Source: Mytilus edulis
Lineage: Eukaryota
Direction: 5' to 3'
Assembly (NCBI RefSeq): GCF_963676685.1
Contig: NC_092351.1
Span: 20,460,001-20,524,000 of the forward strand
Length of the DNA stretch: 64,000 nucleotides
Position numbers and translations under genes: made by a program. The notes beneath the pieces were generated by a model that did not search any database, had not been told where the DNA came from, and was given only the letters and a program-made list of their open reading frames with translations. Shown in pieces: positions 1 to 64,000 of this stretch; the stretch's first letter is position 1; each line of letters starts with the position of its first letter.

Positions 1-195
1 ACATTGACCCCCATATATTTTTTGCTTTTTTGATTCCTCAATTAATACCCTATCAATATATACTAGTCTTATGGAAATCTATTTATTTTGAAACTGAGCA
101 GCGAACTTCCTTAACAAAGTCTTTTTTAATTGTTTTGCCATGCATATTACAATTTCTACTCCCATTTTAAAGTTTTTTGTAATATTTTTACTAAC

Positions 196-2526
196 CTTCC
201 ATTTTACAATCACAAGTTTGAATGGTCTGTAATATTTTTTGTAGTTCTTTAACAAAAGCTGAAGCATCTGTTCCATCAGAGAAGTCTGGCTCTGTGACTA
301 TCTCCATCAGACCTGTTCCTACAAACAAACATATACTGTGGATTCATTTATTTTCGTGGGTATCATTTTTTTATGGATTAAGGGAAATTAACATGTTTGT
401 GGATATTTAATTTTGTGGTTTTGCTGCAGTCTGCATGCAAGCTTTAAGAAAATTTATTATTCGTTGAACATCTAATTTCAAGGTTCATCTGTACCAACTA
501 ATTTCTCAATAATTGGTATAAAACGAATAGTATTGAATCCACAATACTTACTGGAAAAAAGTGATTTAATAAAATTCACACATGAATGTACCCATCTGCC
601 CATATATATATATTTAACAATTCACATACTGCAAGCTAGCTTGAGCTAGAGAACAAAACCAGAGGTGAAAATGCTACAAGAATATATAATTTGTATCTCT
701 TCTTTCAAGGGGAAAAATGACAAACAACAGATTAAGACATTTAAAATTCAAGTAAGAAAGAAAAATAGAATTTTTAACCCAACAAGAAAATTATCTTTTT
801 ATCTACATATTTTTAAAGTAGATATATGCATGCTCCAATTTTACAGATCTACCAAAAAAGTAACTTTGAAAATGTAAAGACATTTTCAATACAGTGTAAC
901 CTGCCTAATCTGACACCTGAGTATTACCCTGCTTTGACTGACACATTAACATGGTTCCAAAATATGTCTATCTTTGCAGAAATGACCTCAGTATTCTGAC
1001 ACCCTGCTTAATTTGACATTTCTTCTGGTCCCCAGTGTGTCGGTTAACACAGGTTACATTGTACTATGTAATGAGGCTGTGTTTCAAAAAGATTACTTAC
1101 CACATCTGTTTAAATCAATTAAACTAATCCTGTCTTTTTCATCATGGAGACTTTTCCCGCTGTCCTGCTCTAGCTGTATCTGTGTAATATTTGCTGTTTT
1201 TGTTTCAAAGCTATTTTTATCACTGATGCAATAATCAACATGGCCTTTAACAGCTAAGGGTTGTCTTTGTTGAGTAATCTGATAACCTGCCTGGAAATGA
1301 AATAACCAAAATTTATTGGAAAATTTCAAACAGAGTCCTGACAGAGAGAATATTTAAAAAAAAAAATTAACTACATTTTGTTGCTGAAGTGAACATCATC
1401 AGTGTAAACAATAATTTTAAAATTAAACTTTTTTTAATTTAATAATAAATCATATACTAAAGTTTCATAATTTCCTGAGTAGAAACTTTTTCTTGAAACT
1501 CAACCCATCCAAATATGAGTGAACAAACTTAAGGCCAAAAAAAGCATGGAGGGCAGTATGTTCAACTTTCTTATTTTAAATAATTCTATACTTACAGGTA
1601 AATCTGCATAGAAATAATGTTTCCGATCAAACTTTGATACTTTGTTGACAGTACATCTCAAGGCCAGTGCTGTCAATACACCAGCTTCTACACAACCTTT
1701 GTTTAGTACCTATAAAATATATAGAAAGATTTATGTTCATTCAATGTCATGGACATCAATTTTGTTGAATGATATAAAATAAGATTTCCATGGATAGATT
1801 CATACATATTTCATTTTAAAGTTACTAGTGAAACTTTGAGCTATCCCTCCCTAATGATACCCCCTTCGTAAGTGGATAATTTTAATAGTGTAAAAATATG
1901 CAAGTGTTTGGGTAAATAGGAAGTTGCTGATTGATGAATCTGAAAAGGCATCACACAGTTTACAATGTAGCTGACTTATATAAACCCTGAAACCAAATTT
2001 CAAGAAATCCTTGTAATATAGTTCTTGAGAAAAATGTGATAAAATTAAAAAAATTTCAACTTGAATGTCACATGAAAAAATATGTAAGTGTTCAGTAAAC
2101 AGGAATTAAGTTGTTGAGTGATGAATCTGAAAATGCATCACATATTATCATGATTAAAGCTGACTCATAAAAACCCTAAAAAAAATTTCAGAAATCCTTG
2201 TAATGTAGTTCCTAAGTGGAGGGACTTAAAATATTCATGGGATGGTTGATGGAAAAGGAAATGAAGACAACAACCCAACAACATAATAATATACTAAAAT
2301 CTAAATAAAGGAATGATACAGGTCATGCATGTAGTTCACAGAAAAATCATACTGGATTCCTTTATTAAAACTTACTGGTAGGGTACCAGGAAAAGCAGCA
2401 TCAAACAGTGACACCTGTGTATTGGTTGGACCACCAAATTTGTTTTCTGCTCCTGAGAAGAGTTTACTCTCTGTATTTATCTGGGCATGGATTTCAAGTC
2501 CAACAACACTCTTCCATGGCTTAGAC
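196..2526 (-). CDS. GATB: Glutamyl-tRNA(Gln) amidotransferase subunit B, mitochondrial; partial (internal coding exons; gene continues beyond the left edge)
   Basis: Minus-strand exons 2526-2376 (151 nt; [24 protein letters not shown]...PGTLP), 1709-1596 (114 nt; [10 protein letters not shown]...[12 protein letters not shown]), 1290-1101 (190 nt; [11 protein letters not shown]...[13 protein letters not shown]...IDLNRC) and 318-196 (123 nt; [16 protein letters not shown]...CKME). All have GT-AG boundaries and consistent phase. Motifs [31 protein letters not shown] and EIVTEPD are GatB signatures. Confidence 0.96.
336..544. mobile_element. Tc1/mariner-type MITE (TA-flanked) in a GATB intron
   Basis: TA|CTGTGGATTCA ... 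TGAATCCACAA|TA terminal inverted repeats. A related diverged copy lies at ~51130-51288. Confidence 0.65.
892..1061. mobile_element. Tc1/mariner-type MITE
   Basis: TA|CAGTGTAACCTG ... CAGGTTACATTG|TA inverted termini with a TA target duplication. Confidence 0.7.
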
Positions 2527-3533
2527 CTACAATATTTTAAATACTGTTTGGATGCGAAAAACATCTAATGGGCCTTACATCATGTACATCCACCAGATAT
2601 ATAGATGTTGGGTCTCTCTAGCTAATATTGACAAAAAATGCAAGAAAAAGAATTAAGCAAGAAGAAGAATAATCACGTTTAGAAACAAGAAAACAATTTT
2701 AGTGTCAAGAAATCCAACAATTACGTCATATCTTGAATTTAAATAGATTGAAGAAAAAAGGTGTATAATTATTTTCTTTAATAAATAATGTTACATGCAG
2801 TTATAACATGAATTAAGTGATTTTTCATTTTTTTCATTATACTGATAGATAAAGAAATTAAACATTTAAAAAAAACAACTAAAGGATTGTATAGTTTTTG
2901 AAATCTTTGTTTCTAGACCCCACAACATGTATGTGAGAGATCCAATTTTGATAAAAAAATAAAAAAAAATAAAGGCATTTAAACTTCCAAGGACTTCAAA
3001 GATCACTGTATGTTTTAGCCCCTTTTGACTTAACTAAAAGATCGCATGATAAACAAGCATTCTGTGTGTATTGGCTATTGCATAACAATACATGTACATA
3101 GTCCCTTACCAGTCAAAAAATCATTGTACTGGAACAAAATTCCAACTTGATCTATAACTTGTTATTGTGTAAACTATACAGAAAAATATCAAATCAATAT
3201 CTTCAAGCATTACGGAAAGTGTTGAATATTTAAGTGAATTTTCTAGGTCCAAGGACCATAACTCTGCAGAAAATCAATATACTCATGATACTGAACAAAA
3301 TTCGAACTCGATCTGTTACTGCAGGTATTGATAAAATTATATACCAATTTTCTAATCAATATCTTCAAGCATGATGGAAAAAAGGGGGCAAAAATGATTA
3401 TTTCAGTGGATTTTATAAGTCATAGGACCATAATATGAGGCAGGCATCACCTGTAAATGGGGAAGAAGTCTGTTTGAATAATTTTTTTGTAACTTAAATA
3501 TTTGAACAAAAAAGGAACGGAAATACCGTAACG

Positions 3534-6162
3534 CAGTGTTCTCCCCAAAAATTTTGGATAGCATCACATTTTGCGTAAAAAAAAAATAACTATTTTTTTT
3601 AATGTCATTTGTCGCGTCGCGTTGATGCTCTATTTCCTTTATATGTTTTAGTTTATATTTTTCAATTCATAACTGAGAATACAATTAAACTATAACAACA
3701 AAAACAGTTGTTTCAGTTTATGTTTTCTTTATTCATTTATAGTTACAGAATTATTTTTTTCCTCTTGTGCCAAACTAGAGGCTCTAAAGAGCCTGTGTCG
3801 CTCACCTTGGTCCATGTGAATATTAAACAATGGACACAGATGGATTCATGACAAAATTGTGTTTTGGTGATGGTGATTTGTTTGTAGATCTTACTTTACT
3901 AAACATTCTTGCTGCTTACAATTATCTCTATCTAGAACAGTACTTTCTGTGGAAAATATTATTGAAAATCTTCAAATTTTAAGAAAATTGTTAAAAATTA
4001 ACTATGAAGGGCAATAACTCCTTAGGGGGTCAATTGACTATTTTGGACATAGTGACTTATTTTTAGTTCTTACTTTGCTGTACATTATTGCTGTTTACAG
4101 TTTATCTCTATCTATAATAATATTCAAGATAATAACAAAAAAACAGAAAAATTTCCTCAAAATTACCAATTCAGGGGCAGCAACCTAACAACCGATTATC
4201 CGATTCATCTGAAAATTCCAGGGCAGATAGATCGTGACCTGATCAACAATTTTACTACCTGTCAGATTTGCTCTTAATGCTTTGGTTTTTGAGTTATAAG
4301 CCAAAAACTGCATTTTATCCCTATGTTCTATTTTTAGCCATGGGGGCCATCTTGGTTAGTTGGCAGGGTCACCGGACGCATTTTTAAAACTAGATACCCC
4401 AATGATGATTATGGCCATGTTTGGTTAAATTTGGCCCAGTAGTTTCAGAGGAGAAGATTTTTCTAAAAGATTACTAAGATTTACGAAAAATGGTTAAAAA
4501 TTGACTATAAAGGGCAATAACTCCTAAAGTGGTCAACTGACCATTATGGTCATGTTAACTTATTTGTAGATCTTACTTTGCTGAACATTATTGCTGTGTA
4601 CAGTTTATCTCTATCTATAATAATATTCAAGATAATAACCAAAAACAGCAAAATTTCCTTAAAATTACCATTTCAGGGGCAGCAACCCAACAACGAAATG
4701 TCCGATTCATCTGAAAATTTCAGGGCAGATAGATCTTGACCTGATGAACAATTTTACTCTTGTCAGATTTGCTCTAAATGCTTTGGTTTTTGAGTTATAA
4801 GCCAAAAACTGCATTTTACCCCTATGTTCTATTTTTAGCCATGGCGGCCATTTTGGTTGGTTGGCTGGGTCATTGGACACATTTTTTAAGCTAGGTACCC
4901 CAATGATGATTGTGGCCAAGTTTGGTTAAATTTGGCCCAGTAGTTTCTGAGGAGAAGATTTTTGTAAAAGTTAACGCAGGTCGACGATGACGGACGACGA
5001 CGACGCCGCCGGACACGGGACGCCAAGTGATGAGAAAAGCTCACTTGGCCTTTCGGCCAGGTGAGCTAATAAAAATAAATATGTGCTTTCAGTTACCCAA
5101 CACTGACACTAAGTCAAATGAATGAATGGTTCATCATAGTGCAACCTGTATATATACAAAACTAATTATCTATTACACAAAATTAACTATTTTTTTATTA
5201 TATTGTATTAAGTAAAGATAAAGTAGCAAAAGTAGCAAAAAAAATATCAATTTAAAAACTTTTTTTTATCATGTTTATGAAATTCATTGTTTCATGGCAC
5301 TCAATGAATTAGTCCCTGTTGTTTCTTATCTTTACATCAAAATGATATGTATTTTTAACAAAGTTATCTAACAAATTGTCTATTAATGCGTAGTTTTCTC
5401 TATTGGTATATTTTTTCTGTCTACTGTCCGTCTGTTGTCATTATCGTGAAAATGCGGATTTTTGTCATATCTGGTCCGGTTCCGATCCGTAGTTTACACA
5501 AAAATGTGCAAAGGCGGCCGTAGAAAAATTTACGAAAATGAGTCCGAGAATAAACGTTGTTAGACAAGAGATTGTGAATGAATAAGACGCTTTTAATGCA
5601 TTAAATGCATTAAACATAAACTTAAGCCAATTATGATAACTTTTTAAAGAAGTATAAAACTTATTTTAGCTCAAAACCAAAATTCTCGCTCTCGTATTAC
5701 CGGAAGAGAAAAAAAGTATTTTTTGGAGAGTTGCACAAATAAACGACCTTTTAAAAAAAAATCGTTTTAATCTTTGAAATTTCGTAAAACAAAACATAGA
5801 TTTCGAATTGTTTTTGAGATTGCATTTTTCCATGTCGAAATTGGTGATTGCAGACACGTGGTATTAGTCATGTCACGAGTGTCAGCTTGGGATATTCGCA
5901 TCCAAACAGTTATCACCCTGAGGGCAATTAACACCTGGCTATTTAATCTCTTAATTGCCTTTAGTGTCCGACTTAAAGGGATTACAATTAAAGGTGATAT
6001 AATTTTTATGATCATAATCGATAATAGATGAAAGTTCAAAATTGAGGACAAGTAAAATAGCATCTTCAAAATAATTATAGTGTCGCGAGAATAATTATAG
6101 CGTCGCAGGAATTATTATAGCATCACGGTGAAAAAATATAGCGTCGCCTGGGGAGAACACTG
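3534..6162. mobile_element. Non-autonomous hAT-like DNA transposon (hosts a nested element)
   Basis: TIR CAGTGTTCTCCCC (3534) / GGGGAGAACACTG (ends 6162). Flanks CCGTAACG and (T)CAGTGACG resemble a degenerate 8-bp TSD. The element interrupts a copy of the MITE seen intact at 10591-11162. Confidence 0.65.
3773..5069. mobile_element. Helentron-associated (HINE/DINE-1-like) non-autonomous element
   Basis: Starts AACTAGAGGCTCTAAAGAGCC, has two ~500-bp internal repeats and a (GAC/GACG)n microsatellite, and ends in the hairpin AGCTCACTTGGCC-TTTC-GGCCAGGTGAGCT. Inserted in an A-rich site. Confidence 0.7.
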
Positions 6163-6293
6163 TCAGTGACGGTAACGTTTTCGATTTTGGTTCTGTTGTT
6201 AGGGATTTTAGTTGTGACGTTATTTAAGTTATGAAGTCATATGCAATGTAAATAAGGACATCAGGTAACGTTTTTTCATATGAAGGAATTATT

Positions 6294-7540
6294 AACAAGA
6301 GGCTGTCACAACGACAGCAAACCGGATTTATTAACATTTATTTGTGTCCTGGCAATATCACAAGAACCATTACTGATAAATGGTGAAAGTGAAAATCGTC
6401 AATATCAAATTTGACCTCCATTTTGTCATCAGTATCAACATATTAAAATTTGAAAAGCTTAGATTGAATGGTTCATGAGTAAATGCAACAACGTGAATGG
6501 AAACGCCATTTTACGATCTTTCAAGAACCATAACTCCTGAACGGTAAAAGTCAAAATTGTCATTATTGAACTTGACCTCTATTTTGTCATCAGTAACAAC
6601 ATATTAAAATTTCAAAAGCTTTGGTTGAATGGTTCATGAGAAAATGCACGGACACGACGGGAAACACCATTTTTCAATCTTTCAAGAACCATTACTCCTG
6701 AACAGTAAAAGTCAAAATCATCATTATTGAACTTGACCTCCATTTTGTCATTAGTAACAGCATATTAAAATTTCAGAAGCTTTGGTAGAACAGTTCATGC
6801 ATTAAACGCATGGACACGACTGGAAACTCCATTTTTTCAATCTTTCAAGAACCTTAACTCCTGAACGGTAAAAGTCAAAATCGTCATTATTTAACTTGAC
6901 CTCCATTTTGTCATCAGTAACAGCATATTAAAATTTCAGAATCTTTGGTAGAACAGTTCATGCATAAATGCACGGACACGACTGGAAACTCCATTTTTCA
7001 ATCTTTTTTTAAGAACCATAACTCCTGAAGGGTAAAAGTCAAATTCGTCATTATTGAACTTGACCTCCATTCTGTCATTAGTAACAACATATTAAAATTT
7101 GGGAAGCTTTGGTAGAACAGTTCAAGCGTAAATACACGGACACGACTGGAAACTCCATTTTTCAATCTTTCAAGAACCATAACTCCTGAACGGTAAAAGT
7201 CAAATTCGTCATTATTGAACTTGACCTCCATTCTGTCATTAGTAACAACATATTAAAATTTGGGAAGCTTTGGTAGAACAGTTCATGCGTAAATGCACGG
7301 ACACGACTGGAAACTCCATTTTTCAATCTTTCAAGAACCATAACTCCTGAACGGTAAAAGTCAAAATTGCCATTATTGAACTTGACCTTCGTATAGTTGT
7401 CAGTAATAACATATTAAAATTTTAAAAGCTTTGGTTGAACGGTTCATGAGTTAATGCACGGACAACATTTGACTGCCGCCCGCCCGCCGTACATCCCCAA
7501 ATCAATAACCGACATTTTTGTCACAAAAATCCGGTTAAAA
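6294..7540. mobile_element. HINE-like element with ~7 internal ~161-bp tandem repeats
   Basis: Starts AACAAGAGGCTGTC. The unit AAAAGTCAAAAT..CATTATTGAACTTGACCTCC..CATAACTCCTGAACGGT recurs at ~161-bp spacing (about 6546, 6707, 6869, 7033, 7195, 7355). A GCCC microsatellite and terminal stem-loop lie near 7475-7537. Confidence 0.75.
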
Positions 7541-8350
7541 ATGAAATTGGTATTGCGTTCCTTCCTATTTTATACAAGACTGATAGATATATATTTTACT
7601 CAAAGTTTCATACAAACGAGACCAGAAAAAGGAAGTACATTGTAGATTTCTGGGCAGATGCGTGAATTCAAAACATGACATCCAAAAAATTGAACGATTG
7701 TGAGTTCATTAGTACAATGAAAATTTCGGGATTTTCTCCGATTTTTTTTTAATTTTTTTTTTTTATTGATTTTTCTACTGTTATTGGGGACTTCGTCCCC
7801 ATGATAATCCTGCAAAAATTCATCAGATCAGAACAAAAAATAATCTTAATTAGTTACATGTACATGAATCTTTTAAAATCGGTTTAATTTGATATTATTA
7901 CTTGCTTCTTAAATTTTCATATATACACCAAAGCTTTATTTTAAATGGTTTTAAGTATTTTAAAATTTCAATTTCTGTTTTGCATTGTAAAAGATTATTT
8001 CAAAATTTCATATAGGTACATCTGTCATCATGGTCATGTCTGTATTTTTCAAATTCAGTAAAATTTTATTCTTTAAAATTTGCTTTACATTTGATCATAG
8101 TTTTTAATTTTAATCATGTTTTTCTTTTTCAGCGACTGTACAGTTTTATTCCTTCAGTGTGCATTTAATTTGTAATGTTTATTATGTATACAATGTATTA
8201 ATGATTATTTTTTAATAAATACAAATTATAAATAATATTTTCCATTCTTTTCACTGACATAAATGACCTAATACACAAAATCCCAATATTACCGATAATT
8301 TCCATATATAAATCATGTTTCATTCCCAATATGATATTATAAAACCAGAT

Positions 8351-8801
8351 GGTCCGAGACCACAATTGTCGTCCCTTGATTTTCGTTGTTCACGAATATA
8401 GTCCCTAGTGTTAACAGTGGGTTACTTGCCAATAATTTTTATACCTCTTCCAAATTTATTTCTCCATGTTTAATGCCTCAAATTGTAAGTAGGGGGGTGA
8501 AATTACACTGTAAAAAAATTTGGGTCCAGAATTTTACAGAAAAGTAGTGATTTGGTCCAGCTGAAAAAGGTTAAAAATTAGCACTTCGGAAGCTGTCAAA
8601 AGATTTCAAGACACCCTAAACACAAAATTGTCCATATTTTGAGTTAGAGGCGATGAAGTTTTCTATAATTTTGATATAATTTGTCCCAAAAGTAGTACAA
8701 CACACTGTAAAAATTTCATTGAGAAAGCGCAGGTGGGAATTTTTTAATTTTCATTTATGTTCTAAAAGAAATGCACTACGAATTAATTGTGTTCTCGGAC
8801 C
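8351..8801. mobile_element. 451-bp MITE, copy 1 (TIR GGTCCGAGA.CACAATT)
   Basis: Termini GGTCCGAGACCACAATT / AATTGTGTTCTCGGACC. By eye, identical to 10100-10550. Confidence 0.85.
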
Positions 8802-10099
8802 TAAGAGGTGAAGTCTGTAAATATAGAATCTGTACTTTGGCATCTTCCCTAAATGATTTGGTGGTGTCAATTTGTCAAATTGCATGAAACTAAAGGATTT
8901 AAACTTTTATTTAATAGAATATCTGCAAAAATGACCAATTTTGGCATTTTATGGTCAAAATAGGCATTTCAAGGCTTTTTTAATACTGATGCATACATGG
9001 CATCCTGACTTTCTATCTGACAGGCTTTCATGTGTCAATACTTGTGTTTCTATGCCTTTATCTAGTTCTTTTACTTGTTTTTGAACTCAGAATCTACAGA
9101 AAAGAAGATTATCTCAGACAATATGTACAAAATGTGTTGTATAAATGACCCTTGTCTAACGCCCTGTTTGGATGAAGTCAAAAGTGGGGTTCTTGGTACA
9201 TAAAATTTGAAGTCCACAATAAAGACCTCACTAAATTTGTATCAAAAGCACTTTACAATGTCTATTGTACCTGTTCCATCTCACATAATATCTTTCTTTT
9301 CTTCTGTAGGATAGCAAGTGGTTTAAATATAAGCCTGTTGAGACTAAAATTACAATCAAGTTTTTCATTAAAAAGGCAAAAATCTTTGTATCAGACCATA
9401 CTGTCTGTAAGAAAAGTTAATTGCAAGAGCCTTTTTGTGCTCAGATTTGTTGTATCATATCACATGAGTATAGAAATGATAAAAAAGACACAATTTTTTA
9501 TTTCTTATAGCCTCAATATGCATTTTTTAATGTAAATATGTGGCACGGCCTAAATTGACCCTTATTTTTTTCCAGTCTTACTTGGCTTAAGACCCTTTTA
9601 AACTAATATGATATGTTATTTGTGACTTTTCTTTCCATTTAAAGTACATTCAATACATTATGTAAGGATTATTTATAACCAAAAAGCTTCACAAATTTAA
9701 AATTGCTGGAAAATATTACATCTTCATGTAAGGCCCCCTTTCATTGAAAAACCTCAATTTTTAGGCCCAGGCTGATATAAATTTGACTTTTGAATAATTA
9801 TGCTAACTCTGATAAATCAAATGAGTACTCTATTGCTTTTAGTACATAATAAATGATATATTAGGGCATTTAAAAAGTATTTTTTTGCAATATTTTAATT
9901 TTCAAAGCCCAAAATGTTGATAGTTGAAATTATTCAATTTTAACGTCAAAATTTAACAGGCAAAGATGAGTATAGAATTTAACATATTGTCTATAATATA
10001 TATCCTATTGTTACGAAACTTTGCAAGTAGTGTTATAATTTATTAAGCTTTGGTCATACCAAGTTTTTTTAAGATTTGTCAACTCTTTCTATCCTATTA

Positions 10100-10550
10100 G
10101 GTCCGAGACCACAATTGTCGTCCCTTGATTTTCGTTGTTCACGAATATAGTCCCTAGTGTTAACAGTGGGTTACTTGCCAATAATTTTTATACCTCTTCC
10201 AAATTTATTTCTCCATGTTTAATGCCTCAAATTGTAAGTAGGGGGGTGAAATTACACTGTAAAAAAATTTGGGTCCAGAATTTTACAGAAAAGTAGTGAT
10301 TTGGTCCAGCTGAAAAAGGTTAAAAATTAGCACTTCGGAAGCTGTCAAAAGATTTCAAGACACCCTAAACACAAAATTGTCCATATTTTGAGTTAGAGGC
10401 GATGAAGTTTTCTATAATTTTGATATAATTTGTCCCAAAAGTAGTACAACACACTGTAAAAATTTCATTGAGAAAGCGCAGGTGGGAATTTTTTAATTTT
10501 CATTTATGTTCTAAAAGAAATGCACTACGAATTAATTGTGTTCTCGGACC
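10100..10550. mobile_element. 451-bp MITE, copy 2 (direct orientation)
   Basis: Same 451-bp sequence as 8351-8801. Confidence 0.85.
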
Positions 10551-10590
10551 AGATGTGGGGAAGCTTAGCCTATAATAGTCCAAATAATTA

Positions 10591-11162
10591 TGACGTCTGG
10601 CAAGGCTATTTTATTCATATTATGGGGACGAAGTCCCCAATTACGGTAGAAAAATCAATTAAAAAAAAAAAAAAAAAAAAATCGGGAAAATTTCCAGAAT
10701 TTTGCATTCTACTAATGAACTCAAAATCGTTACCTTTTTTTTTCAGATCTACTTCCTGTTCCGGTTTTCTCCGCTTTTGCGCAGATATCTGTCTTGTTTG
10801 CATGAGACTTTGAAAAAAATTATATTTATCAGTCTAGTAAAATATAAGATTGGATCTCAATACAAATTCAATTTTAATAATTGTTTGATATGAAAAAACG
10901 TTACCTGATGAAAGCGTTTCTTTTGTTTACATCGAATATGAGGTCATAACTTAAAGAACGTCACAGCTAATTCCCTAACAACAGAATCAAAATCGGGAAC
11001 ATTACGTACGGTATTTCGGTTTCTTTTATCAACGTGATTGAATTAAAAAAATAATACATGCAGACTTCGTCCCCATTCACAGGTTATGCCTGCCTCATAT
11101 TATTTATTAAGTTGTAGGAAGGCGTCCCAGAAAAAAAATTAAAATAGCCTTGCCAGACGCCA
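10591..11162. mobile_element. MITE with 22-bp TIR
   Basis: TGACGTCTGGCAAGGCTATTTT / AAAATAGCCTTGCCAGACGCCA (21/22 complementary). An inverted, fragmented homolog is at ~3431-3533 + 6163-6293 + 7541-7806. Confidence 0.8.
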
Positions 11163-11236
11163 AACCCCCCTTTTTATGCTGGGTTGGGAACCCTCCTTTT
11201 TAAAATGGCTGGATCCGCCCATGTTTTGATAGTTTT

Positions 11237-12354
11237 AGGGCACAAATTTTTTATTTATGCTGACAAGAATTTTTTTTAATTTCAGAATTCTATTTTTTTT
11301 TATCATGTTTTAGGGATTTTAAACAGCATTTTTTCATTTGAATACAATTTGATATTGTCCAACCATTCACACTGTTAAAAATGGGTTTTAATCATTTAAT
11401 TTTGTGTGTTGTATATGCATGGTTTAGTCTGAACTGTCTCATAAAACATATTTTTTTTAGGTGACACTGACAGTGTAAACAGCTATTTTTGGCTTTAACA
11501 ATCCTTAAAAAAATATATCAAACAGTGTAATTAAAACATAAATATGCTTGAGATGTTTTTACTTTAAGTTACTGCTTGATCTCTTAAAATTGAAGGTTAA
11601 ATATCGTCTTTTACAAAGTTGACAAATATGTGAAGAAATTTTGTGCATGGAGGCTGCCATTGATCAGGGGAGATAACTAGTCACAAGAAGTTCTAGCTTT
11701 TTAAAAAGCTTGTTCGACTATATGATGTTGGCCACCTCCGAAAGAATGTTTATAAGCCCAAGCTGCTTTTTTAAGTTAGAGTGGGGTGCTAATTTTCGCC
11801 ATAACTTTCCATGTTTTCTGCAGTTTATGTCCAGGTCTTTATGTTTATGATGAATACTGATACTTTATGAAGATAACATCAAAATCAAAATATTCTAAGC
11901 TTGAAAAAAAATCATCTAAAAAATTGGATTAAAGGCTATTTGAAATTTCCTGATGTTTTTTTCAAAGGGGGACACATTTTCTTCGTTTTTACACATCTAT
12001 TTAAAACCAAATATCTTTTGCAGCTTTAAACAATATTTATCAAATCGATTTCATTATAGATGAATAGCAGACATTTCAAATGTGTAAAGAATTGAAATTT
12101 AGGGCAATCAGTCAAAGAATTGCTAAGAAATACTTCTTTGAAATCATTTTTTCATTCAGGAAATTGGCCAAAAATCATTGTCTGTTTTTCTGTCCTTTGC
12201 CAGCCGGTAAGTGCCGATATTTTGTCAAAGTTTAAAAAATAATCACATTTGTTATAAATATAACTTACCGGCATATTTCTTCCATTTCACGCATCCTTTG
12301 AAGTCTTTATACCTCAGAATGTCCAGAATCATAAAACGGCGAAATTGTGTGCCC
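11237..12354. mobile_element. Putative non-autonomous DNA transposon (GGGCAC termini)
   Basis: TTA|GGGCACAAATTT ... AAATTGTGTGCCC|TAA inverted ends. Confidence 0.45.
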
Positions 12355-13088
12355 TAAAATCTTTTTTTTTTAAATCTTTATAATTTTTTTTATTTTTTGA
12401 AAGAAAAATTATGCCAATCTTAAGTGTACGGAACATCTAGAGAGAACCATTCCCCGCCAAATTTCACAAAGCTTATATCTAAAATACAAGGAGATATTTT
12501 TTTTCTGATTTTTTTAAAAAAGGTCTGTTACTTATAAACTTTCAATTTATATCTGTACCAGATAAGCGTGTAATTTCAAAAGAGAAAGTGTAGCAAACAT
12601 TCTTTAATTTAGCATTATTAAATGTCGTAGTAGTATGTCTCTAGAAAAAATGACAAGTTCTCGTTTTGGCCGTATATATATAATGCGTAAACAAATGATA
12701 TAAAAACAGTATAGTCTTTTTAAAAGTTATAATAACCATCTATAAGTATCAAAATATTTCTATATTAAACAAACCCAACCATGGACGATACGTCTTTACA
12801 AAGTATGGCCTTTTTTGTACTATGGCCGTTTCATCTTCTCGGGGTATGGCCGTGTCATCCTATGGACGTCATGGCAGTATGGCCGTTACGTCCTGCATCG
12901 GTTTAATGACTCCAGGGTTGCGTTCAATTTTGTAGCAGCTACATAGATCTTCATAGGGCTATGAAGAATTTTGACTAATGAAAGTGTAGCTAGCCTACCT
13001 GCTAAATAGATATAGATATAGATCTATAGATAACAGATATGCTAGCTACACAAATAGAGTCGATGAAACATGTATTGTTTGTAACGGA

Positions 13089-13165
13089 ATGACGCAACTT
13101 CGTCTGAATCATGTGTTTAATCTTTTTCACACCAGACAAATGTCCACTGAAATCTCATGTAGAAG
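13089..13165 (+). other. Candidate first coding exon resembling a mitochondrial transit peptide (possibly displaced/inverted GATB exon 1)
   Basis: ATG...AGA AG|GTATTC encodes MTQLRLNHVFNLFHTRQMSTEISCR(R). It is Arg/Ser/Thr-rich with one acidic residue. It ends in phase 2, matching GATB exon 2, but lies on the opposite strand. Confidence 0.35.
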
Positions 13166-14809
13166 GTATTCATGTCAATTCAAAAAATTGTAAGGTTGAA
13201 GTAAACAAAATCATATAATGTTTAATCTCAGGTCAATGTCAGATGTAGACTTTATATCTTATTAGATTGCTTTTTTATATGCATGTTTTAAGCTGTGATT
13301 TATAGATACTATTCATTGCTTTTCAATTGAATGATCAATTACTTTATTTTATTATCCACACGACAAAGACCCCATGCATTGGAAATAAGTATTTTTGTTT
13401 TCATGGGCCTTGTTAGGGTTATGTGTTATCTATGTTAGTTATGGAATTGAGTATATTTATAATCACAACCGTTGCTATATTTTGAGGATTTATGAAGCTG
13501 TAAGTTTCTTTATCATAAGTTATTTTTTTGCATTTAGCTTTATCTGAATAACATGATTAAGCAGTATGATAATAATTGAATATGTAATCATGCATGGTAA
13601 ATATGATTAATACAGAGTTTTTCTTTATTGGTTTAGGTTTCTAGATTTCATACATAAACAATGTACCCAGTCGGAAGACTTTTAAATATATAAAAACATT
13701 ATTGAATAATCAAAACTTCATAACATTTATCGTTATTTGAATAGTGACATATAAATGCAGACAAAGTACCGTACAAAACGACAAAAAAATAAAGATATTT
13801 AAAATATACATCTCTAGATGATAAGAAAAATTACCCAAAGGAAAATCAGAACACCTATTATTGTAACCAAAATACAAAAAGAATAAAAACATCGACCAAT
13901 ACGAAATGCCTCCTTTATAAATAATATATACAATTAAGATATGTTTAGATTCAAGAGACAACTCTCCAACTGAGACGAACTGACAGAATTTACGAAAATA
14001 GGCTACCGTACGCCTTCACCAATAAGCAAAGCCCATATCGCATAGTCAGCTATAAAAGTGAATGGCACCAAAATTACTATATAATATAAACAATTCAAAC
14101 GAGAAAACAAACGGACTGATTTATGTACAAAACAATGAACAAAAAACATATATGATATACAGCAACAAACGACATCCACAGGCTGAATTACAGATTTTTA
14201 CATTTGAATTTTTTGACTTGGGATATATAGACACATACAGACAATTTGACAAATTGGAATGAATACGAAGCCAGACATAATATGGTCATTATCTTATCAT
14301 TAACTTAGTAAACATACTCAAAACCAAAGCCATGTCCTATTATGCATTTTTTTTATCCTCTTAAATTAAATCTGCTTAATTATCACAATTAAAAACACTC
14401 TATAAATGAGAAATTTTAGAGATATTAAAATACAACATCGATCTGATTCAACGTACATTGTTTACTTGGATATCAATCAATGATAACGTCTCAACGAGTA
14501 AGTCTCTTATACGTATGGATATAATAAATCACAATTTAAAAATATTATGAAATAAATCTTTTAATCCGGGAAATGTAAACTTAAAATAAATACGTATAGA
14601 TATATTTCACTAGGAAAAACATTTACTTCATAGTTCATAGTAGAGTCAAAAATCAAGCGAAAAGATGGCTTAAAGTAAAAAAGGGTACATTTATTTAGTT
14701 AGTATAAACAGTATTTCCATTGATTTTTCAGTTGAATGTTGTGTACGAAGTTTTTAGGTCACTGTTCAATCCTCAAATAAATTACATTGTTAATAATCAA
14801 CCATGTGAC

Positions 14810-14921
14810 TATTTAAAGCTCGTCCAATATTATTTTATTTTCGAAATAAATTTTAACCTTGTACGAGATAACTGCCTGTATTGATCGTAAACTGAGCGAT
14901 TTTCTCTGTTGAATTGTAAGT
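14810..14921 (+). promoter_or_regulatory. Putative TDO promoter and non-coding first exon
   Basis: TATA-like TATTTAAAG at ~14810, then a consensus donor GTAAGT at 14916. The TDO ATG exon has an AG acceptor at 16437-16438. Confidence 0.35.
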
Positions 14922-16441
14922 ATTTTTGTTTTTCAGTTGCATTTTTAACATTTCTACATATATTTAAGTTTTTAACTGAGTATCACTCGTGTTAGCATGC
15001 TTTCAAAAAACGATTAGCTGTAAACTTGTTTGTCATTTTGGACTCTGGGGACTTGTCCGATTGGCAATCATACCACATCTTCTGATTTTTATATTTATTT
15101 AAATCGTCATAAATAGGTTAAATTGTATAACATACAAAGCCAATTTATGTTATTCTTATAAATGCATAGGAACACGTGATTCATGTAAATACATTTGACA
15201 ATATCGACCATTTTACTCTGAGCCATTTTACGTTTGTGTTCTCCTAAACTTGTGTTTTCGAGCATATATCAGGAGCACGCGTCGCACACATTGAGCAATA
15301 TCCCTCAGTGTAGATAGAAGACGAATGGGTCGGTACCTCTTATACTTTTACTGTTATAATTAATTAGTCACGAAGATCATCAAAGACCAAGTAACACTGA
15401 AATGGTTGCTATTTTTGCATGGTTTTGATAAAACTTTTTCTTTAGAACTTTAGTTTATAAATGTATAAAGGTGACTGAGGAATAGCAATATGACACTTTC
15501 GTCTACTTCTGACCGGCAGTAAAACCCTTGCCAAAGTTGGGCGTCCTTATGTCTGTGCAGGATGTACAAGTACGCAGTCACGTACGGGCAGAATGTTGAC
15601 GTTAAAACAGATGCCTTGTATAAACGAGAGCACCACGCTCTCTGCACGTTAAAAACCCTTGCAACAACATTTTAAGGTGTCCATAGATTATCTGTTGCGA
15701 GAATTTTTTCTGTCATCCAATATACCCTCAGTTTCCACTGGAAACCAAAGTTTTCCCAACATACATCCCGAACGACCCCAAAAACATGTTTATTTATGTA
15801 TAACCAATGTTTATGGTCTTTGTAACAATCCTGTAATTTTGGATTTTAAACCAATAAAAATATCTTACTGGACGTTAAACAACCGACTTGTAACCAATCA
15901 ATATAAATGTATATGCACACAAAACTACGGTTCACAACTGTCTCAAGAATGTTTACCTTTGAATATTGGTTGTTTTGTTTGGGGCATGTTGAGATTGATG
16001 CTTTGACTGGGTACAAAAGAGGATGTACTTTTAAAATTAGATTTGTTGATCGCTTTTTTTTTTTTTTTTAATAAAAAGCTTATGATTTAAGAAATATTCT
16101 ACGAACACACACTACAGACATTAGGTTGTTTAAGTCATGAAATGTATACTAGTAGTATTTGTACACCACATTTTTCCTAAACACTGATTTTTCTTACGCT
16201 AGATAAATGACCCGGTTTGCTTACTGACAACACAATATGTCCAAAAGCATGTGGCCTTTGCTCTTAACTATAATTAATCACTCAGTATGTAGCGTATCCA
16301 AATACATGTTCCAAATAAAAGTTTATAATTATCATGTCACCATCCTTCAAACCTGTGACAGCCTTTTCACTGAATGACAATATAGTTCGTAACTTCATGT
16401 GAAAAAGCAGCAAACTATTTCACATTTGTTTTATAAAGAAA

Positions 16442-29359
<12,918 letters not shown>

Positions 29360-29777
29360 AAGACGTACTTTGAAAGTTATCTCTATGTTTTAAAGAGAAC
29401 ACACAGAAAGTTATATTTTTTTAAAAGAATAAACAATAATCCTGATTATACATAAATCATTAGTTCACTCATATTTCAAGCAGATTGTTATATGTTTAAT
29501 ATTTTATGTCAAGGAGACTTGAATGTTTTAGTCAATACGGTTTTGTAAAAAGCAGTTGAAATAAATGGTCATATATGTTCCATATATTGCATTAAAGTCG
29601 ATGATATATTTTTATTTTTTATTTTTTTTAAATACAAAAAAAATGATAGGATGAGCATATTGTTCAGCAATGAAATTATAAATTTTATCTGTTACATTAA
29701 AATGTTATGTAAAAATTATATTGTAACGGTAATAAAACGTTTCAAAAAGACGAATGTTGTGATATTTTGTAATCTAA

Positions 29778-30103
29778 GCCAAGATCAATAATATCCTTTA
29801 TGATATATTAATTTTCGTTACATGTGTACGTTACTGCCTTTTATAAAAGCAATTTTATATATAAAAGTAGTAACGGAGGATAACAGATAAGTTAGTAATG
29901 CTAGTACATGTCAGACAAAATTCTAAATATTTTGTAGGTCGATCTCATAAAATATTTTTTTTTTGTCTGACATGTACTAGCATTACTAACTTATCTGTTA
30001 TCATCCGTTACTACTTTTATATATTAAATTGCTTTTATAAAAGGCAGTAACGTACACATGTAACGAAAATTAATATATCATAAAGGATATTATTGATCTT
30101 GGC
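29778..30103. repeat. 326-bp near-perfect palindrome (foldback)
   Basis: Left arm GCCAAGATCAATAATATCC...GTCAGACAAAA is the reverse complement of right arm TTTTGTCTGAC...GGATATTATTGATCTTGGC. About 143-bp arms with very few mismatches and a short central spacer. Confidence 0.92.
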
Positions 30104-30744
30104 ATTTAACTTTAAAAAAGGGGGGTATGTTTTTTTTGTACGAGGCACACACCTTTATCGATCAAATATTTTTTTTCAAATTTTTACACAATAAGGTATG
30201 GTGAAATCTGGATTTAGAATATTTTTTTTCTGTCATCTGTTTGATCATAATGTTATTTCGTCCATCAAAATGGGGATCAGATTATTTTTTAAAGGAAAAA
30301 AACATAACTTCCTTGAAGTTTTTTGATCGTTCCTTCAGACTTTAGTCTCTAGAAAATAATAACTTAGACTTTGCTTTAATAATATTAAATGATATTTCCC
30401 CTCTAGATTAAACAATGATTAAATGGCAATAATACTGGAGACGAACAGATAAAAAACTGAAGCATATAATTTCCATTGAATTCTTAAAATAAAGCAACAA
30501 ATGCATTTCAGCATCAATAAAGAATGTTCAGTCTATAAATAAATACAAACGAAAATCAAATTATTCTTCGATCAACTATTTGTAACCCTCTAAAGTAAAC
30601 GAACAAACATAAATCAAAGCTGCCACATTGTTTCTCATTTATAATTTTGTAGTTAATGTGGTATCCTCAGTTTTGACACGTTTGTGAACTGGATTAGTTT
30701 CAGTTAAATCGGTTTATGACGGTATAAAAAAGTAAAGTAAAACA

Positions 30745-31050
30745 TAAATATCGAACTCCGAGGAAATTTCAATACGGAAAGTACGTAGTCCAATGTCAAA
30801 ATCAGAAGCTCAAGCACATCAAGCGAGTGGATAACTTTCATATTCCTGACTTGATAAAGGCATAGTAGAAAACGATGGTTTAAACCAAGTTTAATAGCTA
30901 GCTTAACCTCTCATTTGTATCACTGTCGCATAATTGCATTATATATTGACAAAGGTGTGTGAAAAAACCCAAACAAACATAATAGATTATAATGTCAAAA
31001 ATATGGGTACAGCAGTCAACATTGGTTTATAATCTAAATAGCAATAAAAA
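30745..31050. repeat. Representative copy of an abundant interspersed repeat (..GAACTCCGAGGAAAATTCAAACGGAAAGTCC..CAAAATCAAAAGCTCAAACACATC..)
   Basis: Homologous pieces at ~16720-16780, 28430-28570, 41225-42080, and inverted at ~34000-34270 and 52500-52815. Confidence 0.72.
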
Positions 31051-32669
31051 CAAACATATATATACCGTGGTTTTACACTAGTAATTTTGGGGCCCTTTAT
31101 AATAGCTTGTTGTTCGGTGTGAGCCAAGGCTCCGTGTTGAAGGCCGTACATTGACCTATAATGGTTTACTTTTATAAATTGTTATTTGAATGGAGACTTG
31201 TCTCATTGGCACTCATACCAGATCTTCCTATATCTATATAACAAACAAACACAAAAAGGCATATAACAGACAATGCACATTAGTAAAGATTTTAAGAATA
31301 CAAACAATATACTATAGCACTATAACACAATGACGTGATGTACACATACAGAGCCATGTCATATGACATATGTAACAAAGAAACACAAAAAGGCAGATAG
31401 ACAAAGTGCCTTAGCACAAAGGAAGAGACAAGATACAAGAAATTACCATAACACTATGATGGGATGTATAAGCACAGAGTCCCATCAAATGGATTATCAA
31501 CAAAAACAGACTAAACAGTAAACGTAATATAAAGATGAGTAAAATAATACCACAACACCTTATTAAGATGATAAAGACCATCAGTACCCATAATCTATAC
31601 TTCAAGACCATCGTGTAATGTTTGTGAAGTTTATACGGAATATTTATGAACAAGGTCTTGGTAACTTCCGATGAACTTTTTTTTTAGAAAAAGGTCGAGA
31701 CATTCTTTGACACACCCCTGGTTCATCAAGTTTTACTACTATGTTATACTGCTATTACCTTTAAATATTGATTATTTCAAGACGAGGACACATTGAATCT
31801 TTTAGTAGGTCATACCGTTGCTGTGCTAGCTGTATACAAACTCGGTAGATACCATTCTACCTAATCAAGAATAAATCAAAAAGCACTGAACAAGAACGAC
31901 ACAATCCATCTCATTCAACAATTTCATTTACAACACTTAAGACGACTGGTGGTACCATCGTATTTACTTCTGAGTTATCATCATTTTTCTGGTTATAGTT
32001 TGTTTTGGTCTTTCATCCCGGCGATATTATATTTTGGCGTTGTATAAGGACGTTGGATGTGATGTTTTTCTCACACTTTCTTGCCATGAGAACTCAGTAA
32101 ATGCGAAATTTTTTTTTGCTTTTTGAACACACTATACCCTTGTGAAGTTACGTATAGGACAAATTTACGAATATGTATGGTGACTTTACAATTTTGAGTG
32201 TTATTTGGGCTAAATATTGTATCTCCAATCTGACATATTTTCGCAGACTAATTTCTTCAGTTTATAGCTGTATAATACTATCTTGTGGGCAATGAAACCA
32301 CAATGGAATAGTGTGCATTTGTAATGATTGACTTCGTTTGTTTAAAAAAAATCTTTTAAAAATGTATCTTCAGTTTTATTAAAATCAATATCAGTTTGAC
32401 ATTTAAGCCAGAAGTTATAACTTATTGAAATATTTTTCAAATATGAGATTTTTTACTGTGCGTTTTTCAATATCAAATCATCAAACTCATATGATAAAAT
32501 TGATTTCTCGACATCTTATATCGATTAAAAAATTTATTTCTACTTGTTAAATGAATATTTTAATAGTTTGATACCTTTGACATTGTTATATCACAATTGG
32601 AATTCAAAGAAGACGGAGGTAAGAAAGTCGTAAAGCACTGAAAAGGTAAGACGTTTTTGGATAAGAGAT

Positions 32670-32935
32670 ACAATTGAGAATGGAAATAGGGAATGTGTCA
32701 AAGCGACAACAACCCGAACATAGAGCAGACAACAGCCGAAGGCCACAAAGGGTCTTCAATGTAGCAAGAAACTCCCGCACCCGGAGTCTTCCTTCAGCTG
32801 GCCCCTAAACAAATATGGATAACAGTTCAGTGATAATGGACGTAACTCCGAATTGTACACAAGAAACTAAAATTCAAAATCATACCAGACTAACAAAGGC
32901 CAGAGACTCCTGACTCGGGACAGGCGCAAAATTGT
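32670..32935. repeat. Representative copy of an interspersed repeat (AATTGAGAATGGAAATGGGGAATGTGTCAAAGAGACAACAACC..)
   Basis: Homologs at ~50100-50215, inverted at ~57100-57292, and a stub at ~61453. Confidence 0.7.
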
Positions 32936-33867
32936 TTTGTGATTCAAAATAGTATGTGATTTATTAATAGAAATATAAAGCAATTTAAAAAGAAGAGGGC
33001 ATAGGTGCTGGAATTTGGACAAGTAGAAATGAAATTTACAGCCACTTCATAAAATAAGACTTTATAACTGAAATCGTTTGATGAATACATTTGACAGGAA
33101 TGCTTTATATTATAACTCGAAGCTAATATACATGTCAGAGAATAGGAATACCCTTTGTCATCAAGCGTCACTCGTCCGTTTCACGCTGCCATTAGCGTTA
33201 AAGGGATTAAAGTTTTATCATCATTCGTCAATTGGTGGTACCCATTTCTTTCCTCATAATTGGCACCCATACCTTTAAATATGTTTTTACAATGATTAGT
33301 TTTGATACATACATTTCTGTTTTAATAGTGTAAAGTCGTAAAACGTTGATTTTTTGTAACGTTTTTCACAACCAACTAGTCAAACAGATTGGTTAAAACT
33401 CCAAAAACGAAGTCGTTGACCGTAGGATATTTTTTTATCATTTAAAACATAAATCCATGCATTCATAATATAAGTCCTTTTCAATTAAATCTATTGATTT
33501 CAAATTGGAGGTTTGATGATTTTGAGACAAATTTAAGAACGATTTTGCCGATCTCGTGTAAATTTTATACAAATATTATCTTCTTTTTGAAAAAATCAAT
33601 CATTAATATTTCAGAGAAAAACAAAATAAATGCATTATTTTTTTTTCGATATTTAGAGACAGTTCAACGAGACAAAGTTGTATACAAAGGCCCACCCTGC
33701 AAAATTTACCCAAAATCTATAACATAGACTATTTACTATTCCTTGACCGTTAACTTAAGTTTCAACTCCTCTATGAAAAGTCCATCTCATTTGTTTAGGT
33801 TTCACTTTGAAGCATGCTGAAGATGATTTTGATATGTAATAGACATTTATGTTCAAATCTTTTCAGA

Positions 33868-36800
33868 ATGTGTGAATCAGTAGCCATGATCAGCGTCGTG
33901 GTGATTTTACTATTGCAATGCGTTAGCGGCGCACAGAAAAGTGACCATTGTACAGTACCTACAAAAACTTACAACTCAAAAAGTAAAGTACCACTTACTT
34001 ACTTTTTTTCTTTGTTGACATATTTGTTTGTTCTTATATTAATTAAGATTATGACACAAGATTGACCCCTATACTCACATTTTTGACATTTGTATCTATT
34101 ATGTCTGTTTGTTTTGTTCATACATTGTTGATTACTATGGAATTTTATGCGACTGGCATACACATATGAGATTTGGCTGGCCATAAAATCAAATTTAATC
34201 CATCATTTTCTACAAAGGAAAATGCCTGTTCATAATCAAGAACAGTTGTTTTCAATTCCTTTGGAGTGTTTGTTATACATAATGCACATGTTAAGGTTTT
34301 TCTTTAAGTTTAATGTTTAATAATAATAAATTAAAAAGTAATTCATTTAGCTACTTGTTTTTTTGTAGTATACTCGGTACCAATATTTGATCCTGGTGAT
34401 GACTACCTTGATGTGATCCTCGAATTAAAGTACACAGATAATTCTGGGACGTCTGACGAACACATCATTATTAACATTCTGGTTTGCAATGAAGTAAAAC
34501 TCTTTCATTTTGAAAAGATATTTCTTGGCTCTAGTGACATCCATACAATACAACTTCCGATGAACCAGACATGGATTTTGAATGGATCAGAAACAGCGAA
34601 TAAATCATTATACATAATATGTTCGTCAGAATTTGCTACATATATAAACGTTACCACCAAGATATCATTTAATAATATGAGCATCCCAATTACTGCTAGT
34701 ATTTCTGAAACAACAAGGACGTATTCATATTTTGTTACAACTGTTTGTGATGTTCTAGGACTGTGTCAGATAGCAGTATCTTCAGCAGGCTTGTATGAGA
34801 CTGAAATCAGCATTGTTCTTAATATGAGTTTTGGTGGATGTTCACTGCATTTTAACAACAGAGTTTATACAACAGACGACATGTTTATAGTCACGTTATC
34901 AAGATACACTGCACTACAGCTACAGACAGATTGCGACATGAGTGGTACTGTCATTCACAGTGCTGAAGAACTGACTGTTATCAGTGGAGGTCTGAATACA
35001 ATAATGGGAGAAGGAAAACGACAAACGTTCATGGGTATTAATGCTCCTCTGACGAAACTGGGTAAAGAGTATGTTGTAATAGGTAGCAACTTTTCCTTGT
35101 TCTGGGACTTCATCAAGATCATGACGACAGAACCAGAAACTACGGTCAGGATACTTGGAAAAGACATCAAATTTGGAGAAGCACGTGACTCCATGAGAAA
35201 AAAACTCAGTCGAGAACACCAGTTACATATAAAAGCAGATAAAAAGATAGTTATCACTCAATTTTCATGGGACAATAATACAGAACCTATTTATTCTATC
35301 GTACCCCCTTTTAGGGAAACTTTAAGACCACCATGTTTACAGTCTACTATCTATATTTACAAAGTAGTTGATGACTTAATGCCGACCAATCCGCAATACA
35401 ACCAGAAAATAGCCGTGACAAGGATTCCAGGTACAGATACTGTAATGTTTACCACGACTGACAACAATATTGAACTGCAATGTACCAGCATTAGAAGCCA
35501 ACTCTTAAACAAAGAAATAGTTATTTATAATCTAGAGAGCACACGTTATGTTGACCTTGAGGTAGGTAAAAAAAGTAACATTTAAACATAATATGATAAA
35601 AAGAAACGTTCAGAAAATACACTAATGGTTAAGTGTTAAATAATGTTTCCCTTTTATCCATTTTGAGATTTTGTTTCAAAAATAGTTAAGACTTTAATCA
35701 TTAATATGAAGTCATAATGATAAATCGAAAGTAAAGCTTGTAGTTAAAATATCTATATTTTTTGAAAATATTGAAAGGCTATATTCTATAATTTTATGAA
35801 ATAAAATGAAAGTTTTGATTTACCAACACATATAAATCCTTAAAAGTGTTTGAAAGGTTTTTTTTAAGGAAACTACTGCAGCCTCTGGATATTCCTATCC
35901 ATCTGATGATGATATATCTAGCGAGAATATCCCTGACGATAATATCCCTGACGATAATCTGTACGGTAAGATATGATAGAATTTGTTCAAACTTAATTTA
36001 AGGCACAGTATTCCTAATAAGGCTGTAATTTGGACTTTATTGAAATTTTGATGTATTGAGAACTCTTTGAAATGCATCTGAATTTAGAAAAATGATAAAT
36101 GTAGCATTTATACATCTGTAAACAAATTCAATTAAGATTAAATATTTATTAAAAAACCCTATTAATGACTAGAATGTACAAAAAGGCGGAACACAATATA
36201 ACACAATTGCTATGTGGTTAGCTTTATGAAGTGAACAACTGGTCGTGAAGTGCTACTGTTTGTAACAATTACATCTGTTCAGTAAGAATAGAATTGATAA
36301 AAAAGTGAAATAATGACATATCAATACAACGTATTCAGTAAGACAAAACACGCATCAATAGAACTAACTGAAAACCATACGATGTATAAATGAGGAATAC
36401 ATTAATCATAACCACCTAGAAATGAATTATTTACAAGAAAAAGGCGAAAGTCATTCCGATTAACATAACTTTTCATTGAACGATTCCTTTTGAAATCTCT
36501 TATAGTAAGGTCTGAACATCCTATAAAAGAAACTACGATTATGCTAGTGTACGACAAAAATTTGTCTTAAGACGATTTACCAACCAGTGTTAAATATAAG
36601 TATAGGACAAGGACAAAGATATGAGTGACTTGAGGTTGAAAATTTTTTTTTTAAATTCTGTATCTGATTGTTGAGAAATTGTTTCAACATGTGAAAGTAT
36701 AAATAAATAGTTGTTGAAACAACAATCAAGCCGTGTTTCACTGGTCATGCCGTTGAAAATGTGAAATTATTTATAATCTAATATCTCATTAGCTAGTCAA

Positions 36801-39800
36801 TTTTTTCAACTTTGAGATTTACAATTAATTATTTATCTTTCTTACAGTCGTTTGAAATCAATACGTTATGAATGAAAAAAAAACACCATACAGATAGAAA
36901 TGATTGCCCAGGCGCATATCAACAACCTGATTAATTTAATCATATCTGATGGTGATCCATCAAAATTAAATTGAAACCCCTCCTGTGTGCCCGAAACATG
37001 TTTAACTGTGCCTTTTTTGAGTTTTGCATGTACAAAGTCTGTAATTCAGTGACTGTCTTTTTTTGCCGTACAATAGTTTCGTCTAGCATGTCTAGTGATT
37101 TATAAGTCAATCAGAGCGTATATTTTGTCGTTTGAGGTGTTTAACATGTTGTCATCTCTTGGCATTTTAAAGATTGAAATGTGGTGTCGGATTTGTTTAT
37201 TGTTGAATGTAGTGTTGCAAATGTATTTGTCATTTAGTGTCTGCAAGAGATACTATAACTGTCTCATTGAAAATAATGCCACATCTTTTGTTTATATTTT
37301 TACTAAAATTCTTTTAGGAAACCGACTTGATAATGGTGGAAGAGAATTCCTCGTAGCGGTACATCCACTTGACCGTGATAATACAGTTCAACCTCAAGTA
37401 TCCCTTGTTGCCATGGCAGACGATGGTTCAGAACTCACCAACATAAACATTGAAATACAAGTGATAACAAATGGAATGGTCGAGTCAATAATGAAAAAAG
37501 ATGTAAATTATCAATATACATATGTAGAGAGTTTTGCAATTGATAAACCATATAACCAAGTCTTACGTGTCACATCACCAATTGATATTAGTCTCCGTAC
37601 AAAGGTATACAGTGAAATACACAATGGTGTGTCCTCAGTTATGCTAAATTACCCAGTTAATGTGCTTGGTAATGAGTATATTGTGGGGTTATTTTGGCAT
37701 AACAACAGTTTGTCCACATGTTCAGTTGTCGCCATGCATGATAGTACAACGGTTGAAGTCATGTTACCAGACCTTGAACAACCAATCACAGTTAGTGTTG
37801 TGGGCAACGAAAAAAATGTTGTGTACACTAACAATATGAAAATAAGTAAAATGTTACTTAGATATACTTCATTGGTATTTACCTCCACTGATGACTTAAC
37901 TGGTACCATGATCAAAACAGATAAAGCCGTGGCTATATTCTGTGGCTACCACTCATTAATTGACAATATTGAAGAACCTTTCTCTACCATAGAACAGTTT
38001 CCTCCAATTAACACGTTTGGTTTTGATTTTAATATTAGGACCGACTTCACTTCATTAGACGATTTTGATACTGATGGCTTTGTTACATCATCCTTTAAGG
38101 TTATTGCCGTACAGCAGTGGACAGCAGTTACTATTATATCTACAAACAATACATCATTGACTGAATTTCTAAACTATCCAGGAAATTTCACAGAAGGTCA
38201 ACTGACAGAGAATGTGCAAATTGCATCATCGAAAGAGGTTTTGGTTTTACTAGAATTTGCCAGTAGAAGGGACAAAAGTTTGATTGTGGTAACGCCAAAA
38301 CAAAACACTAAAAAAAATTATTTTATTTCTGAATCAGATAATATTTTCACAGCTAATGAAGTGTTTGTCAGCGGAAACAAAAGCATAAAGTTTAATTTCA
38401 CAAATATGATAACTAATGTTGTTGAAAGTAAGCCGTATATAACGGATCCATTCAGTGTGTCGTTCGATGAACACGAGGCTGGATATATAATGCATGGAAA
38501 TGGAATTTTTGGGAGTGCTGCTGGTCTGTACTTGCAACCAAACAAGGTAAGAAGGGGAGTACATGCAGAATACAAAATTTACAAATACAAATTGAACAAA
38601 AGTATATAAACAAAATCATTTAAAAAAACCCAAAAAATAAGTCATTTTTCAAGCTGTATACATATTAACATCATCTAAACTAAAGACACTGGATTGTCAT
38701 TGTTGCTCTGAAAGAGTGCTGTTTATAATTTCGGGGGAACGTTTATGGATAACAGGATGCAAAGCATGTTAAAACGATGATTTTTTATTCTTGCTACTGT
38801 TAATACTAGAGAGGATATTTAGGGATCATAGAAACACTTACCCGCAGCATATGATAAGATGTAACCAATTGTATTTGCTAATTAAGAAGCGGAATAAAAT
38901 AATTTAAAACAACTTTGTAGTTTTATAGCTTAACTGATATAAAGAATTAGAAATTTATATTGTAAATTTTACCATGTCTCTGAAGTGACCAGTGGGTCAG
39001 ATTTGTATAACATTGCTATTTGATTAATTGTCTAAATTTTACAACACTTTTTCACGTGTAGAAAACCATGTGAGTGGATTCCTTACTTCTTGTTGGTCAA
39101 TGATCTAGCGGGGTCAGTACAAATTTACGTGCCATGTGTGCACTTCCTTTATCATTAACTTTCGTCTTGATAACTTGTGATTCTAAAACATTGCGTGAAA
39201 TTTAAATTTCCCACCCGAAAACCTCCCTTAACATACTGCACCAGATTGTTATTTTGTCTCTATCAATATTCGAATCAGATGCTCAACTTCCCATGTTATT
39301 ACAACCTTCCAAAACAAACCGCAAGTATTTTATTTTGAAAGGAATATTTCTTTGCTCAAACAACTTTGGAACGATATAAGGGAAAACTAATAAAATATTA
39401 TTAAGTAGTCCAAAACATTTAACTACTTCAAAATTGATTAAGATTTTGCTTTTAACAAACAAGCACCATAACTCTGTAAATGTTAAGTGAAACAGACGAA
39501 AATCGTAGTTAACCTATTCATGGTTTAAAATGTTCAAACAATGGAAATTTAACCAATGACGTTATTTTCATTTTGGTGTACAAATAATTAGATTACCCAT
39601 AGTCCTTTAGATTCTGAAAAGGCATATTTTCAATTGTGAAATTTCCGTTCCTCTGTAGCATCATTCCAGCAGCTGATGATTTGTCATAAAATCTGCACTT
39701 TTCTTTTCATTTAGATATGTTTGTATGGTTTAGAACCAGATAGGGACTGTGACGGTTTAGATAAGGAGGAGTTGTGTGCTCTATATTCTTATAACGACGG

Positions 39801-42800
39801 TAATGTAATACTTTGTTTACGTCAGATTCCACTAATTTTATTCATATCGCAATTTAGTAGTTAAAACGACTAAAAACTATTGAAATTAACGCGCAACGTC
39901 AAAATATTAAAAAAAATCTATTATTTTGGTAGTCATCAATTCAACAAACTGCAAAGTTTTGAAATTATCCTGAACAGCAAATATCTAGGTGAAATTCAAC
40001 ATTAAATTATCTAAATATTCTTCCGCAGATTAGAGTATTTTTTAAGTCTCAGATTTGTATGATTTATTTACATTGACAAAACATGTAATAACAAAAATGA
40101 AAATGTAAAAAGTTTACCGAAATCGAACAAGGAAAGACGAGTGACTCCAGCTGATCATACATTAAAGGAAAATAAATCCGATTTAACACACTAGATCTTG
40201 CATTTAATTCAATGTTAATTTGGAAAAAAAGATAACATGTTTGAACAAGATTATGGCTGTATCTTTTTTCAGTTCTATGTCCTTCTTCTTGAAGTCATTA
40301 CAATTGAATTGATCGTTCATGAGTATTTACGTCACATCTGACATCTATATTCCCCACTAATCAAACTAACACTCCCCATGTTATCGTCTCTTAAATTAAA
40401 CGAGTAACACGATGGGTGCGAGTAGTGAAGCAGAATCTGCTTACTCGTCCGAAGCACCGAGTTGAATCGCGATTTTCGAAGAGGGTTTATGTTGCTAGAA
40501 CGTTACTTTGTTGTGCTATCATGTGTTAAATTTGTTTAAAGTTATCGATTATTTTAAATAACATGTTTGAAAAACTGTCGTTTGAATCCAATGTTAAATT
40601 ATGTTATACACGTCAATATTTGTATTGTTCGTTAAATGATCTGAACATTGGTTTCCTCATTTTGTTTTATATATGTCGCCAGGACATAGAAGAACACTCC
40701 GTATGAAAACATCCAATGGCACCGGGATAGATTGGTTAAACCCTAGCGACATGTACTCAATACAACCTTTAGGCGACATTGAACACGATGCACGGTTTAC
40801 TGATTTCTTCAAATTTCATGTTAAGACATGCCACAGTGCATATGTTTACTTATCATCAACTTATGGGTTTGAATTTTATGATGTGTATGGCATGAATACC
40901 TGGTTTATGTATGAAATTATTTTTGGTGATGAAAATGGAACAACGATAACATGGAAAAAATTGTCGTCCGGCGGTGCTGGAAAACAGAGAAGTTTAAACA
41001 TTCCACAAATGAATTGTAATGAGTTTACAAGTTTCTGGATTCAGTGGAATGATATCGGCGAAATAAGAATTGGCGAAGGAGATCATGTTGGTGAAATGAC
41101 ATTGATTGGATGGCAAACACATTTGGACTCTGAGATGCCTTTTAGAATATATAACGTTGGAATCAAATCAGGGATCGATCTTGAAGTTGAATGGATAATT
41201 CATTTGACAGGTAATACTATCATGAACTTGGAGGAAAAAGAAAAGTTATAATTTCAATGACAAAATCAAAAGCTCAAACATAATTATAATCCTGGTACTT
41301 TTGATAACTATTTACACCACTGGGTCGATGCCACTGCTGGTGGACGTTTCGTCCCCGAGGGTATCACCAGCCCAGTAGTCAGCACTTCGGTGTTGACATG
41401 AATATCAATTATATGGTCATTTTTATAAATTTTCTGTTTACAAAACTTTGAATTTTTCGAAAAACTAAGGATTTTCTTACCCCAGGAGTAGATTACCTTA
41501 GCCGTATTTGGCACAACTTTTTGGAATTTTGGGTCCTCAATGCTCTTAAACTTTGTATTTATTTGGCTTTTTGAAATATTTTGATCTGAGCGTCACTGAT
41601 GAGTCTTATCTAGACGAAACGCGCGTCTGGCGTATAAAATTATAATCCTGGTACTTTTGATAACTATACCAAACGAATGGATAACTACTATCATATTCTT
41701 GACTTGTTACAGGCATTTAACTAGCTGAAAATGACGGATTGAACCTGGGTTTATAGCTAACTAAACCTCTCACTTGTATGATAGTCAATTATATTGACAC
41801 AATGTGGGAACAAAACTAACAGACATAAAAAGTATAGATGAAAAAAATGAGGGTACAGATGTTAACATTGTATTAATATCTTAATCATTTTAAAAACAAA
41901 CAAATATATAAACAAACATTTACCATGACACAATAACAAAAAGACGGAGGTATAAGTAGAAAGCCACGTCATATGTAACAAAGAAACAAAAAAAGGCATA
42001 TAGACACAGGATTTAAGTAAAAACGAAAGATTAGAATTTACAAATATTCATAGAATGTTGACGGGAAATATAGAGCCACGAAGCTATTCAATGACAGGGT
42101 TTATACATGTGATGTACTTGTATTATCAGTCCTATGTTATGACATACGCCATCTAGTCAAAAGTAAGAAGTTTATATCCCCTATATTAAACATGTTTGAT
42201 ACTGTTTCAAATTAATAAGGAACAAATAAAAGACAGTTTGAGCCCTTTTCTGCTATATCCTATAGCTATACATAAGGGGTAATATAAGTAAAGGAAATCA
42301 CACAATACATTAAGAAATACAATACATTAAGAAATACAATACATTAAGAAAATTAATTCATAATTGTTCTCTCGACTTAACGAATGTCTCCACATGCAGT
42401 TCATAGGATAGTAATTTAATGACTTTTTGAAGAGCTCCATATTTTAAAATTAAAAGTAGAACATTCCGATACTTCATATTTAGGATACTGACATCATATG
42501 TCAGTAAGTTACATATATCATTTGTCATTTGTTCTTTACCTTATTTTCAAGGTCTGTCTGTTTGACATGTTAATCTGAACCATTGTCTTCGTTTTTATGG
42601 TTTATTGGTCAACGTTATATTTTCCAGTTCTTAGATACCGGATGTTTATTTTTCGGATCATTTGAATTTACCTCATTTTCATGTTTCGTTTGTCCAGTTA
42701 TCTAGAGGGTTGAAAAACGAATATTTGTACGATTTTAATCTGATAACATAAAATGAGATACTGCAATCTAAACGCCTTTTAAGCCCCTTTGTTCTGCTCT

Positions 42801-45800
42801 TTGTCTACCTAAGATTTATTAGTTTTTCGGATCCGCCACTTGTCTACCTTATATTTATCAGTTTCCGGATCTGTCACTAGTCTACCTTATATTTATCAGT
42901 TTTCGGATCTGTCACTAGGCTACCTTATAGTTATCAGTTTCTCAGTTCTGCCACTTGTCTACCTTAGATTTATCAGTTTTTCGGATCGACCACTAGTCGT
43001 CCTTTTATTTATTAGTTTCTCGGTTCTGTCATTAGTCTACCGTAAATTCGTCTGTTTTTCGGAGGTGCCACTTGTCTACCTTAGGTTTATCAGTTCCTCG
43101 AATCGACCACTTTTCTATGTTAGATTTGACTGTTTCTCGGAGGTGCCACTTGTCTACCTTAGATTTATCAGTTTTCGGATCTGTCACTAGTCTGCTTTAG
43201 ATTTATCAGTTCCTCGGATCGACCACTTGTCTATCTTAGATTCGTCTGTTTTTCGGAGGTGCCACTTGTCTACCTTAGATATATCAGTTCCTTGGAACGA
43301 CCACTTTTCTATGTGAGATTCGTCTGTTTCTCGGAGGGGCTTCTTGTCTACCTTAGATTTATCAGTTCCTCGGATCGACCACTAGTCTTTCTTAGATTCG
43401 TCTGTTTCTCGGAGATGCCATTTGTCTACCTTAGATTTATCAGTTTCTCGGATCTGTCACTTGTCTATCTTATATTTATCAGTTTCTCGGTTCTGCCACT
43501 TGTCTATCTTAGATTCGTCTGTTTCTTTGGGGTGCCACTTGTCTACCTTAGATTTAACAATTCCTCGGATCAACCACTTGTCTACCTTAGATTTATCAGT
43601 TCCTTAGATCGACCACTTTTCTTTGTAAGATTCGTCTGTTTTTTCGGAGACGCCACTTGTCTACCTTAGATTGATCACTTCCTCGGATCGACCACTTGTC
43701 TACCTCTGATTTACCAGTTCCTCGGATCGACCACTTTTCTATGTAAGATTCGTCTGTTTTTTTGAGGTGCCACTTGTCTACCTTAGATTTATCAGTTTTC
43801 GGATCTGTCACTAGTCTACCTCAGATTTATCAGTTCCTTGGATCGACCACTTGTCTATCTTAGATTCGTCTGTTTTTCGGAGGTGCCACTTGTCTATCTT
43901 AGATATATTAGTTCTTCGGATCGACCACTTTCCTATGTAAGATTCGTCTGTTTCTCAGAGATGCAACTTGTCTACCTTAGATTTATCAGTTTCTCGGTTC
44001 TGTCACTTGTCTATCTTATATTTGTCTGATTCTCGGTTCTGCCACTTGTCTATCTTAGATTCGTCTGTTTCTTGGAGGTGCCACTTATCTACCTTAGATT
44101 TATCAGTTCCTCGGATCGACCACTTGTCTATCTTAGAATCGTTTGTTTTTTCGCGGAGGTGCCACTTGTCTACCTTAGATTTATCACTTCCGCGGATCGA
44201 CCACTTGTCTACCTTAGATTTATCAGTTCCTCGGATCGACCACTTTTCTATGTTAGATTCGTCTATTTCTCGGAGGTGCTACTTGTCTACCTTAGATTTA
44301 TCAGTTACTCAGTTCTCTCACTTGTCTATCTTAGATTTATCAGTTCCTCGGATCGACCACTGTTCTATGTTAGATTCGTCTGTTTCTCGGGGGTGCCACT
44401 TGTCTACCTTAGATTTATCAGTTACTCGGTTCTGTCACTTGTCTATCTTATATTTCTTAGTTCCTCGGATCGGCCACTTGTCTACCTTCGACTTATAGTT
44501 CCTCGGTTCTGCCATTTGTCTACCTTATCTTACTGCGAAGTGTAATTGGTGTTGATTTGCTTTCAGATGAATTAGACCAGATTAAAATAGAAGCACCTCT
44601 TGTTATGGAAAAATTTCTAAATACCACACATGACATTCTTAACAGATCAGTGCCGTTAGAAATGTATGGCTTCAATATGGACAAAGAGAAATCAATGTTG
44701 TTTAGTGTTAGAGCATGTCGTGACGTCAGACTATATCTTTATCCAAGAACGGCTAATATACAAGCAAAAACAACGGGAACGGTCTTGTATGAAATTCAAC
44801 TGATAGATTTCAAAGTTAAAGTTAGCAAATTGACAAACGAAATTAAACATCTATTGATGGAAAATATACTTGATGTCTCGAATTGTTTTATAAGTAACTC
44901 ATATGGATATTTCTGGATAAGTTGGATGGAGAATATATTAACCTTTGGAACTGGTCGCAATGTAAGCGCCATTCCGATTTTAGAAACGCCAATAGACACT
45001 TCAACTATTCAGGATATTTATATAGCTTCCCTTACAAATGACAGTCGAATGTGGATTATCAACAGAAAAGGTAAGAAATCACAAAATAGAAATACGTAAT
45101 GGGCCTATACGCTCAACAGTTGTATCAGTACAGATCCAACCTATTTATCTTACAGACTTCATATTTATGACCCGCAACGAAGTTGTCGGTGCCATATAGT
45201 TTTACCCCTGTCCGTAATTCCGTAATTCCGTCATTCTTTCATTCCGTCATTCCGCAACAAACCACTATACAAAGTTTTTTCTAAACGCCTTCAGATATAG
45301 GGCTGATTTTTGGAATGTGAGTTAACTATGATGAGTTACAATTCAAGTTTATGTTTCGTTCTGATCTGCTAATTTTTGCTGAAATTACGGGCTTTGGACT
45401 TTGATAAATTGTTGAAAATCATAGTTATACAGAGTTTTTTTCTAAACGCCTTCAGATATTGGGCTGATTTTTGGTATGTGAGTTAACCATGATGAGTTAC
45501 AGATCAAGTCTAAGTTTCGTTTCCGCTCCGCTAATTTTTGCCGAAACTACGGGCTTTGGACTTTGATAATTTTTTTGAAAATCACAGTTATACGGACTTT
45601 TTTTCCAAACGCTTTCAGATGTAGGGATGATTTTTTTGCATGTGAGTTAACCAAGATGAGTTACAGATCAAGTTAAAGTTTTGTTCCGCTCGGCTAATTA
45701 ATGCTGAAATTACGGGGTATGGACTTTGATAAATTGTTATAAATCACAGTTATATGGACTTTTTTGTTAACGCTTTCAGATATTGGGCTGATATCTGGTA

Positions 45801-48800
45801 TGTGAGTTACCCATGATGAGTTACAGATCAAGTCTAAGTTTCGTTTCCGCTCCCCTTATTTTTGCCGAAATTACGGGCTTTTGACTTTGATAATTTTTTT
45901 GAAAATCACAGTTATACGGACTTTTTTTCTAAATGCTTTCAGATATTTGGCTAATTTTTGGTATGTGAGCTAACAATGATGAGTTACATACTAAGTTTAA
46001 GTTTCGTTCTGCTCCGCTAATTTTGGCCAAAATTATGGGTTTACAACTTTGAAAATTGTTGAAAATCACAGCTGTACGGACTTTTTTCTATACGCTTCCA
46101 GATTTAGAGCTGATTCTTGATATGTGAGACTACCATCATGTTTGTGTCCACATGTGTTATTGAAATTGTAGATTTTTCCAATTTTTGAGACGGGGCCATT
46201 GGTGTCGCTTTGACACATCTAGTTTTCATAATTTGTTTGAGAAAAGCATGACTAAAATCAGAGTAAAGATATTACATAGCACCGTAAGTGTGACTTACTG
46301 TTTGCAATACATATTTAATTTTAAAAGATTTTAGCAGTTAAAATAAGAACTAAAATATAAAGCGATAGAAACAATATCATGCAATATTATTAAAGTGTTG
46401 CATTGAAACCTAAAAATAGATGTTTATTCAAAGGATAGTAAATTTCATTTACACGAACCTCATATGAATGATTAAGCTCTATAAACAACTTCTCCTTAAA
46501 AATAAGGATGCAATATCCCATTTGCAATTAAGGTATATACCGGTATAAAAAATTCAAATCAATCGTTTTGTATCTATATGAAAATTTGATACATGTTTTG
46601 ATTAATATGTGTTGACGAAATGCCTGTCTTAATATTTTACTAAAATATGATTTGTTCTCCATCATTTAATTTAAATTTATTTTGAATATTATTATTTAAA
46701 TAAATTCGAAAGGATAAGTTTTTTCAAATACACAAAATAATGTATTATAAAATATCATAAATATAAAAGTGTTGTATCATTAGCAACATTTATTATTATT
46801 ACAAAAAAAGTATGTGCAAAATAAAATCTCGTACGACGTCGTCGAAATAGTCTGTTTCATACCTTTACAATTTCCTTATAGAGATTCCCACCTATATTGG
46901 AGATGATAACACATACGTCATGGATTTCGATCTAGATGGTGACTATGATGAAGATTGTTCCATGAGAATATATGGTGAATGATTATAAAGGATTTGATAG
47001 AAACAATTTAAAATAAGAGCATATTAAAAGGCTATCGATTAAAAGTCATAAGTCATAGAACGACAGACATAACGAAAAGATAAAGAGACACACAAAATAA
47101 ACTAAACAATTATACCATGCAGACAACACGAAATAAGTTAACCGGAATTTTACTGAGTAAACGTTCAGATTCTTGCAAAAAATCAAATGAAGTTGCACAT
47201 TGGATTAAAATACTACATTTAATTTGAATATATATATATATATGAAAAGAATATCTCTTGGACCATGTTGACAGTTGTTAAAAAGACATCATTGTCAGTC
47301 ATATAATTTGATGCCGTACTGACTATGCAATAACAATATATCAAACATAATTGCAAGAAAACTTTGCATTGGTCGAGATTAAACAGGAGGCTTTACCAAG
47401 GGGTAGTCAGAACTTATAAATTGAATAGAAACCAACAAAATCATAGAAAATGAAAAATTCAAAGTTAGTTTATTAAACTAGTTTAAAAGACTAAGTAACA
47501 CGAACACCACCAAACCGATAGTGATCCCAGGTGATCCGGCAGGTAAGCATATCCTACTCTAAATGTCATACCCGTCGTGTTACTTCTACAAAATATGTTG
47601 ATATCAAATTATTAGACATCACTTAATAGCAAATAGGTTATTGTCTCTTACATAATCATGAGAAATTACATCATTCCTAAATCAGTGGTCATATAAATTT
47701 TTGTAGCCATGCTAAATGCTAATTTGGCAATAAAAGCTGATAAATTGCAAGAGATTTATTTTCATCAGTTATACCTATCAAGTTCATGTATGAACAACAA
47801 TCTTTTTTAAACATTTTTGTGAAATATTTAGATCACACATAAAGAAAAAGCATGATGATTGTTTTTATAAAAACGTTATTTATAATTCATATATTTGTTT
47901 ACATAAAGAAGCTTATTTTTCTGTTACAGATTGTGGAGTTCCTGTTTTTGATAATGCGCATGTTCACATACCATATCCTGGGCACACCGATAACAAATAT
48001 GGAAATGTACATACTGTAATATGTGCTGAAGACTACACACATTCAGGAAGTACTGTCACTCGGTGTCTGCCGACAGGAAAATGGTCAAAGGAATTTCGGT
48101 GTTTACCAAGTAAATCATTCTGTTGTTCATTATTTATTTTCATAACATTTTTGACCGATGAGAATAGAATAATATCTAACTCACTATGGTTACAATTGAT
48201 TGAATAGATTGAATATAGTCATATCAATAATGTTGAATGTCAAAATAATGACATTTGGATACTTAGCGTGGAAAATAAGCCACTAGCTCGATGATAGCCA
48301 CATTTCCACGTATGATACAGCATGCCTAGTAGTTCTTAACTGGGTTAAATTATAAATTATATATGATCTAATTATCATATAAAAATTTTTGAGGACCTTC
48401 ATCACAAAATAAAATGATATAGAATGCACTTAAGAAATTTACCAAAAACTAACCAAGACCATTCGTCCAATAATTAAAATGTTTATATTTGTAGACTGTA
48501 AAGAGCCACCACAGTTACTGAACACGGGATCGATAGATGTCAATAGTAGGAAGTATTCAACATGGTCAACGTACAATTATGACTGTTTTACTGGCTCTTC
48601 TATGACAGGCGATAATACGATTATCTGTCAAGATAATGGTGAATGGAGTGAGCCTCGGTTTGAATGCAGTGAGTAAACCCCTAGAATTATGTATTGATGA
48701 ATCAACAGAAAGAGAATCCTTATTCCTTGTTAAAGGGATAAGTATGAAAACGCATTAGTTAGTTGCTTTCACGCGCGAGTAATATGAGCATGATGTTCTC

Positions 48801-51625
48801 GATTGGTGATCTTATTTAAAGCAGTATGACAAGATGAAAGTAGTATATAGTTTACGATAATTGACAATTCGCAGAAATCTTTTGACTGTATTTTCTTAGA
48901 CCCTGTGAGGGTAATTTTAATGATTGAATTGTTTTAAAAAAAAATGATAGGAGAATATTCAAAACAATGTAAGCACTGTACAAGATTTTGTCTTTTTAAT
49001 GACAATTAAAAAAACATCACATTAGAAAAAAGAAACAAAAAAACATTCCTTTTATTTATAGTTTATTTGAGCATTATTGATGAGTCAATTGTAGACGAAA
49101 AACACGTCTGGCGTCCTTAAAGAGGGCGAAATATACCAGAGGAACAGTCAAACTCATAAAAATAAACTGATAACGCAATGGTAAAAAATTAAAAAGACAA
49201 ATAATAGTACACAAGACACAACATAGAAAACACGAACCCCACCACACACTTGGGGTGATCCCAGATGCTCTGGAAGGGTGAGCTGATCCTACTCTACATG
49301 TGGCACCCATCGTGTTGCTTATATTATTACAAATCCGGTATACAGTCTAAGTCGGTAGGTCACATTCGTGAAAAGGGACGGGTATTGGAGCTACGACATT
49401 AGGAACATATCCGATATCATCTGTTAAACATCCATCAAAAGGATCTGTGCAGAGTAAGAGTGTGAATTCAAACGTGTTCCTTTACAAGAACATAATTTAT
49501 CAGAGTCTCAACAAAGTAAAATAGATTTCAACACTAATGCAACCTTGTAAGAACAAATATATATTTTTTAAAATACGCAATGTTTACAAAGAGGCAAAAA
49601 TTTCCAAATTAATAGTTATTAAATTTCAGTCTGCCCGCTACCACCAAGGAAACTGAATACCGATTATATTAATCCTGATTATGATGCTAAATATCGCCAT
49701 GGAGCCGCCTATCATTATAAATGTATGGCAGGATATTCAATGACCGGTAATGGTACGATCACATGTTTAAAAAACGGTCAATGGACAGAGCCTTCTTTCA
49801 CTTGTACAGGTAATTTTAGCATCGTTAAAGGAATAAACACACGGGCATTGTCTTAGGCATGTACAGCTAAGTGAGAACATGTATAGTTACTATATGATAT
49901 ATCAAAGGAAGAACTATTACATATTTTAAAATATTTGTCTGGTCGAAGTTCTTGTAAATATATGCGACACTGAATATGTGATCTTTATGAACCTCAACTA
50001 TTTCATGGCTAAACTATCCAAGACTAACACTATTACAAAGCATGGTTGCGTATACAAGTAGCGTACAACATTGGTTGTAATTGAATACAAGTGTGTAAAA
50101 TTGTGAATGGAAGTGGGGTATGTGTCAAAGAGACAACAACCAAACCAAAGAGCAGAAAAAAGTCAAAGGCCACTAATGGGTCTCCAATACAGCGTGAAAT
50201 TCCAGCACCCTGTATTAAATGGAGAATATTTAAATTACCCCGATACAATATAACAGATGATGATACCAAATGGACTTCTAGTTAAACACATAGCCGCTAA
50301 AAACACCCATATAGATATCATTTATGAGGAGGGCATATTAACAACTTTATTATTTTAATGTCCAGGCTATAAATTTTGAAATTATTATTAAGGAACTAAG
50401 GGTTCAACTCCCTCAGGCAAAGTTTGCTTTAGATAAATTTCGCTATTTATTTGAGGTATTTTTGATATATAGCTCTTCAACGGTGTCGGTACTTATACAT
50501 TGTCGGATTTCAAATGTTTGGCTTTGAGCGTTCCTGATGAAGGTAAATCCAGAAAGGCGCTTCGGAAGCAAGAAATTATTAAACACGTTTTTCTCAATAT
50601 TTTACATCACTGGGTCGATACCTCTGCTGGTGGACTAGAAGTCCCCGAGGGTATCTTCAGCTCAGTAGTCAGTACTTCGGTACTGACATGATTTAACAAA
50701 CTTTACTTAAATTGTCCGTTGATAAACTTTGAAATTATTAAGAGACTAAGATTTCAACTCCCTCATGCAAAGTTGGCTTTAGATGAATTTGGCTATTTAT
50801 TTTAGGTATTTTTGACATATAGCTCTTCAACGGTTTCGGTAATTATTAAGAAACTAAGGTTTCAACTCCCTCATGCAAAGTTGGCTTAAGATGAATTTGG
50901 CTATTTATTTTAAGTATTGACATATAGCTCTTCAACGGTTTCGGTACTTATACATCTTCGGATTTCAAATGTTTGGCTTTGAGCGTTCCTGTAGAAGGTA
51001 AATCCAGAAAAGCGCTTCGGATGCAAGAAACTATTTAACATGTTTTTCTCAATACTTCTCCTTCCTATGCTATGATTATTGGGCATCATGTTATTGTATC
51101 TTACAAAATCAATTCTTTGTAATTATATACTGTAGATTCATGAATATTCATTGGATACCAATTTTCGTGGATTTCGTGGGAACAGTGGAAATACAAGTTT
51201 CGTTAAAGGAAAGTATGCAGACTTTGCACCACGAATTTAAATATCAATCCACGAAATTTGGTACCCACAAAAATAAATGAATATACAATAAACATGACTA
51301 ACGTGCAACATATCTTACATGCTTAACGTACTTTCTTTAAGATGACTGTAAATGTCCATGTAACACGCCTGATTTGACTGAGGAAGATATTCAACAAATG
51401 AAGGATAAAATACGAAGAGAGAACTTAATTGACAAAAAGAGCGTTTCGAAATATAAGAGAAAGATAACAAGTGCCCCCGACAATAGATTCTCAGCAAAAG
51501 CAATTGGATACGTTGGAGTGGCTTGCTTGACAACGACCGGATTGGTTGTAGTCCTCATTGATGCTGTGACCCTTGTGAATACTCTGAACACTGTGTTTCA
51601 GAACATCAAAGGATTCTTTTTTTGA
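33868..51625 (+). CDS. Predicted type I membrane protein: signal peptide, 2x IgGFc-binding-protein N-terminal-like domain, 2x farnesoic acid O-methyltransferase-like (Methyltransf_FA) domain, 3x Sushi/CCP, C-terminal TM; ~1553 aa
   Basis: Exons 33868-33982, 34369-35561, 35869-35965, 37318-38546, 39715-39799, 40683-41210, 44567-45070, 46882-46974, 47930-48109, 48495-48668, 49630-49809 and 51342-51625 total 4662 nt, phase-consistent and GT-AG. Signal peptide MISVVVILLLQCVSG. IgGFc-like motifs DNGGREF, PVNVLGNEY, DLTGTMIKTDKAVAIFCG, EQFPPINTFG and DMSGTVIHS. FAMeT-like motifs F.VKTC..YEIIFG..CNEFTSFWIQW..IG.G and FSVRAC..YEI..FWISW..FG.G. Three C-..C-..C-..GxW..C CCP exons. Tail CKCPC...RKITSAPDNRFSAKAIGYVG followed by a hydrophobic helix. 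Confidence 0.82.
41282..41667 (+). mobile_element. Non-LTR retrozyme monomer (family A; 356-nt unit plus 30-nt terminal redundancy)
   Basis: Exact 30-nt direct repeat AATTATAATCCTGGTACTTTTGATAACTAT at 41282-41311 and 41638-41667, enclosing an intact type I hammerhead. Inserted into another interspersed repeat. Confidence 0.85.
41591..41632 (+). ncRNA. Type I hammerhead ribozyme (intact core)
   Basis: Stem I CGUCA/UGGCG; core CUGAUGA (41596-41602); stem II GUCU-uaucu-AGAC; GAAA (41616-41619); minimal palindromic stem III ACGCGCGU; predicted cleavage after GUC at C41627. Confidence 0.88.
42795..44530. repeat. 39-bp minisatellite array (~44 units)
   Basis: Unit CCACTTGTCTACCTTAGATTTATCAGTTCCTCGGATCGA, with recurring variants (..TTCGTCTGTTTCTCGGAGGTG; ..TTTATCAGTTTCTCGGTTCTG). 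Confidence 0.93.
45164..46224. mobile_element. HINE-like element with ~5.5 internal ~162-bp tandem repeats
   Basis: 5' stem-loop plus (ATTCCGTC/A)n microsatellite. CGCCTTCAGATAT-like anchor at about 45287, 45448, 45610, 45771, 45934 and 46093. Ends GACACATCTAGTT. An inverted partial copy is at ~59320-59645. Confidence 0.78.
49130..49430 (-). mobile_element. 3' tail fragment of an RT retroelement (same family as 53566-53950)
   Basis: Reverse complement matches 53625-53950 (GGATATGTTCCT..., AGCAACACGATGGGTGCCACATGT..., CCTCTGGTAT..TTCG.CCCTCTTT). Confidence 0.7.
50365..51053 (+). mobile_element. Tandem retrozyme array (family B; ~350-nt unit, two hammerhead copies)
   Basis: AACTAAG..TTCAACTCCCTCA.GCAAAG recurs at about 50395, 50744 and 50851. 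Hammerhead-like GCGUUC-CUGAUGA-AGGUAAAUCCA-GAAA-(G/A)GCGCU-UC-GGA.GC at 50528-50569, and a core-mutated copy (CUGUAGA) at 50983-51024. Confidence 0.75.
50528..50569 (+). ncRNA. Minimal type I hammerhead ribozyme-like motif (family B)
   Basis: CUGAUGA at 50534-50540, short GG/CC stem II, GAAA at 50552-50555, near-palindromic stem III, UUC cleavage triplet, imperfect stem I GCGUUC/GGAAGC. Confidence 0.6.
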
Positions 51626-53319
51626 AAGTGAATTGTTCTTGTCATTGAATGTATCATTTTTGTTTTCTGTTTGATCACACCAATATGAATACTTCATTTA
51701 TTTTTGGTATTGTTTAACGTAGGTAATACAATATTGTACAAGTTGTAAATATCTGAACGAGAAGCATTCATAGTAAATGGTTTGTGTTATAGTGAAACAC
51801 TTAATTGTGTATGTATTGTAACTCGTAATGAAATTTTTGGATTACAGAGGATGTGTCAAATTTTCCTAAGCTTGTAGTTGCTCATATCTACATCTTTGTG
51901 TTCTATGTTGGATAATTGTATCATTGGTATTTATACCCCATCTTATATTTTTCTGTTAACATGTATAAAAAAAAACCCAACAACAGTAAAATGACGGAAA
52001 ATGACAGTATCAGTAATATATATGTCATGATAGAAGTACTGAGCTGGTAAAAATATAAGTGCGTGTCTTTATGATTAAACAGACATGACACGTGTCAATA
52101 TAATTATCATACTTTGACATATATATATTGTTTTTAATCTACAAATTTTCTATTGCACTCGAGTATGTTTCGTTTACCGTTTAGTACAGGAGAAACACGA
52201 TGGGTGTCACATGTAGAGTATCATATATTGCATGTAAGCCTTCTTGAGCACTTGAGATTCATCCGGGCTTTTCGTGGGGTTCTTGTTGCCCATTCTAGTT
52301 TTCTGTGTTGTGTTCCATAAACTGTTGTTTGTATTTTAGTCGTTTTTTGTTTTTTTGACATGGCGTGGTGAGTTTGTCGTTGATTTATATGTTTGATATC
52401 TTCCGACGACAACATATGTTGGTACACTTCAGGTTTTCTTTTATATTGTTTATTTTTTTGTACTTTTGTCTTTCTTTTTTACTAATATTCTTTGTCTATA
52501 TGCTTTTTTGTTTTTCATAGATTAGTTATTTGTTTGTTTTTATAGTGATTAAGATTATTAACAGTGTTGACTGCTGTAACCAAATTTTAACATTTGAAAC
52601 CTATTATGTCTGTTTGTTTTGTTCACACATCGTTTTCAATATAATGGAGTTTTATACGACGGTCATCCAAGTGAGAGGTTTAGCTAGCTATAACACCAGG
52701 TTTAATTCATCATTTTCTACATAAGAAAATGACAGTGCCAAGTCAGGAATATGACAGTTGTTATTCATTTGTTTGGTCTGTTTGAGCTTTTGATTTTGCC
52801 ATTTGATTAGGGGCTTATAGTGTTTTGTGGTATATTTTGTACATACTATATGTCTTAATATGTTAGTTATAATTTGAATTGAGTGATTGTTAATAAAGGT
52901 AATTTGATTTGACTTTTTTTTATAGTCGTAGTTGATTAAAGGCATGTTTATTCAGTAACCAATTATTTAAGGTTGTCAGCAGTTTGTACTCATTATTTCC
53001 GGCCTGTTAGTCAAAGAATCATTTGAATCTTGATTAACGGAGCACAAACTTTTTCAAACCATCATAAATTAAGAACAAAAAAATTAGAGATTGCTACATT
53101 AGAGTTTGGTTTCAATAGATATGAGAAGATTTGGTATGAGTGACAATGACTCTCCATCCAAGTAACAATTTGTAAACCATTATAGGTGAGAGTACGGCAT
53201 TCGGCACGGAGCCTTGGCTCACACTGAACAGCAAGCTATAAAAGGCCTCAACAATGACTTGTATAAAACCATTCAAACGGGAAAACAAAGCTTATAAGTG
53301 CGATATATTCCAGGCAAAT

Positions 53320-53565
53320 AAAGATGTTGTCATCATCAAAGATACAAGACGCATTATTGTGTACGCCATACGTGTGTTTTGTCTACAACAGACGACTCAC
53401 CAGTAATGCTCAAATAAAACTCAAATAAAAGACCAAATAAGGTAAAAAATTGAAGAGTATTAAGGATCCCAAATTCCGAAATGTTTTATCAAATACTTTG
53501 AAGTAATCTATTCCTGGGGCAGACAATTCTACTTACTTCAAACAATTCAAAGTTCTGTGAACAGT
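53320..53565 (-). mobile_element. Degenerate family A retrozyme fragment
   Basis: Reverse complement reads GAGCATTACTGGTGAGTCGTCTGTTGTAGACAAAACACACGTATGGCGTAC plus upstream homology to 41440-41640. The core is mutated. Another degenerate plus-strand copy is at ~49060-49115. Confidence 0.65.
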
Positions 53566-53950
53566 TTTTACGGACGCCATCACGAGTTGGTTGACCGTTA
53601 TGGAATAACCGTTTCACAAATGCTATCGGATATGTTCCTTACGTCGTAACTACAATCCCCTTCCCTTTCATAAATGTGACCTACCGAATTAGACTATTTA
53701 CCGGATTTGTTATCTCAAAAGCAACACGACGGGTGCCACATGTGGAGCAGGATCTGCTAACGTTTCCGGAGCACCTGAGATCACCCCTAGTTTTTTAGTG
53801 GGGTTCGTGTTGTTTATTCTTTAGTTTTCTATGTTGTGTCAAGTGTACTATTGTTTGTCTGTTTCCTTTTCATTTTTAGCCATGGCGTTGTCAGTTTATT
53901 TTCGATTTTTGAATTTGACTGTCCCTCTGGTATCTTTCGTCCCTCTTTTT
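53566..53950 (+). mobile_element. 5'-truncated retroelement: C-terminus of an RT-associated ORF plus structured 3' UTR
   Basis: 53566-53649 reads FYGRHHELVDRYGITVSQMLSDMFLTS*, recognised as a C-terminal motif of abundant bivalve RT (Penelope-like) ORFs. The UTR recurs as fragments at ~27720-27980, 40400-40500, 47490-47590, 49130-49430, 52190-52400 and 59200-59320. Confidence 0.62.
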
Positions 53951-53954
53951 GAAT

Positions 53955-54632
53955 GATCATAGTTCCTTGATTATGGACGATTAGTCCTCGAGAATATCTT
54001 TAGATAAGCACTGAGTTCTTCAGTTCTGACATGATTTTGTAACAATTTGTTCTGAAAATCTCTGTTGATAAATCAATAAATGATTAAGAAACACAATTTC
54101 CAACTGCCTTAGCAAAATTTACTTTAGTGAATATGGCCTTTTTATATCAACTTTGGTCATAAAGTTCTTCATGTGATTATTTCTGATACAAACTTGGCTT
54201 TAAAAAGTTCGTGATATCAGTTAATCCACAAAAGCGTTTTAAACGCACGAAATCAATATAGATTCATTCTCATTTACTCAGTAGTCAGTACTTCGTTACA
54301 AACATGATACTCAACAAAATGTTCTTTGTTGATAACTTTAGAAATTATTGAGAAATTTGAGTGACTCTAACCCTAAGACAAATTTGACCTTGATGAATTT
54401 GACGATTTGAGGTTTCGAGGCGTGCAGTAAAACTATTTTTATGTACTTGGCTTTCAAATGTTTTGGTTTAAGCGTTCCTTGTGAATGTTAATCAAGAAAT
54501 GCTCGTCGGACGCACTAAATCAATAACGTATCATTTTCATATAATAGTACTCGATCGATACCACTACTGATGGACTACTAGTATATGTCTCCGAGGGTAT
54601 TATCATCATAAAACTCAGTGGTCAGTACGGTA
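53955..54632 (+). mobile_element. Old, degenerate family B retrozyme array (~2 units)
   Basis: Homology to 50365-51053: CTCAGTAGTCAGTACTTCG (54277), AGCGTTCCTTGTGAATG..GAAATGCTCGTCGGACGC (54471), TCGATACCACTACTGATGGAC..CCGAGGGTAT (54555). Confidence 0.6.
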
Positions 54633-55193
54633 CAAAGGAGTAGGCAAGGTAAGATCCCTTTTTAATTTGGTCCCAAAATATAGCGTTTTAACAAACTTGT
54701 TAAATCGTTAACTTTTATTTATTAATTGGAAAGTAACATGCTTTTGTTTCATAAATTGCTGATTTTAAACATTAAATGCTAATTTTAAGACGGTTTTGTC
54801 TAAAATGGAAATGGCCGCACTTATGTTCTTTCTTATATATATGTTGTGTTTAATGATAATGTATAATATATATATATATTGAGCTATTTTGAGAGTAAAC
54901 ACGAATGCCATCACTTCATTGTAGACAAAAATCATCTAAAAAGTGACGTTACATGGAATATTTGATAGATTGTTCACATTTTTAGCTTCAATTTGCGCGT
55001 TTTTAATGACCAAGTCTGTCGAAAACGTTTACAATAACCAATTGTTATTATTATTAAAGATTATTGTTTATACACATAATTATATTATATATTTCAGGAT
55101 ATATTGGTAAACTAAGCTATTTTTAGATATAATAATACTGGAAATTTTAGTTTCGATTTAAATAACTTCCTAATATATGGCCGCTCTTTTATA

Positions 55194-58100
55194 ATGGAGC
55201 TTATCCACTATGGATTTTTTGCAATACTTGGACTTAACTGTCTTGTTTTAGGGAAACGAAAATTAGCTAAAACTGTAAGTACAACTTGTGTTTCCCTTAT
55301 TGCGCACACACCCTACTACTTTTACTTTCATTTTCGTTAAACAACTTTGATAAATGTTGATAAAACGAAGGATTGCATGTAAATTTCGTACAAAAATAAT
55401 ATTTTACTGTGTAATTATGCTTTCTGGCAACCGAAGAACAATGGTAATAGTTTTGCAGTTAAAGCATGTAAAATATGGTTGAAATCTTAACAACCTAAAT
55501 GTGTTTGCATAATAATCGTGCTAATAAGCATTACAATTACTATTTTATATTCTTACGTAAAGCTTAAAAATAGAACTATGATGCACAAACTTAAGATTTA
55601 AGTTACATTCTTTAATTGAATATACGTAACTTATCTTCATTTTTGGAAATAAATGCATATATTTTAAATGTTAGATATTGATGTATAAATTTACTGAAAA
55701 GACATAAGGGTGAACGTATTTCTGTGGAATAAAAACAAAATGTCTCACAAACAATCGAACAATTGTCGTAAGGCATATATATATATAAAAATAAATGAGC
55801 ATAGTAAGCCTCCGAAAGTATACTGGCAGGATACCAATATTGTGAAGTATAAACATAAACTTCCTCATTTGTAAAGTTATTTTAAGTTTTAATATTTACA
55901 ATCAAACCAAAATTAGAAATCTAGGTTATCATGACATAGATTTAACACTTTATATTACAAATTTTGGTGTTCTCTTTGTAGAAAATTAGTTTATCTATTT
56001 TATAAATATGTAAAGTAATGTATATAGATTCCTTATGCCAAGTACTTGGCACACACAGCTTAATTAAGTACCGAAGGTTATCAATGAAGCAGGTGTAGAG
56101 GATAATTTATCATGAAGTTAATAAAAATTACAAGCGTTTACCTATTTAGGTTGTCATTCAAGTTCTCATTCATATTTAAAAACTAGAATACATCAGTCGA
56201 GGGTGCGTCTTGCACTGTCGCGTAATTACCTTTCCGGTGTACCTTTATAATTATTTACGGTCAAAGCTAAGTTGTTATCGTTGTCCGTCCAATTTTTTAA
56301 TGTGTTCTGTTTACCATATGTTCCAGTCTGTTTCAGACAGTCATAGCCATTTAGTCACCTTTGTCAGTTGACATTGAACTTACAGCTTTTAACAGGCGGA
56401 TTTAGGGGGTGGGGAGTATATCCATCTTTTGGGGAAAAATTGTTTAATTATTTAGGAAATCAGTGAAGCGTGGCTGGAGCGGCCCCTCTTAGGCTGTCAT
56501 TGGGTCCCATTTATGAAAATATCTAGATCTGCCACGGCTTTATATGTTTCTTTGCGCATTTAACTCGAAACACATAAAAATATTTTAAAATCTGATTGCA
56601 GTTACATAATGATACTTGCATCTATTCACGAGCAACTGTGAAAGTAAAAATGAAAGTGAAAGTTCCTTCCAAAAGAAACGAAATAAACAAGAAAAAATTA
56701 AGTTGCTTAAATTCTAACTCGTGGACAGTTGTTTGAATGACAATCATACACATCTACTTATTTGTATACTTATGTCACGAACCAGTAAGAGTTCATGGAC
56801 ATTTGAAAAAATGAGGTAAGATTTGAATTATTGCCTAAAACTGCTGAAATCCCCAAACTTCATTTTAAAAGTAAATATACAAGGACATTAAACACGCAAT
56901 TTCCCTTAAACAGTTTTAAATTAGTATTAAGTTGTAGGCTTTCTAGATTCCTTGGCTGAACTAATTTAAAAGTCTATATACATAAAGTTTAAATTGACGG
57001 ATAAAAGCCTCTGTTGAAGGCCGTAATGTAACCTAAAAGCCTCTGTTGAAGGCCGTTATGTAACCTCTGGTCTTTGTTAGTCTTGTCTGGTTTGTTAAAT
57101 TTTAGTTCATTTATATGTATTGGAGTTTAGTTATACGTTCATTGTCACTGAACTAGTAGATATTTTTACTAGCCTCCGGATGTGGGATTTTCTCGCTGTG
57201 TCGAGGAACCTTTGGTGGACTTCGGCTGTTCTCTGCTCTTTGGTCGAATTGTTGTCTCTTTGACACATTTCCAATTTCCATTATCAATTTTATTTCAAGA
57301 TTGTGACTTAGCTGTTGACTTCTTGACAGACACCGTGTGAATGTTTGATAAAAATAATTGGCGGAGATCTTGAAAATTCAATCTTCAGTTGCGGATAAGA
57401 ATCTGTGTAAAAGTGTCAAATCGGCTTACGTGCATTTATATAACCAATATTTGTACAACACGGGCAACTGTTACTGCGACTAATTGTTGTTTCCTTAATG
57501 TCCGATACCAAATATTCCATCAATATTCTGGACCGAAGGTATGAATATTTCCTGCAATCCCCACATCCTATCGCTGCTTTAATATAATCTATAAAATAAT
57601 GTTTTCTAAGAAGTAGTCTGTCTACATACAAGTCGAAATACACGATATCTCATTTTCATATCCGATATCACAACTCGACAATAGAAAAATTGCGTTAGTT
57701 GGTGCACATAATCAATAGGCTGTTTGGTCTTTAAACGTATATTATAATTTAATTTATTTTAAGTTATTTGCAGTTATTCCTTTTCTTACACAATAATCCA
57801 AAAGAATTTCGTCAGGGATGATGTAATTGTTTTCCTAATCATTTCCATAACAATGGTATTTGTTCACCTTGTAATGTGATCTAGGAGATTTACTATGACA
57901 TTTTAATTATACAAGGCCACTAACTGCATTTGGATCAAATAGTTTAAAATTTTGTTTTAATATTCAACACGAACATATGTTGGTTGCAGTTTACTCTTGC
58001 CCTTTTCTCTAGATTGAAAGATGCATATATTCTGCTTCAATATAAGAGACACAAATTTTCTAAGCCAATGGATCGACACCCGGATCCGTGTTAATATACT

Positions 58101-59869
58101 TGGCCATTTTTCAGAAAATTTGGGTACAAATAAAGCTGTTGTTTTTATATACAATTATGAGAATATGAGTCACTGGTATTCGGCTATATACGCGTCGACT
58201 TGGTGGTTCTATGATAGCCTGATTTTTTGAGAGGGGAAGTGGACAGTTTAATTTCGTCCGGGTGTTGAAAACAAGAGATTTAAAATTGTCAATATGCTTT
58301 TAAGGAGGCGATTAATTGTAAAAAATAAAAGCAAAGATATGCTTTTAAGAAGGCGATTAATTGTAAAAAATAAAAGCAAAGACTGGTCGACGTCTATGTT
58401 CGACTAATGGTATTAATTGCTCATTTGGCATCTTCTCCAACCGTTTCTATAAATGCATTCAATAAAAGGTTCTCAACCATAGGACGGTGTTAAATAAGGT
58501 GCTTGTTTGTAAAATAATTTGGTTTGCTTTTATTTCAGTCTAACGACAACGACAACAATATAATTGTTGGATACAGACATAGTAAAATGACTAAAGATAG
58601 CAAGCAATACTCAGTGCGTCCGAAAATATTTGGAGTGAAATTCAAATGTATTCTTTATAATGATACAGTTTGTGAACAATGTGATAATGGATACTATTCA
58701 CGGAAAGGATCTAAATACTGTAAAAAATGTAAAAGTTGTCCACGTGATTACCACGTGGTAAAAAATTGTACGGATACCAGAAATACTAAATGCAGACAAT
58801 GCAAGGCAGGTAGATACTACTCGAAATACAAAATGAAATGTATGAAATGTCATGGGTGTAGACCAGGACACTACGTCAAGGCTGATTGTTCGAAGACTTT
58901 AAATACTCAATGTAGACGCTGTCCGTATGGAACATTTACTGACAGTTACGGGATGAACATGAAATGTAAGCCTTGTAAGGCTTGTCAATATCTTGAGGAC
59001 ATTATAAAACCATGTTCAAGTAAAAACGATAATATCTGTGGAAACTGTAAACAAGGTGAGTAAACTATTATAAAAAGCGGGGAAATACGCGCCTTCTCAT
59101 TTTTCTCTAAGGCGATTCTTAGTTTTCAACGACTTTTAAATAATGTCGCCAATCGATGGAAATTTGTTACTTCCTTTTGCATACACACTATGCGTCCACT
59201 GGTTCCTTATGTCGTAACTGCAATCCTGTTCCCTTTTCCCGAATATTACCTACCGAATAAGACTATTTACCGAGTTCGTAATAACATGAACAACACGATA
59301 TGTGCCACAGGTGGAACAGGAACGAAACTTAAACTTGATCTGTAACTCATCATGGTTAACTCACATCCAATATTTGAAGACTTTAAGAAAAAAAATTCCG
59401 TATAACTGTGATTTTCAACAAATTATCTAAGTCCAAAGCCCATAATTTCGTCAAAAATTAGCGAGGAGGAGCGAAACTTTAACTTGATCTGTAACTCATC
59501 ATGGTTAATTTTACATACCAAAAATCAGCCCAATATCTGAAGGCTTTTAGAAAAAAGTCCGTGTAATGGTTTATAGCGGAATGACGGAATGACAGAAAAG
59601 GGTAAATCTATATGGCACTGACAACTTTGTTACGGGGAACAGAAAATAGTTACAAATTTTGAAATGGTGTATGCTTTCATTTTCAGGATATTTTCGCCTC
59701 ACGGCAACATGGAATTGTGGGAGATGTTCCGAATGTTATAGAGACACTCCTGACTATACAGTCGAAGTTACAGAATGTGTAAGAAAAAGTAATGGCAACG
59801 ATCGAGTTTGTTTACCTGTTGTCAACCCTCCTATAACATACAATGAAACAGACTATCAAGATATGTCAG
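55194..59869 (+). CDS. TNF receptor superfamily member (cysteine-rich ectodomain), 5' part; 3' exons not found in the window
   Basis: Exon 55194-55274 (signal peptide MELIHYGFFAILGLNCLVLG-KRKLAKT|GTAAGT, phase 0), exon 58539-59055 and exon 59687-59869 (phase 1). Four TNFR-type cysteine-rich repeats, e.g. CDNGYYS..CKKCKSC..VKNCTDTRNTKC, CKAGRYY..CMKCHGC..KADCSKTLNTQC and CPYGTFT..CKPCKAC..KPCSSKNDNIC. Confidence 0.85.
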
Positions 59870-60510
59870 GTATTAAATACATGTAGTTGCTAGATATAAT
59901 TTATGCCAAGTAAAATGAAAATAGATTAGGTAGATATAATATGTTCTGGGTACAAATTATAATAGCTAATACATATCAGGTATGATATAATAATATGATG
60001 AAGGCGCTACCTTAAATGCCAGCTTTATACTAAGACAATGTCCTATATATTGATTGGTTGTTGGTTGTTTAACGTCCAGTGGCAAATATTACATGCATGT
60101 TCAGAACGAATGTCCATGGGTACATTAACATATTGTTTATGTCTAAAAGAAAATAATAAGTTCAGATGGAAAATGTTTAGGGAACGAACATTGAACTTGA
60201 AAAGGCATGAGGGGTTAACCGTTATGGTATTTTTCCTGAAAAAATATTCTGATTTCCAAATTGAGGAATAAAAAATCTGTTCATGCATCTAGGACAAAAA
60301 AAAATATTTTGAATCCAGATCTTCACCAAAAATGATTTTATCTTTTAGATATATGCAAAATAAATTTATAACTTTTATATATCTAAAAACATAAAAACTT
60401 CCCAAACCGCACATGTAAGTCTGTACACAGTAGTTTTTTAGGTGATAATAAGGCCGTATTTGCCAATTTGTTATGATGAACCTTAATACTAGTGTTAAAT
60501 TTTGACTAAA

Positions 60511-61242
60511 CTAGAATACACCCGTGATAACGCGGGTCCTTGACTGAATTAAAGTATATAACTATGCGCAAGCCTTATTTTAGTATTAGTATTGTGATCT
60601 GATAAATTAAGTCATGCCGATTATAAGATATACAGTTTTCTCTGCTATCAAATCTTTCTGTTTGAACCCGTCGAACTGGAACTTATCAATTATTGGTAAT
60701 ATTAATTATTTAGAAAGCTCCTGGAATGAAGTATTTTTTTAATCAACAGCATTGTCCTATATGAGTTATAAATAAAGTTGAATTCTTTGATTCGCTGTTT
60801 TACGTCATGCCCGCTAACAAATTGAAAACTGTACCTATACGCCTTATTTTTAGTCACAGATTTTTAGTATCTTACTGATTAAAATACTACAATAGGTAAC
60901 CATTTGACAATTTAGTAGTGTCAACCCTGTGATTATGACCCGTGTATATAGCATATTAATCCTGAATACACCGTTTGGTGGTGCGCCTGTCAGATGCGGA
61001 ACGTACAGATAAGGTAATAGGTAACAGGTGAATATACTATTGGTATCGGTATCGGACTCGACCCGGAACTTCTTAATTATTGGCAATATTAATTACGTGG
61101 AAAACAAAAGGGCCTGGAGTGGTGTAATTTTTAATCTACACCTTTGTACTATATTAGTTATATATAAAGTTGAATTCTTTGATTCGTCGTTTTTACGTGA
61201 TGACGGCTGGCAAATTGGACCTCGTAATTTTAGTATTATAGA
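60511..61242 (-). mobile_element. Non-autonomous Helitron (732 bp)
   Basis: The minus strand starts A|TCTATAATAC and ends with hairpin ACCCGCG-TTAT-CACGGGT then GTATTCTAG|T. This gives TC...CTAG termini inserted between A and T with no TSD. There is an internal duplication (~60665-60830 vs ~61055-61215). Confidence 0.8.
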
Positions 61243-62174
61243 TAATTTTAATTGATAGCGCTGAAGGGCTTCGGTAAAAAAAATCTGACTCGAATAAAAA
61301 AACATTATTTCTGATCATCTTCAGTTTGTGAGTTCTAGTCAATTTTATGTACTAATTCAGAGTCGGTTTTACGTCACTTCTTGCATATATATTTTTTTGT
61401 TACATGTACATGATGTAGCTTACTTTTCAAGTTTTTATATGACAGCAAAATAAAATTGAGAATGGAAATGGGAAATACAAGCATGTCAAAAATTTGCTTT
61501 CGAGTAAGGCTTAATCATGTCATAGTTGTTTTCAAGAAGACACATTTGGTTTCCAGACAATAACTTGAGTATAAGTGAATGGGTCTATATGGGGTTATGG
61601 TACAACATTATTGGGGGTGTTTTATCTTTTTTCAAAAGTTTGGGTTTTTCTTCCAAAAATTACCTTATTTACATTGATTATACTCATCTAGTATATATAG
61701 ATGCAACACATACTGATTTGGCAGGAGATGCACTCAAAATAGGGTATTTTAAATATTTTATCTGTAATTTGTGCATTTTTCCCATGATATGTACTTTTTG
61801 ATAATGTCGATGTGAGTATCATGATAAAGAAAATATATTTGGTAAGTATATATATATTCACAATTGACATGCGCCAGTGCACATGATTTTTTCTCTCACA
61901 GAAACACATGAGTTATTTGGTAAATAAAACACTTTTCATTGTTTGAAACTTTCAGTAATAAAAATTTAGTTTAGGGAATAATGTGCCAGATGAACATAAG
62001 TAGTCATGGTCAACCAGTGCACCGGAGTTTACCCCGCATCACTGGCATGCCGGATGGCCATTATAAAAAAAATCCGAAATGTATTGCTTGCAGAGATTTT
62101 TTCTGTGTTCCCATGGCTGGACGGAACTTTTACGCTAAATATGTTATCGTTAACTATGATTTTGTGACTTTTAA

Positions 62175-62949
62175 GGATGTATTCTTCTGACTTTTCAGTC
62201 TCGTTCAGTCTCGTTGAAATCTCGTTCTTGAATTTTTTCCAAAACATGTGATAGAAGAGAAAAATATCAATGAATTTTAAAAATATTATAAACAAACATA
62301 AATCTGTGAAAAAATTGTGTATTTACAATGAATGTTTTTTGCGTAATCCAGTTTTCAAATTTTACGACCAATCAAGTCAGTATTTTTGGCCAAAATTTTG
62401 AGAAAATGGGAGAGGGATACAAAAAATGATTTTACAAGAATCTTGTACATCCCATATCATTTTGGTCTTTTCTAATTTCTTAGTTATGTCTTTTTTTCAA
62501 TCATTTATAACAAAAAAGTTGAAATAATATGCATTTTGTTCTTAAAACTGAGAAAAATCACAAAAATACAAAATTGACAGCATGGTAAATTTTACACAAA
62601 ACAGCATCAAAATATGATAAAACTTTCTTATATTAACACCTACCTATAGTTTTTGTAAGTAAAATTTATTCAGATTGGTTCACTTCATCTTTACAGAAAG
62701 TATGAGAAAAAGTTTAATTGTGGAACTGTGATTTTTGTCATGACAATGGCCCAAAAATAGGTCAAAATCGGTGAAAAATGGGAAAAATCATCAAAATTGG
62801 GCATTTTCAAAGGGCTGTAGAAAAAAAGAAGTGCACCATCATGATTTTTTCTTCACCAATTATTTTGTTACAGTCCTATTAACCCAAAAATCAGGTAAAG
62901 AAAAAAAGTTTAATGCTGGAAATTTTTGGCTCATCAGAGGTGTACATCC
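62175..62949. mobile_element. Kolobok-like non-autonomous DNA transposon
   Basis: TTAA|GGATGTA ... TACATCC|TTAA: TTAA target duplication with purine-start TIR and extended partial complementarity (TCTGA/TCAGA). Confidence 0.65.
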
Positions 62950-64000
62950 TTAAATGGAGTACCTGTGATTATTTAGGTAATTTGTTTTGACCTCACTGAT
63001 AATGGAATGTTGAAGCAGACATAACATGGCGTCAGATGTTGTTGTCCTAACTTCGGTAATTTCCGTGGTACGATAAAATTTAAATAAGCTACACAGGCTA
63101 CCAAAATTTCTGAATTCTTGTTTTTGCAAACAAATAAAAATTCATGTCGTATTTAACATCGAAGTTATTCCGATCTGTCCCGTTTTTTCAAGATCGCGTT
63201 GAAACGTTAAATTCGGCCGCCATTAAAAAAAATAATCGTACGAGATTTAACGAGAGTGACGAAACTTTTCAGATTGGTCGTGTAGAGAGAGTAAGTTCTT
63301 TATTCAAAAACGATGCTTCTACCGTAAGAGCCAGCTAAAGCTGGCATAATAAGCAGATAAATGAAACATATTATAATATCTATTGATATCAGGTAGGTAT
63401 AATAGTTTGCTGTTTGGTGTGAGCCAATGATCCGTGTTGAAGGTCGTACTCTGACATATTATGGTTTACTTTTACAAATTTGGACTTAAATGGAGATTTA
63501 ACTCAAAAGCACTCATACCACATCATCTTATATTGATATCAGCAGATTATGATCGATTATGATATCTACTGATATCAGACACAGTGACGGATCCAGAAAT
63601 GTTCATAAAGGGGGAGAAAACACTGGCTGCAGAAGATGGGATCAACGCCAGTTACACTTCAGTGATTCCCTTTATATTCAACCAAATTTGTCCCACAAAA
63701 GTGGGTGCACTGGAACCCTGACCCACCTCCACCTCCATATACCCGCTCTAAAACAGGTCTTTGCTAATCAATCAAGACCGTACGGTGACCTATAGATGTT
63801 AATTTTTGTGATGTTTGATCTCTTGTTGGGAGTTGTCTCATTGTCAATCATACCACATCTTCCTATTTTTATATATAAATGAGATATCAGAAATATGTTT
63901 AAGTAAGAAGATACACATTACATCGAGATATCTAGTTGATACAAGGTACTTAGTATATACCACAGCTCCTGATATGTATATAGTGTGGTTCGACCGATTC

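Follow-up and report, generated by a model that had tools for sequence, protein, structure and literature searches.

Metazoan non-LTR retrozymes are head-to-tail repeats of 170-400 bp without LTR, PBS or PPT, in which each monomer carries a type I hammerhead ribozyme. They are highly expressed, with reads running continuously across the ribozyme site, and their RNA is published as mainly circular and as ligated by RtcB in vitro; in Mytilus, about 5,000 hammerheads in 350-390-bp repeats from two ribozyme families have been described, which matches what is seen here (Cervera & de la Pena 2020, PMC7229834). That study names no second conserved domain, and two questions have stayed open since then: which autonomous element copies retrozymes, and how its RT recognises a circular RNA that has no poly(A) tail and no free 3' end. 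On the other hand, the Naiad clade of Penelope-like elements is characterised by an ORF with an N-terminal GIY-YIG followed by RT, a partial-tandem pLTR structure, 5' truncation, the absence of a canonical hammerhead and a high copy number in bivalves (Craig et al. 2021, PMC8557442). In the text of that study, supplements aside, neither a conserved 5'-UTR RNA structure nor hammerhead retrozymes derived from Naiads are described, and Naiads are treated as unconnected to hammerheads.

Three further systems offer a comparison. First, in helper/parasite retrotransposon pairs (stringent LINE/SINE 3' stem-loops and the R2 3' UTR), a structured RNA segment is the only part shared between autonomous and non-autonomous elements and lies next to the point where reverse transcription starts. 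Those segments form the 3' end of a linear template and are copied first, whereas the domain analyzed here lies 3' of the start point, abuts the start codon of the putative helper, and would be copied last on a circular or tandem template. Second, group II intron DIVa, the high-affinity RT/maturase binding site, is a stem-loop containing the start-codon region of the RT ORF, so that RT binding can both recruit the enzyme and mask translation; this is only an analogy, as there is no sequence or structural homology and the RT clade differs. Third, Penelope-like RTs are the sister group of TERT (PMC8557442). TERT is positioned on an internal template by adjacent structured RNA, but only a short template is copied repeatedly in telomerase, whereas here the whole RNA is copied, and the comparison is again purely an analogy.

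In this study, we analyzed a window of 64,000 nucleotides from Mytilus edulis (GCF_963676685.1, NC_092351.1, positions 20,460,001 to 20,524,000), in which two retrozyme families (A and B) share a block of about 80 nt (41319-41400 in family A). The features are collected in the table below, with positions counted from the first letter of the window.

Features of the retrozyme and Naiad-related sequences in the window
Positions	Strand	Feature	Supporting evidence
41282..41318	+	Upstream copy of the 3' tail (41282-41311) plus a 7-nt linker (41312-41318); 41311|41312 corresponds to where DNA copies end	3' ends at phase 40-47 in about 42 of 44 family A insertions or arrays
41319..41376	+	Family A, long hairpin arm: P1, 41319-41325 paired with 41370-41376; P2, 41327-41332 paired with 41360-41365; invariant core, 41334-41344 (CUGCUGGUGGA) opposite 41353-41360 (CCCCGAGG); P3 tip, 41345-41351	Minimum-energy fold; covariation counts; per-lineage helix table
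41378..41397	+	Family A, hairpin 2: 8 bp closed by a cUUCGg tetraloop; length 2 to 8 bp between lineages	Minimum-energy fold; covariation counts; per-lineage helix table
41398..41401	+	AUGA, following hairpin 2 in 11 of the 13 copies tabulated (copy L151 keeps AUG, as AUGG; one decayed family D copy, L099, has UUGA); the ORF start codon in Naiad elements, opening only 2-17 non-conserved codons in the retrozymes	Naiad protein matches begin at residue 2 of the N1 ORF
41590..41633	+	Type I hammerhead of family A; predicted cut between 41627 and 41628	Rfam Hammerhead_1, 33.1 bits against a gathering score of 34, E = 1.7e-6
41628..41667	+	40-nt 3' tail ending ...GAUAACUAU; the end of the insertion	
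50609..50691	+	Family B copy of the whole domain: P1-P3, hairpin 2 and AUGA (block, 50609-50690)	Model R1, 101.7 bits; same fold as family A
53566..53950	+	3' end of a 5'-truncated Naiad N3 copy, stopping about 8 nt before the position where P1 follows in full-length N3 elements	93% identity to locus L093, positions 14-398
53960..54605	+	Decayed family-B-like array with three domain remnants (53960-54034, 54274-54307 and 54556-54605, the last a degenerate fragment)	Model R1, 9.8, 13.2 and 17.8 bits

The observation made in the preliminary description, namely that families A and B share a block whose substitutions preserve pairing, was confirmed, and every substitution listed there is real. Hairpin 2 is GUCAGCAC-UUCG-GUGUUGAC in family A and GUCAGUAC-UUCG-GUACUGAC in family B, P2 is GAUGCC/GGUAUC in A and GAUACC/GGUAUC in B, P1 is CUGGGU/GCCCAG in A and CUGGGU/GCUCAG in B, and the GGAC-loop-GUCC stem is kept while the loop changes. 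In addition, the first and last loop bases of the GGAC hairpin form a further covarying pair (G-C, U-A or A-U). The A and B copies folded separately to the same minimum-energy structure (-37 to -40 kcal/mol), with z-scores of -4.5 and -4.1 against dinucleotide shuffles. A block no more conserved than the rest of the monomer had been named in advance as a possible refutation, but the block proved to be the best-conserved part: between-family identity was 0.75-0.97 inside it and about 0.2-0.7 elsewhere, the hammerhead scoring only 0.3-0.75. A whole-genome DNA search with the block returned nothing, its words being too common, and a covariance-model search of the genome returned only identical family A copies; however, a pattern search revealed about 7,000 exact copies of the 32-nt core pattern, against 0 for the reversed control. 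The repeats have periods of 350-364 bp and form arrays of up to at least 16 units. The Rfam hammerhead score of family A is just under the gathering score, and the family B and C hammerhead cores (CUGAUGA or CUGAAGA ... GAAA) were read by eye.

The same domain was found directly 5' of the ORF start codon in three families (N1, N2 and N3) of Naiad-type Penelope-like elements in this genome, assigned to this type from their endonuclease-first organization. Model R1 detected it directly before the ATG at 78 bits in N3, 62-66 bits in N2 and 26 bits in N1, although these families share only 50-56% protein identity. The N1 ORF of 1,012 residues contains GIY-YIG (PF01541) at residues 138-228, with RT motifs such as YIDD downstream in the translation, and its homologues carry PF00078. 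At locus L091, a 194-nt repeat at 7497-7690 matched 3170-3363 at 99% identity, as expected for a pLTR made by a 5'-truncated upstream tandem copy, and Rfam showed no hammerhead in L091 or in loci L092-L096. However, only these three Naiad families carry the domain, which was absent from the 29 other GIY-YIG loci examined, even with filters off and the broader model R2. Within the window, neither model matched at 53720-53814, a stretch that is Naiad N3 3' UTR, and Rfam gave no twister hit on 53560-53960. The domain also occurs in hammerhead-less 201- and 279-bp tandem elements ("mini-Naiads"), which keep only about 75 nt of the 3' UTR, the domain and 48-130 nt of the ORF, still form arrays, and define a natural minimal unit of about 200 nt. 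Outside the domain, retrozymes and Naiad 5' or 3' regions share no significant nucleotide similarity apart from one 28-nt hit, which is a retrozyme tail inserted in the N1 3' UTR. In other collections, a metagenome scan gave one true hit among 80 loci, the rest being chance matches, and a viral scan gave none.

To examine whether the fold is under selection, we compared natural copies only, in a 14-sequence alignment covering nine lineages. P1, P2, the P3 tip and hairpin 2 covary: 96.2% of cells paired against 88.5% in shuffles (0/500), 12 pairs changed on both sides against 6.7 in shuffles (0/500), and slid controls paired only 37-48%. It should be considered that the lineages come from essentially one genome, that the retrozyme lineages are related to one another, and that the D/E copies in the alignment were selected for carrying a mutation at one paired position. 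The 11+8-nt core is unchanged in all lineages examined, so its pairing cannot be tested by covariation and it could equally be a DNA-level motif. Each Naiad copy folded on its own to the same architecture, an extended irregular hairpin (P1-P2-core-P3) followed by a second hairpin. Alternative pairings received no such support: GCUGGUG/CACCAGC and ACCA/UGGU are compatible in 93-96% of cells but show no covariation and fail in N1. A closing helix between the 3' tail and positions +6 to +11 after the AUG was predicted in 5 of 7 folds, but its duplex energies were not better than shuffles (p from 0.05 to 0.9), and we do not claim it.

Insertions of retrozymes and Naiads alike end 3-10 nt upstream of the domain, while their 5' ends vary. 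In family A, the phase given in the table is counted after the hammerhead cut and corresponds to 1-8 nt before P1, and the 5' ends fall at any phase. The same end position was seen in family C, in family D/E, in the family B array in the window, in a contig from another assembly (taken to be another species), in N1 from its pLTR repeat, and in N3. Target-site duplications were visible in only 2 of about 44 insertions. RNA-seq depth was 1,000-3,000 on the monomer and about 0 in the flanks, mostly from one strand, probably the sense strand. Hundreds of reads ran across the hammerhead site and the junction, joining 41637 back to 41282, a pattern that fits either circles or multimers, and no pile of molecule ends reached a fifth of the local depth.

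The interpretation offered in the preliminary description was partly supported. A selected, structured RNA element is supported by the conservation profile, by the covariation, and by G.U pairs that make the fold specific to the + strand, and among the functions proposed there (RT recruitment, circularisation or stability), RT recruitment fits best. However, the proposed multi-branch fold is wrong for the retrozymes, as only Naiad family N1 has a three-way junction, made by an inserted hairpin. The element is also not specific to retrozymes, being the 5'-UTR element of a retrotransposon clade. As for its description as non-ribozyme, the evidence is in silico only: Rfam searches of the whole window at gathering scores and of the block at E <= 10 gave only the hammerhead. 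Among the papers searched, none contained the core sequence in a relevant context.

Our preferred, though still tentative, explanation is that the block is a structured cis-acting RNA domain of Naiad-type (GIY-YIG-first) Penelope-like retrotransposons, which in the autonomous elements fills the roughly 80 nt between the junction where the 3' end meets the 5' body and the ORF start codon. The hammerhead retrozymes of the mussel type (lineages A-E) and the mini-elements would be non-autonomous relatives that have kept it. In this view, the Naiad RT, or its RNP, would bind the invariant internal-loop core held in place by P1, P2 and P3, and would start target-primed cDNA synthesis in the short single-stranded linker 3-10 nt upstream. 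On a circular or head-to-tail RNA the enzyme would run away from the domain and could go round more than once, which would produce arrays with one fixed 3' end and variable 5' ends. The homology, the fold, the covariation, the position of the domain and the fixed 3' ends come directly from our analysis, whereas binding by the Naiad RT, a requirement for mobilisation and internal initiation of reverse transcription are inferred; the fixed 3' end could instead arise from RNA 3'-end formation at that site. If this reading is correct, it provides a concrete candidate helper (N1-N3, with N3 the closest) and a concrete candidate RNA signal for the two questions raised above, and it ties Naiads to hammerhead retrozymes. 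A further, more doubtful possibility is that the domain is a docking and priming platform on which a TERT-related RT is positioned by adjacent structured RNA to initiate internally on a circular or tandem template, which would be the missing step in how retrozyme circRNAs become DNA, and that the same site also gates translation of the RT's own start codon.

Among the alternatives, all of which appear unlikely, a translation-start element survives best: an IRES-like or start-codon-presenting structure for the Naiad ORF on RNAs lacking a cap after ribozyme processing or circularisation, or an autoregulatory site where the RT masks its own AUG, which retrozymes would keep to reach ribosomes or the nascent RT. 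Hairpin 2 ends exactly at the AUG in all Naiad families and in all but one decayed retrozyme copy tabulated, despite its variable length; the AUG stays conserved in non-coding retrozymes, which points to a link with translation; the hammerhead cut lies 47 nt upstream of P1, so processed RNA would be uncapped; and the mini-elements keep the AUG and the first codons. However, the retrozymes encode no conserved peptide, so translation alone cannot explain their strong conservation, nor does it account for the fixed 3' ends. This reading is compatible with the preferred one, because one RT-binding site could serve both roles.

Slightly less likely is that conservation acts mainly on DNA, the core being a promoter, initiator or transcription-factor site that each monomer and each Naiad copy would need in order to be transcribed. 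The core is unchanged in all nine lineages, it lies where Penelope-like elements are reported to have promoter or TSS activity, in the pLTR/5'-UTR region (PMC8557442), and retrozyme RNA is very abundant (PMC7229834). Nevertheless, the compensatory changes show a base-pairing constraint, the G.U pairs, including one that never changes, make the fold specific to the transcribed strand, and no read-start pile marks a TSS at the domain. A tRNA-derived SINE or pol III type 2 promoter was also not supported, since ARAGORN found nothing tRNA-like and a B-box-like GGGTCGATGCC precedes, rather than follows, an A-box-like stretch (by eye).

An RNA-processing site, in which a new self-cleaving ribozyme or a protein-guided cut at the 5' edge would create the ...CUAU 3' end from which reverse transcription would then start, much as HDV-like ribozymes mark the 5' ends of R2-type elements, is also improbable. 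The domain does sit exactly at the boundary between the 3' end and the 5' body, it has an invariant core flanked by covarying helices, and two conserved ACCA motifs are complementary to the invariant UGGU, which allows a pseudoknot or a conformational switch. However, Rfam gave no match to known self-cleaving classes (HDV-like, hatchet, twister, twister-sister, pistol, hairpin) on the block at E <= 10, all helices supported by covariation are nested, so there is no double pseudoknot, and RNA reads cross the site.

A circularisation or stability module, a rigid unit that helps RtcB-type ligation or protects the circRNA, is less likely still: the fold is very stable and retrozyme RNA is published as mainly circular, but the domain lies 47 nt from the ligation site and is equally conserved in autonomous Naiads and in the mini-elements, which have no known circular stage, and a purely structural role would not require an unchanged 19-nt core. 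Finally, although all retrozyme families are homologous along the whole monomer, a functionless, slowly decaying remnant of a common ancestor is contradicted by the identity inside the block (against about 0.5 elsewhere), its retention across divergent Naiad families, the 12 pairs changed on both sides, and the expressed RNA pool, which showed 3 variable sites in the 82-nt domain against about 25 in the next 189 nt.

In this part of the study, we first examined whether the 78-nt block was present as the preliminary description had claimed, and found both intact copies, in retrozyme families A and B, and the degenerate copy, so the observation held. The two intact copies folded separately to one predicted structure, composed of P1 (ACUGGGU paired with GCCCAGU), P2 (GAUGCC paired with GGUAUC), an irregular core region, P3 (a GGAC(N) stem-loop) and hairpin 2 (8 bp closed by cUUCGg), with folding z-scores of -4.5 and -4.1. 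The reverse strand folded less well in family A (z -2.85) and about as well in family B (z -3.88). The interpretation offered in that description, a selected multi-branch RNA element serving for example RT recruitment, circularisation or stability, was only partly supported. The structure is two adjacent stem-loops rather than a multi-branch junction. A search of Rfam revealed only the type I hammerhead (33.1 bits) and nothing on the block, and ARAGORN also found nothing. Coordinates of all features are collected in the table.

Coordinates of the domain copies, related elements and neighboring features
Feature	Location	Remarks
Block, family A copy	window 41320-41397	intact
Block, family B copy	window 50610-50687	intact
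Block, degenerate copy	near window 54556-54605	
Type I hammerhead	window 41590-41633	Rfam
Octamer GCTGGTGG in the invariant core	window 41336-41343	
Two ACCA motifs and the UGGU of the core	window 41315-41318, 41366-41369 and 41338-41341	columns 4-7, 55-58 and 26-29 of the alignment
Flanking sequence with RNA depth 0	window 41200-41237	
Main RNA joint	window 41637 back to 41282	
3' end of a Naiad N3 copy	window 53566-53950	5'-truncated copy; 93% identity to L093:14-398
Naiad N3 3' end together with the decayed retrozyme-B-like array	window 53566-54630	
Structured stretch of the Naiad N3 3' UTR	window 53700-53830	-39.8 kcal/mol, z = -2.4
Mini-Naiad, 201-bp period (L241)	G000:C1:68128990-68129480	N3-type domain
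Mini-Naiad, 279-bp period (L240)	G000:C2:95561270-95561870	N2-type domain
Insertions of the family A tail only	L015:2586-2615; L056:1134-1162 (-); L091 3' UTR, sense positions 749-777	29-30 nt; phase 12/13 to 40/41
Family A array with target-site duplication	L060:1425-2562	3.2 units
Retrozyme-B-like monomer from a different assembly (L151)	L151:780-1190	contig JYMV01024826.1 of the metagenome collection
Internal tandem repeats of the N1 Naiad 3' UTR	L091:3500-4010	about 247-274 bp

In this 1.37-Gb genome, the 32-nt core pattern occurred 6,971 times, against 0 for the reversed control, mostly in arrays with a period of 350-364 bp, which matches the published description of Mytilus retrozymes (PMC7229834). 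We identified five retrozyme lineages (A to E), which are homologous along the whole monomer. Between-family identity was 0.75-0.97 in the block and roughly 0.2-0.7 elsewhere. Thus, the block is better conserved than the hammerhead.

Second, we found that the domain is also present in Naiad Penelope-like elements. A covariance model of the block hit one locus among 30 GIY-YIG loci, and extension of that locus to 10 kb (L091, representing Naiad family N1) revealed a 1,012-aa ORF with GIY-YIG at residues 138-228 and RT motifs downstream, an endonuclease-first order which is the Naiad architecture (PMC8557442). A 194-nt pLTR repeat was present at both ends of the element, and the domain filled exactly the space between the end of the upstream pLTR and the ATG. 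A protein search with the N terminus found two further families, at 56% and 50% identity, whose upstream regions carry the domain at 62-66 bits (N2) and 78 bits (N3), again ending at CAUGA, where AUG is the start codon. Each copy folded alone to the same architecture, although N1 has an extra 10-bp hairpin that creates a three-way junction. None of these elements had a hammerhead according to Rfam. Apart from one 28-nt match, which is a retrozyme tail inserted in the N1 3' UTR, the domain was the only significant nucleotide similarity between retrozymes and Naiads, and the only one found between the N2-type and N3 5' regions compared. The N1 3' UTR also contains its own internal tandem repeats, and a stretch of the N3 3' UTR in the window is structured. 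A twister-like fold in Naiad tails was not confirmed by Rfam, which gave no twister hit on this stretch.

Covariation was analyzed on 14 natural sequences from eight lineages, with N1 treated separately. In this alignment 96.2% of cells paired, against 88.5% in shuffles (0/500), and 12 pairs changed on both sides, against 6.7 in shuffles (0/500), whereas slid controls paired only 37-48% of cells, with 1-4 pairs changing on both sides. It should be considered that the lineages come from one genome, and that the D/E copies were selected by a pattern that required a mutation at one paired position. The variants observed among lineages were all paired: ACUGGGU/GCCCAGU, ACUGGGU/GCUCAGU, ACCGGAC/GUCCGGU and ACCAAGU/ACUUGGU in P1, and GAUGCC/GGUAUC, GAUACC/GGUAUC, GAUGUC/GACAUC, GGAAUC/GAUUCU and GAUGUC/GGCAUC in P2. 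The core, CUGCUGGUGGA opposite CCCCGAGG, was unchanged in every lineage examined, and the flanking U of UCCCCGAGG and the A-U pair it forms were unchanged in the 14 aligned sequences, so that pairing of the core is beyond the reach of covariation. G.U pairs, one of which is invariant, make the fold specific to the + strand. In addition, two conserved ACCA motifs are both complementary to the invariant UGGU of the core; they paired in 93-96% of cells, and C-to-U changes kept a wobble pair. This could be a pseudoknot or a conformational switch, although covariation provides no test of it. The invariant core also contains GCTGGTGG, the same octamer as the E. coli Chi site, which is almost certainly a coincidence in an animal genome.

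To examine the position of the domain relative to insertion ends, we mapped about 44 family A insertions or arrays onto a natural monomer. Their 3' ends fell at phase 40-47 after the hammerhead cut (...GAUAACUAU), which is 1-8 nt before P1, whereas their 5' ends fell at any phase, with a cluster at phase 8-14, just downstream of the hammerhead cut. Insertions of the family A tail only were observed at three loci. The same 3' end position relative to P1 appeared in every other context that could be checked: family C, family D/E, the family B array in the window (which ends about 10 nt before where P1 would be), a retrozyme-B-like monomer from a different assembly that is taken to be another species (L151), Naiad N1 from the boundary of its pLTR repeat, and Naiad N3 from the 5'-truncated copy in the window and from L241, a tandem mini-element. 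The L151 monomer sits in an intron of a gene resembling an ionotropic glutamate receptor and has the same layout of 3' end followed by domain, but its minimal hammerhead was not detected by Rfam. In the window, the N3 3' end directly abuts a decayed retrozyme-B-like array at the usual junction between 3' end and domain, which could be a chimeric insertion made by template switching or two nested insertions. One 3.2-unit family A array (locus L060) is flanked by a 31-nt target-site duplication, so multimers can be inserted in a single event. Another insertion locus, L003, has a 14-nt duplication, whereas about 40 other insertions showed none above chance.

A natural deletion series was provided by two hammerhead-less tandem families ("mini-Naiads", L240 and L241), which keep only the last 75 nt or so of a Naiad 3' UTR, the domain and the first 48-130 nt of the ORF. 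Therefore, a junction-spanning segment of about 200 nt is enough to form arrays, and a ribozyme is not required. These families look like a retrozyme class without a ribozyme.

We then aligned four RNA runs to the window copy. Depth was 1,000-3,000 on the monomer and 0 in the flanking sequence. In the three libraries that showed strand bias, one read orientation dominated 5- to 8-fold, which under the usual stranded-library convention means that the RNA is the + (sense) strand. The main joint, a step of 356 nt, was supported by 52 to 670 reads per run (about 300-670 in the three deeper ones), and no pile of molecule ends appeared at the hammerhead site or at the edge of the domain. This fits circular or multimeric RNA, and argues against a dominant linear species that begins or ends at the domain. 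Variable sites in the RNA pool numbered at least 3 within the 82-nt domain and at least about 25 in the next 189 nt. One of the three was the G.U/A-U switch in hairpin 2, and another was an unpaired base.

The facts shown here fit a cis-element shared by a helper (Naiad) and its non-autonomous relatives and placed right next to the point where DNA copies end. On the other hand, two points are only inferred, and tentatively: that the Naiad RT recognizes the invariant core, which the covarying helices would present, and that it primes in the linker upstream. Because the RNA pool is continuous across that site, we favor internal initiation on circles or multimers, although formation of an RNA 3' end at that position is not excluded. 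Hairpin 2 always abuts the AUG, and the AUG is kept in all retrozyme copies tabulated except one decayed family D copy. This suggests a link with translation, which could coexist with RT binding in the way the group II intron DIVa site does. Promoter, ribozyme and stability readings, in this order, are less likely rivals.

Retrozymes have been proposed to depend on Penelope-like elements (PMC7229834), vertebrate retrozymes resemble the pLTRs of Neptune and Poseidon elements (bioRxiv 10.64898/2026.07.22.740005), and Naiads are described as lacking hammerheads (PMC8557442). We found no description of this domain, its core sequence did not occur in a relevant context in the papers searched, and Rfam has no family for it; what appears to be new is the domain itself and its presence in both Naiads and hammerhead retrozymes.

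What the first reader, a model, noticed from the sequence alone, without database searches (positions are those of the whole stretch)
41282..41667. Intact hammerhead-ribozyme retrozyme monomer with terminal redundancy inside a receptor-gene intron, in sense orientation
Seen: a 356-nt unit flanked by an exact 30-nt direct repeat, containing a textbook type I hammerhead (CUGAUGA / GAAA / GUC, palindromic stem III ACGCGCGU). Established: non-LTR retrozymes, small hammerhead-bearing retroelements that produce circular RNAs, are known in metazoans including mussels, and minimal palindromic stem III favours dimeric cleavage. Inference: a monomer plus short redundancy is what reverse transcription once around an RNA circle would leave. 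Because it is sense to the host gene, the pre-mRNA could self-cleave in the intron between the two FAMeT exons.
Basis: partly seen in the sequence, partly recalled or inferred. Interest (0 to 1): 0.8.

Follow-up and report, generated by a model that had tools for sequence, protein, structure and literature searches.

The report
Solo hammerhead retrozyme copy in intron
This is one ordinary stray copy of a known, very abundant ribozyme-carrying mobile element of mussels, sitting inside a gene's likely intron; with only one ribozyme it cannot cut out an RNA circle by itself.

Summary
Window 41282-41667 is a 356-nt unit plus an exact 30-nt repeat. It carries a type I hammerhead at 41590-41633: Rfam RF00163 gives 33.1 bits against a cut-off of 34, E 1.9e-6.

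It belongs to a described family, the non-LTR retrozymes of mussels (PMC7229834). The genome holds thousands of copies, including 356-bp tandem arrays 96-99% identical to this one.

- **One ribozyme only.** This copy has one cleavage site, so it cannot release a unit-length RNA or a circle.
- **Clean insertion.** Two paralogues of the older repeat around it run straight through the insertion point. The insert is therefore exactly these 386 bp, with no target duplication.
- **The 30-nt overlap is a family trait.** Insertions end at one fixed 3' position about 41 nt past the cleavage site. Their 5' ends vary, with a hot spot where this copy starts. That points to target-primed reverse transcription of a circle or multimer.
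- **Helper unknown.** A Penelope-like helper is plausible only by analogy.
- **Not shown.** The intron, sense orientation and pre-mRNA cleavage are inferred.

The scan holds notes on other hammerhead repeats in this genome, and a withheld report on this stretch.

The parts
41282..41667 (+). Retrozyme insertion, 386 bp = 1.08 units of 356 nt
   Evidence: Direct repeat. 100/99% matches to arrays elsewhere in the genome. Exact limits come from two paralogues of the surrounding repeat that lack the insertion.
41282..41311 (+). 5' copy of the 30-nt terminal segment. Its first base lies beside the family's 5'-end hot spot (unit positions 2-6).
41638..41667 (+). 3' terminal segment. Its end is the family's fixed 3' terminus, about 40-41 nt past the cleavage site.
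41590..41633 (+). Type I hammerhead ribozyme. Predicted cleavage between C41627 and T41628. Rare C at 41610 in loop 2.
   Evidence: Rfam RF00163, 33.1 bits, E 1.9e-6; motif scan; for position 41610.
41313..41401 (+). Conserved domain at the start of the unit, shared with a second repeat family in the window (50601-50691, 84.6% identical). Two hairpin stems are kept through changes on both sides.
   Evidence: blastn; alignment A2. The stems were read by eye; no covariation test was run.
41215..41281 (.). Left part of an older interspersed repeat split by the insertion (its left limit is approximate)
   Evidence: Alignment with paralogues L089 and L090.
41668..41958 (.). Right part of the same older repeat (3843 first-look candidates; the 39 other scored matches are 75-80% identical)
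40673..41210 (+). Upstream putative exon with a Methyltransf_FA (FAMeT) domain. The ORF runs to 41251. A GT at 41211 after ...GACAG is the likely donor (read by eye).
   Evidence: ORF; Pfam PF12248, E 6.8e-11; sequence. No transcript evidence.
44557..45099 (+). Downstream ORF, a possible next exon. Its FAMeT nature is weak.
   Evidence: ORF; no Pfam hit at E 0.01; BLASTP against the first exon E 0.009, 27% over 75 aa.

Best explanation
Window 41282-41667 is a young, solo, non-coding copy of the abundant non-LTR hammerhead retrozyme family already described in mussels. Shown: it is 1.08 units long, it has an intact type I hammerhead core, it differs at 3 of 356 positions from the closest array unit, and it is inserted flush (no target-site duplication, no deletion) into an older interspersed repeat. 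That repeat lies about 70 nt downstream of the likely splice donor of a + strand exon. Inferred mechanism: retrozyme RNA whose cleavage site was uncut or re-ligated (a circle, or a multimeric transcript) was copied by a helper reverse transcriptase primed at the chromosomal break. Synthesis began at the family's fixed start point about 41 nt 3' of the cleavage site. It ran once through the whole unit and stopped, on meeting the stretch just 3' of the ribozyme for the second time, beside the position where many other copies also end. That leaves one unit plus 30 nt. Consequence: the locus has one cleavage site. A transcript through it can at most be cut once, slowly because helix III is only 2 bp and no second ribozyme is nearby. 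It cannot yield a 356-nt linear or circular RNA. It is most likely an inert passenger of the intron.
For: Ribozyme. Family and arrays: (123 matches scored from 40 of 1500 candidates; arrays of 356-bp units at 96-99% identity). Exact 22-mers of the tail occur 3175 times and of the conserved domain 6458 times. Published family: about 5000 hammerheads in 350-390-bp repeats, circular RNAs, in vitro self-cleavage at about 0.1 per min (PMC7229834, passages read). Limits and absence of a duplication. Fixed 3' end: 16 of 16 independent loci picked by full-length similarity end within unit positions 30-36. 902 of 3175 exact tail 22-mers (28.4%) are followed by a non-unit base, against 376 of 6458 (5.8%) at a control position. 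Older subfamilies at 76-94% identity show the same terminal piece (L033, L034, L038, L039). 5' ends: in 38 independent loci anchored only by their 3' end, 29 are shorter than a unit and 6 start at unit positions 2-6 (P 4e-5). These six leave only 26-30 nt, with flanks that share at most a 41-44-nt inverted match. The window copy starts at position 1 and L017 at position 6. No duplication signal in 37 loci: mean longest shared string 4.76 against 4.47 in shuffled pairs. Single ribozyme. GC 38.2%; 3 differences from the array unit.
Against: No experiment or read-level RNA data bears on this locus. The laid runs were contigs only, so starts, ends and circles cannot be seen. The Rfam score is just under the curated cut-off. 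Circle and linear multimer cannot be told apart as templates. The stop just 3' of the ribozyme is an inference from junction positions; three 5' ends (L045, L061, L073) had to be placed by eye at positions 338-344, because the script stopped at subfamily differences. No helper element was identified. The active hammerhead fold is not the predicted minimum for the 44-nt motif (-5.7 against -10.7 kcal/mol), and the rare C41610 could affect activity. The gene model, and so 'intron' and 'sense', rests on ORFs with Pfam hits only.
Confidence: 0.8

Rival explanations
1. One reading: reverse transcription exactly once around an RNA circle left a monomer plus a short redundancy, and that redundancy is a specific mark of a circular template. 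The sense-oriented ribozyme then cuts the host pre-mRNA in the intron.
For: The copy spans the cleavage site and exceeds one unit by 30 nt. Circles of this family are abundant according to PMC7229834. The strand matches that of the flanking domain-bearing ORFs.
Against: The same 3' end occurs in fragments of 26-1293 nt, and the same 5' region is a general hot spot. The overlap is therefore a by-product of a fixed start and a preferred stop, and a multimeric linear RNA would give the same product. Only one ribozyme is present, with a 2-bp helix III, and the active fold is not the predicted minimum. The published rate for a mussel repeat is slow, about 0.1 per min. There is no transcript evidence for the host exon.
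Confidence: 0.3
2. The copy is a remnant of a longer tandem array at this site, trimmed to 1.08 units by unequal crossing-over or deletion, and is not a primary insertion.
For: Arrays are common in the genome, and recombination between units can shrink them.
Against: Shrinkage keeps the outer ends, so it cannot be excluded outright. But most insertions in the 3'-anchored sample are at or below one unit (29 of 38 are shorter than a unit), so a short primary insertion is the simpler reading. Both ends sit at family-typical positions, and the target is otherwise undisturbed.
Confidence: 0.1
3. The family is moved by a LINE-type (non-Penelope) reverse transcriptase that recognises the 3' terminal segment, as SINEs are, or it integrates at pre-existing DNA breaks without an element-encoded endonuclease.
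For: A fixed 3' end with heavy 5' truncation is the classic LINE/SINE signature. The lack of target duplications fits break repair. The 8 Penelope-like loci examined share no sequence with the unit.
Against: No LINE with this tail was seen: the six loci that hold the tail alone have essentially unrelated upstream sequences. There is no poly(A) or microsatellite tail. The literature favours Penelope-like elements through shared hammerheads, tandem copies and co-occurrence (PMC7229834 discussion; preprint 10.64898/2026.07.22.740005).
Confidence: 0.25
4. The hammerhead-like motif is a chance match and the repeat is an ordinary satellite or SINE without ribozyme function.
For: The Rfam score is below the gathering cut-off. 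The whole-unit circular fold is no more stable than shuffles (z -1.0; 37 of 200 shuffles fold as well).
Against: E 1.9e-6 over the full model. A sister copy is over the cut-off. Every core position is present. The family matches published elements with demonstrated cleavage and circles.
Confidence: 0.03

Closest known systems
Non-LTR retrozymes of metazoans, in particular the Mytilus galloprovincialis retrozyme (Cervera and de la Pena 2020, PMC7229834; review PMC7761336)
   Same: A type I hammerhead with a 2-bp helix III and a palindromic loop. A unit of 356 bp, inside the published 350-390 bp range. Low GC (38.2%). Tandem arrays and thousands of copies. No coding capacity. The sequence is present in RNA-library contigs.
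   Different: This locus is a solo 1.08-unit copy with one ribozyme, so it is not a source of circles. No published sequence was at hand, so identity with the published clones was not tested. The organism's name is hidden; '14 large contigs, 1.37 Gb, as in Mytilus' is my recollection of the karyotype and not a call result.
Solo ('monomer') retrozyme copies described in vertebrates (Li, Clavereau and Pollet 2026, bioRxiv 10.64898/2026.07.22.740005)
   Same: Dispersed single full-length copies beside arrays. They are regarded there as offspring that cannot transpose further. 43.9% of Xenopus tropicalis retrozyme copies overlap introns.
   Different: That work covers vertebrates plus three insects and a coral, not molluscs. 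In the passages I read it gives no junction anatomy.
Penelope-like elements (PMC8557442, PMC3846280, PMC4209133)
   Same: Hammerheads near the end of the element. Frequent 5' truncation. Partial tandems. An optional extension ('tail') of 30-40 bp, 31 bp in one case. The 26-31-nt terminal module seen here is of that size.
   Different: No sequence similarity between the unit and 8 Penelope-like loci of this genome, which carry minimal hammerheads of another type. None of 20 GIY-YIG hits on contig C1 lies within 34 kb of a retrozyme 3' end. In one such family the homology runs at least 165 nt past its hammerhead, not about 40 nt.
SINE/LINE partnership (stringent-type 3' end recognition); recalled, not read here
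   Same: A fixed 3' end, 5' truncation and non-autonomy.
   Different: The template must contain a joined ribozyme site, multi-unit products occur, and there is neither a poly(A) tail nor a target duplication.

Membership tests
Hammerhead ribozyme type I (Rfam RF00163) | Conserved core CUGANGA ... GAAA ... and a cleavage triplet UH (here GUC) | tested here: met
   Sequence; pattern search gives 1 match against 0.09 expected; alignment to the model.
Hammerhead ribozyme type I (Rfam RF00163) | Covariance-model score at or above the curated gathering score (34 bits) | tested here: inconclusive
   33.1 bits, E 1.9e-6, full model length; no hit at gathering. A 98%-identical sister copy scores 36.4 bits.
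Hammerhead ribozyme type I (Rfam RF00163) | Three helices with helix I open (both ends of the RNA in helix I) | tested here: met
   The structure line of the model alignment. Helices of 6, 4 and 2 bp were read from the sequence. The fold evaluates to -5.7 kcal/mol but is not the minimum of -10.7.
Hammerhead ribozyme type I (Rfam RF00163) | Mg2+-dependent self-cleavage | not testable with these tools
   Published only for a cloned mussel repeat, about 0.1 per min (PMC7229834). Not shown for this copy or its C41610 variant.
Non-LTR retrozyme (metazoan) | Type I hammerhead inside a short repeat unit of 150-450 bp, found as tandem dimers to multimers | tested here: met
   Met for the family: arrays of 356-bp units on C3, C10, C11 and others. 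This locus itself is 1.08 units.
Non-LTR retrozyme (metazoan) | Low GC content (under 45%) | tested here: met
   38.2%.
Non-LTR retrozyme (metazoan) | No LTRs, primer-binding site, polypurine tract or protein-coding region | tested here: inconclusive
   No terminal repeat other than the 30-nt overlap. The only ORF is a 68-aa one on the - strand, 41308-41514, not examined further. PBS and PPT were not searched for.
Non-LTR retrozyme (metazoan) | Expressed as unit-length linear and circular RNA | not testable with these tools
   Contigs of one run on record as RNA (X16) and one guessed to be RNA (X1) cover the unit at high summed depth, while the flanking exon has depth 0. Contigs cannot show circles, and DNA carry-over of a multi-copy repeat is not excluded.
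Non-autonomous derivative of Penelope-like elements | Sequence similarity of the unit to the terminal repeat (pLTR) of a Penelope-like element of the same genome | tested here: not met
   8 loci of 858 GIY-YIG candidates were examined: best blastn E 0.09, no real match. The sample is small, so this is weak evidence.
Non-autonomous derivative of Penelope-like elements | Penelope-type insertion anatomy: 5' truncation, partial tandems, an optional 30-40-bp tail | tested here: inconclusive
   5' truncation and partial tandems are met. A 26-31-nt terminal module exists, but its equivalence to the Penelope 'tail' is only a resemblance.

The most novel reading that the evidence does not exclude
cDNA synthesis on retrozyme RNA starts at one fixed template position. 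That position lies about 41 nt 3' of the ribozyme cleavage site and directly 5' of a conserved structured domain. Synthesis often aborts 26-30 nt later, just before the ribozyme. The result is a family of 'tail-only' mini-insertions, fragments of all lengths, and 'unit plus tail' copies like this one, all without target duplications. This would be the first defined initiation and pause site for animal retrozyme mobilisation. It would fit an internally templating, telomerase-related (Penelope-like) reverse transcriptase working on a circle. I did not see this junction anatomy in the passages I read of PMC7229834, PMC7761336, PMC8557442 or the 2026 preprint, nor in the listings of searches. The supplements were closed and may hold it.
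Probability: 0.35. Interest if true: 0.55.

Novelty: already known. Interest (0 to 1): 0.25.

Why it matters
The element itself adds nothing new. Mussel retrozymes, their hammerheads, their circles and the existence of solo copies are all in print. Intronic copies are also common where this has been counted (43.9% in Xenopus tropicalis).

Two points are still useful.

- **For annotation.** A solo copy with one ribozyme should not be scored as a source of circular RNA. RNA reads on it come mostly from the arrays.
- **For the mobilisation question.** The 2020 review says the repeats show no conserved motif that points to the helper element. The junction survey made here gives a concrete, testable handle: a fixed 3' terminus, heavy 5' truncation, a 5' hot spot just 3' of the ribozyme, and no target duplication.

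Tried and rejected
**Rfam on the whole window.** At gathering thresholds it found nothing. The permissive search was needed.

**Folding.** The 59-nt ribozyme region alone did not return the hammerhead fold (z 0.19). The circular fold of the unit is not unusually stable (z -1.0). No case for or against structure can be made this way.

**tRNA-like 3' end processing.** ARAGORN found no tRNA-like element that could explain the fixed 3' end.

**Target-site duplications.** None at this locus. There is no signal in 37 loci against shuffled pairs.

**Helper element.**
- 8 GIY-YIG (Penelope-like) loci share no sequence with the unit.
- 20 GIY-YIG hits on contig C1 are all more than 34 kb from a retrozyme 3' end.
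- Homology between two Penelope-like copies runs at least 165 nt beyond their hammerhead, so there is no parallel to the 41-nt tail.
- A second alignment used badly chosen coordinates and says nothing.
- The long ORF that abuts a retrozyme fragment in L056 was not searched against Pfam. From its letters (a GDFNAH stretch) I took it, by recall, for a LINE endonuclease part interrupted by the fragment, not for a helper.

That note proposes the 3' UTR of an RT element as a relative of the retrozyme domain. The alignment is not convincing, and no ORF longer than 85 aa lies nearby. Rfam at E 1 found nothing in 50000-54500. Tandem Repeats Finder found nothing in 48500-55500.

**Empty site in other samples.** The 'skip' joints at 41276-41284 to 41668-41693 in run X23 have sides of 22-25 letters and foreign letters between them. 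I take them for paralogues of the older repeat, not for empty alleles. Whether the insertion is fixed or polymorphic is unknown.

**Automatic 5' end extension.** It failed for L045 and L061, which belong to a subfamily that differs just upstream. I placed those two by eye, and adjusted L073. This lowers the hot-spot count from 8 to 6 of 38.

**Rows dropped.** L047 (same flanks as L046) and L053 (same flanks as L052) were dropped as duplicates. L045 was left out of the duplication test. L025 and L030 of the first set are not clean 5' ends, because older copies adjoin them.

**Not done.** The big protein searches, structure prediction and the protein atlas were not used; nothing here rests on a protein of unknown family.
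Full report
**What is there**

The repeat finder reports an exact 30-nt direct repeat at 41282-41311 and 41638-41667, with a spacing of 356 nt.

A hammerhead core pattern occurs once in the 64-kb window, at 41596-41627 on the + strand. 0.09 matches are expected by chance.

Rfam at its curated thresholds reports nothing in the window. A permissive search of 41200-41750 explains why. Hammerhead_1 (RF00163, type I) matches 41590-41633 over the full model at 33.1 bits, E 1.9e-6, just under the cut-off of 34.

The core (CUGAUGA, GAAA, GUC) is complete. Helices I, II and III have 6, 4 and 2 base pairs. Helix III sits in the palindrome ACGCGCGT. Cleavage is predicted after C41627.

The active fold is not the predicted minimum for the isolated motif: -5.7 against -10.7 kcal/mol. 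This is usual for hammerheads with a short helix III (PMC4209133, passages).

**It belongs to a known, very abundant family**

The window's genome is 1.37 Gb in 2368 contigs. A search with the unit gave 1500 first-look candidates. Of these 40 were scored, yielding 123 matches. Many form head-to-tail arrays of 356-bp units at 96-99% identity on several contigs. In the loci I fetched these include a run of about 14 units on C3.

Exact 22-mers occur 3175 times for the tail and 6458 times for the conserved domain. A sister copy's hammerhead passes the Rfam cut-off at 36.4 bits. The unit has 38.2% GC.

These features match the non-LTR retrozymes described in Mytilus galloprovincialis:
- about 5000 type I hammerheads in repeats of 350-390 bp;
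- abundant circular RNAs;
- co-transcriptional self-cleavage at about 0.1 per min (PMC7229834, passages and discussion read).

A 2026 preprint describes solo 'monomers' as offspring that cannot transpose. It finds 43.9% of Xenopus tropicalis retrozyme copies in introns (10.64898/2026.07.22.740005, results and discussion read).

The organism's name is hidden from me. I did not compare with a published clone.

**Limits of this copy**

The sequence right after the copy (41668-41960) belongs to an older interspersed repeat. That repeat has 3843 candidates, and the 39 other scored matches are 75-80% identical.

Two paralogues of that repeat (L089, L090) align to the window on both sides of the copy and run straight through the junction. 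The insertion is therefore exactly 41282-41667, 386 bp. There is no target-site duplication and no loss of target bases.

The copy differs from the unit of the closest array at three positions: 41548, 41576 and 41610. So it is young.

C41610 lies in loop 2 of the ribozyme. About 98-99% of the family depth laid from four public runs has G there (table 3).

**What the 30-nt redundancy means**

I compared insertions across the genome.

In 16 independent loci chosen by full-length similarity, that is without regard to their ends, all 16 stop within unit positions 30-36. I count position 1 at window 41282. Their 5' ends fall anywhere. Older subfamilies at 76-94% identity show the same terminal piece.

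Genome-wide, 902 of 3175 exact tail 22-mers (28.4%) are followed by a base that departs from the unit. At a control position it is 376 of 6458 (5.8%). The odds ratio is 6.4.

I then fetched the first 40 of those 902 junctions by coordinate. Two pairs are duplicates, which leaves 38.
- 29 of 38 are shorter than one unit.
- The lengths run from 26 to 1293 nt.
- Six start at unit positions 2-6 and so consist of the last 26-30 nt only (P 4e-5). Their flanks share at most a 41-44-nt inverted match.
- A weaker cluster of 7 starts lies just 5' of the ribozyme (P 0.008, uncorrected).
- Three 5' ends were placed by eye.

The window copy starts at position 1, next to that hot spot, one full lap further on.

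So the 'terminal redundancy' is the family's standard 3' terminal module plus a preferred stopping place. It is not a private mark of this copy.

**Likely mechanism (inferred)**

A fixed 3' end with heavy 5' truncation is the signature of reverse transcription primed at the target. Copies longer than about 41 nt span the ribozyme cleavage site. Their template was therefore uncut or re-ligated: a circle, as the published model holds, or a multimeric transcript. I cannot tell these two apart.

The start point lies about 41 nt 3' of the cleavage site. It lies directly 5' of a domain that is conserved in a second repeat family of the window, with paired changes in two hairpin stems (read by eye).

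The hot spot suggests that the enzyme often stops just before entering the ribozyme.

**The helper element**

The literature favours Penelope-like elements. Their 5' truncation, partial tandems and optional 30-40-bp 'tail' resemble what I see.

My direct tests did not support a link by sequence:
- 8 Penelope-like loci share nothing with the unit.
- None of 20 GIY-YIG hits on contig C1 is near a retrozyme end.
- One such family extends at least 165 nt past its own hammerhead.

**Host gene and consequences**

ORFs on the + strand carry Pfam domains:
- IgGFc_binding at 34413-35585 and at 37095-38609;
- Methyltransf_FA at 40673-41251;
- Sushi at 48479-48676.

A GT follows ...GACAG at 41211, about 70 nt before the copy. 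The copy is thus probably in an intron and in sense.

No transcript supports this. Both RNA runs had depth 0 over the exon. The second 'FAMeT exon' is weakly supported.

The locus has a single ribozyme. A transcript through it can be cut once at most and cannot release a 356-nt RNA or a circle. In cis it has no partner for the dimeric fold. The published monomer rate is slow.

From memory, not from a call: ribozyme-cut introns can still be spliced if cleavage is slow. I expect little or no effect on the host mRNA.

**RNA data**

Contigs of one run on record as RNA (X16) and one guessed to be RNA (X1) cover the unit at high summed depth. The deepest bin is over the ribozyme, which other families share. 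This agrees with the published expression. It shows neither circles nor that this locus is transcribed.

**Verdict**

The specific inferences are only partly supported: an intact source of circles, the single-lap signature, and pre-mRNA cleavage.

The finding is an ordinary member of a known family. The junction anatomy of the family is the one thing here that may be new. I did not see it in the passages I read or in the listings of searches. The supplements were closed, and Supplementary Figure S9 of PMC7229834 in particular may bear on it.

Noticed in passing
window 50534-50563 and 50601-50691 (+): A second hammerhead-like core (CTGATGA...GAAA...TTC) lies next to a copy of the conserved retrozyme domain, 84.6% identical to unit positions 30-120. 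This belongs to a different repeat family in a later part of the same gene region. Rfam at E 1 did not report it.
   Followed up: partly
window 53362-53564 (-) and 54270-54640 (+): Diverged retrozyme-like pieces: 72.7% identity to unit positions 153-353 on the minus strand, and rearranged bits of the conserved domain on the plus strand. The window therefore holds several old relatives of the element.
   Followed up: no
window 41215-41281 and 41668-41958: The first 750 nt or so of the putative intron are an older, very abundant interspersed repeat (3843 candidates, 75-80% identical). Its left end aligns up to about the likely splice donor at 41211, so the donor may lie at or in the edge of a repeat.
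   Followed up: partly
window 42840-44545 (+): Long ORFs with a reiterated peptide motif (…LVYLRFISFS…), together with high T and low A content, suggest a minisatellite inside the same putative intron.
   Followed up: no
Read laying loose ends at window 41636-41640 (runs X1, X16): Other families continue after the shared ribozyme with a different tail that still contains TCCTGGTA. This short motif in the 3' terminal module may be conserved between retrozyme families.
   Followed up: no
L081 2600 and L082 2599; L086 2608 (+) and 1131 (-): Penelope-like loci of this genome carry minimal hammerhead cores (CTGATGA/CTGACGA ... GAAA) downstream of the GIY-YIG domain. In L086 there are two copies in inverted orientation, as described for such elements.
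   Followed up: partly
L056 1286-2596 (+): A 437-aa open frame ends where an 82-nt retrozyme fragment begins, so the fragment probably interrupts another retroelement. Reading the frame as a LINE-type endonuclease (a GDFNAH stretch) is my recollection; it was not searched.
   Followed up: no
window 58524-59063 (+): A cysteine-rich ORF with repeated CxxC spacing, reminiscent of TNF-receptor-type repeats, lies downstream of the transmembrane-like exon at 51374-51625. It may be a separate gene.
   Followed up: no
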